From contig JBGTFQ010000188.1 in assembly GCA_041747155.1 (NCBI GenBank), positions 1,090 through 65,089 on the forward strand: a stretch of DNA of 64,000 nucleotides. Reading direction: 5' to 3'. A model generated the notes under the pieces. That model searched no databases. It saw only the letters and a program-made list of their open reading frames with translations, and was not told the origin of the DNA. A program made the position numbers and the translations under genes. How positions within the stretch are numbered: position 1 is the first letter of the stretch; each line of letters starts with the position of its first letter. Below, one piece after another: positions 1 to 64,000 of this stretch. Origin of the DNA: Rubrobacteraceae bacterium. GTDB lineage: Bacteria; Actinomycetota; Rubrobacteria; Rubrobacterales; Rubrobacteraceae.

Positions 1-1
1 T

Positions 2-358
2 GAAGCCGGTTTGGGCTTCGCCGTGAAGCTCGACAAGGGCGATTTTGTCGGCAAGGAGGCGTTGCTGAAGCGCAAGGAGGAAGGTCCGCGGCGCAAGCTA
101 TCGTGCTTGGTCCTAGAAGATTCCTCCGCTGTTGTTATGGGGAGCGAGCCCGTGTATGCGGACGGTCGGGCGGTGGGCTACGTCACCAGCGCGGGGTACG
201 GGTACGCCATAAGTAAGAGTATTGCTTACGCCTGGTTGCCGCCGGAAGTCTCGCAGGAAGGCCGGGAGGTCGAGGTTGCTTACTTTGGTGAGCGTTACGG
301 TGCGACGGTCTCTGAGGAGCCGCTCTTCGATCCCGCGATGAAGCGGATGCGCGGTTGA
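2..358 (+). CDS. 3' part of a GcvT-domain protein cut by the window edge (dimethylglycine/sarcosine oxidase- or dehydrogenase-like C-terminus)
   Basis: Frame 2 is open from position 2. EAGLGFAVKLDKGDFVGKEALL and the C-terminal beta-barrel-like YVTSAGYGY...YAWLP are typical of the GcvT C-terminal region. No start codon lies in the window. Confidence 0.6.
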   Translation, partial: EAGLGFAVKLDKGDFVGKEALLKRKEEGPRRKLSCLVLEDSSAVVMGSEPVYADGRAVGYVTSAGYGYAISKSIAYAWLPPEVSQEGREVEVAYFGERYGATVSEEPLFDPAMKRMRG

Positions 359-488
359 TGTGAACGTTACGTTGGAGGCTCGGAGGGAGGCTGCGTTGCG
401 ACGAAGTAGCTGAACGGGTTGGAGAGTTAGGCGGTCATTGTAAGCGGCTCTTCGGGGTCGTAACGAACAGAGAAAGGAGATGCTTATT

Positions 489-1673
489 ATGTCGGAAGTC
501 AATCCGGATCCAGGCATCTTGCAGTACACGAGGTTGTTCAAGTCCCCGTACTTCTACGGTTCCCGCAAGCACGGGGTCCAGAAGTACAGCGTCTATAACC
601 ATCACTATCACCCGCGCTACTACCGAGACCCGGTAGAGGAGTACTGGCAGCTACTAGAAGGCGTCACGATGTGGGATGTCGGCGGGGCGGAGCGGCAGGT
701 CGAGATCACCGGCCCCGACGCTTTCGAGTTCACCAATATGCTCACACCGCGCGACCTCAACAAGTGCGCCGTCAACCAGTGCAAGTACGCCTTCATCACG
801 AACGCTCAAGGTGGGATCATCAACGATCCAGTCCTTTTGAGGCTCGACGAGAACCACTTCTGGCTCTCGCTAGCTGACAGCGACGTGCTGTTGTGGGCTC
901 AAGGTCTCGCCTACAGCATGGGGATGGACGTAAAGATCACCGAGCCCGACGTCGGCCCGATGCAGGTCCAGGGGCCAAAGTCCAAAGAAGTCATGTCGGA
1001 CCTCTTCGGCGAGGGAATACTCGACGTCCCGTACTACTATATGGAGAACTACGAACTGGATGGGATGGATCTCGTCATCTCGCGTACCGGATACTCGGGC
1101 GAGCTTGGGTATGAGATCTACCTGAAGAACGCCAGCCGCGACGGAGTCAAGCTCTGGGACCGGGTGCTGCAGGCCGGTGAGCCTCACGGAATCTCCCCGA
1201 TAGGCCCGTGCCACATCCGGCGCATCGAGGGCGGCATCCTGGCTCTGGGTTGCGACATGTGGTACGACACCAACCCCTACGAGGTGGGCTATGGCTACAA
1301 GTGGATGGTCGAGCTAGAGCAGGAACAGGACTTCGTCGGCAAGGACGCGCTCAGGAAGGTCAGCGAAGAAGGCGTAAACCGCAAGCTGGTTGGAGTCGAG
1401 ATCGGGGGCGCGAACCTCGGAACGTACAACGATGGCTCCATGATTGACTACTTCCCCGTCCTCAAGGATGGCGAGAAGATAGGCAAGGTCACCTCTGGCT
1501 GCTATTCGCCGCGTCTGGAGAAGAACATCGGTTTCGCAATGGTCCCTGTAGAGTACACCGAGATCGGCGTCGAGCTTACAGTCGAACGCCCGGAGGAGAC
1601 CGTCGAAGCCACGGTCGCCGACAGGATCTTCTTCAAGCCCGAGCACGCCGAGCAGAAGTTGACCCCGGCGTAG
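489..1673 (+). CDS. GcvT-family THF-dependent aminomethyltransferase/demethylase, DmdA-like
   Basis: ORF 480..1673. SD AAGGAG at 474-479 favours ATG 489 (ATG 480 is an alternative). Motifs WDVGGAERQVEITGPDA and GYSGELGYEIY. The N-terminal YSVYNHHY...EEYW region resembles DmdA-type demethylases, from memory. Confidence 0.75.
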   Translation: MSEVNPDPGILQYTRLFKSPYFYGSRKHGVQKYSVYNHHYHPRYYRDPVEEYWQLLEGVTMWDVGGAERQVEITGPDAFEFTNMLTPRDLNKCAVNQCKYAFITNAQGGIINDPVLLRLDENHFWLSLADSDVLLWAQGLAYSMGMDVKITEPDVGPMQVQGPKSKEVMSDLFGEGILDVPYYYMENYELDGMDLVISRTGYSGELGYEIYLKNASRDGVKLWDRVLQAGEPHGISPIGPCHIRRIEGGILALGCDMWYDTNPYEVGYGYKWMVELEQEQDFVGKDALRKVSEEGVNRKLVGVEIGGANLGTYNDGSMIDYFPVLKDGEKIGKVTSGCYSPRLEKNIGFAMVPVEYTEIGVELTVERPEETVEATVADRIFFKPEHAEQKLTPA

Positions 1674-1694
1674 AGAAACAGCTACAAAGGAGTT

Positions 1695-1723
1695 AGCGGG
1701 CGGAGCAATAAGAGCCGCCCGCT
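1695..1723 (+). terminator. GC-rich hairpin after the demethylase gene (9-bp stem AGCGGGCGG/CCGCCCGCT, 11-nt loop)
   Basis: The inverted repeat was read directly. No U-tract follows, so it may be an attenuator or RNA-stability element rather than a canonical terminator. Confidence 0.3.
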
Positions 1724-1751
1724 GACCCGTCGCCAGGATTGAGAGCGCGCG

Positions 1752-2648
1752 ATGGATCAGAGAACAAAGAGCAACGACAAGTCTAGCAGGACGGTCGCCG
1801 AAGCCCTGCGACGGCCCCGCTATGAAGTAATTCCGCTGCAAGGTATCGAGGAACAAGTACTCGAACACGTCCCGAAGGAAGTCAAGATCACGGTAACGGC
1901 CTCGCCTAAAAAGGGTGTTGAGGGAACCCTGGATCTCTCCGGGCGACTCTCCAAAGAAGGTTATGAGATCGCACCACACCTGTCCGCCCGCTTAATAAGA
2001 GACGAAGCGCACCTCGAAGACGTGCTGGGGCGATTACGTGAATCGAACATTCGGGAAATCTTCGTGATAGCGGGCGATGCTGAAGAGCCCGCCGGTAAGT
2101 TCGAGGGCGCGGGTGATCTGCTGTTGGCTATGTCGGGTCTGGACCACGGTATCGAGGAGATCGGCATCGGCGGTTATCCCGAGAGTCATCCGTTTATCAG
2201 TGATGAAGACACGATCCGGGCGATGAGCGAGAAAAGCCCCCACGCCACATACATAATCAGCCAGATGAGCTTCGATTCAAAGGTCGTCGCCGACTGGGCG
2301 CGGAACGTGCGGGCCAGGGGCGTGGACCTGCCGATCCACGTCGGCATCCCCGGTATCGTGGGCTGGCAGAAGCTGGTTCGCATCTCCACTGGCATAGGAC
2401 TCGGGGAGTCAGCCCGCTTCCTAAAGAAGTACGGCAACACTTTCGCTCGGTTCTTCAAGCCCGGCGGCTACAACCCTGACAGCCTCATAAGAAGCCTGAC
2501 CCCCGCTTTTGACGATTCTCAGGGTAACATCCGGGGCTTTCACATCTACACCTTCAATGAGGTTGCGAAGACCGAGACCTGGCGGCGCAAGAAGCTCGCG
2601 AGCCTCGAAGCCGCACTGACCTCCCACAGAGACAACGAGGAGTCCTAG
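1752..2648 (+). CDS. metF: 5,10-methylenetetrahydrofolate reductase
   Basis: 298-aa ORF with MetF-like pattern (ITVTASPKKG, REIFVIAGD, GYPESHP, ISQMSFD). Confidence 0.8.
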   Translation: MDQRTKSNDKSSRTVAEALRRPRYEVIPLQGIEEQVLEHVPKEVKITVTASPKKGVEGTLDLSGRLSKEGYEIAPHLSARLIRDEAHLEDVLGRLRESNIREIFVIAGDAEEPAGKFEGAGDLLLAMSGLDHGIEEIGIGGYPESHPFISDEDTIRAMSEKSPHATYIISQMSFDSKVVADWARNVRARGVDLPIHVGIPGIVGWQKLVRISTGIGLGESARFLKKYGNTFARFFKPGGYNPDSLIRSLTPAFDDSQGNIRGFHIYTFNEVAKTETWRRKKLASLEAALTSHRDNEES

Positions 2649-2651
2649 ACC

Positions 2652-4358
2652 ATGCCAAAAACGTTCCCTTCCGACCTCGACATAGCGCGGCGGACAAAGC
2701 TAAAGCCGCTGCCGGAGATAGCGGACGATATGGGAATCGGACCGCATCTATTGGAGCCCTACGGGGACTCGGTAGCGAAAGTGAAGCTGGATGCCATCAC
2801 CGAGCTAGAGGATCGCCCGCGCGCTAAGTACGTGGTCGTGTCGGCGATAACGCCGACACCACTCGGCGAAGGGAAGACCACGACCACTGTGGGACTTGGG
2901 CAGGCGTTCTCCCACATTGGCAAGAGGGCGACTATCGCCGTGCGCCAACCAGCGATGGGTCCGACGTTCGGCATCAAGGGCGGCGCTGCAGGCGGCGGCT
3001 ACAGTCAGGTCGTGCCAATGGAGATGCTCAACTTGCACCTCACGGGCGATACGCACGCCGTCACCGCCGCGCATAATTTGCTCGCGGCCATGCTCGACAA
3101 CCACATCCATCAGAACGACGATTTCTTCCACGTGGATCGGCACAGCGTCACTTGGCGGCGGGTGCTCGACGTGAACGACCGGGCGTTGAGGAACATCATC
3201 GTTGGGATGGGGCCACGGGCGGACGGTGTGCCGCGAGAGACCGGCTTCGACATCACCGCCGCCTCCGAGGTCATGGCGATACTCGCGCTCTCCACTTCGC
3301 TGCGGGACCTCCGGGAGCGGTTGGGTCGGATCGTGATCGGCAGTTCCGTAGACGGCGAGCCTATAACTGCCGAGAACCTGAAGGCCGCCGGAGCCATGAC
3401 GGTAATGCTGCGCGAAGCCATAAAGCCGAACCTGATGCAGACTCTGGAGAACACACCCGTCCTCGTACACGCCGGGCCGTTCGGCAACATCGCCACCGGC
3501 AACTCCTCCATCGTGGCGGATAGGATCGGGATAAAATCCGGTGACTATCTCATCACCGAAGCGGGATTCGGCGCGGACATGGGGGCCGAGCGTTTCTTCA
3601 ACATTAAGTGCCGTTACTCGGGGCTCATCCCCGATGCCGCCGTACTCGTCGCCACCGTGCGAGCCCTCAAAGCACACTCGGGAAGGTTCAAGATCGTGGC
3701 CGGCAAGCCTCTTCCGCCGGAGCTTCTGGAAGAGAACCCCGACGATGTATGGGCCGGAGCGGACAACTTGCGAAAGCAGATCGAGAACATAAGAATTCAC
3801 GGTGTCTCGCCCGTCGTGGCGATCAACGCCTTCCCAACGGACTATGATTCCGAGCACGCGGCCATCCGGGAGATCGCCGAGAATATGGGAGCTAGAGTCG
3901 CCGTTTGCAACCACTTTACCGAGGGTGGCCGGGGCGCTATCGAACTCGCCGAGGCTGTCGCTGAAGCCGCCGAAGAACCGACGAATTTCCAGTTTCTTTA
4001 TCCTGAAGAGGCTACTTTGCGGGAGAAGATCGAAGCAATCGCCACGAAGGTCTACGGGGCGGACGGCGTAGCCTACGATATGCGGGCCTCCGCGCAACTA
4101 GATTCCTACGAGAAGAACGGCTTTGGGAAACTGCCGATCTGCATGGCTAAAACGCACCTCTCTATCTCCTCGGACCCGACGCTGCTCGGCGCCCCGAAAG
4201 GCTGGACGCTTCCGGTGCGCGAGGTGCGTGCCTCGGTGGGTGCTGGTTTCATCTATCCTCTCTGCGGCGAGATGCGCACGATGCCGGGCCTGAGCGCGAA
4301 CCCGGCGGCCACGCACATAGACATAGACGAGAACGGCGACGTGGTAGGGCTCTCGTGA
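2652..4358 (+). CDS. fhs: formate--tetrahydrofolate ligase
   Basis: 568 aa. Hallmark FTHFS motifs PTPLGEGKTTTTVGL and EAGFGADMGAEKF-like EAGFGADMGAERFF. Confidence 0.95.
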   Translation: MPKTFPSDLDIARRTKLKPLPEIADDMGIGPHLLEPYGDSVAKVKLDAITELEDRPRAKYVVVSAITPTPLGEGKTTTTVGLGQAFSHIGKRATIAVRQPAMGPTFGIKGGAAGGGYSQVVPMEMLNLHLTGDTHAVTAAHNLLAAMLDNHIHQNDDFFHVDRHSVTWRRVLDVNDRALRNIIVGMGPRADGVPRETGFDITAASEVMAILALSTSLRDLRERLGRIVIGSSVDGEPITAENLKAAGAMTVMLREAIKPNLMQTLENTPVLVHAGPFGNIATGNSSIVADRIGIKSGDYLITEAGFGADMGAERFFNIKCRYSGLIPDAAVLVATVRALKAHSGRFKIVAGKPLPPELLEENPDDVWAGADNLRKQIENIRIHGVSPVVAINAFPTDYDSEHAAIREIAENMGARVAVCNHFTEGGRGAIELAEAVAEAAEEPTNFQFLYPEEATLREKIEAIATKVYGADGVAYDMRASAQLDSYEKNGFGKLPICMAKTHLSISSDPTLLGAPKGWTLPVREVRASVGAGFIYPLCGEMRTMPGLSANPAATHIDIDENGDVVGLS

Positions 4359-4954
4359 CCGAAGCCGCACCGGATTACGCGGAGCTGCCTCTGGGAGTTG
4401 TCCTGGAAATGGTGGCGTCCCGCGAGCCCGCGCCCGGTGGAGGTGCATCGGCGGCTATCGCCGTCGCTCTCGCAGCCGCCCTATCGAGCATGGCCGCTCG
4501 GTTCGCCACGGACTATCTCTCAACCGCTGAGGAACTTTCCAATCGGGCAGAAGAACTCCGGGGTCATGTGATGCCTCTAGCGCGGGCCGACGCCGAAGCC
4601 TACGGGCGTGTGCTTGACGCTTACAGAGCTCCCCGCGACGACGAAGAGTTGCGTGAATATGGGATCCAAACTACGCTCTCGGAGGCTGCGAACGTGCCGT
4701 TGGCTATTGCCGAGCTCGGAGCCGAAGTGGTCGGTATCGCCACCCAACTCGCCCATGAGGGCAACCCGAATCTGCGTGGCGATGCCGTGACCTCGGCCCT
4801 TCTTGCGGGTGCCGGTGTACGGGCTGCGGTCACGCTTGTCGAGATCAATATCTCAGCGGCGAGTATCGACGATGAAAGACTATCCCGTGCCAGGCAACTA
4901 CTCTCTGCGACGGATGCCGGAACGAGCCGGTTAGAGATCGCGGGGGGTGGTTGA
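4355..4954 (+). CDS. FTCD_C-type cyclodeaminase/methenyl-THF cyclohydrolase family protein
   Basis: 199 aa. PAPGGGASAAIAVALAAALSSM is characteristic of the formiminotransferase-cyclodeaminase C-terminal domain. Its start overlaps the fhs stop (GTGA). Confidence 0.8.
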   Translation: MTEAAPDYAELPLGVVLEMVASREPAPGGGASAAIAVALAAALSSMAARFATDYLSTAEELSNRAEELRGHVMPLARADAEAYGRVLDAYRAPRDDEELREYGIQTTLSEAANVPLAIAELGAEVVGIATQLAHEGNPNLRGDAVTSALLAGAGVRAAVTLVEINISAASIDDERLSRARQLLSATDAGTSRLEIAGGG

Positions 4955-5019
4955 TCTGGGAGATTTAGCAAGCGAGGGTACAATAGCTGTCAGAGAAACC
5001 AGGGGGAAAGGAACACCAG

Positions 5020-6315
5020 ATGAGCGAGAGACGAACGCCGCTATACGATTATCACTTCCGTTCTGCACGGAATGTCGTCAAGGGTGGTGGGGAGTACATG
5101 TTCCCGACCGCTTACACATCGCCGGTGGAGGAGCATCTGAACGTGCGCCGGAACGTGGGTATGCAAGACCTCTCCACGATGGGCGAAGTAGATATAAAGG
5201 GTCCGGGTGCTGAGAGATTGGTGCGACGGTTGCTGGTCAACGAAGTGCGGGACATGGAGCCCGGCCAGCTAAGGTACTCTACGATGTGCGACGAGGACGG
5301 CGGCATCGTGGACGATGTGACCGTCTACAAATTTGGTGACGAGCACTTTATGGTTGTCACGGGTTCCGGGCCGCGGTTGAAAGCTTACCGTTGGATCTCC
5401 GAGCACGCCGTAGGCGCGAGTGCCTACGCGACCGATGTAACGGCGGGTCTAGCCTTGCCGGTAGTGCAAGGTCCACGCTCGCGGAAGTTCCTCAAGAGCG
5501 TGGTGGAGGGCGTGGATCTCGACGAGCTACGCTTCTTCCGGTTCGCGCCGGGTCGGATAGGCGAGGTGGATGTCGTCGTCTCCCGTTCCGGGTACACCGG
5601 AGAGCTAGGGTATGAGATCTACACGCCCGCCGAACAAGCCGGATCGCTCTGGGAGGACCTCCTGCAGAAGGGACGGGAGTTTGATCTCCGCCCCTACGGC
5701 GTAGAGGCCATGCAGAGCTTGCGCATCGAGAAAGGCTTGCCGCTCTACGGACCTGACATAAGCCAGGAAGACACGCCGTTCCACCTGGGCTTATCCCGTT
5801 TTATCCGCTTCGACAAACGAGATTTCATCGGGCGTGAAGCCCTGCTGAAGATGCAGGAACGGGGCTTGGATCGCCGCTGGGTCGGCCTGACTCTAAAGAG
5901 CGAAGTACCAGCCACCGCCGGAGCGAACGTCTACAGCGTCGGGGACGTAGCAACCTTCCAAGAGATAGTCGAGACCGGCGCCGAAGCCGGAGAGTACGAG
6001 GATTCCGTAATGCCCGGAGACCGCCGCATAGGGCGCGTCACCTCCAGCGCTATGGGCCACAGCGTCGGCAAGATGCTCGCGCTGGCCTTCGTCGACACCG
6101 CCCACTCCTGGCCGGGCAACAACCTCATAGTCGAGATCAACGGTCGACCGATCCCCGCAACCGTCGCGCAAACCCCGTTCTTCGACCCGGAGAGCGCCCG
6201 CATCCGCTCCAAACCCTCCGACGACGAGGGCTCCGAGCCGAGCCCGAAGGCCAAAAACAACTCCCGCTCCAAATCGGCGGTCAAGCAGTCCGCGAACGGG
6301 GGCTCCGGCTCGTGA
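5020..6315 (+). CDS. aminomethyltransferase (GcvT family) with low-complexity C-terminal tail
   Basis: 431 aa. TPLYDYH, MGEVDIKGPGA and GYTGELGYEIY motifs. Ser/Lys/Gly-rich tail. Confidence 0.8.
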   Translation: MSERRTPLYDYHFRSARNVVKGGGEYMFPTAYTSPVEEHLNVRRNVGMQDLSTMGEVDIKGPGAERLVRRLLVNEVRDMEPGQLRYSTMCDEDGGIVDDVTVYKFGDEHFMVVTGSGPRLKAYRWISEHAVGASAYATDVTAGLALPVVQGPRSRKFLKSVVEGVDLDELRFFRFAPGRIGEVDVVVSRSGYTGELGYEIYTPAEQAGSLWEDLLQKGREFDLRPYGVEAMQSLRIEKGLPLYGPDISQEDTPFHLGLSRFIRFDKRDFIGREALLKMQERGLDRRWVGLTLKSEVPATAGANVYSVGDVATFQEIVETGAEAGEYEDSVMPGDRRIGRVTSSAMGHSVGKMLALAFVDTAHSWPGNNLIVEINGRPIPATVAQTPFFDPESARIRSKPSDDEGSEPSPKAKNNSRSKSAVKQSANGGSGS

Positions 6316-7607
6316 GCGTCACTTACTCCGGTCGTTACGACGCTATCGTCGTCGGCGTGGGCGGCATGGGGAGTGCCACCGCCTACTACCTGGCCCGACG
6401 CGGCAAGCGGGTGCTGGGGTTGGAGAGGTTTGGCATACCTCATTCGATGGGTTCGTCGCACGGGCATACGCGCATCATCCGCATGGCGTACTACGAGCAT
6501 CCTTCCTACGTGAACCTCTTGCGGCGAGCCTACGAGCTGTGGCGTGGCATTCAGCAGTCCGCCGGAGAGCGGCTTTTGCACACCACCGGCTCCATCGACG
6601 CCGGACCCGAGGACTCCTGGGTCTTCAAGGGCTCCTGGGAGTCTTGCCGATTGCACGACCTCCCGCACGAAGTCCTGACCGGTTCCGAGTTGCAACGCCG
6701 CTATCCTGGCTACCATTTGCCAAAGGATCACCTCGCCCTAGTGCAGCCCGACGGCGGCTTCCTCACGCCGGAGAATTGCATAATCTCCTACGTCCGGGGG
6801 GCGCAGGCGCACGGAGCCGAGATCCACGGTCGCGAGCAGGTGCTGGATTGGGAGCCACTCGAAGGCGGCGTGCGCGTCCACACCAACCGGGGTGTCTACG
6901 AAGCCGACAAGCTCGTCATAACCGCCGGAGCCTGGGACGGAGAGTTGGTCGACGTGCTCGACGGCCTCGCCGTGCCGGAGCGCCAGGTACTCGCCTGGCT
7001 GCAACCCACCAATCCCGAGAGATTCCGACCCGAAAACTTCCCCGTCTTCAACTTGCTGGTAGACGAAGGACGCTTCTACGGGTTCCCCGTGCACGGAGTT
7101 CCGGGCTTCAAGTTCGGCAAATACCATCACCTGCAGGAAGATGTCGACCCGGATGCTATGGATCGCGAATCGCACGATCATGACGAGCAGTTATTGCGGG
7201 ACTTCGCCGAGCGGTACTTCCCAGAAGGGTGCGGGCCGACGATGGATCTCCAGACCTGCATGTTCACCAACACGCCGGACAACCACTTCATCATCGACGT
7301 GCATCCCGAGTACGAACAAGTCTCGTTCGCATCGCCCTGCTCCGGCCACGGCTACAAATTCGCTAGCGTCATAGGTGAGATCATGGCCGACCTAGCCGAC
7401 ACCGGGATGACCCGCCACGACATAAGCCTCTTCCGCCTAGACCGCCTGACCAACCCCGCGTCCCGACTCTTGGAGCGACCGCAACCACCAGCAAGCTCCA
7501 ACGGTCACCACAACAACGGCCACGAGGCTAACGGTCACGAGGTCAACGGCGTGAACGGAAAACACGGTGCCTTCCCGCGAGTCTCCGACATCCGACCGTT
7601 CTGGTAA
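6312..7607 (+). CDS. monomeric sarcosine oxidase / N-methyltryptophan oxidase-like FAD oxidase
   Basis: N-terminal dinucleotide fold YDAIVVGVGGMGSATAYYLARRG. SSHGHTRIIR and CSGHGYKF motifs. GTGA overlap with the upstream gene. His/Asn-rich tail. Confidence 0.8.
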   Translation: MSVTYSGRYDAIVVGVGGMGSATAYYLARRGKRVLGLERFGIPHSMGSSHGHTRIIRMAYYEHPSYVNLLRRAYELWRGIQQSAGERLLHTTGSIDAGPEDSWVFKGSWESCRLHDLPHEVLTGSELQRRYPGYHLPKDHLALVQPDGGFLTPENCIISYVRGAQAHGAEIHGREQVLDWEPLEGGVRVHTNRGVYEADKLVITAGAWDGELVDVLDGLAVPERQVLAWLQPTNPERFRPENFPVFNLLVDEGRFYGFPVHGVPGFKFGKYHHLQEDVDPDAMDRESHDHDEQLLRDFAERYFPEGCGPTMDLQTCMFTNTPDNHFIIDVHPEYEQVSFASPCSGHGYKFASVIGEIMADLADTGMTRHDISLFRLDRLTNPASRLLERPQPPASSNGHHNNGHEANGHEVNGVNGKHGAFPRVSDIRPFW

Positions 7608-7635
7608 TGCGCGGGACAGCTTGGAGGTTCAGCGG

Positions 7636-8475
7636 ATGATCTCGCTTCGGGTACTCTCTGAAGCTATCGAAGACGGCCAGCGGCGCGAGGCGATCTACGA
7701 TGGAGATCTGATCGTCTTCAAAGACGTACCGGCGCTACTGGAGTTCCGAAACCTCACAGACGCTATGATCCAGGATACTTTGGGAACTTCGGAGCCGGAG
7801 AAGGCACAGTTTGAGCTGGACCGGGACGAATACTCTTCCCGCGTCGAAACCCTGCACAAGCGTTTCCGGGCAGATGCGGGAGTGAAGGATTCGTTTCTCG
7901 CGGCACTGACGCACGTTGGCGTGGATCTGGAACGCACGTATTGGGATTGGCTGCACCTGCGCGTCTCGCCCCATGGCGAAGAGCACACGGGCCGCCGGAC
8001 ATCCAAGCTCGGCTTCCATCGCGATACTTGGTCCTCGAACGTGTATTCGCAGACTAACTGGTGGGCGCCGATCTACCCCATTACTTCTGGCCGCACTATC
8101 GCTTTCTATGGAGACTACTGGGAGAACCCCCTGAAGAACACGAGCGCGGATTGGGACCTGGAGGAGATACGCTCCGGCACATCGAAGGCTCCGTTGGTTC
8201 CCGAACCTGCGGAGGACGTGGACATCGCATCCGAGGTCCGGCCCGTGATCGAACCAGGGGATCTTCTCTGCTTCTCGGGGGCTCATTTGCACGCCAGCGT
8301 GCCAAACTCCACCGGCCTTACCCGCTTCTCCATAGAAGCCCGAATTGTGGATGCCCCGGACGCGGCGGAAGGCCGTGGCGCTCCCAACATAGACGGCGAA
8401 GCGCCCCGGATCGCGGAGGATTGGTTTCGTCACGTCTACGACGGTACGCCTCTAACGAAAGGGACGAAACAGTGA
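7636..8475 (+). CDS. hypothetical protein, possible Fe(II)/2-oxoglutarate-type oxygenase fold
   Basis: GGAGG at 7623-7627 lies 8 nt before ATG 7636. FHRDTW (HxD) and a distal GAHLHAS His suggest a facial-triad oxygenase. The family was not recognised with certainty. Confidence 0.5.
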   Translation: MISLRVLSEAIEDGQRREAIYDGDLIVFKDVPALLEFRNLTDAMIQDTLGTSEPEKAQFELDRDEYSSRVETLHKRFRADAGVKDSFLAALTHVGVDLERTYWDWLHLRVSPHGEEHTGRRTSKLGFHRDTWSSNVYSQTNWWAPIYPITSGRTIAFYGDYWENPLKNTSADWDLEEIRSGTSKAPLVPEPAEDVDIASEVRPVIEPGDLLCFSGAHLHASVPNSTGLTRFSIEARIVDAPDAAEGRGAPNIDGEAPRIAEDWFRHVYDGTPLTKGTKQ

Positions 8476-8529
8476 TAAATGTGAAAGACCGAGCAAGTCG
8501 GATTCTGGCCTTCGGTGTAGACTGGGCCA

Positions 8530-9303
8530 GTGGAAACCGCTAAGCGTAGGACAAACTTCGTTCAGTCTGTCGACCGAGCAATCACCGTGATGGAACTTCT
8601 CTCTGATCGGGTGAGTTCTGGTGTGACGGAAGTGGCGAACGAGTTGGATATACATAAATCAACCGCCCACCGATTGCTTGCAACTCTAAAGGATCGAGGT
8701 CTAGTCGAGCAGGACCCTGCGACCGAGAAATATCGGCTGGGTGTCGGCCTGGTTCTGTTAGCGAACTCGGTTACCGCGGATCTAGACATCGCGCAGTGCT
8801 CCCGCTCGGTCTGCGACCGACTCGCCGAGAAGACCCGCGAAACGGCGACCGTCGCCCTCCTGGAAGGTGACGATGGGATCATCATCCACCAGAGCACGCC
8901 GAGCTTCTCCGCCCTGAACGTGGACTGGTCCGGCATGCACACTCCACTTCATGCAACCGCCGCAGGCAAGGTCTTCCTGCACCATATGCCCGAGGACCAA
9001 CAACGCCACATCATCAAAGAAACCTTGCAAAGCTATACCCCAAACACTTTGACGAACCCCGCAGCTCTTCTAGAAGAATTAAGAGTGGGTCAAAACGACG
9101 GATACTGGCACACCGTCGAAGAGTTGGAGACGGGACTGAATGCTGTGGCCGCCCCGATCCAGGGTGCTGACGGCGAGATACTGGCGGCAATAAGCGTCTC
9201 CGGTCCAGCGTTCAGGCTGTCGCCGGAATCTTTCTCCGAGATCGGCGCACTATGCCAACGAGCCTCCGCCGAAATATCCCGATGCCTCGGGTTCCGAACC
9301 TAG
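8530..9303 (+). CDS. IclR-family transcriptional regulator
   Basis: VQSVDRAITVMELL plus HTH HKSTAHRLLATLKDRGLV. C-terminal IclR effector domain pattern (GLNAVAAPI, ISVSGP). Confidence 0.85.
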   Translation: METAKRRTNFVQSVDRAITVMELLSDRVSSGVTEVANELDIHKSTAHRLLATLKDRGLVEQDPATEKYRLGVGLVLLANSVTADLDIAQCSRSVCDRLAEKTRETATVALLEGDDGIIIHQSTPSFSALNVDWSGMHTPLHATAAGKVFLHHMPEDQQRHIIKETLQSYTPNTLTNPAALLEELRVGQNDGYWHTVEELETGLNAVAAPIQGADGEILAAISVSGPAFRLSPESFSEIGALCQRASAEISRCLGFRT

Positions 9304-9435
9304 ACCCGCTACACAGATAACCGCCGCATTTATTCGTAACGTATATTAATCAATGCTTCAAAAATGTATTGGATCGAATAGAAAATCAAGGTTACGCTGT
9401 GAATGCAGTGGAAAGAGAACTGAATCTGGGGTGCG

Positions 9436-10620
9436 ATGAAACATTATGAGGCGGTAGTTGTCGGATGTGGGGGGTTAGGATCGGCGGCTTTGTATTGGCT
9501 CTCGCGGGAGTTGGGTTCTTCGGTGCTTGGGATCGAGCAATTTTCTCTTGGGCATGATCGGGGCGCGTCGCAGGATCACTCCCGGATCATCCGCCTAGCT
9601 CAACATCAATCCCAATACGCCGCCCTCGCCCCGCACGCCTACGAAGCATTCTACGAAGTCGAGCGCGAATCGGGCCAGCAAGTCCTGTTGAAGACCGGCG
9701 GTTTGGTCATCGAAGACCCCGAAGGCCGCGACCTGGACAAAGTCGGAACCCGCAATGTCGAGGGCTACGTGGCCGCGTTCGAAGAGCATGGCTTCGACTA
9801 TGAGCTACTAGAGCCCGACCAATTGATGCACCGCTGGCCGCAGTTTCATCTTTCGGGTTCGGAGCGGGCTATCTACTCAGAGGAATCTGGTCTGGTGGAT
9901 GCAGGGAAGTCGAACGCGGTCCATATAGCCCTCGCCCGTGCTCGCGGTGCGAACGTCCTTGATAACACCCCCGTCAGGGCTGTGCGTCCCAGTGGCGACG
10001 GTGTGGAGGTGGTGACGGACGATGAGACGTATCTCGCGGATCGGGTCGTGGTGGCGAGCGATATGTGGACCAACGAGGTCTTGCGCGAGACTGGCGTTCG
10101 GATACCGCTGACCATCACGCAGGAGCAGGTGACGTATTATTCCACGCCGAATTTGTGGGAGTTCTCGCCGGAGCGGTTTCCCGTATTTATGTGGCATGGG
10201 GTGGATAATTACTATGGTTTTCCGGTGTATGGGGAGGTTGCCACCAAGCTCGGCCAGCATATGGGGGGACATGAGATCACACCGCAGACCCGGACCTTTG
10301 AGCCCGACCCGGTGCGTCAGGAGAGATACCGTAACTTTCTCGGCAAACATCTCCCCGGATTCCTTGGGCCAGAGTTGTACACGAGGACGTGTCCGTACAC
10401 GATCCCGCCGGACCAGAACTTCGTACTCGACACGTTGCCGGATCATCCGCAAATCTCCGTGGTTATAGGAGCGGGCCACGCCTTCAAGTTCGCTGGCCTG
10501 ATCGGGCGTATCCTCTCGGAACTTGCCCTGAACGGCGAGTCATCTTACCCGATAGAATCATTCAGTATGAAACGCCCGGCGATCACCGACCATGCATTTC
10601 AGAAAGCCTTCCACGCTTGA
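9436..10620 (+). CDS. monomeric sarcosine oxidase / N-methyltryptophan oxidase-like FAD oxidase (second paralogue)
   Basis: YEAVVVGCGGLGSAALYWL, SQDHSRIIR and GAGHAFKF motifs. Preceded by an AT-rich intergenic region. Confidence 0.85.
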   Translation: MKHYEAVVVGCGGLGSAALYWLSRELGSSVLGIEQFSLGHDRGASQDHSRIIRLAQHQSQYAALAPHAYEAFYEVERESGQQVLLKTGGLVIEDPEGRDLDKVGTRNVEGYVAAFEEHGFDYELLEPDQLMHRWPQFHLSGSERAIYSEESGLVDAGKSNAVHIALARARGANVLDNTPVRAVRPSGDGVEVVTDDETYLADRVVVASDMWTNEVLRETGVRIPLTITQEQVTYYSTPNLWEFSPERFPVFMWHGVDNYYGFPVYGEVATKLGQHMGGHEITPQTRTFEPDPVRQERYRNFLGKHLPGFLGPELYTRTCPYTIPPDQNFVLDTLPDHPQISVVIGAGHAFKFAGLIGRILSELALNGESSYPIESFSMKRPAITDHAFQKAFHA

Positions 10621-10689
10621 CGAGCGCATCGCCAGGGAAGCGGGAGATCGACCCGGTGACGACCAACGGAAAAGCACGGGTGGATATTA

Positions 10690-10951
10690 GCCGGGATCGC
10701 CGCACACTTGGACGCACGAACACGTTGCTGGAGCGGGACGTGGACCTCGAACGGCTACACGGAGACCGGCTCCACAAGGTACAGGCGGAGATGCGGGTGG
10801 AGAATTCCGGGAGGACATGGTCGTGAGCGTGGAGTTCTATGCCGGAAAAGTCGGAGAACAGCACGGCGTCAAGCTAGAGGACGAGGTCTGGATCTCACCC
10901 AAAGGACCCATCATGCTCTCGCTATATCCCTACGAAGACGAGTTGCTATGA
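10690..10951 (+). pseudogene. remnant of an M24 (creatinase / Xaa-Pro peptidase) gene with a large internal deletion
   Basis: An N-terminal-like piece (VDLERLHGDRLHKVQAEMR) ends at TGA 10824-10826. A 44-codon frame 10817-10951 encodes a typical M24 C-terminus (GVKLEDEVWISPKGPIMLSLYPYEDELL). The whole catalytic core is missing. Confidence 0.6.
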
Positions 10952-10984
10952 TGCCCCTTCAAAACGTTGCAGAGAGGAGCGAAA

Positions 10985-12292
10985 ATGACCATTGACCGAA
11001 CCGACCCTTACACCCGGATGGTTCCACGCCCCGTCCCGCCGGAAGACTTCACAAACGAAGAGACTTACCGTCATACTCGCGCTCCCGTTGACGTGGCCGT
11101 CACCCTTATCCCGGATGCTTACTCATCACGGGAATTCTTCGAGCTAGAGCGGGAGAGAGTCTTCGCGTCTAGTTGGATCGTAGTCGGTTTCGCTTCCCAA
11201 GTGCGGGAGGCTGGAGATGTGATCGTGGCGGAAGTCGCTGGGCGTTCGATCATCGTCACCCGCGACAAGCATGGCGAACTCAATGCTTTCCACAACGTCT
11301 GCCGCCACCGGGCCGCCAAACTGCTCGACGAAGACACTCGCGCCGTCCGCAACAACCGCATACGCTGCCCGTACCATAGTTGGACCTACGACCTCGAAGG
11401 AGCTTGCCTCGGCACGCCGCTCTTCGAAGGCTCGGACATTCCAAAGGAAGCTCAGGCTGCGTTCGATATGAGCGAGATCAAAGGCTTCGACAAGGCGGAC
11501 TATGGACTTCTGCCCGTCAAGGCCGAATCCTGGGGTTTCCTCGTCTGCGTAAACTTCGACCCGAACGCCGGGCCGCTAACGGAGCAACTTGGCGACCTGC
11601 CCGACCGCTTCTCGGACTACAAGTTGGAAGAGTGGGGCGTGGTGCGGGAGAAAGGCTATGAGGTCTCGGCGAACTACAAGCTCGTCGGCGAGAACTTCCT
11701 TGAGTACTACCATCTCCCGTGGGTTCATCCGGAGCTCGTGCAAGTCTCCCGGATGGAGGACCATTACCGGTGGCAGGGACCGGGGTTGTACTCGGGTTTC
11801 TGTACAAGTCCTATTTCCCAGGACACGGAGAGCGGCGGTTTGCAGGGGGCGTTACCTTCCTTGAGCACGCTCGGCGAGGAAGATGCCACGAGCGCCCGTT
11901 TCGTACTACTCTTCCCCAACGTGGCGATCTCCGTCATGCCCAACCATGCCTTTGTCATCATCGCAAATCCCGAGGGGCCGGATAGGACTGTGGAGAGAAC
12001 CGCGCTTCTCTCACACCCCGAGTCGTTGGAGAGTTCGGATGTGGAGACGGAGGCCGATCAACTCGCCCGGTTCTGGGATCTCGTAAACCTTCAGGACATC
12101 GAGATCGTCGAGCGTGTCCAGCAAGGCATCTCCAATCCCGCATATCGCGGCGGTCGGATGTGCTACCAGTTCGAGGATACGTTGCATCGGTTTCAGAACA
12201 TCGTCATAGACAAGATGGTCGGCCTCAACCGCGTACCGCCGGGCGACGACGAAGAGATGGTCCAGATGTTCAAGACGGAAGACGAGGGTTGA
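10985..12292 (+). CDS. Rieske [2Fe-2S] non-haem iron oxygenase alpha subunit (GbcA / choline-monooxygenase-like)
   Basis: Rieske motif CRHRAAKL...CPYHSWTY. Mononuclear iron motif NFLEYYHLPWVHP. SD GAGGAG precedes ATG 10985. Confidence 0.8.
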   Translation: MTIDRTDPYTRMVPRPVPPEDFTNEETYRHTRAPVDVAVTLIPDAYSSREFFELERERVFASSWIVVGFASQVREAGDVIVAEVAGRSIIVTRDKHGELNAFHNVCRHRAAKLLDEDTRAVRNNRIRCPYHSWTYDLEGACLGTPLFEGSDIPKEAQAAFDMSEIKGFDKADYGLLPVKAESWGFLVCVNFDPNAGPLTEQLGDLPDRFSDYKLEEWGVVREKGYEVSANYKLVGENFLEYYHLPWVHPELVQVSRMEDHYRWQGPGLYSGFCTSPISQDTESGGLQGALPSLSTLGEEDATSARFVLLFPNVAISVMPNHAFVIIANPEGPDRTVERTALLSHPESLESSDVETEADQLARFWDLVNLQDIEIVERVQQGISNPAYRGGRMCYQFEDTLHRFQNIVIDKMVGLNRVPPGDDEEMVQMFKTEDEG

Positions 12293-12452
12293 GGGAGCTA
12301 GATACCGCGCTTCTGTGCCAGCTCTCTCAAGCTCTACGATAGCGCGCACATTGTATCTTTGGTAGTATACGTTTTGTCGTTGGAAATCACGGATCGTATA
12401 CCTCAGCAACTCTGTACAAGCAGTAGTAGAGACCCAGAGAAAGAGACGGTGC

Positions 12453-14114
12453 ATGGTGGCAGATTACATCAGGCGGCACACGAATCCTCCGGTATTCATC
12501 ACCTCGCTGGCGGTAATAATGACTGTGGTTCTGATCGGTTCTTTCTTCGCGGAGTCTTTCGGGGCGGGTGCTCAGAAGGTTCTGAACTTTATCTATGCAT
12601 ACTTTGGATGGTTTCTGATCCTCTCGGTTAGTTTCTTCTTGATCTTTGTGGTGGCGTTGGCGTTTACGCGATACGGACGCATCCGGCTGGGTCCCGATGA
12701 CAGCCGACCGGAGTTCAGCACGCTCTCCTGGTTCGCGATGCTCTTTACCGCTGGCATGGGTATCGGACTCGTATACTTCGGTGTCTCTGAGCCGGTGAGC
12801 CATTTTACGAGCCCGCCGGTCGGCGAGGGCGGAACCGCTGCGGCGGCTCAGCAGGCCATGAACTACACATACTTCCACTGGCTGCTCCATCCGTGGGCAA
12901 TCTATATCGTGTTCGCGCTCTCCATAGCGTATTTCTCGTTTAGGAAAGGATTGCCGCTCCGGCCCGCGTCGGCTTTCTATCCCCTTATAGGTGACAGGAT
13001 CTACGGTTGGTTGGGCAATGTGATCGACATTCTGGCCGTCTTCGGCACGATGTTCGGTCTCGCGACTTCGTTGGGTTTCGGGGCGCAGCAGGTAAACGCG
13101 GGTCTCAGTACGCTTTTTGGTGTGCCGAACAACGCTGGCATGCAGATACTTCTTATAGCCCTGATCTCCGGCCTCGCGGCTGTGTCTGTAGTCCTCGGCA
13201 TCGACAAGGGTGTTCGTAACCTATCGCTTATCAATATGTGGCTCGCTCTCGGTCTAGCGCTGTTCGTGTTCCTCGTGGGGCCGACGCTCTTTATACTGAA
13301 CTCGTTGGCGAGCAACATCGGCTACTACGTTCAGAACATCGTCGGCACCAGCTTCAATATGTTTACGATGAACGAGGCGGGCGCTGAGTGGCAGGCTGGC
13401 TGGACGCTGTTCTATTGGGCTTGGTGGACATCCTGGGCGCCGTTTGTGGGGATGTTTATCGCACGGGTTTCGTATGGGCGGACGATCCGTCAGTTTATCG
13501 CGGGCGTTCTGTTCGCCCCGGCGGGTGTCAGCGCGGCGTGGTTCGTGATCTTCGGCGGTACCGGCATCAACTATATTATGAACGGCAAGGGTGGTGGACT
13601 GGCTAACGCGGATTCAAGCAACGCCTTGTTCGTCCTGATGAACCAACTGCCCATTCCGGGGATACTCAGCGTGATCGCCTCAGTGGTCGGGATCGTAGTG
13701 GTGGTACTGTTCTTCGCCACGTCGTCGGACTCGGGTTCGCTCGTGATCGACATCCTAACCAATGGCGGTGACCCTAACCCGATCTGGCAACAGCGGCTTA
13801 TGTGGGCGGTGCTTGAAGGTGTCGTGGCCGCCGTGCTGCTCGGTGCCGGAGCGGCTACTGGCGGAGACGCGCTACTCGCGCTCCAATCTGCATCGGTAGC
13901 TTCCGGCTTACCCTTCACCGTGGTACTCATATTTATGTGCGTCGGTCTGGTTGTAGCGCTTCGAAACGAACGATTGCCCTCCATGCAGCCATCACCGACC
14001 ACGGATCGCCTGCCACCCGAACCGAGCCAAGTGGCGGGTCGGTCTTCTGGAACTCCGGCGCCGCAACAAGTCAGTGCAGAGGCTCTGGAAGAGCGGGGTC
14101 CGCAACGCACCTAA
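12453..14114 (+). CDS. BCCT-family betaine/choline/carnitine transporter
   Basis: 553 aa, polytopic. BCCT signature WTLFYWAWWTSWAPFVGMFIARVSYGRTIRQF and FAMLFTAGMGIGLVYFGVSEP. Confidence 0.9.
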   Translation: MVADYIRRHTNPPVFITSLAVIMTVVLIGSFFAESFGAGAQKVLNFIYAYFGWFLILSVSFFLIFVVALAFTRYGRIRLGPDDSRPEFSTLSWFAMLFTAGMGIGLVYFGVSEPVSHFTSPPVGEGGTAAAAQQAMNYTYFHWLLHPWAIYIVFALSIAYFSFRKGLPLRPASAFYPLIGDRIYGWLGNVIDILAVFGTMFGLATSLGFGAQQVNAGLSTLFGVPNNAGMQILLIALISGLAAVSVVLGIDKGVRNLSLINMWLALGLALFVFLVGPTLFILNSLASNIGYYVQNIVGTSFNMFTMNEAGAEWQAGWTLFYWAWWTSWAPFVGMFIARVSYGRTIRQFIAGVLFAPAGVSAAWFVIFGGTGINYIMNGKGGGLANADSSNALFVLMNQLPIPGILSVIASVVGIVVVVLFFATSSDSGSLVIDILTNGGDPNPIWQQRLMWAVLEGVVAAVLLGAGAATGGDALLALQSASVASGLPFTVVLIFMCVGLVVALRNERLPSMQPSPTTDRLPPEPSQVAGRSSGTPAPQQVSAEALEERGPQRT

Positions 14115-14130
14115 AGACCTCTGTAAACCG

Positions 14131-14166
14131 ATGAGCGGGTGGTTCCCCACCCGCTCATTTCGTCTT
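14131..14166 (+). terminator. intrinsic terminator-like hairpin after the BCCT gene
   Basis: Perfect 12-bp stem ATGAGCGGGTGG / CCACCCGCTCAT with loop TTCC, followed by TTTCGTCTT. Confidence 0.7.
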
Positions 14167-14194
14167 CGAACATTGCAAAGATGGAGGTAACTGA

Positions 14195-14425
14195 ATGACG
14201 GCTACCATACCAAGTTCTTGGTCCGGTAAGGATGTTTTGCTCGCCAGAAACGGCGCGGCGGACTCCGAGAGAGTAACGCTAAAAGAAGTCAACGATCTTG
14301 GCCTGGCGTACACGTACAAGGAAGGCGAGATAGGGGATGAGCCAGTCTTCGTTCCCTGGAGTTCGGTCAGTTGGATGCGACCGCTCGTGGCGCGGGACAA
14401 CGAGAGCCACCAAGGGGAAGAATAA
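14195..14425 (+). CDS. small hypothetical protein
   Basis: 76-aa ORF with GGAGG about 8 nt upstream of the ATG, immediately upstream of the Hsp20 gene. No recognisable family. Confidence 0.4.
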   Translation: MTATIPSSWSGKDVLLARNGAADSERVTLKEVNDLGLAYTYKEGEIGDEPVFVPWSSVSWMRPLVARDNESHQGEE

Positions 14426-14446
14426 CCAAGAAACATAGGAGGCAGA

Positions 14447-14914
14447 ATGGGCAATTCGCGAAGGAACCCGTTCCGGGGATTTGTAGACACGCTGAGCGAG
14501 ACAAACCGGGCTCGTGAGCGGTGGATGACCGGCAACGATGCGGGAGGGGAGGATCGCCGCCGGGACCACACTACCGCTTGGATCCCAACTACGGATATCT
14601 TCGCTCAGGGGGATGATCTCGTGATCCGGGCCGAACTCGCCGGGGTGAGCGAGGAAGATGTGGATCTAACAATCTCAAGCGGAATGCTGACCATCTCCGG
14701 AGATCGCAAGATAGACCTCGACGAAGACCAAGCCAGCTACTACGTCCGCGAGCGATTTTACGGTGTCTTCCGACGCGACATGACCCTCCCTGAAGGAATA
14801 GACGAGAGCAGGATCCACGCCAGCTTCAAAAACGGCCTGCTACTCATCACTGTGAAAGACGGCGCCATAGCCACCAAACCCCGTCACGTCCAGATACAGA
14901 CCGACCCTGGCTGA
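14447..14914 (+). CDS. Hsp20/alpha-crystallin small heat-shock protein
   Basis: Alpha-crystallin domain pattern DIFAQGDDLVIRAELAGV...LTISGDRK...FYGVFRRDMTLPEGID...ASFKNGLLLITV. Confidence 0.9.
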   Translation: MGNSRRNPFRGFVDTLSETNRARERWMTGNDAGGEDRRRDHTTAWIPTTDIFAQGDDLVIRAELAGVSEEDVDLTISSGMLTISGDRKIDLDEDQASYYVRERFYGVFRRDMTLPEGIDESRIHASFKNGLLLITVKDGAIATKPRHVQIQTDPG

Positions 14915-15111
14915 AGGGGATCTACCAATAGCACCTGCAGCGACGTCTCTCCGCAAATAAGGGCTACCTCTGTAGAACCGAGCAATCCGTCTAGCAATAA
15001 CAGTAACCACTCTCTGGTTGAGGCTGCTTCCTCGGACTAGAAACAGCCCCAACCTAGACGCAAAGCCAACCTACTAGCCATCAACTCGAAAATGCTCTCG
15101 ACTATCTCTGC

Positions 15112-16191
15112 CTAGACATTGCGCTCGCTGAGTCGCACGTCGAACGTCTGCTCTTGTCCATCTCGCAGCACCGTGATTTCTACGGTCTCGCCGGGCTTGT
15201 ATTTGCGAAGCTCGGTGAGCAAGTCGCCGGAACTTCCGATTTTCACGGAACCTACGGCGGTTACTATGTCTCCGGCTTGGATACCGGCCTGGGCTGCAGG
15301 TTCACCCGGCACTACTTCGGCTACAACGGCACCGGAGTCGGCCTGAAGGTCGAACTGCTCGGCGGCTTGGGAGGTGAGATCCGACAACGAGATACCCAGG
15401 TAAGGGTGGGAGACTTCGCCGTTCTCAATGAGTTGATCGGCTATCGAGATCACGGTGTTCGAGGAGATGGCGAAGCCGATGCTCTCGGCTCCTGTCTGAC
15501 CCGGTGGTAGGTAGGCGACGTTTATCCCGATCACCTCTCCAGTCCTATCGACCAGAGCGCCTCCCGAGTTTCCAGGCGAAATAGGAGCGTCGGTCTGCAC
15601 CAAGTCAACCAGCGAGCTTTGCGCACCGCCGGTAAGCTCAGCCGGAAGCTCCCGGTTCAGGCCGCTAACTACGCCCGCCGTAACCGTGGACTGCAGACCT
15701 TGAGGGCTCCCGATAGCCACGGCCATCTGTCCTGGTATTAGATCTCCGCTGTCGGCGAAGTCCGCCGCTGGTAGGTCGTTTCTATCCACCCGGAGCACGG
15801 CCAAGTCCGTGACTTCGTCACTACCGACGATCTCCGCTGGCTCCCGGGATCCATCGGCGAAAACTACCTCTGCTTCATTGGCACCCTCGACGACGTGGTT
15901 GTTTGTGACGACGTAGCCGTCCTCGCTGTAGATAACACCGCTGCCGACACCTCCTTCGTTGCCATCATCGCCGCGCACGTCTATCTGAACCGCCGACGGG
16001 CCAACCGTCGAAGCTACCCGAGCTACCGGCTCGTTCTCCGACGCATCGGAAGTTTCGGATGAAGTCTGCGCTCCAGCTTCTCTGAAACTCTCTCCGTTCG
16101 TGGCTAGCAATACCGCCATAACTACGACGATGGCTAGGATCGCCGCCAAGAGCCAGGATAACTTTCTTCCGGTCGCGTTCTGTATTCTCAT
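15112..16191 (-). CDS. HtrA/DegP-family serine protease with PDZ domain
   Basis: N-terminal TM segment. Catalytic motifs [17 protein letters not shown]-terminal PDZ ([13 protein letters not shown]). Confidence 0.9.
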
Positions 16192-17066
16192 GCTGCTACC
16201 TCCTCGGTGGTTTGGGTAATTCTCATGGGAGCGCGAAGGATATCCTTGAGTGTTCGTTCGGCTTCCCGTTGTATCTGGCGAACTCTCTCGGTGGAGATAC
16301 TGAGTTCGATGCCGAGTTCTTTAAGGGTTGTCTTCTTGCCGGTCTCCAGGCCGTAGCGTTCTATGAGTACGTGGCGGCTGGTCTCAGGGAGATCTTTCAT
16401 CGCTTCTAGGAGATTCAGCACCGCCTCTTCGCGGGCGGCGGCTTCGGCTTCGTCCGGGGAGCGGTCATCCTCGATGACATCCCCGACTTCCGTGGCGTTC
16501 TTCTCGTTTCCAAGTGGTTTGTTGAGGCTCGTGATCTCTTTGGGAGCGTCCAGAACGAAATTTACTTCGTGCGGCTCCCATCCGACGTGGGAGGAGATCT
16601 CCTCGGTGGTCGGTTGACGGCCAAGTTCCGTAGTAAGTTCACCCTGTGCTTTCCGTACTGTACGCAGCTTCTCCACGACGTGATTGGGTAGCCGGACGGC
16701 CCGCCCCGTGTTGACCACGGCACGTTGTACAGCTTGGCGTATCCACCAAGTCGCGTAGGTGGAGAACCTGTAGCCCCTATCCGGGTCGAACTTCTCGACC
16801 GCTGTGATCAGACCGATATTGCCCTCTTGTATGAGATCCTCGAACGGAAGACCCTGCTGACGGTATTTCTTCGCCACCGAGACGACCAGCCGAAGGTTCC
16901 TCTCGATTAGCTCTTTGTGGGCTTTCGTATCTCCTTTATGAGCCTGGCGGCTAAGTTCGATCTCCTCCGCATGGCTCAGGAGATCGTCGCGACGGATACG
17001 GGCCATGTAGGCACCTAAAAGCTCCGGGGTCTCTTCCGGTACTGAGTTGCGCGTTTTGGTCTTCAT
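16188..17066 (-). CDS. sigma-70 family RNA polymerase sigma factor (RpoD-like, group 2-type)
   Basis: Region 2 [36 protein letters not shown] and region 4 [22 protein letters not shown]. Its stop overlaps the htrA-like start (ATGA). Confidence 0.9.
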
Positions 17067-17197
17067 GTTTCTCCTCCGTTCTTTCTATTTGTAGTCTTCT
17101 AGCCAACAATTGGTTAGACGAAGCCCGCGATAATCCAGAGCAGTGCCTGCCAACACGAAGCTCAAGCCGGAGCCGAATAACTGCAGCAGAGCGACCG

Positions 17198-18370
17198 TCA
17201 TGATTCCAACTTTTGCAAACTCGTCGAGGCAACCTGCGCCTGAGCGACTTCGAGTTGTTCGGCGACCACCGACGGTGGTATGGCATAGGCGATGTCGCCG
17301 TAACCAGCTCCAGCGAACACGGTCCCGACTACCTCGCCTTCCCCGTTGAGTGCCGGACCACCGGAGTTTCCAGGGTTTGCATCACCCCGGATGCTGGTTA
17401 TGTAGCGGCTTACCGAGACATTTCCGTAAGCATCGCGAGCTAAGGCTTGCGAAGTACGCCCGATCCGGCCCGGCTCCGAGTCGAGCGGTCCACCATACGG
17501 GTAGCCCACAATCGCAACCGATTCACCGGGCTCAGGCTCGGCCACCGTCAAGGCGGACAGATCCAGGCCATCCACTTCCAAGACCGCTACGTCGTTGGTC
17601 TGGTCTACGGTGATGACTTCGGCATCATACCCTTGCCATGCGCCATCTTGATGCACGGCTACCTGGTCGTTTTCGGCAATTACGTGGGCGTTGGTGACGA
17701 CGACCTCTGGGGCAGCGACCCATCCTGAGCCGGAAGATCCGGAACCGTAGCCCGGGGCGCCGGTCGCTACTATCTGAACCACACTCTGCGAGGCGTTTTC
17801 TAATCCCTGACCTTCGATATTCGTACTAGAGTCTGGTAGCTTCGGCTCAGCCACCTGTGGTCTCGGTCCTTCGATCCGCGGTATTGAGTCGAGACTTGCG
17901 ATGGTATCCAGTACCAGCCCTGAAGGTAGCCGTTCGTCAACTTTCGCGAGGATTTCGGAGCGTTCGACTGTTTCCCGGAAAGTCTGGGGAAGTGGACTTT
18001 GCAGAGTGAAGGTTCCGAGTACCCAGACAAATAGGACCCCGACCGCAGCGCCTAGGACGGCCCCTCCCACCCCATCTAGCGACCCGATAACGGGAATCCG
18101 GCGCAAGGAAGCTCCGATCCTACCGCCTATCGACCCGGCTATCAGTTGGCCTAGAACCGCGAATATAAGCGCACTCGCAAGCATTACGAACGGTGTGTAG
18201 GCGGCTAAACTCTGCTCCGCTTGGACCAGATACAGAGCTAGTCGGCTACCCAAATAAGCACCCACTGCCAGTCCTGCCAGCGAGAGAGCCCCAGAGGCAA
18301 GACCGGCGTAGAAGCCCCGGAGAGCTAGAAGCGCGATGAGGCCCGCCAGGATCCAATCAAGCAGGGTCAT
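17198..18370 (-). CDS. MarP-like membrane protease (CvpA-family membrane domain fused to trypsin-like S1C protease)
   Basis: N-terminal 4-TM CvpA-like region. C-terminal TNAHVI ... GNSGGPALN catalytic motifs. Confidence 0.8.
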   Translation of the reverse strand: MTLLDWILAGLIALLALRGFYAGLASGALSLAGLAVGAYLGSRLALYLVQAEQSLAAYTPFVMLASALIFAVLGQLIAGSIGGRIGASLRRIPVIGSLDGVGGAVLGAAVGVLFVWVLGTFTLQSPLPQTFRETVERSEILAKVDERLPSGLVLDTIASLDSIPRIEGPRPQVAEPKLPDSSTNIEGQGLENASQSVVQIVATGAPGYGSGSSGSGWVAAPEVVVTNAHVIAENDQVAVHQDGAWQGYDAEVITVDQTNDVAVLEVDGLDLSALTVAEPEPGESVAIVGYPYGGPLDSEPGRIGRTSQALARDAYGNVSVSRYITSIRGDANPGNSGGPALNGEGEVVGTVFAGAGYGDIAYAIPPSVVAEQLEVAQAQVASTSLQKLES

Positions 18371-18816
18371 GATTCTCTGCCTCTCGCAATATTCAGCTCC
18401 TCCGTCCTACTGATTTGTCTCTGCCTGTCTACGCTCAACTCTTGTCCTTTTCCCTATGCCTGTATACAAACGCTGACGCCCTACTTATGGGCGCCACAGG
18501 ATGGTTGCCGAAGTTAACCTTCGGTCTCGGAGGAAGATTGCTGCTGGCTGTCCTGCTGGTCAATGCCACCGTCCTTCCAGGGGCAATCACCGTCGCGTCC
18601 GTCATTGCGGGGCGGCTGCGATCCACTTCTTCATCTCTTTAGCGCTCCTTTCTTCTCCTACAACCTGGGTCTAGTTTCTTATTTGCATCTGTGAGCTGTG
18701 TTTGAGGATCATGAGAGTTTCCACAGAAACTTAGACAGGGCATCCGAGGATATGTATTCTGAGTCCGGGCTAGAATATGGCTGGTAGTAGCGAGACTGGA
18801 TGGAGCTAGAGAAAAG

Positions 18817-19500
18817 ATGAAACGTATCCTGATCGTCGAGGACGAGCAGAAGCTGGCCCGACTTATAGCGCGGGTTCTTGGAGAGGAAGGCTACTCGCCG
18901 GAGACTTCCTATGATGGGCGCGAGGGATTGTCTCGCGCTCTCTCAGAGGATTTCGATCTTCTAGTGCTGGATTGGATGCTTCCGGATCGGAGCGGAACCC
19001 AGATCGTGCGGGCGTTGCGGGCAGCGGAGATAGGGGTTCCGGTGTTGATGCTCACGGCTCGAGACCAGATCGAAGACCGCGTTGAAGGTCTAGACGCCGG
19101 GGCAGACGACTACCTATCCAAACCTTTCGCCTTCCCGGAGCTTCTAGCCCGCGTCCGGGCTCTCACCCGGAGGACTTGGAAGGAAGAGACAAACGACAAC
19201 CATCTCTCAGCGGGAGATGTGATCCTGGACCCCATCCGTCACGAGGTGCGTCGCGCCGGTGAGAGAGTTGAACTGACCGCCAAAGAGTTCGCCCTGCTGG
19301 CGACGCTTTTGCAACGTCCGGGCCAGGTCTTTACTCGCTCGGTCCTTCTGGATACCGTGTGGGATGGCTCCTCCGACGTGTACGCGAACGTTGTGGATCT
19401 CTACATCTCATACCTGCGAAAGAAGCTAGATCAGAACGGCCAAACCTCTCGCATCCGCACCGTCCGCGGCGTCGGATACACTTTCGAACCCCAAGGCTAG
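18817..19500 (+). CDS. OmpR-family response regulator
   Basis: REC domain (ILIVEDE, DLLVLDWMLPD) plus winged-helix trans_reg_C (VRGVGYTF). Confidence 0.9.
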   Translation: MKRILIVEDEQKLARLIARVLGEEGYSPETSYDGREGLSRALSEDFDLLVLDWMLPDRSGTQIVRALRAAEIGVPVLMLTARDQIEDRVEGLDAGADDYLSKPFAFPELLARVRALTRRTWKEETNDNHLSAGDVILDPIRHEVRRAGERVELTAKEFALLATLLQRPGQVFTRSVLLDTVWDGSSDVYANVVDLYISYLRKKLDQNGQTSRIRTVRGVGYTFEPQG

Positions 19501-19506
19501 GCGGCT

Positions 19507-20775
19507 ATGTTCGACCGCATCCGTCGCCGCCTCACGCTGGGATACGTCGGGATCCTCGCCCTCATACTGCTGCTGTTCGGAGCCATAGTAGTCGGTGGGT
19601 TCTTTCTCATAGAGAGCCACCGCCAGGACGAGGTGCTAACCGACAAGGCGAACACCAAGCGGGACGAGCTTCTGAAAGATTCGACGTACAGTAGCGATCC
19701 CCGTATCCCCACATCCTCCGACTCCAACTTAGCTTACTCTCTCATATCTATAGACAAGAGCGCGACTTATGCGCCGGAGAGGAATCCTTCCGGAGCCTCG
19801 GACCCGTATCTCGGGTTACCCTACGAGGAGTCGGCGCTGAGCGCCGCGTGGAATATGAACTCGAAGCCCAAGACCTTTGGGGGTGAGGGGGGATCGGTGC
19901 GGGTGATGAGCGTTCCGGTGGCGAAGACGCAGGATGGCAACGTGCTGGTAGTTCAGGCCGCCCAGCCACGCAGCGTAGTCTGGGAACCCGTAACCACCCT
20001 CGCCCTTGTGCTAGCGGTCGTCGGCCTTGGAGCCCTGGCGCTCGCCTTCGTGGGCGGTCTATTCATGTCCCGCCGGGCGATGCGTCCGGTACAGGATTCG
20101 TTCGACCGGCAGCGGACGTTTATCGCCGACGCATCTCACGAACTAAAGACTCCCCTCACTCTAATCCGGGCCGACGCTGAAGTCCTCCAGCGTGGCATGA
20201 CCGACCCGGACCAGCGAGAGCTCGCCGACGACCTCCTCTCCGAGACCGACCGCATGAACACTGTCCTCTCCGACCTGCTTCTCCTGACCCGCCTGGATGC
20301 CGGAAAGCTCTCCGTGGAACAGGAAACCTTCGATCTCTCCCAGGTAATAATTCAGGCTGCGGAGCGTTTCCGGGCGCGAGCGACTGCGGGGGGAATAAAC
20401 ATCGAAACTGAACTCTCCGGTAAGCTCCTGGTTATGGGTGATGAAGAGCGAACCGGACAAATACTTGCAGCGCTCCTCGACAACGCCGTCAGGTTCACGC
20501 CCGAAAGAGGCCGCATCACGATCTCCGGCAAGCAGGAAGACAGAGGGATAAAAGCCTCCGTCACGGACACCGGACCCGGCATAGCCTCCGAACATCTGCC
20601 CCGGCTCTTCGACCGCTTCTACCGGGCCGAAGCCTCCCGTACCCGGTCGGATGGCGGCACGGGTCTGGGACTAGCCATCGCCCAGGATCTGGCACGCGTT
20701 CAGGGCGGCGAACTTGTAGCGGGCAACGCCCAAAACGGCGGCGCGGTGTTTACACTCCAGATGCCAACTGGTTAA
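19507..20775 (+). CDS. sensor histidine kinase
   Basis: Two TM segments, H-box ADASHELKTPLT, N/G boxes LLDNAVRF and DTGPGI...GGTGLGLAI. Confidence 0.9.
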   Translation: MFDRIRRRLTLGYVGILALILLLFGAIVVGGFFLIESHRQDEVLTDKANTKRDELLKDSTYSSDPRIPTSSDSNLAYSLISIDKSATYAPERNPSGASDPYLGLPYEESALSAAWNMNSKPKTFGGEGGSVRVMSVPVAKTQDGNVLVVQAAQPRSVVWEPVTTLALVLAVVGLGALALAFVGGLFMSRRAMRPVQDSFDRQRTFIADASHELKTPLTLIRADAEVLQRGMTDPDQRELADDLLSETDRMNTVLSDLLLLTRLDAGKLSVEQETFDLSQVIIQAAERFRARATAGGINIETELSGKLLVMGDEERTGQILAALLDNAVRFTPERGRITISGKQEDRGIKASVTDTGPGIASEHLPRLFDRFYRAEASRTRSDGGTGLGLAIAQDLARVQGGELVAGNAQNGGAVFTLQMPTG

Positions 20776-20932
20776 TAGGCGAAGAACATCTAATTGCCCA
20801 CCACTCGCGTCAAGAAGTATGTTGCGAGACCTACTCAGTACAACCTCAATGTCCAGTTGCGATCAAACGAAGCATCAAGCTGATATCCAGAGACTCAAGT
20901 AAAAAGCCTCCACTTTGCAGGACTTTCGGGAG

Positions 20933-20980
20933 CGCGCTCGGCAGGACTCGAACCTGCGACCTCCTGATTCGTAGTCCGAA
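20933..20980 (-). other. 3' fragment of a tRNA-Arg(ACG) gene (anticodon loop to discriminator base), putative att-type remnant
   Basis: Minus-sense sequence reads as follows: anticodon loop CTACGAA, variable loop AGGTC, T-arm GCAGG-TTCGAGT-CCTGC, acceptor 3' strand CGAGCGC, then G. No matching D-arm or 5' acceptor strand (GCGCTCG) lies upstream. Confidence 0.65.
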
Positions 20981-21200
20981 TTATGCAGTTCTATGCGGTT
21001 CTTAAAGGTACGTTTAAAGCATTTCTAAAGCATTTTCGGTATCTTGAGGAACTATGCTGCTCGATGCCGCTCCCGTCACGCTCCCGTCAAAACGATTGCT
21101 GTCCGTAAGGATGAAGGAACACAGCTGAATCAACAATATTTTACAGGTATAGTCAGCAGAAGAAACGCATTTCAGCAACGTTTACGATTAGTCAGGTGAT

Positions 21201-21632
21201 TCAATGCAAGAGATCGCGCCCGTCGCGCAGCAGCCTTACGTTCTGAAGAGCTACGTCGAAGCTGCGCGCCAGTGTTTCTTGGGTGAGCGACACTATGTGT
21301 GGCGTGACCACGACATTGTCTAAGGCCATGAGCGTGCTGTCGGGAGGAGGGGGCTACTTGGCCAACACATCGAGGGCGGCCCGCAAGCGGCCGCTCGTTG
21401 GAGCCTCAACCAACGCCCCTCTCCCAATGAGCCCGTCGCGCGCAGTGTTGACTAGGACGGCGCCCGGCTTCACACGCGTCAGTGCAGACCGGTCGAGCAG
21501 ACTTTCAGTTTCCGAGATCAGAGGCACGTGCAGTGACACAACATCGAATTCTTTGAGCAGGTTGTCGAGAGCTCGACGCTCAATCCCGAGGTCCGAGCGC
21601 CCGCTCCTATTTGTGTAAACTACGTGTGGATG
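21201..21632 (-). pseudogene. 5'-truncated D-isomer-specific 2-hydroxyacid dehydrogenase with an in-frame TAG
   Basis: Minus-strand translation gives LDNLLKEFDVVSLHVPLISETESLL...VLVNTARDGLI...AALDVLAK-TAG-PPPPDSTLMALDNVVVTPHIVSLTQE. The N-terminal ~150 aa are absent and an internal stop is present. Confidence 0.7.
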
Positions 21633-21891
21633 TTACGTATTTGACAGGTTGGGTGCCAAGTACTTGATGACTGCGCTGCCCACACACCGCTACAGTAGAG
21701 TACGTAAAGTGCAGCGAGCACAAACTAGCTAAGAAGTCCGATGGTAGCATTACCGGAAAGGACGGAGCTTTCGGATGCCCGCCTTTCCGTCCGTCGCGGC
21801 GGGGTTTTTGCGCCGTTTGGCGAGTTGGCGGACGGAGGTTTATGTACCTATCAAAGGTGAGTAGAGTGGTGCATGAAGGCAGGAGTGTAGC

Positions 21892-22665
21892 GTGGGGCGG
21901 GTGATCCTGCTTGGCACCGGCGACCCGCTGAACGAAGAACGGGCCCAAACGTCCCTGGCCGTCCCCCTAGCTGGGAACGAGACCCTGCTCCTGGACACCT
22001 CCAGCGGCACCGTCCTGCTCCGCCAGCTAGAAGTCGCCGGTATCGCCCTAGAGAGTATCCGCCACCTCTTCATAAGCCACCGCCACTTCGACCACGCTGG
22101 TGGCCTTGCGCCTCTATTAGTGGCCCTCACGCCGCTCCGCGAGACTTTCATCACCGTCCACGCCCCGCCCGAGACGCTCCGCGCTCTCCACGACCTGCTC
22201 GAACTCACCATACCCGGCGTCGAGACCTGGCTCGGCGACCGCCTCAAATGGAACGAGCTTACCCTCGGAGAGCCCACCCCTGCGGGCAATGCCGAAGTCA
22301 TCCCCTTTGCCGTGGACCACGGTCTCGAATGTGTCGGCTTTCGCATCGCCCAGGGCGGCTCGGCCCTCGTCTACGCCGCCGACACCCGACCCTCTCCCAA
22401 TGTTGCCCGGTACGCCAGAGACGCTGATATCCTAATCCACGAAGCCTACGGACTCTCTGGGGACGCGGATCAGGCTCATACCTTCGGCCATTCCACCGCC
22501 GCCGAGGCGGGCCGGGCGGCGCGGGAGGCTGGGGTGAGGCGGCTAGTGCTCACCCACTTCCGGGCGAGCCGCTACGCCAACCCGCTGGAGCTGGCCATGG
22601 AGGCTAAAGTCGCCTTCGAGGGACCGGTGGACGCCGCAAGCGACTTGGAGGCCTTCGACTGCTAG
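21892..22665 (+). CDS. MBL-fold metallo-hydrolase
   Basis: HRHFDHAGG (HxHxDH) motif and later His/Asp ligands. GTG start. Confidence 0.8.
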   Translation: MGRVILLGTGDPLNEERAQTSLAVPLAGNETLLLDTSSGTVLLRQLEVAGIALESIRHLFISHRHFDHAGGLAPLLVALTPLRETFITVHAPPETLRALHDLLELTIPGVETWLGDRLKWNELTLGEPTPAGNAEVIPFAVDHGLECVGFRIAQGGSALVYAADTRPSPNVARYARDADILIHEAYGLSGDADQAHTFGHSTAAEAGRAAREAGVRRLVLTHFRASRYANPLELAMEAKVAFEGPVDAASDLEAFDC

Positions 22666-22737
22666 TAAAGGCGTGTAGTGTAGCCTCTGTCACCCCGGTA
22701 TTCTATAGTGTCAGCAGGAAAGGAGGACGCACAAGAA

Positions 22738-25080
22738 ATGACAGGAGCGCCGCAAGGCAGGCCTGCAGGTAAGCCTGCTAGACCATTCCAGGACTTACCT
22801 GGTGGCGAGGTTACGTTCCTGTTCACCGACATACAAGGCTCCACCTCCATGTGGGAGCGAGACGCGGCGAGGATGCAGCAAGCCCTGGTTCGCCACGATG
22901 AAATACTGCGTACCGCAGTCACCGAAAACGGTGGCCAGGTCTTCAAGATGGTCGGCGATGCCTGCTACGCGGTATTCTCCTCCGCCCCGGAAGCCCTCCG
23001 GGCCGGCGTTGCCGTCCAGAAGGCAATCTTCAAAGAGCCCTGGGACGAACGGAGCCGCGTCCGCATCAGGATGGCCCTTCACACCGGAGAGGCTGAGGAA
23101 CGTGACGGCGACTACTTCGGCCCGCCCCTGAACCGCCTGTCTAGGCTAGTGTCCGCCGGCCACGGAGGACAGACCCTCATCTCCAAAGCCACCAAGGAAC
23201 TGGTCGAAGATCACCTCCCGCAGGATGTCCGCCTGCGGGATATGGGTGAGCGGCGCCTCAAAGACCTCAAAGAGCCGGAGAGGATTTTCCAGCTTCTCGC
23301 TCCGGACCTCCCCGAAGAGTTCCCACCCCTGAAAACTCTGGAGACGAGCTCTAACGAGGACCGATACCGCCTAATAGAGAAGATCGGCTCTGGAGGCATG
23401 GCCGAAGTCTACCTGGCTTACGACGAGTTCCTCCAGCGCGAGGTAGCCTTCAAAGTCTTAGATAGGAAGTACGCCGAGAACAAAGAGGCCATAGAGCGCT
23501 TCCGCCGCGAAGCAAGAAACGCCGCCTCACTGCGTCACCCAAACATCGTCGCCACCCACGACCGGGGAGAGACGGAGAACGGCACCTACTACATAGTCAT
23601 GGAATACCTCGAAGGCGGAACACTGGAAGACCTCATCGGGGGAGCAGGCCCGCTGCCGCCAAGAGAAGCCGCCGAGATAGCCGTGGAGATCGCCGACGCC
23701 CTCACCGTAGCCCACGAAAACGACGTCATTCACCGGGACATAAAACCCCAGAACATACTCCTCTCAAGCACGGGAGAGGCAAAAGTCGCCGACTTCGGCA
23801 TAGCCCGGGCGGCCTCGGCCACCACCATGACCCAGGCGGGCAGTATTCTCGGCACCGTGCACTACATCTCACCCGAACAGGCTCTGGGAGAGCTCGCCAC
23901 CCCACAGAGCGACCTCTACTCGTTGGGAGTGGTCCTGTACGAGATGCTGACTGGAGAGCTACCCTACGAAGCCGAGACACCGGTCGGGGTCATCATGAAG
24001 CACGTAAGCGGCCTCACCCGCACGGCAAGAGAAGTAAACCCCCTGGTGCCCGAAGAACTGGATGATCTCGTAAGCCGGCTGCTCACAAAAGACCCCGAAG
24101 AGCGTCCCGCCGACGCCGCGACACTGGTAGAAGAGCTGGAGCAGATCGCGCAATCGCTGCCGGAAGTCCTGGAGGCCGAGCGCGTACGAGGCACCACGAC
24201 CCGGGGTTCAGGCTCCTCCGGCACACACACCACGGGCTCACGCAGCAGAGGTACAAGAGGGGGGACCAGGCGGAAGATCGGTACTGGCAGCGGAACCGGT
24301 GGCGGGATGAAGATAGGCCCCGCGCGGACACCTGGAAGGCTTCAGCTCCGGGGAATCCTTCTCGCGGCGGTGCTCGTGGTGGTGAGCTTGGGGATCATTG
24401 CCTTCGTGGCGCTACAGCAGGGAGGGTGGCCGTTTGGGGCGCAGGCTGAGACTTTGCCCGAACCGTCGCCCGATGAGATCAGCGCTCCACTCGACCCCGG
24501 AAAGTACACCACCGACGAGTTCGATCTGGACCTCTCGTTCGACATCGATGAGGGCGGGCTTTGGCGGATGACCGGCTCCGAGGTATCGGATACCATCGAA
24601 CTCACCACGGCGAACTCATCGGAAGCGTTGGCCGGGAACTATCCGTCACTAGGCATCAGCCTTCCCAACGAAGTCTTCACTCCAAACGGACAGGACCAAA
24701 TTTCTCAAAATGCTATCGAGCGGAGGACGGACGTCCCCGACGACCTCGTCGCCTGGTTGCGTAACCACCCGAACCTGAAAACCTCCGAGCCCAAGCCTGT
24801 CACCATCGGGGGCCGGGAGGGGACACAACTCGACGTGAGGCTCTCTCCAGTCCCAAAGGACTACTCTGCCGCTTGCGGTCCGACGCCGTGCGTCTACCTT
24901 CTAGGGACGTCGGACGGGGGTGGACTCTACCTCCTTGAGGGATCCCGGAACCAGTTGATCGTCATGGACGACATCGAGGGCAAGAAGGCCGTCATCGCCG
25001 TGAGCTCTAGCGCCAATGCTCTTGACAACTTCCTCCCAAAGGCACAAGAGGTTATCGACACCGTAGAGTGGGGTGTTTGA
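22738..25080 (+). CDS. multidomain signalling protein with a class III adenylate/guanylate cyclase domain, a Ser/Thr protein kinase, a TM helix and an extracytoplasmic domain
   Basis: Cyclase motifs FLFTDIQGST, FKMVGDA and YFGPPLNRLSRL. Kinase motifs GSGGMAEVY, HRDIKPQNILL and DFGIA. One TM segment (ILLAAVLVVVSLGIIAFVAL). The C-terminal ~230 aa are similar to the next gene. SD AAGGAGGA lies 10 nt before ATG 22738. Confidence 0.85.
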   Translation: MTGAPQGRPAGKPARPFQDLPGGEVTFLFTDIQGSTSMWERDAARMQQALVRHDEILRTAVTENGGQVFKMVGDACYAVFSSAPEALRAGVAVQKAIFKEPWDERSRVRIRMALHTGEAEERDGDYFGPPLNRLSRLVSAGHGGQTLISKATKELVEDHLPQDVRLRDMGERRLKDLKEPERIFQLLAPDLPEEFPPLKTLETSSNEDRYRLIEKIGSGGMAEVYLAYDEFLQREVAFKVLDRKYAENKEAIERFRREARNAASLRHPNIVATHDRGETENGTYYIVMEYLEGGTLEDLIGGAGPLPPREAAEIAVEIADALTVAHENDVIHRDIKPQNILLSSTGEAKVADFGIARAASATTMTQAGSILGTVHYISPEQALGELATPQSDLYSLGVVLYEMLTGELPYEAETPVGVIMKHVSGLTRTAREVNPLVPEELDDLVSRLLTKDPEERPADAATLVEELEQIAQSLPEVLEAERVRGTTTRGSGSSGTHTTGSRSRGTRGGTRRKIGTGSGTGGGMKIGPARTPGRLQLRGILLAAVLVVVSLGIIAFVALQQGGWPFGAQAETLPEPSPDEISAPLDPGKYTTDEFDLDLSFDIDEGGLWRMTGSEVSDTIELTTANSSEALAGNYPSLGISLPNEVFTPNGQDQISQNAIERRTDVPDDLVAWLRNHPNLKTSEPKPVTIGGREGTQLDVRLSPVPKDYSAACGPTPCVYLLGTSDGGGLYLLEGSRNQLIVMDDIEGKKAVIAVSSSANALDNFLPKAQEVIDTVEWGV

Positions 25081-25268
25081 GTTGCTCTTACCAGTGCCCC
25101 GGCAATTCAGGGATCGTCAAGGCAACGGGATTGTGAATCATCAATTCGCTGCGGCAAACTCAACAGGATGGGTGTCAAATATTTAATATGCGGGCCTCCG
25201 CGCCGGTGGTAGGGTGAGCTTAGATAGTAGCGGAGACCGCCGCTTTGGCGGTCAGTGAAGGAGAAAGT

Positions 25269-26009
25269 ATGAAACGGGTTGCTGTTCTGAGCTTGCTCTT
25301 CGCGCTCTTCCTGACGATTGGCGCTTGCGGTGGTGACGACGAGGATCAGTCAGCCTCATCCGGGACCACGAAAACGGCCGAAAATACTGAGACGACAGGG
25401 AAGACTGCGACGCCGAATACGGGCAAGACGCTACCGGAGCAGCAAGGGCAAACTCTCTCCCCTGGCAAGTACGTCACGGACGAGTTTCAACCAGGGTTCT
25501 CTTTCCAGCTCGGCGAAGGGTGGAAATCCGTCGGCCCTGAGATCCCGGAAAACGTCGCAATCGAGGGTGAGGGAGACTCGCCTTCGATCCTCGGCTTCTC
25601 GAATCCCCGGCAGGTATTCGATTCGAAGAAGCCTGCTGAGCAGAAAGAAGTTCCCGCCCCCGATACCGTCGACGGGTGGGTCGCCTGGTATCAGCAGAAC
25701 CCGTACCTCGATGTTTCGGACCCGAAACCGGTGTCCATAAGCAGCGCAACCGGGGTGAGTTTGAGCACGAGAGTAACCTCCACACCGGAAAACTACCCTC
25801 AGGATTGTGTAGACCCCTGCGTCCCAGGCTTCCCGCTCGGCAACTCTGCGGCAGACTTTTACTTGGGAGACAGCTACAAGACTTTCGTGGTGGAAGCTGG
25901 GGGCGAAACGGTAATCGTGAGCGTCGCAGCCCCTGCCGAGGAGTTTGAAAAGTTCTTGTCGAAGGCCCAGGAAGTCCTGGACACCGTGGAGTGGAAGGCC
26001 ACCTCTTAG
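25269..26009 (+). CDS. secreted lipoprotein, paralogue of the extracytoplasmic domain of the cyclase-kinase
   Basis: Signal peptide and lipobox-like LTIGAC. Motifs shared with the upstream protein: PGKY(V/T)TDEF, NP(Y/N)L(D/K).S(D/E)PKPV and AQEV(L/I)DTVEW. SD GAAGGAG lies 5 nt before the ATG. Confidence 0.75.
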   Translation: MKRVAVLSLLFALFLTIGACGGDDEDQSASSGTTKTAENTETTGKTATPNTGKTLPEQQGQTLSPGKYVTDEFQPGFSFQLGEGWKSVGPEIPENVAIEGEGDSPSILGFSNPRQVFDSKKPAEQKEVPAPDTVDGWVAWYQQNPYLDVSDPKPVSISSATGVSLSTRVTSTPENYPQDCVDPCVPGFPLGNSAADFYLGDSYKTFVVEAGGETVIVSVAAPAEEFEKFLSKAQEVLDTVEWKATS

Positions 26010-26072
26010 CCGGTCACTCCACATGTAGAGGATCATTCCTGTTCCCAAGGTGCGAGGCAAACATGCCCTTGA

Positions 26073-26095
26073 TATGTCATGCGACGCATGACATA
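26073..26095. promoter_or_regulatory. perfect 11-bp inverted repeat (TATGTCATGCG-A-CGCATGACATA), candidate HigA operator
   Basis: Palindrome read directly. It ends 8 nt upstream of the higB-like GTG. Confidence 0.55.
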
Positions 26096-26103
26096 ATCTA
26101 TGA

Positions 26104-26391
26104 GTGATAAGGAGCTTCAGGGACAAGGAGACGCAGAGGCTTTTCGAGGGGCGTGGAGCCCGGGCGGTTTCTGAGCAAGCTCGGAGGCGGGCGCAGGTGA
26201 AACTGGCGCAACTGGACCGGGTGGAGAGCGTCGAGGAGCTCGCGAAGCCGCCGGGAAACAAGTTGCACAGGCTCAGCGGAGATCGGGAGGGGCAATGGGC
26301 CATCAGCGTCAACGAGCAGTACCGGATCTGCTTCTACTTCGATGAATCCGTCGGCTACGCCTACGACGTGGAAGCCACGGACTACCACTAG
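26104..26391 (+). CDS. higB: HigB-type (plasmid maintenance system killer) toxin
   Basis: 95 aa. IRSFRDKETQRLF...AKPPGNKLHRLSGDREGQWAISVNEQYRICF is the classic HigB/RelE-fold family pattern. Confidence 0.8.
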   Translation: MIRSFRDKETQRLFEGRGARAVSEQARRRAQVKLAQLDRVESVEELAKPPGNKLHRLSGDREGQWAISVNEQYRICFYFDESVGYAYDVEATDYH

Positions 26392-26422
26392 CGCATACGC
26401 AGGAATAGAGAGGAGTTGGATC

Positions 26423-26755
26423 GTGGGAGATTGGAACGATGAGATAGCCGGTGAGGAGCGCCTGGATCCTCCGGTCCATCCGGGGGAGGTACTCCGTCAG
26501 GAGTGGCTCGAACCCCTCGGGATGAACGCCAATCGATTGGCGAAGGCTCTTGGCGTGGATCGCCAGAGCATCTACGAGATCGTGGCCGGAGAGCGGAGCA
26601 TCTCCGCGGACATGGCGCTCAGGCTCGCGCGCTGGTCCGGGATGCGCGCAGCGTTCTGGCTCGGGCTGCAGGCAGACCACGACCTCCGGGTGGCCGAGTG
26701 GAAGCGCGGCCAGGAGATAGTGGAGCAGGTCGAGCCCTTGAGTCGTGCCGGTTAA
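26423..26755 (+). CDS. higA: HigA-family antitoxin (XRE HTH)
   Basis: PPVHPGEVLRQEWLEPLGMNANRLAKALGVDRQSIYEIVAGERSISADMALRLARW. GTG 26423 is preceded by GAGGAG. Confidence 0.8.
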   Translation: MGDWNDEIAGEERLDPPVHPGEVLRQEWLEPLGMNANRLAKALGVDRQSIYEIVAGERSISADMALRLARWSGMRAAFWLGLQADHDLRVAEWKRGQEIVEQVEPLSRAG

Positions 26756-26820
26756 CTCTTCCCTGCCGGCGAGGCATGATGCACCATAGCTCATCATGAA
26801 GTCCTGCACGGCGAGGTTTA

Positions 26821-27486
26821 TCACCTCACCCGCGAACGTGCCCCGGTCGGAGACAACTGCCACCACACGACCCAGGCTATCCAACCGGCGGCGATAGCCA
26901 TCAGCAGGTCGGTCACGAGCGTGAGGTCGGCGCTTACCCCGTATGCGATGGGGGTGAGTATCACCCAGGCGATACCGAGGATGATCGACCCCTGCGGCAG
27001 CGTGCCGGACCTCCAGATCCCAACTCCCAACAACAGGATACCCGCGTAGATGACCCAGTCGAGAACGAAGAAAACCGCGTCGGTGAAAGGTGTCGCCTCG
27101 TATTCTATGAAAGCGTCTTTGTTGCCTTCTAGGTATTGGTAGCCGAGGGTGGGCTCGGTGTACGCGATATTACCGTAGTAGATCAGCGTCGATACCAACC
27201 AGAGAACGACCAGGACCAGGCCGACGAGCCCCCACCGCTCGCCCGGACCGCCCACTAGGAAAGCGTACAACGCGAAGACGCCGAACAGGTATAGTGTGTC
27301 GCCCAGTATGTACGCGCCGGCGACCACCTGGTACTTCGTGGAGACTACCGTCTCCGCGTAAGCAGCGGTATCCGACAGAGTTCCAAACTCCGGCAGCAGC
27401 ACGTCGCCTACCAGGATCACGATCTGGGCGACCGGCAACGCGAGGATACCCAGGCGTATCCGGTTCGTTGCGACTTTCCCCGGCAC
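26821..27486 (-). CDS. uncharacterised polytopic membrane protein (divergent member of the family repeated at 30.5-34.9 kb)
   Basis: 221 aa, about 6 TM. Family motifs shared with the other copies: RLGILALPV, F(G)(V/F)FALYA, GG..ERW, GVGIWRSGTLPQG and AAGWIAWVVW. Confidence 0.7.
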   Translation of the reverse strand: MPGKVATNRIRLGILALPVAQIVILVGDVLLPEFGTLSDTAAYAETVVSTKYQVVAGAYILGDTLYLFGVFALYAFLVGGPGERWGLVGLVLVVLWLVSTLIYYGNIAYTEPTLGYQYLEGNKDAFIEYEATPFTDAVFFVLDWVIYAGILLLGVGIWRSGTLPQGSIILGIAWVILTPIAYGVSADLTLVTDLLMAIAAGWIAWVVWWQLSPTGARSRVR

Positions 27487-27763
27487 CCCTCGAACCTCCT
27501 TCCAGCCCGCAGCACCCAGTCTTTTCCTCTAACCCATACAATTTTAAGCTATCGTGCTGCCCCGCGACATACCCGAGGAGCCCGCATTCTCACGAGCTAT
27601 TGAAGAAAATCCCACCGGACGTGTACGCCAAAGAACTTCCCTACCACCGTGTTGCGAATTTAACACTACCGCTGTTAAGCACTTGATAGCTCCGTTACTT
27701 TTCCGATGCTACTCTCGAAACGTGAACAGAACGGCGATTCGAGGCTACGGAAAGGAGAGGGTG

Positions 27764-27973
27764 ATGATGGACGCGAACCAGACGGGGTTGGCGTGCGGCG
27801 AGGGTTGGTGGTGCCTGACGCTCGTGATCCTGGCAGCGATGCTCTTGGTAGCCATCCTTGTGCTGGCAGCGGCTGTGGTAGTGCTCACGCTGACGATTGG
27901 CGCCGGTTTTCCGCACGAAGAGGTACTGTGGATGTACATAGAATTCCCGGCGTCAACTACGCTGACGGCCTAG
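27764..27973 (+). CDS. small hypothetical membrane protein
   Basis: 69 aa. AAGGAG lies 7 nt upstream of ATG 27764. One long hydrophobic segment. No known family. Confidence 0.3.
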   Translation: MMDANQTGLACGEGWWCLTLVILAAMLLVAILVLAAAVVVLTLTIGAGFPHEEVLWMYIEFPASTTLTA

Positions 27974-28028
27974 CAGTCGGCGGGCGCGGGATGCCACTAT
28001 CTTGCCGCTACCTCCCCAGCCTGAGATC

Positions 28029-30467
28029 ATGAAGCCGGTGATCCAACGTCCCCGAAACGAGCCCAATCGCGCCCTGCCGGGTATCCTGGCCTGCTTGCTG
28101 TTCGCGGCGTGCGCTGCGCTCGCAGTCCTTTATGGTACGCAGCCCCCCGCTGCCGTACCGCCCGATGCCCCGGCGGCGGAGTTCTCCTCCGGCCGCGCAA
28201 TAGAGCACGCACGCCGCGTCGGCCGGGAGCCGCACCCTACAGGGTCGCCCGAGAACGCCCGGGTGCGCGAGTACATCCTCGGGGAGCTGGCTTCGTTCGG
28301 GCTCGACCCGCGGGTGCAGAAAGCGACGGTCGTGGACGAAGAGTATGGGTCCCCCTACGGCGCGGCCATCGTCCGCAACGTGCTCGTCAGGATCGAGGGT
28401 ACCGGGAGCGAAGCTGGCGACGCCGGCGACAACGGGGCGGTGATGCTCGCCGCCCACTACGATTCGGTGCCGGTCAGCCCCGGCGCGAACGACGACGGGG
28501 CTGGCGTGGCGACGCTCCTTGAGACCGCGCGGGCGCTCTCTTCCGGTCCTCCGCTACGGAACGACGTGATCTTCCTGTTTACCGACGGCGAGGAGCTTGG
28601 CCTGCTCGGCGCCGAAACCTTCGTCGAGGAGCACCCCTGGGCTGACGACGTAGACGTGGCGTTGAACTTTGAGGCGGGGGGCAGCAAACGGAGCCCGTCC
28701 GTGATGTTCGAGACCAGCGCCCAAAACGAACGCCTCCTCGCGGAGTTCGCCCGTGCGGTCCGCCGTCCGGTCGCCTCCTCGGCCACCTACGAGGTCTACA
28801 AGTACCGGCCGTTCGACACCGACCTGACCGAGTTCAAGGAGGCCGGCATGGCGAGCCTGAACTTCGCGTACTGGGGCGACGCCATCCGCTACCACACGCC
28901 GCTGGACGTCCCGGACAGCGTCAGCGAAAGAAACCTGCAGCATCACGGCTCCTACGCCCTGGCCCTGGCCCGGCACTTCGGAGACGCGGACCCTGCGGAC
29001 CTGAGAGACCTGAAGCCCGACGCCGGCGGAGGCAACGCCGTGTACTTCGACGTGCTCGGTCTCTTCTTTGTCCGTTACCCTACCACCTGGGCCTTCGTGT
29101 TCGCGATCTTCGCGGCGTTCCTGTTCGCCGGGGTGGTCGTACTCGGTTTCCGGCGCGGGCTCCTGACAGGCCGCGGCATCCTGGCCGGCTCTCTCGTCTC
29201 GCTGCTCGCACTTGCCGTCGTTCCAGCGGTCGCCGCCGCCCTCTTTCCGCTGCTCCGCTTTCTGGGTGACGGGCGCCCGGTCAACATAAGCGAGGGCGAC
29301 GTCTACTACAGCGGCATCTACGCTCTGGGTTTCCTCGCCGCAATCCTCGCGCTGATCGTTACCATTTACGGTTTCGCCGGCCGCCGGGTAGGCGGTCAAA
29401 ACCTCGCCGTAGGAGCGCTCGTGCCGTGGCTGGTGCTCTGCCTGCTGAGCCTGGCGGTCGCGCCGGGCGCGAGCTTCGTGTCTACCTGGCCGCTCATCCT
29501 CGCGCTGCTGGGGCTCGGCGCCTCGTTCCTCTTGGCCGGGGCCCGCCGCAGCTCCGGAGCCTCCTACCTTCGCGTGGCCCTGCTCCTGATCTCCGGCACG
29601 ACATCCGTCGCCTTGCTCGCGCCGCTCGTATACCTGCTGCACCTGGATCTCTCCGTGGGCTACGCGGCCGTGACCGCAGTGCCCATCGTCCTGGCCATCG
29701 GGCTGCTCGTAGGACCCGTGGCGCTAATCGGCGGCGTAGGCGCCCGCGTGCCCGCATGGGCCCCGGTCGGTCTGGCGCTCGCCGCCGCAGCATTCCTCTT
29801 GGCCGGTAGCCTGCTCTCCGGTTTCGACGTTAAGCATCCCCGCCCCGACGACATCCTCTACGCCCTGGACGCCGACACCGGAGAAGCGGCGTGGGCCACC
29901 TACGAGGAAGATACCGACGCCTACACGTCGCGGTTTGTCGGGCGGGATGCCGAGAAAGGTTCTCTGGAAGACTTCCTGCCCCTCGGCGGCCCCGCGCTCC
30001 TGGACGAGGCGCCGCCTGTACCGCTCGCCGCGCCCACCGTGGAGGTCCTCGACGACACGACCGGCAGCGACGCGCGGACGCTCAGGCTCCGGGTATCGTC
30101 CCCGCGCGGCGCGGAGGAGCTCTTGTTGTGGCTGGAATCCGAAGGGCTCGGGAACCCTGATACTCCCGTCCTCTCCGCGGCGGTGGACGGCGAGCCAGTT
30201 CAGAAGGCCGGGGAGCCGGGATGGGGCCGGTGGGGCCTTGACCTCTACGCCCCGCCCGAAAACGGCATCGAGTTGACGTTGGAGCTGAGGCCCGAGGCCC
30301 CCGTCCGGATCCGGGCCGTCGCCCTCTCAGACGGATTGCCCGACGTACCGGGCGTAGACGAAACGCGTCCCCCGGACACCATGCCCCGCTTCGCCGACAC
30401 CACCGCCGTCGGCAAGAGCTTCGACCTTACTAACGCCGGCCGTGGCTCCGGACGCAACCAACCATAG
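28029..30467 (+). CDS. membrane-anchored M28-family metallopeptidase with large polytopic C-terminal domain
   Basis: M28 motifs AAHYDSVPVSPGANDDGAGVA and FLFTDGEELGLLGAETF, followed by about 8 TM segments and a C-terminal soluble region. The start is uncertain (TTG 28002 or ATG 28029). Confidence 0.8.
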   Translation: MKPVIQRPRNEPNRALPGILACLLFAACAALAVLYGTQPPAAVPPDAPAAEFSSGRAIEHARRVGREPHPTGSPENARVREYILGELASFGLDPRVQKATVVDEEYGSPYGAAIVRNVLVRIEGTGSEAGDAGDNGAVMLAAHYDSVPVSPGANDDGAGVATLLETARALSSGPPLRNDVIFLFTDGEELGLLGAETFVEEHPWADDVDVALNFEAGGSKRSPSVMFETSAQNERLLAEFARAVRRPVASSATYEVYKYRPFDTDLTEFKEAGMASLNFAYWGDAIRYHTPLDVPDSVSERNLQHHGSYALALARHFGDADPADLRDLKPDAGGGNAVYFDVLGLFFVRYPTTWAFVFAIFAAFLFAGVVVLGFRRGLLTGRGILAGSLVSLLALAVVPAVAAALFPLLRFLGDGRPVNISEGDVYYSGIYALGFLAAILALIVTIYGFAGRRVGGQNLAVGALVPWLVLCLLSLAVAPGASFVSTWPLILALLGLGASFLLAGARRSSGASYLRVALLLISGTTSVALLAPLVYLLHLDLSVGYAAVTAVPIVLAIGLLVGPVALIGGVGARVPAWAPVGLALAAAAFLLAGSLLSGFDVKHPRPDDILYALDADTGEAAWATYEEDTDAYTSRFVGRDAEKGSLEDFLPLGGPALLDEAPPVPLAAPTVEVLDDTTGSDARTLRLRVSSPRGAEELLLWLESEGLGNPDTPVLSAAVDGEPVQKAGEPGWGRWGLDLYAPPENGIELTLELRPEAPVRIRAVALSDGLPDVPGVDETRPPDTMPRFADTTAVGKSFDLTNAGRGSGRNQP

Positions 30468-30555
30468 GAATCGCCTGGCTCCGGCACCGACGCCGTCCGG
30501 CCACGAGAACGAGATGGGTGCGGTTGGCTGCAGTCCGGCCCGTCATAAAACGCTC

Positions 30556-31230
30556 CTACTGCACCCGCGACTCGGTGTTCACTGCCCTGGCAGACGGTCG
30601 CCGCCAGACGGTCCAGGCGATCCAGGCTCCCGCAGTGGTGCTCAGGCCGTAGGTAAGAGCTTCGACCCACGGTCCTAGTGCGGCGGTGGGGAAGAGCACG
30701 GCGGAAGCTATCCAGAGAACCGCCGCTCCGCGGGGCAGGGTGTTCGACCGCCATATGGCGATGCCGAATAGAACGAACCCGATCTCGAAGAGGAATATGT
30801 TCGCTACTATCAAGAATATGTCCAGCCAGATCAGGGAATCGTACCTCTGTTCGAGGAAGGTTTGCTGGCCTTCCAGGCTCAACCCGCCAATGATCGAATC
30901 CACTGAGTCCGACGCTATCCACATCGCTGCGGCGACGAGGCCCACGATGCTCAAGACCAGCCCAACAAACGCCCAGCGTTCCGCCCGGCCGCCAGCCAGG
31001 TGCGCGTAGAGAGCGAAGAACCCGAAAATGCCCAGGAGCGTGCCGATCACGAACACGAAGTTGGATAGGACGAAGCTCGCCGAGCCGGTCCATTCCACAT
31101 AACCTGCTGCATCCACGCTAGGGTCGATGCGCTCACCGTACAGTAGAGCCGATACCAAAATAAGCAAGCTGCCCATCGGCAGGGCGATAATTCCTAGATG
31201 GATTCTGCCAGCTGCGCTTTGTGACTGCAC
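30556..31230 (-). CDS. uncharacterised polytopic membrane protein, family member A
   Basis: 224 aa with the same motif set as 26821..27486 (RIHLGIIALP, FFALYAHLAGGRAERWAF, GIAIWRSNTLPRG, AGAWIAWTVW). Confidence 0.7.
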   Translation of the reverse strand: MQSQSAAGRIHLGIIALPMGSLLILVSALLYGERIDPSVDAAGYVEWTGSASFVLSNFVFVIGTLLGIFGFFALYAHLAGGRAERWAFVGLVLSIVGLVAAAMWIASDSVDSIIGGLSLEGQQTFLEQRYDSLIWLDIFLIVANIFLFEIGFVLFGIAIWRSNTLPRGAAVLWIASAVLFPTAALGPWVEALTYGLSTTAGAWIAWTVWRRPSARAVNTESRVQ

Positions 31231-31242
31231 AGATACTCTTCC

Positions 31243-31926
31243 CTACTGCACCCTCGTCTGCGCTTCGGCTCCCGCTACCGTATGGGCCGGTTGTTGCCAG
31301 ACGGTCCAGGAGATCCAACCTCCGGCGGCCATAATCGATAGTGCGTAGAAGGCCCAGGCCCACCAGGTCAGCGGGGATACGAAGAAGAACAGGAGAGAGG
31401 CGAGCCAGAGTATCGCCGCGCCCTGGGGCAAAGTCTGAGAGCGCCAGATCGCTACCCCGAGCAGTACGTAGCCGATCGGAAACAGTCCGACTTGTAACAC
31501 GGTTCTGAATATAGATGTCCAGTCGAAAAGGTCGTACCATACTTCGAAGACGGCCTGTTGACCCTTCAGATACTGCTCGGCGGCTACCGCTTCCACCCCG
31601 CTTGCCCCGGCCGAAGCCGCGAAGGCCGAAGCGGTACCCGCTACGCAAAGAACCATCCCGAAGAAGGCCCACCGCTCCGCCCGACCGCTTGCCATGCAAG
31701 CGTAGAGAGCGACGAAGCCGAAGATGGAGAGCAAGTTGCCAAGCGACGACAGGAAGGCGGATACGGCGGCGTTCGTCGAACTTTCGTACTCGGCAAAGGC
31801 CCGAACGCTGTCAAGTGAATTCACCGCACTACCGTCCACGACCGTGGCGATGAGAAACAGAACGCCGGTTACGGGCAGAGCCAGAATTCCTAAACGTACC
31901 CTACCGGATACAGCCTGTGTTGGCAC
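31243..31926 (-). CDS. uncharacterised polytopic membrane protein, family member B
   Basis: 227 aa paralogue of A (RVRLGILALP, FVALYACMASGRAERWAFFG, GVAIWRSQTLPQG, AAGGWISWTVW). Confidence 0.7.
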   Translation of the reverse strand: MPTQAVSGRVRLGILALPVTGVLFLIATVVDGSAVNSLDSVRAFAEYESSTNAAVSAFLSSLGNLLSIFGFVALYACMASGRAERWAFFGMVLCVAGTASAFAASAGASGVEAVAAEQYLKGQQAVFEVWYDLFDWTSIFRTVLQVGLFPIGYVLLGVAIWRSQTLPQGAAILWLASLLFFFVSPLTWWAWAFYALSIMAAGGWISWTVWQQPAHTVAGAEAQTRVQ

Positions 31927-31984
31927 AGCTAGAAACCTCCCATCGCTCCCATCACAAAGGACAAGAGCATTTTAGCATCGTGTC

Positions 31985-32761
31985 TTATTCCGCACCATCT
32001 TCGGCGGCGACGCGCCGGGCGAGCACCCGCCTCTGCACCTTCTGCGAGCGCCTCCACCTGCGGACTACTCCCACGAGCAACAGCACGTCGCCGATCACGA
32101 GCCCCGCAAGTCCTCCCGCCACCGGGTTAAGTACCGAGGGAACGAAAAAGTTTATTTCGAGGGAGCTGAAGACCACCAGATATAGGCTGCCGAACGACAC
32201 GGCCGCCAGCGCCACGACGCCGTTTGCAACAGCAAGAACGGTCTTCTGCACAGCGCTCCGGCGCTGCTCCGATATTCCATCTATCCCAACCATCCGGCCG
32301 TCTACCTCGATCTCACCCTGCTCTGAGTCCGCCACGACCGCCTCCAGCAGCACCATGTTACCGTCGTTTATGAGGACCGGCGCCAGCGCCACCCTCTCTG
32401 GGGTGTGATCCGACAGTTCGCGCAGGGTCGCACCTATGCCGGACGGAGCCTCTTCTACCACCTCCGCGCCCAAAATCCGGGCTCCCTCGCCGAAACCCAC
32501 CGTGATGGGCCGGGCGTAGTGCGAGCGATCTATATGCCGGCCCGAGGAATTCTTCAACTCGACCACGACTACCCGCACTTCCTCGCCGGCGATTTCGCCA
32601 GGCCCGTCCTCTCCATCCGCCTCTGCTGCGATCTCAAACAGCCCGTCGTAGCGCACCACGTAGGTAAACTCCTTGCGATGCAAGAGCAGCACGGGGGCGA
32701 GAATAGCGACCAGGACCACGATAGTAGACAGCACAAAGAGAGGCTCGGCCAGGACATTCAT
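31985..32761 (-). CDS. uncharacterised membrane-anchored protein, family member C
   Basis: 258 aa from ATG 32761 (MNVLAEP...). N-terminal TM, acidic linker, central soluble region, C-terminal TM pair and basic tail. It is first in the C-B-A gene order. Confidence 0.6.
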   Translation of the reverse strand: MNVLAEPLFVLSTIVVLVAILAPVLLLHRKEFTYVVRYDGLFEIAAEADGEDGPGEIAGEEVRVVVVELKNSSGRHIDRSHYARPITVGFGEGARILGAEVVEEAPSGIGATLRELSDHTPERVALAPVLINDGNMVLLEAVVADSEQGEIEVDGRMVGIDGISEQRRSAVQKTVLAVANGVVALAAVSFGSLYLVVFSSLEINFFVPSVLNPVAGGLAGLVIGDVLLLVGVVRRWRRSQKVQRRVLARRVAAEDGAE

Positions 32762-33120
32762 TGCTCTCTCACCAACACCCGGACTTTTCCTCGCTCCGTG
32801 CCGATCCTCGACGCCCCATACCGGGAATCCTACCCTATGCCTGCCGCAACCGGGAGCCGTCGTTGTGAGGGGCAGTGAAGCCCAATCGGCTACTCCGTCG
32901 CATCTGATAGCGCCCAGATATCCGAAGCGCGCCAAGAATGAAATTTCTTGCATGTAAAGTATTTAATAGCACAAGCGTTGCAGCGCCGCTATCGTGGTCT
33001 CAGAAGACAGCGCAGGTGACCGGGGTGAATCGTCTTTCTGAGCCCTGCTAGTCCGGGCAAAAGGTGCTCTGCGCACTCTGAAGGACCGGCTCAAGATATG
33101 GCCAGGGAAAGTTGGCGACT

Positions 33121-33840
33121 ATGAAGCAAACCACGAGAGGCACGCCCGGAGACCCGGAAGGCTTCGTCCGGCGCAACAAGCGGACGTTCATCATCCGGCT
33201 CGTGGCGGGCGCAATAGTAGCCGTGGCCGTCGCGTTGGCCCTGATCCTGACCGGCCAGGGAGAGCTTCTCTGGCAGTTCTTCTCCGACCGAGAGCGTATC
33301 CAGGGGTTAGTGGACAATGCAGGCCTGCTCGCCCCGGCCGTGTACGTCGCCTTGCTCGTCGTGCAGGCAATCGTCGCGCCGCTGCCGGCCCCCGCGGTAG
33401 CGATGGCCGGGGGCTACTCGTTTGGTATCGTTGAGGGGTTCTTGCTGACCTGGGTCGGGGCACTGCTGGGGGGCATCTTCTCCTTCGGACTGTCGCGTCT
33501 GTTCGGCCGGGGCTTCGTCGCCAGCAGCGTCCGGCTGGAGCGGCTCGACCGCTATGTGCAGGCGCATGGCGCCATCCTGGTCTTCGTACTTCGGCTCATA
33601 CCGCTCGTCTCCTTCGACGCCATAAGCTACGCGGCGGGCCTCAGTGGCATGTCTTTCAAGAAGTTCTTCGTCGCCACCACCCTGGGCATGGCCCCCGGCA
33701 CCTTCGTCTTCGTCTACCTCGGCGGGTCCTCGCCCGGTCTAGATGTCTGGGCCGTCCTCATTGGTCTCGCTGTCCTGGCCGTGGCTGCCTATGTCTACTT
33801 GCGGGTGCGTCTCAAGTACCGTACCCGCCGGGTATTGTGA
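33121..33840 (+). CDS. TVP38/TMEM64 (DedA/SNARE-associated) family membrane protein
   Basis: LVVQAIVAPLPAPAVAMAGGYSFG...GALLGGIFSFGLSRLFGR pattern. The start is uncertain (TTG 33112 or ATG 33121). Confidence 0.75.
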   Translation: MKQTTRGTPGDPEGFVRRNKRTFIIRLVAGAIVAVAVALALILTGQGELLWQFFSDRERIQGLVDNAGLLAPAVYVALLVVQAIVAPLPAPAVAMAGGYSFGIVEGFLLTWVGALLGGIFSFGLSRLFGRGFVASSVRLERLDRYVQAHGAILVFVLRLIPLVSFDAISYAAGLSGMSFKKFFVATTLGMAPGTFVFVYLGGSSPGLDVWAVLIGLAVLAVAAYVYLRVRLKYRTRRVL

Positions 33841-33844
33841 GGCT

Positions 33845-34077
33845 ACGTGCGCGTAGAGAGCAAAGAACCCGAAAATGCCCAGGAGGGTGCCGATCACGAA
33901 CAGGAAGTTCGACACGGCGAAGCTCGCCGAACCGGCCCACTCCGCGTAGGCTACGGGATCCGCGGTAGGGTCGATGCGCTCGCCGTACAGCAAAGCCGAG
34001 GCCATAATGAGAATAAGCCCCGTTGGCAAGGTCAGTATGCCCAATCGAACACGGCTTGCCCGGGTCTGTGAATTCAT
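33845..34077 (-). pseudogene. 3'-truncated copy of family member A (A')
   Basis: MNSQTRASRVRLGILTLP...FFALYAHV matches the first ~77 aa of A. Homology stops within about 7 nt of the stop codon of the convergent TVP38 gene. Confidence 0.7.
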
Positions 34078-34131
34078 TCGTTGTCCTTTCTCATACAATA
34101 CAGACGTACCAGCACACAGCACATCAGTATT

Positions 34132-34815
34132 CTATTGCACCCTCGTTTGGGCCTCGGTTCCAGCTACCGTGCGGGACGGTTGCTGCCAGACGGTCCAGCA
34201 GATCCAACCGCCAGCGATCGCCACCGATAGGAACGCGATGACCTCGGCCCACCAGGTCAGCGCGCCGGCGTTGATAAATAGTATGGAGGCAAACCAGAGT
34301 ATCGCCGCGCCCTGGGGCAGAGTCTGGGAACGCCAGATCGCCACCCCGAACAGCACAAGACCTATCGAGAAAAAGCCAGGAATCAGGACTAAGGAGAATA
34401 TGGACGACCAGTCGAAGAGATCGAACCATTCCGCGAAGACGGCCTGCTGACCCTCCAGGTACTGCTCGGCGGCGACCGCTTCGATGCCGCTGGCCCCGAG
34501 CGAATACGCGAAGGCCGAAGCGATGCCGGGGACGCACAGGATCATTCCGAAGAAGGCCCACCGCTCTGCCCGGCCACCCGCCATGCAGGCGTAGAGCGCG
34601 AAAAAGCCAAAGATTAAGAGTAACTGGCCCACCGCCGCCAGAAAGCTGGAGAGCGCAGCCTGCGACGAACTAACGAGCTCAGCGTAGGCCCGGAGGTCGT
34701 CTGGCGAGTCTGGATAAGGACCGAAAACGATACGGCCTGCGATGAGCAGGACGGCGCCTAATGGCAGGGCCAGTATCCCGAGACGGACCCTGCCGGATAC
34801 AGCCTGCGTCGGCAT
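34132..34815 (-). CDS. uncharacterised polytopic membrane protein, family member B'
   Basis: Begins MPTQAVSGRVRLGILALP, identical to the start of B. High similarity throughout. Confidence 0.7.
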   Translation of the reverse strand: MPTQAVSGRVRLGILALPLGAVLLIAGRIVFGPYPDSPDDLRAYAELVSSSQAALSSFLAAVGQLLLIFGFFALYACMAGGRAERWAFFGMILCVPGIASAFAYSLGASGIEAVAAEQYLEGQQAVFAEWFDLFDWSSIFSLVLIPGFFSIGLVLFGVAIWRSQTLPQGAAILWFASILFINAGALTWWAEVIAFLSVAIAGGWICWTVWQQPSRTVAGTEAQTRVQ

Positions 34816-34871
34816 CTTGAAAGCTCCCATCGTTCCCACAACAGAGGACACCAGCATGCTAGCATCATGCC

Positions 34872-35654
34872 TCATTCCGCGCCATCTCCGGCGCCGGCGC
34901 GGCGGGAGATCACCCGCCGCCGCACCGCCCTCTTGCGCCGCCACCTCCGGTACACCCCCACCAGCAACACCACGTCGCCCGCGACCAGCCCCGTCAGGGC
35001 TCCGGCCGCCGCGTTGAGTATCGAAGGGTCCAGGAAGTCCAGGTCAACGATCTCGAAAAGCACCACATACAGGCTGCCGAGCGATACGGCCACGAGCGCC
35101 GGGATACCGTTTGCCAGGGTGAGGACGGTAGTCTCCACGGTCCTCCGGCCCCGGTCTACGATGTGCCGGATGCCCACGATCCGGCCGTCCACCTCGATGG
35201 CACCCTGATGGGAGTCCGCCACTACCGCCTCCAGGAGCATCATGTCCCCGTTGTTCAGCAACACCGGCGTAAGCGCCACTCTTTCCGGGTCGCGCTCCGG
35301 CACGCCGCGCAGGGAAGACTCTATGCCGGGCGGGTCCTCCTCTACAACCTCCGCGTCCAGGATGCTTGCGCCCTCCCCGAACCCCACCGTGATGGGCCGG
35401 GTGTAGTGCGCCCGCTCGATGTTCAACCCCGAGGAGTTCCTGAGCTCCACCGCCACCACCCGCACCTGCTCGCCTTCAGGCTCCCCGTTCTGCGAGCCGT
35501 CTTCACCCTCGGGCTCTGCCGCCACCTCGAACAGCTCGTCGTAGAGCACCGTGTAGCCGAAGTCCTTGCGTGGCGCGAGCAGCACGGGCAGCAGCATGGC
35601 CGCCACGACGGCCGCCGCCCAGATCAGAAAGACCGGCCCGGCCAAAACACTCAT
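34872..35654 (-). CDS. uncharacterised membrane-anchored protein, family member C'
   Basis: 260 aa from ATG 35654 (MSVLAGP...), collinear with C (RPITVGFGEGA.IL.AEVVEE, VLLVGV.RRWRR). Confidence 0.6.
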   Translation of the reverse strand: MSVLAGPVFLIWAAAVVAAMLLPVLLAPRKDFGYTVLYDELFEVAAEPEGEDGSQNGEPEGEQVRVVAVELRNSSGLNIERAHYTRPITVGFGEGASILDAEVVEEDPPGIESSLRGVPERDPERVALTPVLLNNGDMMLLEAVVADSHQGAIEVDGRIVGIRHIVDRGRRTVETTVLTLANGIPALVAVSLGSLYVVLFEIVDLDFLDPSILNAAAGALTGLVAGDVVLLVGVYRRWRRKRAVRRRVISRRAGAGDGAE

Positions 35655-36003
35655 CGCTGTCTCGCAAACATACCGTATTCCTTTCTGCTTCATACAATCA
35701 TCGGGCAACTCCGTATCGGAAATCCTAGCTTATACCGGCTACACTAAAAAACCGAAGCTCGACCCAAAATAGTAGAACCTAGAGTATGCATAACGCGATT
35801 CCATGTCTTGCATGGACATTCAACCACCTCGAAGATTCCACGGTTCTAAGAAGAACACTTTGCTTGTGGTTGGATACCATCTTTTTTGTATGAGCCGCTG
35901 CGAAACGTTATTCTGGACTGAGAGTACTATGCCTGTCTCTAGCAAGGCGATTTTATAGCAGGATATACTACTGTGGGGAAAGTAAAATACGCTTGGGAAA
36001 TAG

Positions 36004-37533
36004 GTGAGCCTCATATCTGATTTTACCAACAATGTGATAAAAGGCATTCGAGACAGCACCTACGAGTTTGCTACCGAGGACAGGCTCTCTGGAGCTGGGT
36101 TGAAGGGAGAGCAGGATCTCCACGGGGTTCTGGAGAAGTATGCTTGGCTCTACGAGCGTGGCGTCGTGCGGCGTATGCAGGAGGCCTATCGCTCAGAAGC
36201 CGATCTTCACCTCAAGGAGCGATTGCGTCGTGTCTACTATTATCTGCTCGATGGTTACCTGGAACGGCGGACCGCCGCGATGGAGGACGCTATCGCATCT
36301 TTCGAGATGGACGCAACAAGTGAGGTGGGGGAGGATCTGATTTCCTATCATGACATTCCGGCACTCATTACCGTAGAACCGGATTTCGAAAAACGCAACC
36401 GGCTGCGGGAAACTTTTCTGAGGATAGTAGAAAAGACGAATCCCGAAAGGTCTATCATCTTGCAAATCCGGTTGGAGATACTTCAAGTAGAGTTCGGCTA
36501 CACTAGTTACGCGGCCTACGTCAGCGAGAAGAAGTGCCTCGACCATCACCGCCTCCTTTCTCGATTGGAAAAACTTCTTCAACAAACGGAAGACATGTAC
36601 GAGGCCCATATGTGCCGGTGGGTGGAAGAGACAACGAATCGGAAGTTTGGTGAGATCGGGGATCATCATTTCTCCTATATGGCTGGCATTCACCGCTATG
36701 ACACCTACTTTGAGAGCAACAGGTTGATCGAAGTCTATAAGCGGACACTTGCCGACATGGGCCTGAACCGTTGGGCACAGGAAAACATACACCTGGATGC
36801 TGAAGAACGCCCCGCAAAAGATCCGCGACCTTGCTGCTACGTACCCGACCCACCGGGTGAGGTTCACCTGGTCATCAAGCCTGTCGGTGGCTTCGAGGAT
36901 TACGTCAATTTTTTCCACGAAGCCGGCCACGCCCAGCACTACGCCAACGAGGATTCTACCCTCGACTACGTCGACCGGGCCATGCCCACGAGCTATGCCC
37001 TGACCGAGGTGTACGCCTTCCTCATGCAGAACCTTACTCAGAACAAGGCTTGGTTGCGAAACATCGCTGGACTGCCTGAAGAGGCGGCCCGCAGGGTGAT
37101 TTACCATGCCAAGCTTACAGATTTATACTTTCTGCGACGTTACGTCGCAAAACTAAAATACGAGCTGGATTTCTATAAAGAGCCGGAAAATGAGGAGCGT
37201 AACCGAAGGCTCTACGCTATCTGCCTCTCCTCCGTGACAGGCTTTCTAAGCCCGCCGGAGAACTATCTCAGAGACATTGATAGCGACTTTTACTCCGCCG
37301 ATTATCTAAGGGCCTGGATCACAGAGGCGATGCTCCGTCGCCATCTCGAAGGCACGTTCGGTGAAGAATGGTTCGCCCGTTCGGAAGCAGGCGCTTTCTT
37401 GCTGGAGTTATGGTCCAAAGGGGAAAGCTTGGAGAATGAGGACGTCTCCCGAATGCTCGGATACGAGCCATTCGACACTACATGCCTCGCCGAACAATAC
37501 GTTGCCTTGGAATCGCTAGATAGCTCAATGTAG
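36004..37533 (+). CDS. M3-family (oligoendopeptidase F-like) zinc metallopeptidase
   Basis: 509 aa with HExxH in FFHEAGHAQHY. Lies in a visibly lower-G+C segment. GTG start. Confidence 0.6.
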   Translation: MSLISDFTNNVIKGIRDSTYEFATEDRLSGAGLKGEQDLHGVLEKYAWLYERGVVRRMQEAYRSEADLHLKERLRRVYYYLLDGYLERRTAAMEDAIASFEMDATSEVGEDLISYHDIPALITVEPDFEKRNRLRETFLRIVEKTNPERSIILQIRLEILQVEFGYTSYAAYVSEKKCLDHHRLLSRLEKLLQQTEDMYEAHMCRWVEETTNRKFGEIGDHHFSYMAGIHRYDTYFESNRLIEVYKRTLADMGLNRWAQENIHLDAEERPAKDPRPCCYVPDPPGEVHLVIKPVGGFEDYVNFFHEAGHAQHYANEDSTLDYVDRAMPTSYALTEVYAFLMQNLTQNKAWLRNIAGLPEEAARRVIYHAKLTDLYFLRRYVAKLKYELDFYKEPENEERNRRLYAICLSSVTGFLSPPENYLRDIDSDFYSADYLRAWITEAMLRRHLEGTFGEEWFARSEAGAFLLELWSKGESLENEDVSRMLGYEPFDTTCLAEQYVALESLDSSM

Positions 37534-37545
37534 ACTACTGCTGTA

Positions 37546-38805
37546 TCAGGCTGGTTTGCGCGCGCTGGGTATTAGGAAAGCCAATGATCCCAGAAGGACC
37601 AGCAGACCGCCGGTAACGGCCCACATCGGCTGTACTCCGAATCGCTCCGCCGCGACGCCCACGAGCGCGTTGGAAGTGAGGCCGGCTACGCAGAAGAGCA
37701 TGGTGCGGAGGCTGGAGACCCGTCCGAGAAACTCGTTAGGAGTCAACTGCTGTGTGAGGGTAATGCTCGGTATGACGAAAAGCATGTTGCCCAAGCCACC
37801 GAGCGCCATCATCCCGGCTGCAAGCCACAGGTCCGAGAACAGCGCGAGAGAGGCGTCGGCAATGCCCGAGACTATGAGTCCGACCAGTATCATCGGCCCC
37901 CTGGGGCAGAGATCTCCCCACTTGCCCACTGCCAGCCCGCCGGCGACGGCGCCGAGACCCAGTGCCGCTTCGAGTACGGAATAATGGAAGGCGCCCCCGC
38001 CGGTAACCTCGGTGGCGTAACCATAGGTAAGCGTGTAAGAACCCCAAAAGATGAGTATGGCTACCGTGGCGATCACGGTATTGACGAGCAGTGCCGAGTT
38101 CGAACCCACGAAGCGCAACCCGACGAGAATCCGCTGTCCGATGCCATCGAAAGCGGTCTCGGAGGTAGAAGGGGCCGCCCGTGTCACGGACATCGTGTAG
38201 ATCATCACCGCCGAGAAACCGTAGGTAGCGGCGTCTATCCAGAAGGCGAGCTCGATGCCATTTCCACCCTCTAGCACACCCCACAACCCAGCGACCAGTA
38301 CCCCGGCCAGCGGGTAGCCGAGCACGTCAACCGTGGTCTCTGTGGTGGAAGAGAGCGAGTTAGCCTTCGTCAGGCTCTCCTTCGGCACCACGTTTGGTAT
38401 CGTCGCGTCCTTGGCTGGCTTGAAGAACAGGCCCGCAGTCTGCAGCAGAAACGCGGCTACGTACACTAACAGGAGGTCCACCTGCGCCAAGAACGGTATC
38501 GACAGCACCAGAGGAACTCGGATGAGGTCCGCCGCGAGCATCACCCGGCGCCGGTCCCAGCGGTCCACCAACGCCCCGGCGAATAGCCCGAATAGCAGCG
38601 ACGGTGTCCCCAGTGTGACAAACATCAGCGCCACCCGCCCCAAATCGCCCGAGGTTAGCGCACCGACCAAGACCAACAGGGCGACCTGGTGCAGCCGGTC
38701 GCCGAAGACCGAGATGAGCTGACCCAGCCAAAGCGCCGCGAAATTGCGGTTCATACGGAGCAAAGCGGCGTATGAAGTGCTCTGCCGTATCGTGGTGGCG
38801 GTCAT
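37546..38805 (-). CDS. MFS transporter of the DHA3 (Mef / EntS-like) type
   Basis: About 12 TM. The N-terminal pattern NRNFAALWLGQLISVFGD...GALVDRWDRRRVMLAADLIR matches the Mef(A)/EntS-type signature, from memory. GGAG lies 9 nt before ATG 38805. Confidence 0.8.
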   Translation of the reverse strand: MTATTIRQSTSYAALLRMNRNFAALWLGQLISVFGDRLHQVALLVLVGALTSGDLGRVALMFVTLGTPSLLFGLFAGALVDRWDRRRVMLAADLIRVPLVLSIPFLAQVDLLLVYVAAFLLQTAGLFFKPAKDATIPNVVPKESLTKANSLSSTTETTVDVLGYPLAGVLVAGLWGVLEGGNGIELAFWIDAATYGFSAVMIYTMSVTRAAPSTSETAFDGIGQRILVGLRFVGSNSALLVNTVIATVAILIFWGSYTLTYGYATEVTGGGAFHYSVLEAALGLGAVAGGLAVGKWGDLCPRGPMILVGLIVSGIADASLALFSDLWLAAGMMALGGLGNMLFVIPSITLTQQLTPNEFLGRVSSLRTMLFCVAGLTSNALVGVAAERFGVQPMWAVTGGLLVLLGSLAFLIPSARKPA

Positions 38806-38874
38806 ACAGATCAACTCCTGTCGGTATTAGAATGTTTGCGGAGCTTTCAATTGCTTGTTCTCTTGTGCAGTAGA

Positions 38875-38902
38875 GTGGCGGAGGCTCCAGAGCCCCCGCC
38901 AC
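38875..38902 (-). promoter_or_regulatory. GC-rich hairpin between the last mini-ORF and the MFS gene
   Basis: Minus sense is GTGGCGGGGGC-TCTGGA-GCCTCCGCCAC (about 11 bp including one G-U). No U-tract follows. Confidence 0.45.
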
Positions 38903-38920
38903 GATCTTCGTCTCTCAGAT

Positions 38921-38953
38921 TTACGGGCTGTATTTTCCTTTGCGTCCCTTCAT
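38921..38953 (-). CDS. mini-ORF 1, MKGRKGKYSP (candidate leader peptide)
   Basis: AGGAGGT lies 7 nt upstream. Sequence is ATG AAG GGA CGC AAA GGA AAA TAC AGC CCG TAA. Confidence 0.5.
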   Translation of the reverse strand: MKGRKGKYSP

Positions 38954-39002
38954 CTTTGTTACCTCCTTTCCTGCTCGTCTTTCCGAATCTGCTGTCCTGT
39001 CT

Positions 39003-39035
39003 TTACGGTGTATAGCGGCCCTTGCGTCCCTTCAT
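39003..39035 (-). CDS. mini-ORF 2, MKGRKGRYTP (candidate leader peptide)
   Basis: AGGAGGT lies 7 nt upstream. 10 codons ending CCG TAA. Confidence 0.5.
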   Translation of the reverse strand: MKGRKGRYTP

Positions 39036-39082
39036 GGTCTATACCTCCTCTCTTCCTTCTTGTCGGTCTTCGTCTCTCAGAT

Positions 39083-39115
39083 TTACGGGCCCCTCAGTCC
39101 CTTGCGCCTCTTCAT
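39083..39115 (-). CDS. mini-ORF 3, MKRRKGLRGP (candidate leader peptide)
   Basis: AGGAGGT lies 7 nt upstream. 10 codons ending CCG TAA. It is followed by the same ATCTGAGAGACGAAGA sequence as mini-ORF 1. Confidence 0.5.
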   Translation of the reverse strand: MKRRKGLRGP

Positions 39116-39174
39116 CTTTGCCACCTCCTTTCGTAATCTCGGTTGTTTTCGCTTCTGCGTTGGTCTCCTGGTTG

Positions 39175-39207
39175 TTACGGGCCCCTCCGGCCGCTGCGCT
39201 TTCTCAT
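39175..39207 (-). CDS. mini-ORF 4, MRKRSGRRGP (candidate leader peptide)
   Basis: AGGAGGT lies 5 nt upstream of the second of two tandem ATGs. 10 codons ending CCG TAA. Confidence 0.45.
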   Translation of the reverse strand: MRKRSGRRGP

Positions 39208-39434
39208 CATCCACCTCCTCCGTCCATCGCTGCCCTGTGCAACTTCTAAAACCAATGTAACCTCCCAAAAGGCTCTGTACATCGGCCATGCGGCTATTTG
39301 TTGGTTGGCCGGGTGGCTATTGTTTGCCTCCAACCATTAGCGGGGTTTTGGAAAGGAACTCCCGTACCACTATGCCGGATCTGCTAGGATTGGGTGATTC
39401 AGACGCAGCAGCTGACAGGAGCACAGGAGCGACG

Positions 39435-42197
39435 ATGGATCTGCCCACCGGCACCATCACATTCTTGTTCACAGATATAGAAGGCTCTACTAAGCTGTGG
39501 GAGCGCAGCGCAACCGCCATGCAGCGCGCCCTGACCCGACATGACGAGATCCTGACGGAAGCCATCGAAGCCAACGACGGCCACATCTTCAAGAAGGTAG
39601 GCGACGCCTTCTGCGCGGCATTCTCCTCTGCTCCTGCGGCACTTGAGGCGGTGCTCACCACCCAGCGTGCCCTTTGTGGCGAACCGTGGGAGGAGGGGTG
39701 TGAGATCCGGGTGAGGATAGCCTTGCATACCGGGTCTGTCGAAGAGCGCGGTGGAGACTACTACGGTCCGCCGCTAAACCGGGTCGCTAGGCTGATGTCC
39801 GCCGGACATGGGGGGCAAGTCTTGCTCTCGCTAGCCACCCAGGAGCTAGTAAGGGATGGACTGCCACCGGGTGTCGAGTTAAGGGACCTTGGAGAGAGAC
39901 GCCTGAAAGACCTCTTCCGCCCCGAGCAGGTATTCCAGGTGTCAGCCCCAGAGCTGCCATCGAGCTTCCCGCCCTTGAGGACCCTCGATGCTCGCCGCAA
40001 CAACCTGCCCATACAGCCAACGCCGCTGGTTGGTCGCGAGCGAGAGGTGGCAGAGGTCTGCGAACGTATGCGGCAGGAGGAAGTGCATCTTTTGACCCTT
40101 ACAGGACCGGGAGGGACAGGTAAGACACGCCTCGGACTTCAGGCTGCGGCCGACCTAGCAGTGGAGGACTTCGAGGGTGGCGCCTTCTTCGTACCCCTCG
40201 CCGCCATTACGGATGCGGACTTATTCTTCGGCGAGGTGGCCGGGGCGCTCGGCATCCGGGAAAGCGGCGACACCCCGCTCCCTACTCTGCTCAAGGAGTA
40301 CCTGGGCCGTAGGGAGCTGTTGCTAATCCTGGATAACTTCGAGCAGCTCTTGGGAGCCGCGCCGCTCGTGAGCGAAATACTTGCCGCCGCGCCGCAGGTA
40401 AAGGTTTTGGTTACGAGCCGCGTATCGCTCGGCCTCTACGGCGAGCACGAGTACGCTGTACCGTCCCTCTCGGTGCCGGACCCCAGGCACCTACCGCTCG
40501 TCGAGACCCTCTCCCAGTACGAGGCCGTGCGGCTTTTCATAGAGCGTGCCGGGGCGGCGAAGGCCGATTTCGCAATCACCAATGAGAATGCCCCGGCTAT
40601 CGCCGAGATCTGCGCCCGCCTGGATGGCCTGCCCCTCGCCATAGAGTTGGCCGCCGCCCGTGTGAAGCTTCTCCCCCCGAAAGCCCTGCTAAACCGCCTG
40701 GGCAACCGTCTCAAGCTCCTGACCGGCGGAGCAAAGAACCTCCCGGCGAGGCAGCGCACCCTGCGGGGTGCCATTGAGTGGAGCCACGAATTGCTGACCC
40801 AGGGAGAGAAGACCCTCTTTGCCAGGCTCGCCGTCTTCTCCGGCGGGCGCACCTTCGAAGCGATAGAGGCCGTCTGCGACGCCGAGGGGGACCTGCCCGT
40901 AGATTCCTTCGACGGCGTCTCCTCGCTGCTGGACAAGAGCCTTCTGCGCCGCGAAGAAGGACCGCAAGACGAGCCACGCTTCGCGATGCTGGAGACCATC
41001 CACGAGTTCGCCCGCGAGAAGCTCGAAGAGAGCGGGGAGGCTGAGGAGATAAAACGACTGCACGCAGAGTACTTCCTCTCGTTCGCAGAGGAGGCCGAGC
41101 CGGAGCTTGAAGGGCCGGCGCAGGTGGAGTGGATGCATAAGCTGGAGGCCGAGCACAGTAACCTTCGGGCGGCGCTCTCATGGGCACATGAGACGGCTAA
41201 TGCGGAGTTAGGGTTACGCCTCGGAGGCACCCTGTGGTGGTTCTGGTCCATTCGAGGCTACGCCGTCGAAGGGCGACGCTGGTTGGCAGAAGGAATGTCT
41301 AGGAGCCAGGCGGTACCCGCCAACATCAGGGCCAAGGCGTTGCTGGGTTTAGGAGAGTTGGTATTGATGCAGGGCGAGTGCGAACCGGCTACGGAGTCGT
41401 TAGAACGAAGCTTGTTACTGTACCGCGAGGTCGAAGACAAGAGGGGAGAGGCTTACGCTCTCTTCTTTCTAGGGTGGGTGGCTACGCTTCGCGGCAGTCT
41501 CGACCGGGCGAACGAATTGTTTGAGCAGAGCGTTGCGCTGAGTCGGGAAAACGGAACCAAAAGAGACATTGGCTTCATGCTAAACGGACTCGCCAGCTCA
41601 ATAATGGCTTGCGGGGATTATACGCACGCGACCACCGTATACGAGGAGAGCCTGACTGTATCTCGGGAAGCCGGGGACATGCAAGGCATCTCGGCCATCA
41701 CCGGCAACCTTGGGTACCTATTGGTCTGCACCGGTGAGCACGAGAAAGCGGAGCTGCTCCTTCGGGAAAGTCTGAAGATGGCGCAAAGTCTAGGAGACAC
41801 TCATTCCATTGCGACCTGCCTCGGGCTCCTCGGGATGGTGGCTCTAAATGGAAACGACACTGGGACAGCCAGGAGGCTGGCTGAAGAGAGTTTGATGGTG
41901 AACCGTGAGGTGGGAAATAGGTTAATAATCATCGATAACCTAGAGCTCTTGGCAGGTGTTGCCGGCCTAAAGGAAGAGGCCGTGCGAGCAGCGCGGCTTT
42001 GGGGGGCATCTGAGACGTTGCGAGAGGCCGCGGGCACGCCGGTGCTTGACGGCGAGTGGACTCTGCGCGAGGAGTTCATCATCCCCTCTCGCAGGCAGTT
42101 GGACGAAGCGTTGTTCGAAGAGGCGTTCGCGGAGGGCTGCGACATGGCGCTGGAGGACGCAGTCGCCTATGCCCTGAACGAGAAAACCGATGTCTAA
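39435..42197 (+). CDS. class III adenylate/guanylate cyclase fused to a STAND (NB-ARC-like) ATPase and TPR repeats
   Basis: FLFTDIEGST, FKKVGDAF and YYGPPLNRVARL motifs. Walker A GPGGTGKTRLGL. C-terminal TPR-like repeats (YALFFLGWVA..., GISAITGNLGYL...). ATG 39435 is chosen by GGAG spacing and by the paralogue N-terminus. The ORF is open from 39288. Confidence 0.85.
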   Translation: MDLPTGTITFLFTDIEGSTKLWERSATAMQRALTRHDEILTEAIEANDGHIFKKVGDAFCAAFSSAPAALEAVLTTQRALCGEPWEEGCEIRVRIALHTGSVEERGGDYYGPPLNRVARLMSAGHGGQVLLSLATQELVRDGLPPGVELRDLGERRLKDLFRPEQVFQVSAPELPSSFPPLRTLDARRNNLPIQPTPLVGREREVAEVCERMRQEEVHLLTLTGPGGTGKTRLGLQAAADLAVEDFEGGAFFVPLAAITDADLFFGEVAGALGIRESGDTPLPTLLKEYLGRRELLLILDNFEQLLGAAPLVSEILAAAPQVKVLVTSRVSLGLYGEHEYAVPSLSVPDPRHLPLVETLSQYEAVRLFIERAGAAKADFAITNENAPAIAEICARLDGLPLAIELAAARVKLLPPKALLNRLGNRLKLLTGGAKNLPARQRTLRGAIEWSHELLTQGEKTLFARLAVFSGGRTFEAIEAVCDAEGDLPVDSFDGVSSLLDKSLLRREEGPQDEPRFAMLETIHEFAREKLEESGEAEEIKRLHAEYFLSFAEEAEPELEGPAQVEWMHKLEAEHSNLRAALSWAHETANAELGLRLGGTLWWFWSIRGYAVEGRRWLAEGMSRSQAVPANIRAKALLGLGELVLMQGECEPATESLERSLLLYREVEDKRGEAYALFFLGWVATLRGSLDRANELFEQSVALSRENGTKRDIGFMLNGLASSIMACGDYTHATTVYEESLTVSREAGDMQGISAITGNLGYLLVCTGEHEKAELLLRESLKMAQSLGDTHSIATCLGLLGMVALNGNDTGTARRLAEESLMVNREVGNRLIIIDNLELLAGVAGLKEEAVRAARLWGASETLREAAGTPVLDGEWTLREEFIIPSRRQLDEALFEEAFAEGCDMALEDAVAYALNEKTDV

Positions 42198-42717
42198 CAC
42201 GTCCTACATGGGATGACCTCGTCGGTACGCTCGGTGATCGCAACAACGCAAGGCGCACGGCAGATCAGCGGACGGGCCTAGCAATCAGCCCCGCTTCCAC
42301 CGCACCCTCCTCCATCGCTTCCGGCACGCATAAGCCGTCCGCTGTCGAGCTTCGCAAACCGGCGTCCTGTCCTGATCTTGGAGCATCGGTATTTCCAAAC
42401 AGGATAACCACTACAACCAGAGTGGCTATAAGGATTCCCAGATCGCCGAGCGCTACCAGCCACCCCCCCCTCAGACTAGGACCCAGCTGCACACTAAATC
42501 CCGGGCCATCGAGATATAGCCCAGCACGAGCAAGAGTCACACCATCGTCGCCAAGATCTTTCCCGCAGTCCTCATCTGCTCTCCTCTCTTCGCTTATCGT
42601 TGCACCAATATCAGTACAAGCTATCGGATAAGGAAGAATGCCGAATATGCCGAACGACCATTCCTATTTGGCCGAGCGGCTAGTTGCTCTCGAACTTCGT
42701 TGAGCCTATCTTGGCTT

Positions 42718-43425
42718 CTATTGAGCTTCGGCAGAGAGCAGGCCAAGTTCAGTGGCGCGGACCGCCGCCTGAGTTCGGTCGGAGACACCGAACTTGGCGA
42801 TTATGTGTTGAACGTGGGCCTTCACGGTACCGACGCTAACCAGGAGGTTCCTGGCTATCATGGGGTTCGTTTGACCTTCCGCCATGAGGCGCACCACTTC
42901 TACCTCCCGGTTCGTGAGCGGCTCGACCGGAGGGTCTGGAAGCCTGCGCGCCGGCTGCGAAGAGCTGGCTGTCTGCTCCTTCTCACTCGCTAGGTGGCGG
43001 AGCAGGCGCATTGCTAGATCCTGGTCCAGGGTGGACTCCCCCGATAGCACCCGCCGCACAGCGCTCACCAACTCCTCCCTTGAGGAGCCCTTGAGTACAT
43101 AACCGGCGGCGCCAGCTTTGACCGCCTCGAAGAGATATTCGGGGTCCTCGTGCATAGTCACCATTACGATGCTGGTGCGAGGATGCTCTCTCTTAATAAT
43201 CTGGGTAGCCGCGAGCCCGTCCAACTCCGGCATCCTTACATCCATCAGGATCAGATCCGGTCCGAAGCGCCGACACAGGTCGATGGCTTCCTGACCGTTC
43301 GCCGCCTCGCCCACAACCTCAAGATCTACCTCGTCGGCGAGCATTCCACGAATGCCCTCCCGGACCAAAGCGTGGTCGTCAGCGAGGATCAATCGGGCCG
43401 CACGAGACTGGGATTTACCGTCCAT
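42718..43425 (-). CDS. NarL/LuxR-family response regulator
   Basis: REC (LILADDH, DLILMDVRMPELDG) plus LuxR HTH (LTNREVEVVRLMAEGQTNPMIARNLLVSVGTVKAHV). The start is uncertain (43425 or 43443). Confidence 0.85.
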   Translation of the reverse strand: MDGKSQSRAARLILADDHALVREGIRGMLADEVDLEVVGEAANGQEAIDLCRRFGPDLILMDVRMPELDGLAATQIIKREHPRTSIVMVTMHEDPEYLFEAVKAGAAGYVLKGSSREELVSAVRRVLSGESTLDQDLAMRLLRHLASEKEQTASSSQPARRLPDPPVEPLTNREVEVVRLMAEGQTNPMIARNLLVSVGTVKAHVQHIIAKFGVSDRTQAAVRATELGLLSAEAQ

Positions 43426-44488
43426 CGTCTTCCTTTGCTCCATCGATTGGGACCTGCGCGACCACCAAAGTGCCTACGCTCGGCTTGCTAAGAACCTCCA
43501 GCTTGCCTCCGATCAAGGCGACCCGCTCTCGCATCCCGTAAAGACCGACCCGCTCACCCCAAGCGCCACCACCCACAACATTGCTTGTCTCAAAGCCGCT
43601 GCCCCAGTCCCTGATCCGGAGCCGTACAGCCCCATTCAGCCGCGAGAGCTTGATCCTTGCCCGGTACGTACCCGCATGCTTACGCACATTGGTCAGCGCT
43701 TCCTGCGCCACCCGGAAGAGCGCCGTCTCCACCTCAGCCGGAAGCCGCTCCTTACCGAGAGCCTCACAATACCTCACGTTCCAGCCTTCCTTCCGAAGCG
43801 CCTCGACCTGCATGGCAGTCGCGGCCGCTAGACCGAAGTCGTCGAGCGCTGTTGGCCGCAAGCGCCCTATGACCTGGCGTGACTCCACAACCACCCCCTG
43901 AACCAACTCCAACACCCGGCGAAGCTCTTGGCTATCAGGGTTCCTGGCTGCGTAGGTCTCCAAAAGACTGTGAGCGGCGACCGCAGTCTGGGCTAGACCG
44001 TCATGTACCTCGTAAGATACGCGGCGACGCTCCTCTTCTTGTGCGGCCAGCATTCGTCCGATCAAGTCTCGCGGCGGGCGGTCACCGGCCCCGAGCTGCG
44101 ATACAAGGGTCATCGTATCCCAGTTGGTCCACTGCTCCACGATCTTACTATCTGCGATACGAAAGATTGAGATCCCCGTCGTTGACATTTTCCTGCCGGT
44201 AGGAACTATGCCTAAAAACTCGCCTCGATGAGTACCGTGGTCCGTCCAGCGCACCACGACCCTGTCGCCTACCGAGATCTCATCCTGGATAGAAACGTGT
44301 AGGTCGGGGAAGGCGTCAATAAAGCTCGCCAGGCTCTGCTTAAAGCTTTCGAGTCCGCTTTTCTCCCAAACGGCTCTGTCGTGGCCGACTAGATCTTCGG
44401 CAAGGAAGTCATTCGCTGCTTCCAGGTTGCGCCGATTCATGACTTCTTCGTAAAAACGGCGGACTATGATTCTATTCTCCTCGGACAC
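43415..44488 (-). CDS. cytoplasmic histidine kinase with N-terminal SnoaL-like (NTF2-fold) domain
   Basis: N-terminal RRFYEEVMNRRNLEAANDFLAEDLVGHD...GDRVVVRWT (SnoaL/ester-cyclase-like). HisKA_3 H-box EERRRVSYEVHDGLAQ. HATPase_c motifs follow. No TM segment. Confidence 0.8.
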   Translation of the reverse strand: MSEENRIIVRRFYEEVMNRRNLEAANDFLAEDLVGHDRAVWEKSGLESFKQSLASFIDAFPDLHVSIQDEISVGDRVVVRWTDHGTHRGEFLGIVPTGRKMSTTGISIFRIADSKIVEQWTNWDTMTLVSQLGAGDRPPRDLIGRMLAAQEEERRRVSYEVHDGLAQTAVAAHSLLETYAARNPDSQELRRVLELVQGVVVESRQVIGRLRPTALDDFGLAAATAMQVEALRKEGWNVRYCEALGKERLPAEVETALFRVAQEALTNVRKHAGTYRARIKLSRLNGAVRLRIRDWGSGFETSNVVGGGAWGERVGLYGMRERVALIGGKLEVLSKPSVGTLVVAQVPIDGAKEDDGR

Positions 44489-44704
44489 GGCTCGCGATCT
44501 TTCTCTAAAGATTTGACGCTATTTTACCTCAATAGTCTATTCGACACCCCAATTACGATTAACTCATAACCACGGGTCCGCGACCAAAAAGCTTCGGAAT
44601 CAAAGTTTGAGTTAGAGGATCGCGAGCAGCATTCGCGATCCTCCTTGAAGAACAGTCCGATAAAACTATCTTACCCGTACGTCATCGACTCATCAACGTT
44701 CTTG

Positions 44705-46162
44705 CTACCAGGATACCGCGCTCAGAGCATTGATGCGTCCGTAGCCGTAGTATGGATCCCACCCGCGAGCTCCCAGGTCAACTGCGGTTCTCTCTATCCG
44801 ATAACGGATCTGGTAGTTATTAAGTCCCTGGCTGGCTAGCAACGCAGCCAGGCCCGACACATGCGGAGCAGCCATGCTGGTACCGTTCATGTAAGCGAAT
44901 TTTCCTCCAGGCGCGGTGGAAAGGATTTTTACACCAGGTGCGGAGACGTCTACATAGCTCTGGACGTTGGAGAAGTTGGCCCAGTAGTTATTTGAATTGG
45001 TGGCGGCTACGGCCAGGGATCGCGAGAAGGCCGCCGGATACTCCACCGGGTTCCCCTTCTGGGCATCATTACCGGCCGCTACTACGACCACGATACCGTG
45101 ATTCCAGGCGTTGTTGACCGCTGCCTCGTAGGCCGGCATGTATGGCATAGGACCGCCCAACGAGAGGTTGGCGACCTTTATGTTGGAATAGCTTGCATTG
45201 GAAGCGAAGTAATTCAGGGCGTTGATCGCGCTCTGAGCAGGACACCTAATCTCGTATCCGTTGACATCATAGTCGGTGTTGCCTACCCACGTTGGTCCAC
45301 AGACTTTGGCGGCCAGTATCTGGCTTCGTGGGGCGGTACCGGCGACACCGAAGCCATTGTTAGTAGATGCGGCCACGGTTCCAGCAACGTGGGTGCCGTG
45401 TCCCGAATCTGAGTAACCATAGTTGATGTTGGCTACAGAGTCACCGCTGAAGAAGTCCCATTGCCATACTATCTTGCTCCGTAAATCGGGATGGTTAACG
45501 TCGAACCCGGTGTCCAGTACAGCTACGCGTGCCCCATATCCGGTCGTCTTGTCCCATGCCAAGTGGGTTCCTGTTCTGGTGAAGTCCCACTGATACCCAG
45601 CTCGAAAGTACGGATCGTTGGGCACGAAGCTAGGCTTGGATAGGTAATTGTAGGAGACCGACGCAACGTCGGTGGAGTGTTCCAGCTCTTGCTTCTTCCG
45701 GCTCAGGTCTTCCTGGCGAGTCTTCTGGAAATCTTCATTCTTTACTTTGGAGAAAGAAAGCACATCAGCATCCACTTTGGGAAGCCTTTGTAGTTTGTCG
45801 TCGACCTTTGCGCCGACTGTATCGTTGACCTTCTTCTTTTCTGCATCAGATACATCCGACTCGTAGGTAACGATTAACTCACCTGATACATATAGATTGC
45901 CCTTTGAATCTTTGTCAGCAACTATCTGAGCGTTGCCTGCAGATCCAGCCGAACCGCTGTTTGGCATCTGCGGGAGCGGACGCTTCTCAAGCTTCGTCGG
46001 ATGCTCGGGCATCGCCTGTTTCTCTAGTTTCGGCGTCTGAGCCCATGCACTAGGCACAACAAGTACGAGAGATATAATGCAGGTCAGTACCGCTGTCACA
46101 AACTTGCGTAGCAGCGACCCATGAGTTGCATAGATACCTTCTTGGCCAACAAGTTCCTTCAT
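44705..46162 (-). CDS. secreted S8 (subtilisin-family) serine peptidase with propeptide
   Basis: Signal peptide. Catalytic motifs VAVLDTGFD, HGTHVAGT and GTSMAAPHVSG. Confidence 0.9.
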   Translation of the reverse strand: MKELVGQEGIYATHGSLLRKFVTAVLTCIISLVLVVPSAWAQTPKLEKQAMPEHPTKLEKRPLPQMPNSGSAGSAGNAQIVADKDSKGNLYVSGELIVTYESDVSDAEKKKVNDTVGAKVDDKLQRLPKVDADVLSFSKVKNEDFQKTRQEDLSRKKQELEHSTDVASVSYNYLSKPSFVPNDPYFRAGYQWDFTRTGTHLAWDKTTGYGARVAVLDTGFDVNHPDLRSKIVWQWDFFSGDSVANINYGYSDSGHGTHVAGTVAASTNNGFGVAGTAPRSQILAAKVCGPTWVGNTDYDVNGYEIRCPAQSAINALNYFASNASYSNIKVANLSLGGPMPYMPAYEAAVNNAWNHGIVVVVAAGNDAQKGNPVEYPAAFSRSLAVAATNSNNYWANFSNVQSYVDVSAPGVKILSTAPGGKFAYMNGTSMAAPHVSGLAALLASQGLNNYQIRYRIERTAVDLGARGWDPYYGYGRINALSAVSW

Positions 46163-46540
46163 CGTCTTCCTCCTTTTGCTTTCTAGCCACCTTTGGGCTG
46201 TTCACTGGTTAAAGGTTAGAAGTGATCGAGGGACAGCGCATCCGCCAGATAGCCATTCTTTTATTGGTCAGGTGACTATAATTCGATTACACTTGCGGCC
46301 TGAAGGCTATTTATTTGGATTACATGCTCCGAGCCGCTTATGCGATGAGCACCAGATCGTAATTTGTAGAGTCTCGGCTTGTGTTTTGGAAAGATTGATG
46401 TCGTCGGAATTCCAGGTATCTAGAGAGTGGTTTCCGGCTGGTTTTGCGAGCGTAGCTTCCTGGTCGTACGCTATGAGTAGCTTGTACTCGTGCGATACAA
46501 TCGCCGTTTGTGGCATGAGGTCGGCATCGGATTCTCTACT

Positions 46541-47242
46541 TTAAGGTTTCCCTTCCCCATCGGTACATGGTGCGCCCGGCTCAGGGGTTTGAGGGCCTTC
46601 CGTGAAAGACTCCACGAACTGCTTCAGCCGAGGATCATCCGCTTCTTTCAGGAGCAGTTGCTTTCCCCACGCCGAGACTACCACCGGAGCAGGTAGATTA
46701 AGGTAAGGGCTGACTAACACGTAGTCCTGATCGCTCGCAACATCTTGCAAGGCTTCTGCCTGTCCTGCGGGTAGATCCGGACGGTAAGTAACCCACACTG
46801 CGCCGTGCTCCATAGAATGCACGGCCCGTTCGTCTTTGATCGAAGTTTCGTAGAACCCACAGTTCTGCCACACCGGCCAGTGGTCTCCTGCCACTGGCGG
46901 GGTTTGCGAGTAAGAGACGCTCTTCTCAACATGGTCCGGACGCTCAGGAACCTTGAAGCTTTGCACCCCCTCTGGCGGTGCTGGCCTGTCCGACGAATCT
47001 TGATCCACCTGTTCGCCGCACGAAGTCACCGCAAGAACCAAAGATACGATTGCCAAGGCCAGGATTAGCTTGCTGACTTTAGGCCATGCAATAAGCTTGG
47101 CGACTCGCTGCTTTATTGGCCGGTAAGCTCCTTTATCGTTTGCCCTGTTCAACGATGAACCGCCTGAATCACGAAACTTGCAGCACAAACGATTCGAATC
47201 ACCTACACCTATTGTGTTATCGCTAAAGTTTGGAAGCTTCAC
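46541..47242 (-). CDS. DUF3105-like exported protein
   Basis: HSMEHGAVWVTYRPDL and VVVSAWGKQL patterns. A hydrophobic anchor or lipobox-like VTSCG is present. The true start probably lies downstream of 47242. Confidence 0.6.
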   Translation of the reverse strand: MKLPNFSDNTIGVGDSNRLCCKFRDSGGSSLNRANDKGAYRPIKQRVAKLIAWPKVSKLILALAIVSLVLAVTSCGEQVDQDSSDRPAPPEGVQSFKVPERPDHVEKSVSYSQTPPVAGDHWPVWQNCGFYETSIKDERAVHSMEHGAVWVTYRPDLPAGQAEALQDVASDQDYVLVSPYLNLPAPVVVSAWGKQLLLKEADDPRLKQFVESFTEGPQTPEPGAPCTDGEGKP

Positions 47243-47254
47243 ACGGGGACCTTT

Positions 47255-47950
47255 CTATAGGGCGCGCTGGTAGAGAGCTGACACATCGTGGACGACTATG
47301 CGATGGTCCGAACCTATCGAGATATGCCCATGCCGTCTATGGAAGCCGAGGGCGTAATTAACTCTAACTCGGGAGGCACCCACCAAGGCTGCCAGATCTG
47401 TTTGCGTCATGCGCAAAGGTATAAGAACGCTACCGTCCGGAGCTGGTTCGCCATATTCTCGGGCAAAGGCTAGGAGTTGACTTGCTACCCGCCCTTGGAT
47501 ATCCAGCGCTGCGAGCGATCTCGCGTGGTTGTTGGCTAGACGTAACCTGCGAGAGAGGATACTGACCAAGTTATAAGTCATCGCTGGCATCTCTCGCATG
47601 CTTGTCCAGAAGGCGGAGCGATCCATCCAGAGTAGGACGGATTGGTCCAAGGTGATGACGGTGGCAGAACGCCCCAGACTGTCGGCTAGGCTCATCTCTC
47701 CTACTACCTCGCCCGCTCCGAGAATAGCGAGTATGACTTCACTGTCATGCACTTCGTCACTGTAGACTTTTACGCTGCCGCTGACGATTATGTAGACGGT
47801 CTCTCCGGGCTGCTCGGCCGTTATTACGTTGTATCCAGCGGGAAAGCTCTTGCGGTGCAGTAGGGTGTTCAGATTCGATAACTGCTCGGCATTCAAATTT
47901 TGGAACAGAGGAATTGTGGCCAGAGTGTTGGGCTCTTGTACAGCCGGCAT
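47255..47950 (-). CDS. Crp/Fnr-family cNMP-binding transcriptional regulator
   Basis: cNMP domain with phosphate-binding cassette GEVVGEMSL...RSATV. C-terminal HTH (QTDLAALVGASRVRVNYAL). Confidence 0.85.
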   Translation of the reverse strand: MPAVQEPNTLATIPLFQNLNAEQLSNLNTLLHRKSFPAGYNVITAEQPGETVYIIVSGSVKVYSDEVHDSEVILAILGAGEVVGEMSLADSLGRSATVITLDQSVLLWMDRSAFWTSMREMPAMTYNLVSILSRRLRLANNHARSLAALDIQGRVASQLLAFAREYGEPAPDGSVLIPLRMTQTDLAALVGASRVRVNYALGFHRRHGHISIGSDHRIVVHDVSALYQRAL

Positions 47951-47998
47951 ACCTAACCTCCCGCTACTAAACTATTCGCTTACATCTATCATAAAACA

Positions 47999-50902
47999 TT
48001 AGCGCAAGATAGCCAGGTTCGCCTGGCGACGGGCCTCTACGACGCTCTCAAAGGCGTCGCGCAGGTCGGGGACGGTCCGCAGGAGGCTGAGGAATTGTTC
48101 GCGGTCGAGCCTCAACAAGATGCTGGGGGCGCGCGCCCGGACGGTTGCCGCACGCGGCACGTCATCCAGCAGCGCCATCTCCCCGAAGTAGTCTCCATCG
48201 CGGAGCATTGCGAGTCGCCGTTCTTCCCCAGTCGGACCAATGGTCACCACCTCCACCTCTCCGCGTGCGACTATATACAGGTTTTCGCCAGGATCTCCCT
48301 CTTCGAAGATCGTTTCGCCTTCCGTGTAACGCTCGGTAAGGAAATGATCCGCGAGTGCTGCCAGCAAAACCCCGTCCAGATTCTTGAAGAACGGTACGCC
48401 TTGCAGGCGCGTAGCTTCAAGGCCAACATATTGTTCGTTTGCGCCGATCACGAAGCCATGTTGCTGCTCCCACAAGCGATGATAGAGGCCCCTCATGCCC
48501 AGCAGTTCCTCATGGGTGCCCTGCTCGACCAGGCGGCCGTGTTCGAGCACGGCGATGAGATCATACCCGACCACGGAAGAGAGCCGGTGGGTAACGGTTA
48601 TAGTAGTGCGTTGCTGGGAAATTTTCGCTAGAGTGGAGTTGATGGCGGCCTCGGTCTGCGGATCCAGCGCGGAAGTAGGCTCGTCGAGGACGAGTATAGC
48701 CGGATCTCTCAGGATTGCCCGCGCCAGGGCGATGCGCTGACGCTGACCACCAGAGAGGCGGCCGCCGCGCTCCCCAACCACCGTCTCGTATCCTTGGGGC
48801 AACCCCACAATGAAGTCGTGGATCTCCGCTGACCGCGCCGCCTCTTCCACCTCATGATCCGTGGCGGAAAGCTTTCCCAAACGGATATTCTCTCGCACCG
48901 TGTCATTGAAGAGGAACGTATCCTGGAAGACCGCGCCGATCTGTTCCCGCAGCGACTCCTGCGAGATCTGCTTTAGGTCCTGGCCGTCCAATCTCACCGA
49001 ACCGTTTGTAGGATCGTAGAATCTCATGAGAAGGTTCAGGAGCGTGCTCTTTCCGGAGCCGCTGGGGCCAACGAAGGCTACGGATCGCCCGGCCGGGATC
49101 GTGATGCTTACCCCTTGCAGGTTTGTCTGCTCGCCAGTGTAACTGAAGTCGACCTCATCGAGGCTTATCTCCTCCGAGAGCCGCGGCGCTGGTTTCGCAT
49201 CTGTCTCGTCGGTAATTTCGGGCTGCTCCTCTAACAGTTCATTCACCCGCTGCATCCCGCCAGAGGCCTCCTGCAGCATCTGCACGATCCCGGATATTGA
49301 GCTGAGTGGCCCCGTCACGTTGCCGAGTAGTCCCTGGAAAGCGAACAGCGACCCGATAGTGAGATTCCCGCGTATAACCATAAATGCCCCAACGGCAAGT
49401 GCCACCACCTGGACAAAGGAAACGCTGAGACCCGCCGTCGTCCCCATCAAGGAACCGAGAAAGGCGCTTCGCAGGGTGCTTTGCCGGAGTCGTTCGATCT
49501 CTTCGCGAAAGCCCCCTATCGCCATCTCCTGCAGACCAAAGGCCTTGACGATAGGCTGGGCGCCGACATTCTCCTGGGCGACGCTTGCCACTCTTCCCGC
49601 GTCCTCTTGCTGTTCGTAACTCGCCCTGGCGGCCCGCCCTCCGAACAGAGCTGGTCCCAGAAACAGTATAGGCAGCACCAGCGTACACAGCAACGCCAAG
49701 CGCCACTCAAGGACGAATAGTATGACGGCACTGATACCGAAGCTGAGAACGAGGGTAGTTAGGGCGGGGATCACGCCCGTCAATGCTCCCGCGACCACCA
49801 TCAAGTCGTCGGTCATTCGGGACATCAGGTCCCCAACCCGGGAGCGGGTATAGAAACTCAAAGAGAGCCGCTGAAGATGGCCGAACATCTTTAGGCGCAG
49901 ATCGTTCAGCACGTTGGCGCTTACACGGGCGGATAGATAATCTTCGCCCAGGCTGACTACAGACTGGAAGATGAAGAAGCCGACCAACGCCCCCAGGATC
50001 AGGACGAGTAGACTGACGTTTCCCGGGCGTAAGGCATCGTCTATGAGGAATTTAGTGCTCAAAGGCAAGATTATCCCGAAGGCGGCGCCGACCAAAGAGC
50101 CTAAGATAATGAGCAGCTCCTGGGTCCAGTAGGGCCGCAGGTAAGAAAAAGAGAGCCGCAAGACACCCATCATCCCGATTACTGGAGCCCGGCGAGCCTT
50201 CAAAGCGGAGAGCCACTCCCGTCCCAGAGCGTGGACCGGCTTTCCATAAGCCGCCTCCGCCACGGGGTCTGGCGCTTCGGCGTCGAACTCCTGGACGAAC
50301 TGCTTGAATCGATCCGGACCGTAGACTTCGAGCAAGAAGGCGACGAACGAGGTGGCGACCTGATAGTAAAGTACTCCTATTGAGGCTGCGGGGCCTCGCA
50401 GCACTTCAGCCAGAAGAGGACGGCCGCCGCTCTGAGCTTCGACCAGGGCGGCGTCGAGCCTGACCGGTTCGATCTCAGTGCTCCTCTGTACGACGTACCC
50501 TAGAAGCCCATCCACGAGCGCTGTCGCCCCGGAGATCTCGACACTCACCGAAGAGGCCAACACCATCTCTACGACGGAGCGCTCCAAATCTTCCCCTGGA
50601 GCATCTGACGTATAGACAGCGTGGATGCGTCCAACCGCGTTGTCCAAGGTCCAACCGCTTCGCCTCTGGTCCGAAAGTTGCTCCTCGCTCGGCACGTCGC
50701 TCAGATAAACTGGGGTCTGAGCGTTAGGCGTATCTCGGAGCGCAAGAGCGTCAAAGACAGCGCTCCGAGTTGTCTCCAGCCGAGAGGCGATCTGCGACGC
50801 ATCTCTTTCGGCAGCAGATTCGGTTAAGAACCGTAGAACGAAGTTTGGCGAATGATGTTCGAGCCACTGTGGGAGTGGTTGATTGTCAGGGATTTGGCTC
50901 AT
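47999..50902 (-). CDS. ABC exporter (TMD-NBD) with an unknown ~240-aa N-terminal domain and a C-terminal cyclic-nucleotide-binding domain
   Basis: Walker A GPSGSGKST, signature LSGGQRQRIALARA, Walker B ILVLDEPTSALD. C-terminal cNMP domain with GDYFGEMALL...RAATV. The N-terminal domain has no Cys, so it is not a C39 peptidase. Confidence 0.85.
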   Translation of the reverse strand: MSQIPDNQPLPQWLEHHSPNFVLRFLTESAAERDASQIASRLETTRSAVFDALALRDTPNAQTPVYLSDVPSEEQLSDQRRSGWTLDNAVGRIHAVYTSDAPGEDLERSVVEMVLASSVSVEISGATALVDGLLGYVVQRSTEIEPVRLDAALVEAQSGGRPLLAEVLRGPAASIGVLYYQVATSFVAFLLEVYGPDRFKQFVQEFDAEAPDPVAEAAYGKPVHALGREWLSALKARRAPVIGMMGVLRLSFSYLRPYWTQELLIILGSLVGAAFGIILPLSTKFLIDDALRPGNVSLLVLILGALVGFFIFQSVVSLGEDYLSARVSANVLNDLRLKMFGHLQRLSLSFYTRSRVGDLMSRMTDDLMVVAGALTGVIPALTTLVLSFGISAVILFVLEWRLALLCTLVLPILFLGPALFGGRAARASYEQQEDAGRVASVAQENVGAQPIVKAFGLQEMAIGGFREEIERLRQSTLRSAFLGSLMGTTAGLSVSFVQVVALAVGAFMVIRGNLTIGSLFAFQGLLGNVTGPLSSISGIVQMLQEASGGMQRVNELLEEQPEITDETDAKPAPRLSEEISLDEVDFSYTGEQTNLQGVSITIPAGRSVAFVGPSGSGKSTLLNLLMRFYDPTNGSVRLDGQDLKQISQESLREQIGAVFQDTFLFNDTVRENIRLGKLSATDHEVEEAARSAEIHDFIVGLPQGYETVVGERGGRLSGGQRQRIALARAILRDPAILVLDEPTSALDPQTEAAINSTLAKISQQRTTITVTHRLSSVVGYDLIAVLEHGRLVEQGTHEELLGMRGLYHRLWEQQHGFVIGANEQYVGLEATRLQGVPFFKNLDGVLLAALADHFLTERYTEGETIFEEGDPGENLYIVARGEVEVVTIGPTGEERRLAMLRDGDYFGEMALLDDVPRAATVRARAPSILLRLDREQFLSLLRTVPDLRDAFESVVEARRQANLAILR

Positions 50903-51089
50903 GCCTTCGCTTCCGCACGATACTGGAGGAACAACAATAACTTAGCAGCAAACTGTGAAACTAGCCGCAATATGCCTCCCGGCTTTTTATGATCAGCCGC
51001 CTGCAAAACTGGTTCGACAAGCCTTGTACGTTAGTAGGGCCGACCGTATATTCAATTCCTTATGTTCGACTTCGCTACGCAGAGTTGAT

Positions 51090-51121
51090 GAGAGGCGGAC
51101 CTTGCGCAAGGTCCGCCTCTC
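51090..51121 (-). terminator. strong hairpin 14 nt downstream of precursor-like gene 1
   Basis: Perfect 12-bp stem GAGAGGCGGACC / GGTCCGCCTCTC with loop TTGCGCAA. The U-tract is weak. Confidence 0.5.
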
Positions 51122-51134
51122 ATCTTTGGACTAT

Positions 51135-51656
51135 CTATCGCCAACACCCATACCGATAATACTCTCGACTGCCACTAGCATTCTGCCAGTGACCAGTCCG
51201 GTACAACCTACCTCCTTGACCCTGACACCAGTCCCCGTAATACATTTGCCAATTCCGAAAGGTTGGACTGTTCCAATTGATCCATCGATGCCAGAGCCAA
51301 ACGTTGCCCTGCACATCCTCTTCGTCTCCCTCGGAACCCTCATGGACGAATGCCGTGGCGACCATCGAATCGAGGATTTCGTGCTGCCCCTCGGGAAGTC
51401 CATCGTGGAAGCCATTGAGTTTGTCGGCGAACTCTTCGATCTCTTCCTCGCTCAGTGGTTCCATGTCCTGGTTTTCTCCGACTTGCTGCGCCTCCTCAGA
51501 GCCGTCCTCCTCCGCAGCGTTTACCACTACTGAGGCCGCCTGCAACTTCTCCCTTTCAGAGAGGTTTTTGAAGAACTCATCGAACTTCCTCTGAAACTCT
51601 TCTATATCCTGCTCGTTGGGAGACTCGTTCGGGGGTGTGTTAGTTTGTTCCGTCAT
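51135..51656 (-). CDS. precursor-like protein 1 with an acidic conserved N-terminal region and an aromatic/basic two-Cys C-terminal core ending GCWR
   Basis: 173 aa, no signal peptide. Paralogue of 51804..52319. GGAAGG SD-like sequence upstream. Confidence 0.7.
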   Translation of the reverse strand: MTEQTNTPPNESPNEQDIEEFQRKFDEFFKNLSEREKLQAASVVVNAAEEDGSEEAQQVGENQDMEPLSEEEIEEFADKLNGFHDGLPEGQHEILDSMVATAFVHEGSEGDEEDVQGNVWLWHRWINWNSPTFRNWQMYYGDWCQGQGGRLYRTGHWQNASGSREYYRYGCWR

Positions 51657-51768
51657 GCCCTCTGCCTTCCTGATCCCATCCTAAAGATCGTAGAATCGTT
51701 TTACCCTAAGTCGGAATACCGCTGTACAACTTCGTCTTATTAACGACAACATTCTCCTACAGAATTGC

Positions 51769-51795
51769 AAGGGCGCGGAAAGAATCCACGCCCTT
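51769..51795 (-). terminator. hairpin 9 nt downstream of precursor-like gene 2
   Basis: AAGGGCGCGG / CCACGCCCTT stem with one mismatch, read directly. Confidence 0.35.
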
Positions 51796-51803
51796 ACATG
51801 GAA

Positions 51804-52319
51804 CTATCTCCAGCACCCAAAAGCGACCTTACCGTTCCAGGTAATATACCGAAACCTCATTCGACCACCGATGCTGCTACAGAAGTTCTCAAAGTAATTG
51901 AAGTTAGCAAAGGAAGATCCAGTTGGATAGTAGGCTTCGGTACGTTGCCAGTAGTGTCCTTGTACGTCGTCTTGGTCGTCCTCAGGCCCAACGTGAACGA
52001 ATGCCTTGGCAGCCATCGAGTCGAGGATCTGATGCTGCCCCTCGGGCAAGCTGTCGTGAAAATTGTCAAGTTTGGCTACAAAGGACTCGATCTCTTTCTC
52101 GCTCAAGGTATCCACGTCTTGCTTCTCTTCACCCTGCTCCACCTCGGTGGATCCTTCCTGAGAAGTCTCGTACTCGCCGGCTAGCACCACCATGGCCGCT
52201 GCCTCCGGCTTCTCTCTCTCAGAAAGACTCTCGAAGAACTCGTTGAATTTCCTCTCAAATTCCTGCATGTCCTGCTCGCTGGGCGACTCATTTGGTGATG
52301 TGTTCGGTTGTTCCGTCAT
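51804..52319 (-). CDS. precursor-like protein 2 (paralogue), with a divergent core also ending GCWR
   Basis: 171 aa. The N-terminal ~115 aa are highly similar to protein 1 (MTEQ.NT.PNESP.EQD..EF.RKF.EFF..LSEREK, LPEGQH.ILDSM, DVQG). The C-terminal ~50 aa are divergent. Confidence 0.7.
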   Translation of the reverse strand: MTEQPNTSPNESPSEQDMQEFERKFNEFFESLSEREKPEAAAMVVLAGEYETSQEGSTEVEQGEEKQDVDTLSEKEIESFVAKLDNFHDSLPEGQHQILDSMAAKAFVHVGPEDDQDDVQGHYWQRTEAYYPTGSSFANFNYFENFCSSIGGRMRFRYITWNGKVAFGCWR

Positions 52320-52628
52320 GTCCTTTTCCTTTCTATGGTCGTGAGGGCGATACAGCGTTGTTCCACCCTCTTACATTGTTTTCGCCATCGGCCTACACTG
52401 CTATCAATAAATTGCTCTTTCGCCTCCTTCCGTAGGGTCTAAGCTGGTTGCCATTAAGCCCTCCTTTCGGTTGTCTGCCGGGTTCTCTTTCCTTGTAAGA
52501 AGCTTAACAGAGTGCCCACGTCCATGCTATAAAATACGTTACACACAACCTTTAAAATACTTGACAGCAAGGATTGTTTAGTGAAATGTCCTCCTGAGCG
52601 GAGCGTCTAGTTTGTTCAGAGGCATTTA

Positions 52629-53468
52629 TTATGTGCCGTGTTGCACTTGTCTGTCTTTGTGCGACACGTTTGCTGAAAGAGCCCGAAGAACGGCTTTCAG
52701 TTGAAAGATGGTCAGCTCCGGATGTTTGCCGAGGATCTGCGCGGCTATTCCCGCAATGTGCGGCGCGGCGAAGCTATTGCCGGTCGAGGTGATCCAACTG
52801 CCTTTCCGCCACGCTACCCGGACGTCGATGCCCAGGGCTCCAAACTCCACCGGCGGCTGTGGGTTGTAGTAGAAGTGGTAGGGGTCTTGAACGTCGTGCG
52901 ATGCGACGGAGAGCACGGATGCGTACATCGAGGGAAAGCTCGGCACGGGCATGTTGTTTACGGCGCCTACCAGCGCCATGTTGCGGAAGTACGCGAGGTC
53001 GGTCAACTCGTGGAATACTCCGAAGTGGTCCTTCTTCGATGTGCTCAGGCTCAGGTTGCAGACGTGCATCCCGTTCTCGATAGCCCAGCGAAGTCCGGCG
53101 GCGAAGACGCCGCCGCGACCGGTCAGCATTGGCCCGAGCACCTTTACACTGTATAGCTCGCAGTCGGGCGCCAGGGAGCGGATTATTCCGGCGCAGGCCG
53201 TGCCATGCCCAAATACGTCCGTGTGCGGCTCGGTATCGTAGACCAGCCCTTCGGGACCTTCGTGTATCGCGACATAGCCGCCGATACTACCTTGTATCGC
53301 AGGATGCTCGGATTCGATGCCGCTGTCGATAACGGCCACCTTGACACCCTCGCCGGTGCTCCCTCCCCAAGCCCATTCCCGAGTGATGTCGTCTAAAGGC
53401 TGTACCGCATTGAGTGCTTGCACTTTGTCGGTGGCAAAGACCGATGACCAGGCAGGGCGCTGATCCAT
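52629..53468 (-). CDS. intracellular S8 (subtilisin-family) serine peptidase
   Basis: Catalytic motifs VAVIDSGIE, HGTACAGII and GNSFAAPHIAG. No signal peptide. ATG 53468 overlaps the GAF gene stop (TAATG). Confidence 0.8.
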   Translation of the reverse strand: MDQRPAWSSVFATDKVQALNAVQPLDDITREWAWGGSTGEGVKVAVIDSGIESEHPAIQGSIGGYVAIHEGPEGLVYDTEPHTDVFGHGTACAGIIRSLAPDCELYSVKVLGPMLTGRGGVFAAGLRWAIENGMHVCNLSLSTSKKDHFGVFHELTDLAYFRNMALVGAVNNMPVPSFPSMYASVLSVASHDVQDPYHFYYNPQPPVEFGALGIDVRVAWRKGSWITSTGNSFAAPHIAGIAAQILGKHPELTIFQLKAVLRALSANVSHKDRQVQHGT

Positions 53469-54358
53469 TACCGTATCGCCCCCATCCCACCACCCGGCTC
53501 GGGACGTGACCGGAGATAATCTGCAAACCCATGCAGGATCGCCCGACACGCTTCTAGCTCGTTCTCGCCCTGTGAGGCAACCTCTTGCACCAACCGGGCA
53601 AGTTCGAGGGTCTCTTTGAATTCGGGATCTTCTTCGACGCGCGCTGCGAAAGCATTCGCACGCCGCATCACTCCCTCCGTCGCATCGCCGTGTACGCCCG
53701 ATAGCGATTCTAGAGCCTCGCCGACGAGCGCCGCAAGGTTACGGTGGAGTTGAGATTGTTCGATGGCGACGGCGGCCTGGTTGGCGAAGAGGCCCAACGC
53801 CTCCATGTCCGACGCACTGAAGGAGTTCGCCCCTTCCTTGTCCAAAAGTTCTAGAACGCCAATGACACGGTCTTCGTAGAACAAAGGCACGCACAGTATG
53901 CTATCGGGCGCATACCCGACGCTCTGGGCGATGTCGGCGGCCTGGCGTGGATCGCCCTGAGCATCCGAGACCGCCATCGGCTGACCGCTCACGGCCACCA
54001 ATCCGGCTATGCCGTGGCCGAGCGGTACCCGAAATTCCCTGACTTCCTCTGCCTTCGAGCCGAGTGCAACCTCGAAAACCAGCTCTTCAGCATCCTCATC
54101 GACCAGAAAGAGGGCTGCGGCCCGGGCGGAGATCACGTGGGCCGCCGTCTCGACGATCATCTCCGACAGGCGCGAGGAGGCTACCGGAGAGGCAATGGTT
54201 CCGGCAACCGACAAGAGGGTGAGCGACTCCTTCAGATCCTCGGCCAACCTCTCATCTGCGCCTCGGCGACGCAAGCGCTCTATCTCTTCCGCCTGACGAG
54301 CGATGGTCTCCTGAGCCTCTGCCAGCGCATCGCGGCCTGTGGCTCCTTCTTCGTCCAC
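53468..54358 (-). CDS. GAF-domain protein with N-terminal coiled-coil
   Basis: GAF pattern AAALFLVDEDAEELVFEVALG...GIAGLVAVSGQPMAVSD...ILCVPLFYEDRVIGVLELLD. GTG start with GAGGAGGT 7 nt upstream. Confidence 0.8.
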   Translation of the reverse strand: MDEEGATGRDALAEAQETIARQAEEIERLRRRGADERLAEDLKESLTLLSVAGTIASPVASSRLSEMIVETAAHVISARAAALFLVDEDAEELVFEVALGSKAEEVREFRVPLGHGIAGLVAVSGQPMAVSDAQGDPRQAADIAQSVGYAPDSILCVPLFYEDRVIGVLELLDKEGANSFSASDMEALGLFANQAAVAIEQSQLHRNLAALVGEALESLSGVHGDATEGVMRRANAFAARVEEDPEFKETLELARLVQEVASQGENELEACRAILHGFADYLRSRPEPGGGMGAIR

Positions 54359-54598
54359 GAAATGACCTCCTCTGGCTTCAGGATACGTTAGCGCGTATTG
54401 TCTGTAAACATTACTTTGAAGAAATACCGCCTTGGGTACTATTCCGTTACCTGCAACGCAAGCTCGGGTGCGTTCAACAGCGAGACGCTTCTATGAGGCC
54501 AATACATCCGGCGCTTTCCGGAGCCCCATCGTTATTTCCACACAGCACTATGGGGCAGGAGCCGAAGCCACCGCCCCGTGCTTCTGATCGTGTATAGC

Positions 54599-55039
54599 TC
54601 ACCAGGGCCTGAAGATGGGTATAGTTACGTTAGAGGTGAAAGCTGACGTGTAGCGGGGTGACAGGTAGAAGGACCTTCCCCAGTCGCCATACGTGTTCCC
54701 GTTGATGTTCTTCTGGGCCCGGATCGCGTAGGAATAGCCTGTAGGGCTGTTGTAGAAGTTGAACTGGCCGTAGGCGTTGGCGCGGCCCTGCTTCCAATAG
54801 GCCCAGCCGCTGCCCGACTTATACCAGTACAGACTCACGGTAGCATATGGCACTCTTTGGCCGGTGTCAGACCGAAAGACTGTACCCTGTATCTTCCTCG
54901 CGGTGGCCGCGTCGGCGTCTTTGGTCCCCAGCAGGCCCGACGAATCAGACAGCGCGCTCGCCGCCATGATCGCCAACATCGCCGCCAGCACGAAAAGCAT
55001 CCGAATACTCAGTCTCTGGGCCGTAATCGCTTCCCTCAT
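54599..55039 (-). CDS. small secreted protein, carboxypeptidase-regulatory-like beta-sandwich
   Basis: Signal peptide followed by IQGTVFRSDTGQRVPYATVSLY... Aromatic/Gly-rich. Confidence 0.5.
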   Translation of the reverse strand: MREAITAQRLSIRMLFVLAAMLAIMAASALSDSSGLLGTKDADAATARKIQGTVFRSDTGQRVPYATVSLYWYKSGSGWAYWKQGRANAYGQFNFYNSPTGYSYAIRAQKNINGNTYGDWGRSFYLSPRYTSAFTSNVTIPIFRPW

Positions 55040-55275
55040 TCGTGGACCTCCTTGTCCGTTTCGGGCTCTTTTTGAACCCGTTCGCTATCTACATTGGTAA
55101 GCTTAACTGGCGGCAATAGGGCTGCCATCGGCCAGGCGGCTATACGTATATCGGTCGAGTGGCCATAAGTTGCTAGCCGCTACAAAGTGGGTGTGGAATG
55201 AGGTCTGAGTTGGAACCTTAACTAAGCCTGTGAGCTGCAGTGTTACAGTGAACGCGGGAAAAATGGGGTGTACAA

Positions 55276-56017
55276 ATGGCTGAACTACCTGACACAAATT
55301 CTACCTTCCTGTTCACGGATATAGAGGGTTCCACGAAGCTCTGGGAGCGCAGCGCGTCGGTGATGCAGATTGCTCTCATCCGGCACGACAAAATATTGAG
55401 GAATGCCATGGACACTCACGGCGGACACGTATTCAAGACGGTCGGCGACGCTATCTGTGCGGTCTTCGACGACGTTTCCGCCGCCCTCGGCGCGGCCTTT
55501 GTCGCTCAGCAGGACCTTGTTACTGAACCCTAGACGACAGAGGTGGGTGCTTTGGAAGTCAGAATGGCATTGCACATCGATCCGACTGAAGAGCAGGATG
55601 GCAACTACTTCGGTCCTACTCTAAACCGTGTCGCTCGGCTTCTTTCCGCCGTCCACGGGGGACAGACCCTACTCTCGCTGGCGACCAAAGTACGGGTATG
55701 CGACCGGTTGCCACCCGGGGTGTCCTTGCGAAACCCCGGAGAATGCCTACTGGAAGACCTTATCGATCCTGAGCAAGTATTTCAGGTCGTGGCTCCGGGC
55801 TTGCCCGCCAACTTTCCGCCGCTCAAGACCCTTGACGCACGGCTCAACAATCTGCCTTTACAACCTACCTCCCCTCGTCGGCCGAGAAGAGGTAGTGGCG
55901 GCCATCTACGAATATCTTCGGTACCCGGAGGTCCGCCTGCGGACGCTCACTGGTTCGAGAGGGACAGGCAAGACTCGCCTAGGCTTACAGGTGGGGGCGG
56001 AGCTACTCGACGAGTAG
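55276..56017 (+). pseudogene. decayed, 3'-truncated paralogue of the cyclase-STAND gene
   Basis: MAELPDTNSTFLFTDIEGSTKLWE... is interrupted by TAG at 55531. It continues in another frame (YFGPTLNRVARL...FPPLKTLDARLNNLPLQPT). It then shifts frame again into the Walker A region (GSRGTGKTRLGL) and ends about 56017. Confidence 0.8.
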
Positions 56018-56029
56018 CCCTGAGCCGAG

Positions 56030-56531
56030 AAGTCGGCGACTCTCTGGTCGGGAGAGCAAGTGCCAAGAACAAAACCGACGTTCCGTCTTCCACAGCGGTT
56101 CGTCCCCCTGTCCCACATCCAGAGCTAACCCCGTGGGGGGTTTGCCGACAAGCTGAGCCTTGACGGAGAAGCGTAAGCTGCCAGCGGCACCCCCTTGATC
56201 GGTCTTCGTACTACTACTCGGAATATGAAGAAATCTCCGAGATCCCTCTCGGCGGCCTCCTGCAGTTCGTCGAGCAGGTCCTCGGTCGGAGGGGGCGGCA
56301 TGTCGAGGTCCACGTCCTTGGTCGCTCTGGCTCGGCCTCCCAGCCGGAGCTCTAGCGCGTAGCCGCCCTTGAGTACCCAGCGTGCCGAGTTCTGATCAAA
56401 GAGCAGAGCCAGGAACCGCTCGAATGCAACCCTTTTGCGCAGCCGGTCGAGATCCCACCTTCCTCAGCAGCCCGGTGCTTGAGACGGTAGGAGAGCGCCC
56501 GTTCGAACGCCTGCGGGGTCTCGTATCTCAT
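56030..56531 (-). pseudogene. frameshifted and truncated AbiEii-type nucleotidyltransferase toxin
   Basis: Starts MRYETPQAFERAL. AbiEii-like segments (FERFLALLFDQNSARWVLKGGYALELRL...TKDVDLD and LRFSVKAQLVGKPPTGLALDVGQGD) lie in at least three different frames. Confidence 0.6.
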
Positions 56532-56558
56532 TTGCTCTCGCGGAGAAGCCAGGCGAGC

Positions 56559-57092
56559 TTACCCATCAGGTCGGGCCTCTCGGAGGGCCTCTTCCGCAAT
56601 CCTGCGGCGCTCGTCATCAGCCATCCGCGACAGCTCCTCACTCAAGATCTTTCGGCGTACGAGGCCGCGCGTGACGGCCTCCCGCACCGCCGAATCAAGG
56701 TGCTCGGGGCTGATCTCGCGGCTCCTCGCCACATCCAGGACGGTCCTGAGCGGAGTCGTGACCCCGAATCCTCCCCATGATTCGATATCCCTGTCCGAGA
56801 GGTCCGTTTTATGCAGCACCACCCCCTTCGGAGTCGGCTTCCGGAATCCTTTGGTCACGCTCAGGTGCGTATTCTCAGGCATGAGGTCGGAGAGACCGTG
56901 GAGCTTGAGCGCGGTATCGTGCGAGGCGACCGCCTGCGGCACACCTTCCCTGTTACGGCTCCACAGGCTCAGACGGGCGAGATCCTCGTTGTCTCCTTCC
57001 GGGTACCTACTAAGCCTGAACAGGCCGTGTCCCGCCGGGATCCAGTGTCCCCGCTCTCGATGGTAGAACTGCAGCCGGTAGCCGTAGCCCAC
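56559..57092 (-). CDS. AbiEi-family antitoxin / transcriptional regulator
   Basis: 177 aa. AVASHDTALKLHGLSDLMPENTHLSV...GVTTPLRTVLD is typical of the AbiEi_4 / COG5340 family. Confidence 0.7.
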   Translation of the reverse strand: MGYGYRLQFYHRERGHWIPAGHGLFRLSRYPEGDNEDLARLSLWSRNREGVPQAVASHDTALKLHGLSDLMPENTHLSVTKGFRKPTPKGVVLHKTDLSDRDIESWGGFGVTTPLRTVLDVARSREISPEHLDSAVREAVTRGLVRRKILSEELSRMADDERRRIAEEALREARPDG

Positions 57093-57099
57093 GTCGTCC

Positions 57100-57348
57100 T
57101 TATCGTCCCAAGAGCCACGTTAGGAGTTCGCTGCGCAGGTAGATGTACCGTCGTTCTGTGACGGCGTGGCGCGGCAATCCCGGTGCCATCCTTTTGAACT
57201 CCGACTCGCTTATCCGCAGGAAGTCCGCCGCTTCCTTCGCGTTCATGACCTCCTTGCCGCTGGAAAGAGCCGCCGCTACCTGCTCTACCTTCTTCAGGAT
57301 CGCGGCCTCCAGGAGAGTGTCCAGGCTGGTGTCTTGGTGGCCCTGCAC
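57100..57348 (-). CDS. excisionase-family (MerR-like HTH_17) DNA-binding protein
   Basis: MNAKEAADFLRISESEFKRM...LRSELLTWL pattern. The true start may be the internal Met. Confidence 0.6.
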   Translation of the reverse strand: MQGHQDTSLDTLLEAAILKKVEQVAAALSSGKEVMNAKEAADFLRISESEFKRMAPGLPRHAVTERRYIYLRSELLTWLLGR

Positions 57349-57437
57349 GACGCGCCCTCAGTCTTCCCTCTCCGTACCTACGTGCCTGACCTGTGGGACA
57401 GATACCCAAGGCGCGGTGTGGGCTTTATTTTGGAAAC

Positions 57438-58772
57438 TCACGACGTACCCTTCGTCGTCTGGGGTTCGTACAGGCAATCTGCGCATTCGCAGTCGAGCAG
57501 ATGGTTCAGCCACCCGTCGAGGTTGCCACCAGGCTCCTCCTTGCCTGCACGCCCGCTGCCTTGGCAATGTTGGCAACCTTGGCAATCTTGCGATGAACAG
57601 GCCGAATCACGACCGCTACTGCTCTCAGCACTGGCTAGGTTGCCAATACCGGAGTCACGGCCGTTTTGATCGTCACCGGACGCCTGCGGCATCGTCCACG
57701 TCCAGCCGTAAGCCTCCTTGGTGGACCGGATCTTGAGGCGGGCTTTGGCCCGATTGAGCGTCCTCTCCGAGACTCCTTCCCTTTTTGCATTCAGCTTGAT
57801 TTGTTTCGCCGCCATAGGGCCGTCGGAGAGCTCGTCCTTGAGAAACTCCAGAGCCTCCTCCAGCGCTGATTTCTCCTCCTCTTCCAACGGTGCCCGCATA
57901 AGCTCTGTGGCGTCTAGGGAAGACCCGCCGTGCCACTCGACGCGCGCGGCACCGTTGACGAGCGAGCTCGCGACGGCGAAGACGAGGCTCGGCATCGGTT
58001 CGGAGAGGTTTTGCTTACTGGAGGCCAGAACCCGTTTCTTGCCGTCTGGGTCGTCAGGGTCCTGGGCTACGATAAGGCCACTCCGGGCCGCGCCGATAAT
58101 GCCGATGGAGCCGCCACCGCGGTAGAGTGGGTTGCCGCCAGGCATCTTGTTGAGGTGTCGCACCAATAGCACCGCAGCGCCGGTCCTCTCGGCGAGCGAC
58201 TTGAGGCGAGCGAGGACGTGCCGGATGTCCTGGTCCTTATGGGCGTTGGTGTAGCTGCTCAGGAACGCCATGAAAGGGTCTACGATGACCAGCCGAGCCG
58301 CGACACGCTCTATCGCGCCTTCCAGGATTGCTATGTCTTCCGGCAGCGAGACTGGTCTGTTGTACTCGGATCCCACCTCTTCGGGTATTTCCGATAGCCA
58401 CACTGCACGATCGGAGTCACCTCCCGCGGCGTCGAATCGTGGCCCTACCGTGTTTGAGAAGCTGTCCTCGGCGTTCAACATCACGATGCCCGCGCCGTCC
58501 GCTTCGACACCGCAAGGAGAGCCGTCAGGAAACGCTCTGGCGATCGTGACACGAGCTGCCAGGTCAATAGAGAAGACGCTCTTTCCGAGTCCAGGGTCAC
58601 CGTCAAGCACCGTGATGTTTCCCAACGGGATTCGCCCCTCCCATAGCCACCGGACCTCATCCCGCTCCATCAACGAGAAGAGGACACCCCGCTGGTAGTC
58701 CTCCAGATTCGCATCATGACGCACAAATTCTGGCGGGACAGGCTCAAGCTTACGCCTCCGACGGCTCATCAA
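57438..58772 (-). CDS. AAA_25 / RepA-like (RecA-fold) ATPase of mobile elements
   Basis: Walker A LDGDPGLGKSVFSIDLA, Walker B-like LVIVDPF. C-terminal HTH-like region and a Cys/Gln-rich tail. Confidence 0.75.
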   Translation of the reverse strand: MMSRRRRKLEPVPPEFVRHDANLEDYQRGVLFSLMERDEVRWLWEGRIPLGNITVLDGDPGLGKSVFSIDLAARVTIARAFPDGSPCGVEADGAGIVMLNAEDSFSNTVGPRFDAAGGDSDRAVWLSEIPEEVGSEYNRPVSLPEDIAILEGAIERVAARLVIVDPFMAFLSSYTNAHKDQDIRHVLARLKSLAERTGAAVLLVRHLNKMPGGNPLYRGGGSIGIIGAARSGLIVAQDPDDPDGKKRVLASSKQNLSEPMPSLVFAVASSLVNGAARVEWHGGSSLDATELMRAPLEEEEKSALEEALEFLKDELSDGPMAAKQIKLNAKREGVSERTLNRAKARLKIRSTKEAYGWTWTMPQASGDDQNGRDSGIGNLASAESSSGRDSACSSQDCQGCQHCQGSGRAGKEEPGGNLDGWLNHLLDCECADCLYEPQTTKGTS

Positions 58773-59415
58773 GCCCCCCTGACTCTGCTGATGTCGTTTC
58801 CTGTGCCAACCGATCCGCTGCTACCTTCGCGGCGGAGATCGCTCCCAATGCGTCCATGTTTCCTGCTATTAGGTCCTCCGCTAGGCTGGGCCAGCGCCAC
58901 CAATCGGCCCACTCTCGCCACGACCGATCCAGTTCCCTCTCGTGCTCCTCGGAGTCCACGATGAGGTTGATGTACGGCAAGACGAGTGTCTTAAACAGTC
59001 GTCGCTTTAGGACGTTGCCGAGCACTTGGTACGCGACGTCACGGTACTCGGCCTTCCTCCGCGTTGCCCGGTGCCACGCCTCCGAGCGGCAGGGTAACTC
59101 GATCCCTAGCTCCAAGCTCAAACCCAACACCGCTTCCCACATCTCCGAGCAGTCGTGGAGATGGTAGTAGAGGTCGACCAAATCTGTACCTCGACCGCAG
59201 CCGAAGCACCACCATGAGTTGTTGCCCGGCCAGACGGTAAAAGAAGGCGTATTGTCTGCGTGGTCTGGCAACGGACAGCGCCCCACGAGTGTCCCTCCGC
59301 GCTTCTGCAGATCGGTAAGACCACCTGCGTATGCGATCAGCGGCACGGCTTCCTTGATGTAATCTGCGTTCTTACGGAATAGGTAGCGCCGCTCGCTGAC
59401 ACTGCTTTCTCTCAT
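58750..59415 (-). CDS. CHC2 zinc-finger primase-like protein
   Basis: CPLPDHADNTPSFTVWPGNNSWWCFGCGRGTDLVDL. The start is uncertain because the ORF is open to 59730. Confidence 0.7.
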   Translation of the reverse strand: MRESSVSERRYLFRKNADYIKEAVPLIAYAGGLTDLQKRGGTLVGRCPLPDHADNTPSFTVWPGNNSWWCFGCGRGTDLVDLYYHLHDCSEMWEAVLGLSLELGIELPCRSEAWHRATRRKAEYRDVAYQVLGNVLKRRLFKTLVLPYINLIVDSEEHERELDRSWREWADWWRWPSLAEDLIAGNMDALGAISAAKVAADRLAQETTSAESGGLDEPSEA

Positions 59416-59723
59416 AGAGGAGCCCTCGGTTTTGGATGCCCGACCCTGTTGCTTAGTTCGCCCTGGTGTATCTGCAGATCCTGATATATCTGTACCAAAT
59501 GGTAGGAATCGTTTGGCTTCCAAACGCTCTCCTTTCCTACGTGATGGTGAACACTGGACCGCTAATCTGACGCTCACCACCCCCGTATCTACTATTTGCT
59601 TCAGACGGTCTACTAAATCCATTTGTCTCCAAATTAGACCTCGCAATCTACTCTGCGGCCGAGAGTTGTTTTTGCGTCCTCCATAAGATAATATCCACAT
59701 TATGTACTTATCGTCAATGGGAG

Positions 59724-60347
59724 GTGACAAAAATATATACTTTGCGACGTAAAGTAAAGCGATGGTATTTATCGGGTCAAATGGAGTCGGACGATTTTTA
59801 CCGATGGCATCATCCTAAGTTACAAGGCTTGATGACAGTAGTGATCGGAACGTTCTTGTTGTTAGTAGCGCTCGTGCACGGTCTGTGGTGGCGGTGGTCC
59901 GAGCTATGGACTCTTGTAGCTTACCTTGCAATCTTTGCTTCTACGTTCTTGGCTTTCTATCAGACCGACAATTACTACAGAGAGCATATTGGGGTGCTCC
60001 GAGCTTGGCGGCCGAAGTATCTCTGGTTAAGCTTCTGTTTGAGTTCGCCTATAGTGCTCACTATCGGGGTGTGGTCAGGCTATTCCCTTATTGCCGGAAT
60101 AGCCGTAGGGATTCTTTGGTTGCATCTATGCGAACGCTACAAAGGTCACGGGTGGGTACTAGAGCGGGCCACAGCGGTACTGCTAGCCGTTGTGGGTCTG
60201 TCATTGGCGCTTCTACAAAATACGGCTCAGGCGGCCACTGCGATGTTAGTCATGATGTTGGCTGGAGGCATCTTGATAATCTCTGGCGCGCTATGTGAGC
60301 TGAGCCTAAGGCTTGTCGTCCGGCAGATAAAAGGAGGAAGCGAATGA
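59724..60347 (+). CDS. hypothetical polytopic membrane protein
   Basis: 207-aa ORF with about 5 hydrophobic segments in a lower-G+C segment. The start is uncertain. Confidence 0.5.
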   Translation: MTKIYTLRRKVKRWYLSGQMESDDFYRWHHPKLQGLMTVVIGTFLLLVALVHGLWWRWSELWTLVAYLAIFASTFLAFYQTDNYYREHIGVLRAWRPKYLWLSFCLSSPIVLTIGVWSGYSLIAGIAVGILWLHLCERYKGHGWVLERATAVLLAVVGLSLALLQNTAQAATAMLVMMLAGGILIISGALCELSLRLVVRQIKGGSE

Positions 60348-60703
60348 ACACAACTTCTGGGCAGGAAGCTCCGTACGAGCGCGCTATAGTCGAGCTTTCC
60401 CAGCTAGACAACTTTCTAGACGAGAAATCTCGTCGACTAATCATGAGCTCACTCGAACCTTCCTACTCGCCACTGCCTTTTGCGTACCTCAAAGGTGCCA
60501 CAGGTCTCTCAGACGGCAACATATCTGGTCACTTGACTAAGCTTGAGGCTGCCGGTTATATCGTCATTGAGAAGACGTTCGAGGGTAGGAAGCCGAAGAC
60601 GTTTGTTGTTCTAACTAACGAAGGACGAGCCGCGATAGAAGACTATTGGCAAAGGACGGAAGAGTTTATGGATAGACGAAAGCGGAGGCCCAAATTGTGG
60701 TGA
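60344..60703 (+). CDS. winged-helix (ArsR/MarR-like) transcriptional regulator
   Basis: LKGATGLSDGNISGHLTKLEAAGYIVIEKTFEGRKPKTFVVLTNEGR. ATGA overlap with the upstream gene. Confidence 0.7.
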   Translation: MNTTSGQEAPYERAIVELSQLDNFLDEKSRRLIMSSLEPSYSPLPFAYLKGATGLSDGNISGHLTKLEAAGYIVIEKTFEGRKPKTFVVLTNEGRAAIEDYWQRTEEFMDRRKRRPKLW

Positions 60704-60836
60704 CCATTTAGCGCCTTGATTGAGTCTCACATGTTCTTGGGGCGAGCGTAATAATCTTATAGTGGGGCGGCCCGACGAGTTTGGCGACACGATGCGGGCC
60801 ACGCCCTCAAAACCACAAGGAGGTGAATCCTTGCAT

Positions 60837-62462
60837 ATGCAGGATTCTATCATCGACGATAGCCACGGTGTTGTCTACGACGCGGGTATGTGGCTGGCTG
60901 ACCACTGGTCCGAAATCTCGACCGTCGCGTCGGATCCGGTTAGCTTGACTACAGGAGCGGGGGCGGTCGTGGCTGGTGGGGTCGCCACGCTGGCGGGCGT
61001 ACGGCTCGGGCTGTCCGGTATTCGCTCCGGAGTAGAAGCGTTGCACGGTACTCCCGGAGATATCCGCCTCGGATCGTTGCGGGAGAAGCCTGCGCACCGT
61101 GTGACCGATCCGCCCGTAAAACTCGGTTTCAAAGACCTGTGCGCGGGTGGGGTTCAGGTTGTGGGTCCTCCCGGGCAAGGCAAGACCACGCTCTTGCAGA
61201 GCATGGCTCTCTCTCATCTACTTCAGGGTCACACAGTCGTCGTTATCGAAGCCGATAGCGACCTCGGCGAGAACCTCGCCAGCTACGTCGGACGTCTCGG
61301 ACTCACGGATCGCTTCTTTCGCTTCGACCCGTCCACCAAGAACTCGCTAAAGTGGAACCCTCTCGCGGGCGATACGGAACTGGCTGTGCGTCGCGCGGTC
61401 GACACTATCTCCAGCGTCTCTAAAGGCCATGAATTCTTCGAGAGTCTCAACCAGGATGTACTCCGACACATGGTCGCACTCGCTTGCGGGTATGCGAAGC
61501 ATGTAGGAGGAGAGGCCACTGTAGCGCTGCTGCTGAGGCTTCTAGCCGATACGAATTCACTGGAGAGTATCCTGGAGACCGGCACCGACGGCTCCGGGAG
61601 GCCAAAGGTCGGAGCTACTTTCCTCACCGGAGACCTCAAGGACTGGTGCGAGCAAGAGTTTCTGTTGTGGAGTGAGAAGACCCGCCGCGAGTATCTCCTG
61701 GGACTTCGAAACGTGCTTAGAGGGCTGCTTTCGAGTGACCGGGTGGTCGATGCCTTGACGCCGAAGAATGATGAGACCACTATAGATCTTGACCGGGCAC
61801 TGAACTCGGGTGGGCTCATACTGTTCAAGGTTTCTTCCGCCGAGTTTGGTCGCGTAGCCGGTCGTACTCTCCTTACCTGGGCTTTGCAGCATGTCCAACA
61901 GGCGACGCTCGGCAGGGCTATGCCACGGCGTCCGATCTGCGTTATGCTCGATGAGGCGCATGTCGTTTTGGGTAGTCGCAACAGTGCCGCTGCCGAGTCC
62001 TATGCGGAGTGGTTCGTTCAATCGCGCAAGTTTGGGTGTGCACCGCACGTTGGCTACCAGTCCTTTTCGCAGTTGCCGGATCAACTCTCGGATGTCCTGG
62101 ACTCCGCTGCCCGCAACAAGATCTTCTTCGGGGGATTGCATCACGAAGACGCCCACCATGCTCAGGAACTCTTGGGACATACCCTCCGGCGACGGGAGGA
62201 AATTAGGGAGATTCCGAGCGAGATCTTCCTCGCGCCCGCTCGCCGCCAGAAGTCGTACCGCACCGCAGAGGAACCTTTTCTCACGCTAAGTGAGATAGAA
62301 AACCTTCCCGTAGGCCGTTGCATCTGTCGGCTACTCAAGAACGGTCGTTTACTACCCCCGGCGATCGTCCGGGTCAAGACCCCCGCATCGCCTAAGAGGA
62401 TGTTCTCCAGAGTCCCCGGTGCCCCTATTCCAGCCCCTCGTCGCCGGAGGCGATCGCGATGA
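60837..62462 (+). CDS. type IV secretion coupling protein (TraD/VirD4/TraG-like)
   Basis: Walker A VVGPPGQGKTTLLQS, Walker B-like ICVMLDEAHVV. AAGGAGGTG upstream. TTG 60831 and ATG 60837 are possible starts. Confidence 0.75.
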   Translation: MQDSIIDDSHGVVYDAGMWLADHWSEISTVASDPVSLTTGAGAVVAGGVATLAGVRLGLSGIRSGVEALHGTPGDIRLGSLREKPAHRVTDPPVKLGFKDLCAGGVQVVGPPGQGKTTLLQSMALSHLLQGHTVVVIEADSDLGENLASYVGRLGLTDRFFRFDPSTKNSLKWNPLAGDTELAVRRAVDTISSVSKGHEFFESLNQDVLRHMVALACGYAKHVGGEATVALLLRLLADTNSLESILETGTDGSGRPKVGATFLTGDLKDWCEQEFLLWSEKTRREYLLGLRNVLRGLLSSDRVVDALTPKNDETTIDLDRALNSGGLILFKVSSAEFGRVAGRTLLTWALQHVQQATLGRAMPRRPICVMLDEAHVVLGSRNSAAAESYAEWFVQSRKFGCAPHVGYQSFSQLPDQLSDVLDSAARNKIFFGGLHHEDAHHAQELLGHTLRRREEIREIPSEIFLAPARRQKSYRTAEEPFLTLSEIENLPVGRCICRLLKNGRLLPPAIVRVKTPASPKRMFSRVPGAPIPAPRRRRRSR

Positions 62463-62929
62463 GGAGCGGAGGTCGGTCCGAAAAGATGAACGACAACAAT
62501 TCGACGGAGAAGAGAGTCGAGGACGACGCCGTCTTCAAAACAGACCTGCAAGGCCAGGAACGCGCGTCTGAGAAGAAGTCAGAGACCGACAGGCCATCCT
62601 TGCAGCGGCCTACCGTGAATGGTAGGAGTCGTGGTAGGAACGCTTCCGAGAAAGGTACTCGGAAAAACTGTTCCGAGGCTGGACTACCCAGTGACGCGCT
62701 TCTCACCGAAGCCGAAATTTTCGTCTCGACCATAGTCGCGGTAATTGTCTCGACGATACTAGCGTACGTGTTCACGAAGTTTGGGACGGTGTTTTTACTT
62801 CCCGACTTTGTCGAATTCCACCCCGTGCTCTCGACGCTCCTTGGTGGGCTGCTGGTCGGACTCTATGTTCTGACTCGGCGTAGGGCGGTTCGCCTTGCTT
62901 GTCGAAAGCATCTGCAGGGTGAGAAGTGA
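62459..62929 (+). CDS. hypothetical protein with C-terminal membrane anchor
   Basis: 156 aa, basic/Ser-rich N-terminus, two hydrophobic segments. ATGA overlap with the upstream gene. Confidence 0.45.
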   Translation: MRSGGRSEKMNDNNSTEKRVEDDAVFKTDLQGQERASEKKSETDRPSLQRPTVNGRSRGRNASEKGTRKNCSEAGLPSDALLTEAEIFVSTIVAVIVSTILAYVFTKFGTVFLLPDFVEFHPVLSTLLGGLLVGLYVLTRRRAVRLACRKHLQGEK

Positions 62930-62945
62930 CGACACTGAAAGAGCG

Positions 62946-63695
62946 ATGTACGGAGGTGGCTGGGCGGTGGCACTGAAAACTGGACGAGCTGGGACGACAA
63001 CCCCCAGAGACGACCAAATCTTCGAAGACCTTTACTGGACCAGAATTCTCTCGACCCAACAAATAGCGAGCCTGCGTTTTCCGTCTCACGAGAGCGCCCG
63101 GATCCGCTTGTACGCTCTAATGAGGAAGGGATACGTCACCAACCAAGTGTACGGACCTAACCTTATTCTGTGGCGTCTTACCAAGGAAGGATTCGAGCGT
63201 CAACGAGATTCTTTGGATCGCAAAAAGGAAACTTCCCCGGACTTCTTCTCAGGGCCGAAGACGCGCCATTACCTTGAGACGAACGATGTCTACGTCGAGC
63301 TGGCTTCGAGGCTGGAACCGGCACTTGGCGGTTATCCGATGTGGCAGTGGCGTAATGAGGGTCGCGCTTATCGACGCTACGAGCTTGGAGGTAGGAATCT
63401 TGCCCACCAGCCGGACGCGGAGATCCTGCTTCCAGGACACCTCTTCTTTATCGAGCGTCAGAGCCGACGAGCCAAGTACGCACCGAGCACGATCCGCGCA
63501 AAGGTGGCCTCTTACAAAACCTACGTCGAGCGTATCTTACGTCCCGAAGTCCCCGTAGAGATCCTCTTCGCCGCCGATCTCGAGCGGGAGAAGCGTGCGG
63601 CTGTGGAGGCTGGCTACGAATACGGAATGCAGATCGTCGCCTCCAGCGTGAGGGGTATAGCACAGCACCTGGAGTCCGTGGCGGCGACGATATGA
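62946..63695 (+). CDS. replication-relaxation family protein
   Basis: RDDQIFEDLYWTRILSTQQIASLRFPSHESARIRLYALMRKGYV and HQPDAEI patterns are typical of the Replic_Relax family. Confidence 0.7.
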   Translation: MYGGGWAVALKTGRAGTTTPRDDQIFEDLYWTRILSTQQIASLRFPSHESARIRLYALMRKGYVTNQVYGPNLILWRLTKEGFERQRDSLDRKKETSPDFFSGPKTRHYLETNDVYVELASRLEPALGGYPMWQWRNEGRAYRRYELGGRNLAHQPDAEILLPGHLFFIERQSRRAKYAPSTIRAKVASYKTYVERILRPEVPVEILFAADLEREKRAAVEAGYEYGMQIVASSVRGIAQHLESVAATI

Positions 63696-64000
63696 CGAAC
63701 GCGGCTTTCCTGCGTTCACTAATAAGGGATCTCCTTAATGCCTCACCCTCCCCTCACGCAGCCTTCATCTTCCCCTAACCGGCGCGTGAAGGGCTGGTGA
63801 GACTACGGCATGACCTCTCCCTGCAGGAAACAGCTTGTCTAAGCTACTTCTGATTATCAGAACGATCTCTCTAGGAAAGCGAACGCTGTCGGGAAGAAGT
63901 GAATCTAAGCACCTAGAGGGTTCGCGTTGGATCATTCTGATCGGAGTGTAGCCATCCTTTAAGAGCAAACAGAGTCTAAGAAGGTGCCAAAGTGCTGAGG

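What the first reader, a model, noticed from the sequence alone, without database searches (positions are those of the whole stretch)
38875..39230. Four tandem 10-codon basic mini-ORFs upstream of a Mef/EntS-like MFS pump
On the minus strand, in the 630-bp gap upstream of the MFS gene, a unit recurs four times at spacings of 80-92 nt. Each unit has AGGAGGT, 5-7 nt, ATG, nine further codons, then CCG TAA. The peptides are MKGRKGKYSP, MKGRKGRYTP, MKRRKGLRGP and MRKRSGRRGP.
- The SD, its spacing, the ORF length, the basic composition and the Pro-stop ending are conserved, while the inter-ORF DNA diverges. That pattern argues for selection on translation.
- Every peptide contains [K/R]-x-[K/R] motifs. 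This is the context known to arrest macrolide-bound ribosomes in erm/mef-type leaders.
- Pro immediately before a stop codon is a known slow-termination context.
- An 11-bp GC hairpin (38875-38902) lies between the last mini-ORF and the pump gene.

Together this looks like a multi-copy translational-attenuation leader, or a family of tiny basic peptides. I do not know of a described equivalent.
Basis: partly seen in the sequence, partly recalled or inferred. Interest (0 to 1): 0.75.

Follow-up and report, generated by a model that had tools for sequence, protein, structure and literature searches.

The report
Tandem leader mini-ORFs before efflux pump
Four copies of a ten-codon, ribosome-loaded mini-gene followed by a strong RNA hairpin sit in front of a Mef-like drug-efflux pump gene of an uncultured Chloroflexota bacterium; relatives keep the same arrangement in one to four copies, so it is most likely a translated regulatory leader of the pump, an unusual multi-copy version of a known kind of switch.

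Summary
Four units (GGAGGT, 5-7 nt, ATG, 9 more codons, CCG TAA) lie on the minus strand at 38921-39218. None is expected by chance, and a 13-bp GC hairpin follows at 38875-38902.

Related metagenomic loci show that the units are selected as ORFs. Orthologous pumps (59-84% identical) carry the same architecture in 1, 3 or 4 copies. Between the window and L002 the unit DNA is only 58-73% identical. Yet start, SD, 10-codon length and stop are kept in every unit, along with K/R2, R4 and G6 (Pro10 in 7 of 8).

More distant orthologues have other 10-11-codon leaders (MNREQNGRNWP, MGRELNRIKRK, MKVRRRLRGW) before a terminator-like hairpin. Remote paralogues have none.

Best reading: translated cis-regulatory leader ORFs that sense ribosome state. 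A tunnel-binding antibiotic is plausible, since all units start with the minimal macrolide-arrest form M-(K/R)-x-R.

The switch itself is not shown:
- no antiterminator or SD-masking helix is conserved;
- the hairpin lacks a U-tract;
- the hairpin is too far from the stop codon to be covered by a terminating ribosome.

The inducer is unknown. I rate it a new multi-copy variant of leader-peptide control, of moderate interest.

The parts
39175..39224 (-). Unit 1: SD (GGAGGAGGT) plus 10-codon ORF 39207-39175 (MRKRSGRRGP, CCG TAA). An extra in-frame ATG lies at 39210. This unit has no counterpart in L002.
39083..39131 (-). Unit 2: SD (AAAGGAGGT) plus 10-codon ORF 39115-39083 (MKRRKGLRGP). Orthologous to L002 unit a (MKGRAGRRTP).
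39003..39051 (-). Unit 3: SD (GAGAGGAGGT) plus 10-codon ORF 39035-39003 (MKGRKGRYTP). Orthologous to L002 unit b and to the single unit of L005.
38921..38969 (-). Unit 4: SD (GAAAGGAGGT) plus 10-codon ORF 38953-38921 (MKGRKGKYSP). Orthologous to L002 unit c (MRLRQGRWSG).
38903..38920 (-). 18-nt purine-rich spacer (AUCUGAGAGACGAAGAUC) between the last stop codon and the hairpin. The same 27-nt stop-plus-flank sequence follows unit 2, which marks a two-unit duplication.
   Evidence: family D3
38875..38902 (-). GC-rich hairpin GUGGCGGGGGCUC-UG-GAGCCUCCGCCAC (about -24 kcal/mol), followed by UCUACUGCAC with no U-run. It is conserved in L002, L005, L013 and L101, with compensatory changes at its base. 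It may be a terminator, attenuator or RNA-stability element.
38806..38874 (-). 69-nt A/C-rich, weakly structured spacer that holds the pump's SD (AGGAG, 38815-38819).
37546..38805 (-). DHA3-family MFS efflux transporter, 419 aa (MFS_3/MFS_1; TIGR00900 205 bits, below its cut-off; Mef(A) and EntS models far below their cut-offs).
39284..39326 (+). Two direct repeats (GGCCATGCGGCTATTTGTTG / GGCCGGGTGGCTATTGTTTG) upstream of the array. They are conserved in L002 and L005 as ..GCCACCCGACCGAC..GCCGCCCGACCGAT... They are a candidate operator or promoter region for the leader-pump transcript.
   Evidence: (D4)

Best explanation
The four units are translated leader ORFs (uORFs) in the 5' leader of the pump mRNA.

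Shown:
- Each unit has a strong SD, a correctly spaced start and exactly 10 codons.
- These features, with K/R2, R4 and G6 (Pro10 in 7 of 8 units), have been kept by selection while the rest of the unit DNA drifted.
- The arrangement (leader ORF or ORFs, then a strong hairpin, then 70-95 nt, then the pump SD) recurs upstream of orthologous pumps in copy numbers of 1, 3 and 4.

Inferred:
- Ribosomes translating the units report on the state of translation. The most likely signal is a drug bound in the exit tunnel or the peptidyl-transferase centre. It would stall ribosomes at the N-terminal M-(K/R)-x-R (+X+) site and/or at the slow Pro-stop.
- Stalled ribosomes would raise pump expression. The routes are read-through of the leaky, U-tract-poor hairpin terminator, protection or stabilisation of the purine-rich leader mRNA, or both.
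- Tandem amplification would multiply the number of sensing or protecting ribosomes per transcript.
- An activator-type promoter with conserved direct repeats, possibly served by the neighbouring STAND/LuxR-type regulator, probably adds a second layer of control.
For: - Four exact units against zero expected.
- Orthologous loci carry the same kind of leader: L002 has 3 units and the same hairpin; L005, L006 and L007 have 1 unit and the hairpin; L008 has MKVRRRLRGW and a hairpin with a U-rich tail; L013 and L101 have MNREQNGRNWP / MNRERNAKRLP and the hairpin; L014 has MGRELNRIKRK and a hairpin followed by TTCTGTTCGT.
- Units are orthologous one to one between the window and L002. They are only 58-73% identical, yet all keep start, frame, length and stop. 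A neutral simulation gives a joint probability of about 0.001-0.008.
- pN/pS is 0.63 in frame against 0.98 and 1.29 out of frame. Gly6 uses GGA, GGC and GGG. Position 7 is K or R in 7 of 8 units through six different codons (Leu in window unit 2). Stop codons swap between TAA and TAG. An Arg codon changes CGG to AGA between L013 and L101.
- The leader is 74% purine and unstructured (z = +0.38), as expected for a ribosome-accessible RNA.
- The hairpin is the only conserved structure, with compensatory changes at its base.
- 80 more distant DHA3 paralogues lack such leaders, so the element is specific to this pump lineage.
- Literature precedents: the mef(E) leader MTASMRLR with a terminator (PMC4335068); MRLR, MRLK and MRCK as minimal +X+ arrest sites (PMC12583479); MsrDL stalling at its stop codon to block a terminator (PMC10314930).
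Against: - No antiterminator, and no helix that masks the pump SD or start, is conserved. The best competing duplexes are far weaker than the hairpin.
- The hairpin starts 16-18 nt after the stop codon (29-34 nt in other lineages). That is beyond the roughly 10 nt a terminating ribosome covers, so the MsrDL-type steric mechanism does not fit.
- There is no U-run after the hairpin in the window, L002, L005, L013 or L101.
- Only the last unit is next to the hairpin, so a structural switch would not explain why units 1-3 are kept.
- L013's leader has no +X+ motif, and two 57-58% orthologues (L009, L012) and the L004/L215 lineage lack the mini-ORF.
- The pump's substrate is unknown.
- No expression data exist, and the transcript boundaries are inferred.
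Confidence: 0.55

Rival explanations
1. Constitutive mRNA stabiliser or ribosome-loading leader. The repeated perfect SDs (GAAAGGAGG, as in the Bacillus STAB-SD element, recalled from my own knowledge) with short ORFs keep ribosomes parked on the 5' leader. The hairpin caps a processed end. Together they stabilise the pump mRNA without sensing anything.
For: - Strong SDs recur in a purine-rich, U-poor (8% T), unstructured leader.
- ORF sequence drifts as fast as the spacers, while SD, start and stop are kept.
- No RNA switch was found.
- Copy number varies from 1 to 4.
- mef(E)L also affects mRNA stability (PMC4335068).
Against: - Specific residues (K/R2, R4, G6, P10) and the exact 10-codon length are conserved, which simple ribosome parking does not require.
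- Unrelated-looking leaders in other lineages still keep 10-11 codons.
Confidence: 0.2
2. The array is a separate small transcript, ending at the hairpin, that makes free 10-residue cationic peptides with a function of their own. They might, for example, be handled by the neighbouring pump or act on the ribosome or on nucleic acids.
For: - Peptide-level conservation and multi-copy gene dosage.
- The hairpin lies directly after the last ORF.
- No structural link to the pump start was found.
Against: - Ten residues with only four or five constrained positions.
- Peptide sequence changes completely between pump sub-lineages (MKGRKG.., MNRE.N.., MGRELN..), while position and length stay the same.
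- No modifying enzymes are encoded nearby.
- Always in cis and in the same orientation, immediately upstream of the pump.
Confidence: 0.1
3. Amino-acid-supply attenuator. Arg/Lys-rich leaders sense charged tRNA-Arg and tRNA-Lys, like the his, leu or polycysteine leaders, and couple pump expression to the supply of basic amino acids.
For: - 4-5 of the 9 residues after Met are Arg or Lys in every window unit.
- Every orthologous leader has at least two Arg residues.
- Precedent: polycysteine sORFs (bioRxiv 10.1101/834739, listed; abstract only).
Against: - Arg is encoded by five different codons and is not in runs.
- The downstream gene is an efflux-type DHA3 transporter, not a biosynthetic or uptake gene.
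- No terminator/antiterminator pair was found.
- L013's leader has only 2 Arg residues in 11.
Confidence: 0.07
4. Non-coding purine-rich repeat, such as protein-binding sites or a sponge RNA with repeated GGA/AGGAGG motifs. On this reading the ORFs are incidental.
For: - GGA-rich, 74% purine repeats.
- Tandem duplication history (family D3).
Against: - No Rfam family matches, even at E up to 10.
- The repeats have no hairpins.
- Start, frame, length and stop are kept in every orthologous unit despite about 35% divergence (P about 0.001).
- Synonymous-type substitutions are seen.
Confidence: 0.05

Closest known systems
mef(E)/mel leader Mef(E)L (MTASMRLR) with Rho-independent terminator (PMC4335068)
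   Same: - A short SD-led ORF lies in the 5' leader of a DHA3/Mef-type efflux gene.
- It contains a +X+ (R-L-R) site.
- A stable hairpin lies between the leader and the pump.
- It also contributes to mRNA stability.
   Different: - A single 8-codon leader, with no sequence homology to the units here.
- A canonical U-tract terminator and defined attenuator and anti-attenuator helices.
- Here there are four homologous 10-codon ORFs, no U-tract and no anti-attenuator.
- The pump here scores far below the Mef(A) cut-off.
ErmDL / minimal MRLR +X+ arrest peptides (PMC12583479)
   Same: All nine MK-class units begin M-(K/R)-x-R, the same form as MRLR, MRLK and MRCK. L002 unit c is literally MRLR.
   Different: - ErmDL controls a methyltransferase by unmasking its SD.
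- No such helix is found here.
- Arrest has not been tested for K-G-R or R-K-R contexts.
- Upstream and middle residues are known to modulate or abolish arrest.
MsrDL (MYLIFM-stop) termination-stall attenuator (PMC10314930)
   Same: - A very short leader whose stop-codon event could be the sensing step. Pro-stop is a slow termination context (my own knowledge).
- A hairpin lies downstream of the leader.
- It sits in a macrolide-efflux operon.
   Different: [quoted passage not shown]
- Here the hairpin begins 16-18 nt past the stop codon, out of reach.
- The peptide here is basic, not hydrophobic.
erm(A)-type leaders with two leader peptides
   Same: More than one leader ORF lies upstream of a resistance gene. 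PMC4335068 states 'one or two small leader peptides'.
   Different: - In erm(A) the two peptides differ from each other and each takes part in a helix cascade.
- Here four paralogous copies arose by tandem duplication, and no helices were found.
Macrolide-resistance mini-gene peptides ('bottle-brush' E-peptides; PMC2928234 discussion)
   Same: - Strong-SD mini-ORFs.
- Per PMC2928234, oleandomycin-resistance peptides are positively charged.
- They act in cis on the translating ribosome.
   Different: - Those peptides must be 4-6 residues long (PMC2928234).
- The peptides here are 10 residues long.
- No natural operon use of such mini-genes is known to me.

Membership tests
Ribosome-mediated leader-peptide attenuators of resistance genes (erm, mef, msr, cat, cmlA type) | A short ORF with its own SD in the 5' leader, in the same orientation and immediately upstream of the regulated gene | tested here: met
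   Four SD-led 10-codon ORFs lie 115-400 nt upstream of the pump ATG. The same arrangement is found in orthologous loci.
Ribosome-mediated leader-peptide attenuators of resistance genes (erm, mef, msr, cat, cmlA type) | The leader ORF is conserved as an ORF, with selection on translation or on particular residues | tested here: met
   Start, length and stop are kept at about 35% divergence (P about 0.001). pN/pS is 0.63 in frame against about 1 or more out of frame.
Ribosome-mediated leader-peptide attenuators of resistance genes (erm, mef, msr, cat, cmlA type) | Mutually exclusive RNA structures (attenuator and anti-attenuator), or a terminator within reach of the stalled ribosome | tested here: not met
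   Only the hairpin is conserved. No competing helix was found. The gap from stop codon to hairpin is 16-34 nt.
Ribosome-mediated leader-peptide attenuators of resistance genes (erm, mef, msr, cat, cmlA type) | An intrinsic terminator (GC stem plus U-tract) or a masked SD downstream of the leader | tested here: inconclusive
   The GC stem is strong, but the tail is UCUACUGCAC and the terminator scan was negative. U-richer tails occur in L008 and L014. Pairing that would mask the pump SD is weak and not conserved.
Ribosome-mediated leader-peptide attenuators of resistance genes (erm, mef, msr, cat, cmlA type) | Drug-dependent ribosome stalling and induction of the downstream gene | not testable with these tools
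   This needs toeprinting, Ribo-seq or reporter assays. Only the +X+ motif form could be checked: it is present in 4 of 4 window units and absent in L013.
Mef(A)/Mef(E) macrolide efflux proteins | The protein scores above the curated NCBIfam cut-off for Mef(A) | tested here: not met
   73.9 bits against a cut-off of 675. The best model is the DHA3 subfamily TIGR00900, at 205 bits against 319.6.
Amino-acid-responsive leader attenuators (his, leu, trp, polycysteine) | Clustered regulatory codons together with a downstream operon for that amino acid | tested here: not met
   Arg and Lys codons are dispersed and heterogeneous. The downstream gene is an efflux-type MFS transporter.
Known structured RNA families (Rfam), including riboswitches upstream of transporters and Csr/Rsm sponge RNAs | A match to a covariance model | tested here: not met
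   No hit at gathering thresholds in the whole window. Only chance-level hits at E up to 10 in 38700-39500.
RiPP precursor arrays | Precursors with leader and core regions (typically more than 20 aa) next to modifying enzymes | tested here: not met
   The peptides are 10 aa long. The neighbours are an MFS transporter, a STAND regulator and a protein with an HExxH motif but no Pfam match.
Macrolide-resistance 'bottle-brush' mini-gene peptides | Peptide length of 4-6 residues (PMC2928234) | tested here: not met
   All units encode 10 residues.

The most novel reading that the evidence does not exclude
The array is a multi-copy ribosome-stall platform that works without any RNA switch. Each unit would trap, or clear the drug from, one ribosome when a tunnel-binding compound is present. 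The number of occupied units would then set pump output in a graded or cooperative way. This could work through mRNA protection, through read-through of a weak terminator, or by handing drug-free ribosomes in cis to the pump ORF. Copy number (1-4 in nature) would be the evolutionary tuning knob.
Probability: 0.15. Interest if true: 0.75.

Novelty: new variant of a known kind. Interest (0 to 1): 0.5.

Why it matters
Leader-peptide sensors are the main way bacteria switch on resistance to ribosome-targeting drugs, but almost all studied cases come from Firmicutes, Actinobacteria and E. coli and use one or two leaders tied to an RNA switch.

This case differs in three ways:
- It comes from uncultured Chloroflexota.
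- The leader has been amplified to four independently maintained copies.
- No RNA switch is detectable.

If the element is functional, it would point to a control mechanism based on ribosome dosage or mRNA stability. It would also supply a set of natural minimal M-(K/R)-x-R ... Pro-stop peptides for testing the context rules of drug-dependent arrest.

It also shows that such elements can be recognised from sequence alone by ORF-structure conservation across metagenomic orthologues.

Tried and rejected
- **Rfam.** Searches of the whole window and of the leader found nothing.
- **Tandem Repeats Finder.** It misses the array because the units are too diverged.
- **Promoter and terminator consensus scans.** No sigma-70 promoter was found, and the hairpin is not called as a terminator.
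- **Metagenome scan with the hairpin sequence GGCGGRGGCT-N3-5-AGCCTCCGCC.** The hairpin sequence is generic, with more than 120 unrelated hits.
- **Genome-collection scan with a pump alignment.** The source genome was not recovered.
- **Viral contig scan for the unit.** No hits.
- **Antiterminator, SD-masking and long-range helices.**
  - RNAalifold proposed a pairing between the leader SD and codons 2-5 of the pump. It has an internal mismatch.
  - A duplex fold separately paired the hairpin's 5' arm with the pump start. That reflects the shared CCGCCAC of the hairpin arm and the conserved M-T-A-T codons, which are also present in lineages without the hairpin.
  - I rejected both as evidence.
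- **Antisense 106-aa ORF (38940-39260, + strand).** I treated it as an artefact of a stop-poor pyrimidine strand and did not search it.
- **Hairpin census of the window, to learn what terminators look like in this genome.** Too noisy in a GC-rich genome to be decisive.
- **Cluster look-up for the organism name.** No name is on record.

Full report
**1. What is there**

On the minus strand of the 629-nt divergent intergenic region, four units of the same build follow one another. The region lies between a DHA3-type MFS gene (37546-38805, ATG at 38805) and a cyclase-AAA-TPR STAND-type gene (39435-42197, + strand). Each unit has AGGAGGT, then 5-7 nt, then ATG, nine further codons, and CCG TAA.

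A pattern search finds exactly these four units (38921-38966, 39003-39048, 39083-39128, 39175-39218). It finds none elsewhere in the 64 kb and none in 100 shuffles. Start-to-start spacings are 82, 80 and 92 nt.

The peptides are MKGRKGKYSP, MKGRKGRYTP, MKRRKGLRGP and MRKRSGRRGP.

Eighteen nt after the last stop codon lies a hairpin, 38875-38902. Its arms are 13 nt with one G.U pair, at about -24 kcal/mol. Its tail is UCUACUGCAC, not a U-run, and the consensus terminator scan does not call it. Another 69 nt leads to the pump's AGGAG SD and ATG.

The array is 74% purine with 8% T. It has no more structure than shuffled sequence (z = +0.38). No Rfam family matches.

The pump matches MFS_3/MFS_1 and the DHA3 subfamily model. 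It is far below the Mef(A), EntS and Tap cut-offs. 'Mef/EntS-like' is correct only at the family level.

**2. Comparative evidence**

The pump belongs to uncultured Chloroflexota. I fetched DNA around its orthologues. The table lists what lies upstream of each.

| Locus | Pump identity | Upstream leader | Hairpin |
|---|---|---|---|
| L002 | 82% | three units: MKGRAGRRTP, (GTG)MKGRKGRRTP, MRLRQGRWSG | same hairpin |
| L005, L006, L007 | 84% (pump frameshifted) | one unit: MKGRKGKRTP | same hairpin |
| L013 | 72% | one 11-codon leader: MNREQNGRNWP-stop | longer version of the same hairpin |
| L101 | pump orthologue (identity not computed) | one 11-codon leader: MNRERNAKRLP-stop | longer version of the same hairpin |
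| L008 | 61% | MKVRRRLRGW | hairpin with UUUGUAUUG tail |
| L014 | 59% | (GTG)MGRELNRIKRK | hairpin with UUCUGUUCGU tail |
| L004, L215 | 69-71% | a 42-56-aa upstream ORF instead | none |
| L009, L012 | 57-58% | nothing comparable | none |

Eighty more distant DHA3 paralogues (48% identity or less) from Chloroflexota genomes have no such leader. The element is therefore a lineage-specific, cis-linked feature of this pump, and its copy number ranges from 1 to 4.

**3. Are the units translated and selected?**

A three-way alignment shows one-to-one orthology: window unit 2 = L002 a, unit 3 = L002 b = L005, and unit 4 = L002 c. Unit 1 is extra in the window.

Between the window and L002 the ORFs are only 64%, 73% and 58% identical. 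That is no better than the spacers (60-67%), and the spacers also contain indels. Even so, every unit keeps a start codon (ATG or GTG), the 10-codon length, a stop codon (TAA or TAG) and the SD. Under substitution-only drift at 25-35% divergence, the joint chance of this for three units is 0.008-0.001.

Within the ORFs, pN/pS is 0.63 in frame against 0.98 and 1.29 in the other two frames. Several positions show coding-type substitution:
- Gly6 is kept through GGA, GGC and GGG.
- Position 7 is K or R in 7 of 8 units, through AAA, AAG, CGC, CGG, AGA and AGG (Leu, CTG, in window unit 2).
- Thr9 uses ACA, ACG and ACT.
- Between L013 and L101 an Arg codon changes from CGG to AGA.

Conserved positions are Met1, K/R2, Arg4 and Gly6 in all eight units, Pro10 in 7 of 8, and a stop codon (TAA or TAG).

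This is the signature of short regulatory ORFs. The act of translation and a few residues are selected, and the rest is free to change. The non-coding repeat reading is therefore unlikely.

**4. How it may work**

The architecture is that of ribosome-mediated attenuators: promoter region, SD-led mini-ORF or ORFs, GC hairpin, spacer, then the SD of a resistance-type gene.

The literature gives three close precedents:
- mef(E)L (MTASMRLR) with a terminator upstream of mef(E)/mel (PMC4335068).
- +X+ arrest, whose minimal functional forms are MRLR, MRLK and MRCK (PMC12583479).
- MsrDL, where a drug-stalled ribosome at the stop codon covers half of a terminator (PMC10314930).

All nine MK-class units start M-(K/R)-x-R, and one is literally MRLR. 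Pro-stop is a slow-termination context (my own knowledge).

I therefore favour translated sensor leaders that respond to a ribosome-targeting compound. Three tests of the switch failed:
- RNAalifold and duplex searches find no conserved antiterminator or SD-masking helix. The only conserved structure is the hairpin, which shows compensatory changes at its base.
- The hairpin starts 16-18 nt past the stop codon (29-34 nt in other lineages), beyond the roughly 10 nt a terminating ribosome covers.
- The tail is U-poor in the closest loci.

A structural switch would also not explain why units 1-3, which are far from the hairpin, are maintained. The coupling step is therefore inferred. The options I consider most likely are protection or stabilisation of the leader mRNA by stalled ribosomes, and read-through of a weak terminator. 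Both are reported for erm and mef leaders.

The inducer is unknown. The +X+ argument is weakened in two ways. Such motifs are nearly unavoidable in peptides that are about 45% K/R. L013's leader has none.

**5. Rivals**

| Rival | Confidence | Main point |
|---|---|---|
| Constitutive stabiliser or ribosome-loading leader | 0.2 | explains the fast drift and the missing switch, but not the conserved residues and length |
| Free cationic decapeptides from a separate transcript | 0.1 | |
| Arg/Lys-supply attenuator | 0.07 | codons are heterogeneous and the target is an efflux gene |
| Non-coding purine repeat | 0.05 | contradicted by the ORF conservation |

**6. Comparison and novelty**

The element works most like the mef, erm and msr leader peptides. 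It is not a sequence homologue of any of them, and it fails the structural criterion of that class. The pump is not a Mef by the curated cut-off.

Two leader peptides occur in some erm genes. I found no report of four paralogous tandem leaders in the literature searches.

I class it as a new variant of a known kind. Interest is moderate (0.5). A specialist would find the multi-copy, switch-less design and its Chloroflexota origin noteworthy. The general principle is established and nothing here is functionally demonstrated.

**7. Limits**

- All orthologues are metagenomic fragments.
- Sample sizes are small and the units are not independent.
- Transcript ends, translation and induction are all untested.

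Noticed in passing
window 39284-39326 (also L002 about 545-585, L005 about 1905-1945): Two direct repeats about 23 nt apart lie upstream of the mini-ORF array. They are conserved in the two closest orthologous loci as GCCACCCGACCGAC ... GCCGCCCGACCGAT, and look like an operator for an activator. L004, L013 and L215 carry a different repeat pair (GTTACGCGTTTRAC ... GTTACGCRCTTGAT) at the equivalent place.
   Followed up: partly
window 39435-42197 (+); L004 4116-6269; L012 1-1328: A large adenylate-cyclase/AAA/TPR/HTH (STAND, LuxR-type) regulator gene accompanies the pump in several lineages, in different orientations. In L002 and L005 the upstream gene ends in a LuxR-type HTH. It is possibly the transcriptional regulator of the pump.
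   Followed up: partly
window 36004-37533 (+): A 509-aa protein lies convergent to the pump, 12 nt from its stop codon. It has no Pfam match but contains an HEAGH (HExxH) metalloprotease-like motif. A protein of similar size (475-509 aa) is a conserved neighbour in L001, L005-L007 and L008.
   Followed up: no
L005 2163-3421, L006, L007: In three independent contigs the orthologous pump is split into 123-aa and 306-aa overlapping ORFs (a frameshift), and only one mini-ORF unit remains. This may be a decaying locus, or a recurrent assembly or sequencing error.
   Followed up: no
L004 2294-2422; L215 113-283: In the 69-71% pump lineage, the mini-ORF and hairpin are replaced by a 42-56-aa upstream ORF (ME.RTLE.VANADG..LEVLE...) with a good SD. 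In L004 a remnant (ATGCGGACACGCAAGGCCCCGTAA) looks like a decayed mini-ORF. In L215 that remnant has lost both start and stop.
   Followed up: partly
window 51087-51124: A perfect 38-nt palindrome, GATGAGAGGCGGACCTTGCGCAAGGTCCGCCTCTCATC (about -34 kcal/mol), is the strongest hairpin in the window. It lies near the start of the 967-aa minus-strand gene (47999-50902).
   Followed up: no
window 38940-39260 (+): A 106-aa ORF runs antisense to the array. It is very likely an artefact of the stop-poor pyrimidine-rich strand. A 138-aa antisense ORF called directly upstream of the P0005 pump (contig without DNA) hints at another long array there.
   Followed up: no
window 42718-44488 (-): A two-component pair lies next to the STAND gene: a LuxR-type response regulator and a histidine kinase with an N-terminal SnoaL-like polyketide-cyclase domain. 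That is an unusual sensor domain.
   Followed up: no
L008 1066-1095: A second SD-led mini-ORF, non-basic (MEQLVFAEG, 9 aa), lies about 200 nt upstream of the basic leader MKVRRRLRGW.
   Followed up: no

Follow-up and report, generated by a model that had tools for sequence, protein, structure and literature searches.

The 64,000-nucleotide stretch of Rubrobacteraceae DNA analyzed here as a whole (the window) contains two tandem paralogous genes, A and B. Their products combine an acidic, well-kept N-terminal part with a basic, divergent C-terminal part, which raises the question of what such proteins are made for. An earlier note had read them as precursors of the bacteriocin or RiPP type. We consider it reasonably probable that A and B are the precursors of a new family of ribosomally made, bacteriocin-like mini-proteins, which would be processed by a subtilisin-type protease (S8i) and exported by an ABC transporter. 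The earlier interpretation thus stands as far as a gene-encoded leader and core are concerned, but the RiPP label is not established, since no recognizable modifying enzyme is encoded at the locus. The features of the locus are listed in Table 1.

Table 1. Features of the precursor locus, in order of position in the window.
Feature	Position	Strand	Description
Secreted S8 protease	44705..46162	(-)	Pfam match; signal peptide and fervidolysin-type propeptide
DUF3105 protein	46541..47242	(-)	Pfam DUF3105, E 4.5e-47
Crp/Fnr-type regulator	47255..47950	(-)	cNMP-binding and HTH domains (Pfam)
ABC exporter	47999..50902	(-)	967 aa; Pfam ABC_membrane, ABC_tran and C-terminal cNMP_binding
RNA hairpin after precursor A	51087..51124	(-)	17 bp, perfect; -34.1 kcal/mol, z -8.9
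Precursor A	51135..51656	(-)	173 aa; leader 1-117, core 118-173 (split at DVQG); family profile E 3e-59
Core A	51138..51305	(-)	56 aa, pI 9.8, 7.1 kDa; Cys144 and Cys171; 15 Trp/Tyr/Phe
DVQG junction, precursor A	51306..51317	(-)	residues 114-117; putative processing site, within disordered stretch
RNA hairpin after precursor B	51766..51798	(-)	14 bp; -26.4 kcal/mol, z -8.0
Precursor B	51804..52319	(-)	171 aa; leader 1-121, core 122-171 (split at DVQG); family profile E 3e-53
Core B	51807..51956	(-)	50 aa, pI 9.5, 6.1 kDa; two Cys; 14 Trp/Tyr/Phe
DVQG junction, precursor B	51957..51968	(-)	residues 118-121; putative processing site
S8i	52629..53468	(-)	279 aa, subtilisin-type catalytic domain; Pfam Peptidase_S8, E 8.6e-26; candidate leader peptidase
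GAF-domain protein	53468..54358	(-)	296 aa; Pfam GAF, E 3.9e-20; translationally coupled to S8i

The Two Precursor Genes and Their Family

Both open reading frames are real and have the lengths first reported for them. Their products share 51% identity overall (BLASTP E 1e-57), with 65% in the acidic leader (pI 4.05) and 29% in the basic, aromatic cores. Direct reading of the N-termini, which are hydrophilic and acidic and contain no hydrophobic stretch, agrees with the reported absence of a signal peptide. The DVQG motif, the GGR after the first cysteine, the GCWR C-terminus and exactly two cysteines are found in both proteins. The spacing given for these cysteines (22-25 residues) had to be corrected, however, to 27 positions in A and 22 in B. 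The low G+C of the segment, noticed earlier, was confirmed: positions 51090-52319 have 0.52, while the window as a whole has 0.588 and the flanking genes have 0.59-0.61.

Each gene has its own hairpin on the 3' side, a strong fold that none of 200 shuffled sequences equaled in either case, but neither hairpin carries the U-tract that marks a canonical intrinsic terminator. As each gene is followed by a hairpin, there is no open reading frame between or right after the precursors. No immunity gene is recognizable among the open reading frames of the window; the DUF3105 protein or the leader itself could provide immunity.

The family comprises 33 representatives (50% clustering) out of 1.84 billion proteins. 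An acidic leader, a junction motif and a two-cysteine core are found in the same architecture in all 34 aligned members, which is more than chance. Neither precursor matches any family in Pfam, NCBIfam (E<=0.01) or PADLOC, and a search of all 34 members against Pfam gave coiled-coil noise only. The precursor family is undescribed and absent from Pfam and NCBIfam; the literature search found no paper on it and no description of a module of this leader with S8, GAF and ABC proteins.

The Core as a Predicted Mini-Domain

The cores of the 34 aligned members are 48-67 aa long, contain exactly two cysteines, carry a mean net charge of +4 and consist for 22% of Trp, Tyr and Phe, with a conserved scaffold of W.W, P, C, GG, G and GC. 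Core A modeled alone with AF2 is predicted to adopt a beta-alpha-beta-beta fold (pLDDT 91.9). This refines the earlier picture, in that a mini-domain with a conserved scaffold is predicted with confidence instead of a floppy, hypervariable peptide. In pairs of homologues, the dN of the core exceeds that of the leader by a factor of about 1.5 to 5.5; between the two genes of the window, it amounts to 0.90 in the core and 0.20 in the leader. With dS saturated, only the contrast in dN is usable, which cannot demonstrate positive selection on the core.

A match of the core to a known structural or enzymatic domain had been named as an observation that would speak against a precursor, and none was found in PDB, BFVD, Pfam or NCBIfam. 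Foldseek returned no match at E<=1e-3 with the full and core-only models against PDB or with the core-only model against BFVD, and nothing resembling a defensin or a subtilisin propeptide. The best match, the C-terminal DUF1471 domain of YdgH (E 0.07, TM 0.39), represents a generic small alpha/beta fold. With the family profile as query, a sequence search of PDB had no match better than E 0.16.

Leader and Junction

The leader has a net charge between -8 and -28 in 34/34 aligned family members. It contains an internal duplication, seen as 37% identity across a stretch of 41 aa and as two domains per leader in the profile search. In the AF2 model of full precursor A (pLDDT 82.5), which was built on only 34 sequences, predicted helices at residues 15-30, 34-51, 70-86 and 91-106 (pLDDT about 90) form two helical hairpins. 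The sole disordered stretch of this model comprises residues 106-117 (pLDDT <50) and lies exactly at the junction of leader and core. The junction reads DVQG-N and DVQG-H in the window and follows the motif [DE]V.[GAP][HYNF] in every one of the 34 family members, with a background frequency of this motif of 9.3e-5 per residue.

The S8i Protease and Its GAF Partner

The S8i protease has neither a signal peptide nor a prodomain and matches residues 20-242 of mature subtilisin BPN'. Its triad (Asp48, His88, Ser232) is invariant in four orthologues, in agreement with the MEROPS criterion for the S8 fold. Orthologues encoded beside distant precursors share 63-85% identity, and the protease is thus far better conserved than its presumed precursor substrates. 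The stop codon of the gene for the GAF-domain protein overlaps the start codon of S8i (TAATG at 53466-53470), and neither protein bears an export signal. Judging from gene linkage and the repetition of the junction motif, S8i would cut the co-encoded precursor at the leader/core junction. A point against this is the cytoplasmic location of S8i: unless cutting and transport are coupled, the producer would have free cationic core in its own cytoplasm before export.

The Exporter and Other Neighboring Genes

In the C-terminal cNMP domain of the ABC exporter, direct reading reveals a canonical phosphate-binding cassette, FGEMALLDDVPRAATVRA. The N-terminal domain (about 250 aa) resembles Peptidase_MA, as indicated by a weak match to Peptidase_MA_2 below threshold (E 0.0075), and lacks the HExxH motif, which is absent in three orthologues. 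Exporter orthologues adjoin family members in four other loci (L002, L003, L006 and the P0042 contig) and are present in many S8i loci. The gene for the Crp-type regulator, which gives a weak match to the NCBIfam model TIGR03896 ('bacteriocin-type transport-associated protein'), has counterparts in L002, in L003 and in many of the S8i loci.

The DUF3105 protein, probably a lipoprotein, is encoded in the window and in L002, L006 and L007, and no such gene was found in the S8i metagenome loci; among the loci compared, it is so far linked specifically to the subfamily with two-cysteine cores. Its invariant residues are His104, Gly119-x-His121 and His142-x-x-Glu-His146-Gly, and the H..EHG motif suggests a metal site. 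The secreted S8 protease possibly acts as an extracellular processing enzyme. Its membership in the system is uncertain; a second S8 gene likewise adjoins DUF3105 in L006.

No core-modifying enzyme (radical SAM, YcaO, LanM/LanKC, P450, MNIO or methyltransferase) was recognized between 44.7 and 56 kb, and the window products are therefore probably unmodified. They would be secreted, disulfide-bonded mini-proteins of about 6-7 kDa with an antimicrobial or signaling role.

Further genes in the surroundings are cyclase-STAND genes (39288-42197), of which a remnant is located at 55282-56005, and those of a two-component system (42718-44488). A Pycsar-like or other defense system was considered for the locus and rejected, as the matches are at domain level only and the cyclase is not kept from locus to locus; PADLOC returned generic subtilase, cNMP domain and ABC ATPase matches and none for the precursors, the GAF protein or DUF3105. 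A type VII secretion/mycosin system was rejected as well, with a score far below the cut-off and the Ecc genes absent.

Related Loci in Genomes and Metagenomes

Homologues that never occur beside proteases or exporters would also have spoken against a precursor role. The opposite was observed: family members are accompanied by the GAF-S8 pair, the ABC-cNMP protein or both in L002, L003, L006, L007 and the P0042 contig. The gene order is GAF-S8i-precursor-ABC in L003 and DUF3105-precursor-ABC(cNMP)-S8i-GAF in L006; L007 contains two precursors followed by S8i, GAF and DUF3105; L002 contains Crp, precursor, ABC(cNMP) and DUF3105; on the P0042 contig the precursor adjoins ABC(cNMP). The checks proposed for the leader/core interpretation were run where possible and none went against it.

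The alignment of the close family recovered no loci from genome and metagenome contigs, and a further family alignment yielded two genomic loci only. The conserved S8 protease proved a productive query instead, with 190 metagenomic relatives in one scan, and 80 loci were fetched. The GAF gene is located directly upstream of S8i in 50 out of 56 metagenomic loci. Mostly immediately upstream of this pair, we found open reading frames that encode the same hairpin leader and junction with unrelated cores. Multi-core precursors repeat the junction before each unit, with DEVAAH occurring seven times in L084 and EVEGH six times in L080 and L082. L050 and L052 encode a different leader, yet it ends in GEVEPY ahead of the core (flanks read by eye). 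Given that the same leader and junction precede unrelated cores, including repeats, the conserved junction is most likely the S8 cleavage site, and these unrelated cores are the strongest available support for reading the two elements as leader and processing site.

Some leader-bearing precursors adjoin DarW/DarE-like radical SAM maturases (445.9 and 383 bits). A DarE-type maturase is encoded in the sister loci L034, L049, L057 and L078, while L090 and L089 contain ABC(cNMP)-rSAM-rSAM-precursor-GAF-S8 cassettes. B12-type radical SAM enzymes are present in sister loci too, and the same helical hairpin is found at the N-terminus of modifying enzymes there.

Of the S8i loci, 31 have 7 kb or more of flanking sequence; a leader-bearing open reading frame was detected in only 12 of these and an ABC-cNMP fusion likewise in only 12, and the S8i-GAF pair may therefore serve other substrates or roles. 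A regex scan of 27 S8i loci lacking a profile match gave no convincing further open reading frame with a hairpin leader.

Comparison With Known Systems

The system shares several features with precursors of the NHLP and Nif11 type and their ABC export (Haft et al., 2010, PMC2887384), and with structured 'protein-like' leaders (PMC12537861). As in NHLP/Nif11 systems, the leader is very long, folded and conserved, the core is highly variable, tandem paralogues adjoin a dedicated ABC exporter, and a single leader family is combined with several core chemistries. However, the window precursors match neither the NHLP (TIGR03793) nor the Nif11-derived (TIGR03798) model of NCBIfam, their leader is a duplicated helical hairpin, their junction is [DE]V.[GA][HY] instead of Gly-Gly, and leader removal would fall to a free-standing cytoplasmic S8 enzyme and its GAF partner, not to a C39 domain on the transporter. 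The exporter has no Peptidase_C39 domain (Pfam), which distinguishes it from PCAT. Class II double-glycine bacteriocins differ by their short leaders (about 15-30 aa, compared to 117-121 aa here) that end in Gly-Gly, Gly-Ala or Gly-Ser, whereas at the window junction N or H comes after DVQG, with Gln or Glu at position -2.

S8 domains that remove the leader of a ribosomal precursor are also found in LanP (class I lanthipeptides) and QhpE (maturation of quinohemoprotein amine dehydrogenase), the latter being small, cytoplasmic and active ahead of an ABC-type exporter. With the QhpE model, S8i reaches 94.8 bits, below the cut-off of 165 bits, and the window contains no Lan or Qhp genes. Neither an obligatory GAF partner nor a [DE]V.[GA][HY] site is known as a feature of LanP or QhpE.

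Halocin C8-type precursors encode, in one gene, an N-terminal immunity or pro-region and a C-terminal toxin that contains cysteines. The window precursors resemble these and the haloarchaeal precursors described in PMC12893001 in that proteolysis of a large pro-region would free a small antimicrobial protein and that a serine protease is the activator, but there is zero sequence similarity. Moreover, in PMC12893001 the activator is an extracellular halolysin, the active part is the N-terminus, and there is no dedicated cytoplasmic S8, GAF or ABC module.

The peptide exporter HetC of Nostoc PCC 7120, a multicellular bacterium, is a further relative by architecture, since it is likewise a peptide-type ABC exporter fused to a regulatory domain of the cyclic-nucleotide-binding type. 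In HetC, this domain is required for function and is located N-terminally together with an active C39 protease, and HetC binds ppGpp in vitro (PMC10986499). The window exporter differs by its C-terminal cNMP domain with a PKA-like PRAATV cassette and by its non-catalytic MA-like N-domain.

Finally, there is a link to daropeptides, as sister loci share the leader, S8i, GAF and ABC-cNMP module with DarW/DarE-like radical SAM/SPASM enzymes, and their short Trp-rich cores end in ...KIWTFRW. In contrast, a radical SAM enzyme is missing from the window, where the cores are predicted to be folded domains of 50-56 aa. For the darobactin cluster as presented in PMC9055067, no leader protease is known, and the main text mentions no protease or subtilisin.

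Proposed Maturation and Alternative Readings

In the reading that we favor, the acidic leader, made of two helix-turn-helix copies (F..KL..F...LP..E...L), would keep the cationic aromatic core soluble and inactive and provide the docking site for the proteins of maturation and export. The disordered linker [D/E]-V-x-[G/A/P]-[H/Y/N] would be recognized and cut by the co-conserved cytoplasmic S8 protease, which is made jointly with its GAF partner and probably under the control of the latter, upon which the freed core of 50-56 aa would leave via the adjacent ABC transporter. The non-catalytic, peptidase-like N-domain of this exporter is its likely substrate receptor, and the cNMP domain and the Crp-type regulator may make export depend on cAMP or cGMP. 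Once outside, the core would be locked in its beta-alpha-beta-beta fold by a single disulfide between the two invariant cysteines. Core divergence, tandem paralogues and the cationic, Trp/Tyr-rich chemistry together point to an antagonistic, bacteriocin-like role.

The same processing and export could also deliver signals or morphogens instead of toxins, such as pheromones for quorum sensing or kin recognition, or surface-active peptides with a role in development; the divergence of the cores would then reflect the diversification of pherotypes. We regard this as unlikely. It would suit the cyclic-nucleotide context of the locus (the cNMP domain of the exporter, Crp, the cyclase-STAND genes with their remnant, and the two-component system) and the lack of a visible immunity gene in the window, yet the loci compared share no consistently linked receptor gene such as one for a histidine kinase. 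Moreover, a core that is cationic, rich in Trp/Tyr and disulfide-bonded is typical of antimicrobial proteins. While HetC, the best-studied peptide exporter with a cNMP domain, is thought to export a developmental signal (PMC10986499), the sister loci use the module for DarE-like cyclophane peptides, the chemistry of the antibiotic darobactin (PMC9055067).

A different outcome of the same pathway would be modified cores, and hence true RiPPs, produced by an unrecognized or distant enzyme. Candidates would be the extracytoplasmic DUF3105 protein and an enzyme encoded outside the locus with the Trp/Tyr-rich core as its substrate. The survey between 44.7 and 56 kb, which found no known modifying enzyme, argues against this, as does the compact fold predicted for the core (pLDDT 92), which needs no cross-link besides the disulfide. 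We therefore judge modification improbable, even though the leader/S8i/GAF module also serves radical SAM RiPP clusters and the DUF3105 protein combines a putative metal site with its restriction to the two-cysteine subfamily; DUF3105 genes have been noted in uncharacterized RiPP clusters (preprint 10.1101/2023.10.26.563470). It is highly improbable, in our view, that A and B are never cleaved or exported and act as two-domain cytoplasmic adaptors, inhibitors or regulated substrates of the GAF-S8 pair in a cAMP-controlled proteolytic switch. Such a role would agree with the missing export signals of S8i and GAF, with the confident AF2 models of both protein halves and with the 19 of 31 long S8i loci that have no detectable leader open reading frame. 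Two invariant cysteines in an otherwise cysteine-free protein rather fit an extracytoplasmic disulfide, however, and the core evolves much faster than the leader and is unlike the propeptide inhibitors of subtilisins (Foldseek). In addition, a gene for an exporter-type ABC protein consistently accompanies the family, and the leader and motif are also found ahead of short peptides, repeated cores and radical SAM substrates, which cannot be regulatory domains.

Beyond bacteriocin-like precursors in the window, a broader extension is conceivable, to which we give tentative credence only. The GAF-S8 pair and the cNMP-ABC exporter may constitute a portable, second-messenger-gated platform for maturation and export, in which one hairpin leader and one [D/E]-V-x-G-[H/Y] signal serve several unrelated product classes, namely DarE-like radical SAM peptides, multi-core peptides of Lys/Ala-rich repeats and unmodified two-cysteine mini-proteins. 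The hairpin would then bring precursor, enzymes, protease and transporter together as a docking module of general use, and the beta-alpha-beta-beta cores of the window would represent a new fold family, one of antimicrobial mini-proteins that are secreted.

Implications

If the favored reading is true, the locus adds an uncatalogued family of ribosomal peptide or mini-protein precursors with a dedicated leader peptidase and exporter. The S8i-GAF pair, the hairpin leader and the [DE]V.G[HY] motif offer a handle for genome mining that does not depend on product class, and which already finds DarE-like radical SAM clusters, multi-core precursors and disulfide mini-proteins, all annotated as 'hypothetical protein'. 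A leader peptidase with a short portable motif would be useful in RiPP engineering, which is often limited by the removal of the leader. The combination of an exporter with a cAMP/cGMP cassette, a GAF-partnered protease and a Crp-type regulator makes second-messenger control of peptide maturation and secretion testable, and the cationic, Trp/Tyr-rich cores of 6-7 kDa, for which no structural relative was found, are candidate new antimicrobial scaffolds.

Precursor Family

The two paralogous genes under study, precursors A and B, lie where the earlier note had placed them, and their products share an overall identity of 51% (BLASTP E 1e-57). Split at their common DVQG, both consist, as had been described, of a conserved acidic leader and a divergent, basic and aromatic core. 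The leaders (117 and 121 aa; pI 4.05, Asp/Glu 32-34) are 65% identical, while the cores (56 and 50 aa; pI 9.8 and 9.5, 7.1 and 6.1 kDa, 15 and 14 Trp/Tyr/Phe in A and B, respectively) share only 29% identity. Each core has exactly two Cys, a GGR past the first Cys and a C-terminal GCWR; the Cys-Cys spacing, previously given as 22-25, is 27 and 22 positions. The G+C content was also correctly seen as reduced (0.52 across the precursor span versus 0.588 for the whole window), and folding recovered a very stable RNA hairpin 3' of each gene, neither with a U-tract.

The earlier note did not recognize the family, and neither precursor has a family match in Pfam, NCBIfam or PADLOC. A word-indexed search of 5.8 billion clusters yielded only eight relatives and an exhaustive phmmer search of 1.84 billion representatives yielded 33; a family profile search found no members in the whole window beyond A and B. 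All 34 members of the family alignment (A2) have an acidic leader (net charge -8 to -28, mean -18), a junction [DE]V.[GAP][HYNF], and a core of 48-67 aa (mean charge +4) with exactly two Cys spaced 21-34 positions. Aromatic residues make up 22% of the core and 5% of the leader. The core varies in sequence yet is not random: the alignment shows a scaffold consisting of W.W, P, C, GG, G and GC(W). At non-synonymous sites the core diverges ~1.5 to 5.5 times more than the leader, a contrast in dN only, because synonymous sites are saturated between family members and dN/dS is not estimable. Within the leader, a ~40-aa unit (F..KL..F...LP..E...L) is duplicated, with 37% identity between the two copies over 41 aa, and profile searches return two domains per leader.

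Predicted Structure

The AlphaFold2 model built on A2 (mean pLDDT 82.5) has a leader of four helices (residues 15-30, 34-51, 70-86, and 91-106) forming two hairpins (pLDDT ~90), a disordered stretch at residues 106-117 that is precisely the junction, and a compact core of beta(120-127)-alpha(133-146)-beta(150-158)-beta(165-172) (pLDDT 92-97). This fold is retained when the core is modeled alone (pLDDT 91.9, pTM 0.71). One invariant Cys lies near the helix end and the other in the last strand, and we infer a disulfide between them. The earlier note had named a match of the C-terminal region to a known domain as an argument against its reading; Foldseek found none in PDB and BFVD at E<=1e-3, so this argument does not apply. 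The best match was the YdgH C-terminal domain (E 0.07, TM 0.39), a generic small alpha/beta domain.

Gene Neighborhood and Conserved Cassettes

In the window, the genes from the GAF-domain protein to the secreted S8 protease all lie on the minus strand. The ABC exporter is tripartite. Its N-terminal domain of ~250 aa has only a sub-threshold Peptidase_MA_2 match (E 0.0075) and lacks HExxH in three orthologues; the transmembrane and ATPase core is of the MsbA/HlyB/NHLM type; and a cNMP-binding domain bearing the PKA-like cassette FGEMALLDDVPRAATVRA forms the C-terminal part. Genes for radical SAM, YcaO, Lan, P450 or methyltransferase enzymes are absent from the neighborhood (44.7-56 kb). Just upstream of GAF, a 146-aa protein is encoded that probably does not belong to the system, since none of the related loci yielded a homologue. 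Beyond it lies the remnant of an adenylate-cyclase-STAND gene, adjoining genes typical of integrated mobile elements; this gene is intact beside the cluster in the related locus L003.

Co-occurrence of homologues with proteases or exporters, on which the earlier note had made its reading depend, was found in five loci, where precursors 31-56% identical to the window proteins sit in similar cassettes with S8i-GAF and/or the ABC exporter (see table). Across the precursor loci, the subtilisin-type protease S8i (63-85% identical; Asp48, His88 and Ser232 invariant) and the GAF protein (56-74%) are both far more conserved than the precursors. DUF3105 occurs together with the two-Cys core subfamily and went undetected in the other S8i loci. 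Its invariant residues (His104, Gly-x-His121, His142-x-x-Glu-His-Gly) resemble a metal-binding site, and its possible roles include maturation enzyme, immunity factor and receptor.

In another related locus (L004), a GCWR-type precursor is directly followed by a second one with the same two-hairpin leader, an EVSGH junction and a six-Cys core of another type (LSGLLWCRYTCNIYGTRGSCALYGYYSAVYQQTGGCAKVCCYRYRW), so that different core types can occur in one locus. Large CLIPPER and/or RTX-type HemolysinCabind proteins adjoin the precursors in two relatives and are absent from the window.

Features of the window and related loci (window coordinates for the window, locus coordinates elsewhere)
Locus	Feature	Position	Description
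Window	Secreted S8 protease	44705-46162(-)	signal peptide and propeptide
Window	DUF3105 protein	46541-47242(-)	lipoprotein-like, signal LAVTSCG
Window	Crp-type regulator	47255-47950(-)	cNMP-binding and HTH
Window	ABC exporter	47999-50902(-)	967 aa
Window	RNA hairpin after A	51087-51124	-34.1 kcal/mol, z -8.9
Window	Precursor A	51135-51656(-)	173 aa
Window	RNA hairpin after B	51766-51798	-26.4 kcal/mol, z -8.0
Window	Precursor B	51804-52319(-)	171 aa
Window	S8i protease	52629-53468(-)	279 aa, lacks signal peptide and prodomain; match to mature subtilisin BPN' residues 20-242
Window	GAF protein	53468-54358(-)	TAA stop overlaps S8i ATG as TAATG
Window	146-aa protein	54599-55039(-)	signal peptide; sub-threshold CarboxypepD_reg-like match, E 3e-4
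Window	Cyclase-STAND, intact	39288-42197	969 aa
Window	Cyclase-STAND remnant	55282-56005(+)	62% identical to intact copy; in-frame stop, frameshift near 55865, truncated at ~residue 290
Window	Mobile-element-type genes	56559-62929	DnaG-type zinc-ribbon primase, AAA_25, TrwB-like coupling protein
L003	Cassette		Crp, cyclase-STAND, GAF, S8i, precursor, ABC N-domain
L006	Cassette		DUF3105, precursor, ABC(cNMP), S8i, GAF
L007	Cassette		two tandem precursors, S8i, GAF, DUF3105
L002	Cassette		Crp, precursor, ABC(cNMP), DUF3105
P0042 contig	Cassette		ABC(cNMP), precursor, then 164-aa gene
L002; L006; L007	DUF3105	13756-14283(-); 8738-9790(+); 2666-3325(-)	
L004	Second precursor	5699-6196(+)	six-Cys core
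L002	CLIPPER/HemolysinCabind	1372-4491(+), 6978-8930(-)	650-1054 aa (with L004)
L004	CLIPPER/HemolysinCabind	14-3178(+)	
L084; L080; L082	Multi-core precursors	8333-9055(+); 6608-7234(+); 114-728(+)	directly upstream of GAF-S8i
L086; L085; L076	Multi-core precursors	8529-8864(+); 1704-2132(+); 7194-7700(+)	directly upstream of GAF-S8i
L050; L052	91-aa ORF	10524-10799(+); 10569-10844(+)	directly downstream of S8i
L034	Hairpin-bearing enzymes	568-3870(-), 3670-5958(+)	domain E-values 1e-7 to 1e-11 (all loci)
L049; L057; L078	Hairpin-bearing enzymes	2441-3943(-); 2609-4498(-); 7158-8771(+)	

One Leader and Junction Motif on Unrelated Cores

Because S8i is so well conserved, it served as query for the metagenome scan instead of the precursor, giving 190 relatives; 80 of their loci were taken for analysis. 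GAF lies directly upstream of S8i on the same strand in 50 of the 56 loci with enough upstream sequence. Profile and jackhmmer searches among the ORFs of these loci revealed the hairpin leader and junction motif on wholly different cores, mostly immediately upstream of GAF-S8i. A leader ORF was detectable in only 12 of 31 long S8i loci, as was the ABC-cNMP fusion (12/31).

In four loci, precursors of ~100 aa ending in IGPVKIWTFRW stand beside a radical SAM/SPASM enzyme (445.9 bits against DarW, 383 bits against DarE). Another leader-bearing group comprises Gly/Pro-rich precursors of 94 aa. Six loci encode multi-core precursors, with one hairpin leader followed by three to seven repeats that each start with the junction motif, (D/E)EV(A/E)(A/G)H, and continue with a Lys/Ala/Pro-rich unit of 16-20 aa. 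In L084 a single DDVAAH occurs alongside six DEVAAH, mostly followed by GLAAAKVTAAKATSKAT; L080 and L082 have six EVEGH, each with such a unit, and L086, L085 and L076 are similar. Two of them close with a distinct tail (SYKLI in L084, CYKVI in L085). The background of the strict motif is 9.3e-5 per residue over all locus ORFs. The 91-aa ORF of L050 and L052 carries GEVEPY and then a 10-residue core (AMSDNGIFYY) behind a different leader, which the hairpin profile did not detect, suggesting that S8i recognizes the junction motif whatever the leader type.

A leader-only profile (A7) collected 117 clusters, all unannotated or ‘hypothetical protein’ and without a Pfam domain; two were traced to full cassettes of ABC(cNMP), B12-type rSAM, rSAM, precursor, GAF and S8.

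The hairpin motif (e.g., AAERLESFETTLAPDEQTALRALLRRA) also occurs N-terminally on the DarW/DarE-like radical SAM enzymes in 4/4 loci (L034, L049, L057, L078) and on a methyltransferase in L034. Judged from these sequences, the hairpin may be a shared docking module and not solely a substrate leader.

Comparison With Known Systems

Closest in function are the NHLP/Nif11 precursor systems (PMC2887384, PMC12537861), which likewise have paralogous precursors, long structured leaders joined to variable cores, a dedicated ABC exporter, and a single leader that serves several chemistries; the window precursors, however, match neither the NHLP nor the Nif11 profile. Unlike double-glycine/C39 systems, there is no Gly-Gly junction and no C39 domain here. 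The exporter resembles HetC, a cNMP-domain peptide exporter (PMC10986499), and S8i resembles the S8 leader peptidases LanP and QhpE but scores below the cut-off of the QhpE model. In contrast to darobactin-type (daropeptide) clusters, the window has no DarE-type enzyme. By these membership tests, the system belongs to none of its likened counterparts (NHLP/Nif11, C39 exporters, QhpE, DarE-type). Because a modifying enzyme is absent, the window locus also falls outside the RiPP definition, and its branch presumably makes unmodified, disulfide-bonded mini-proteins. A literature search found no paper describing this module. We regard both the leader family and its module for processing and export as new; the system itself is not categorically new.

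Proposed Mechanism and Alternatives

The conserved architecture of the precursors, their predicted fold and their linkage to the neighboring genes support and extend the leader/core, protease and export reading of the earlier note, and from them we infer the following pathway as the best-supported model. The acidic two-hairpin leader would neutralize and escort the cationic core. S8i, made with its GAF partner and probably controlled by it, would cut in the disordered junction, and the ABC transporter would export the core. Its non-catalytic N-domain would serve as the substrate receptor, much as C39-like domains do in some type I secretion exporters. Export would be tied to a cyclic nucleotide through the exporter cNMP domain, Crp and the cyclases nearby. 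The pathway has several weak points: the assignment of the N-domain is sub-threshold; S8i is cytoplasmic, which requires either that cleavage be coupled to export or that the cell tolerate the free core; an immunity gene is not seen at the window locus; and a leader ORF, like the ABC-cNMP fusion, was detected in only 12 of the 31 long S8i loci. The two Cys would oxidize outside the cell, and the mature product would be a beta-alpha-beta-beta mini-protein of 6-7 kDa, most likely antagonistic.

The product might instead be a signal or morphogen and not a toxin. The core possibly carries a hidden modification, with DUF3105 and its invariant H..EHG motif as candidate enzyme, or the precursors might never be processed and act inside the cell. 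Taken together, the unrelated cores, the repeated motif and the cassettes favor the hairpin as leader and [DE]V.[GA][HY] as S8i recognition site, a reading more likely than any alternative we constructed. On this leader-and-protease reading, the pair of protease and motif is directly testable. The system is unannotated and apparently broad, and it would bring an unusual link to a second messenger into precursor processing and export.
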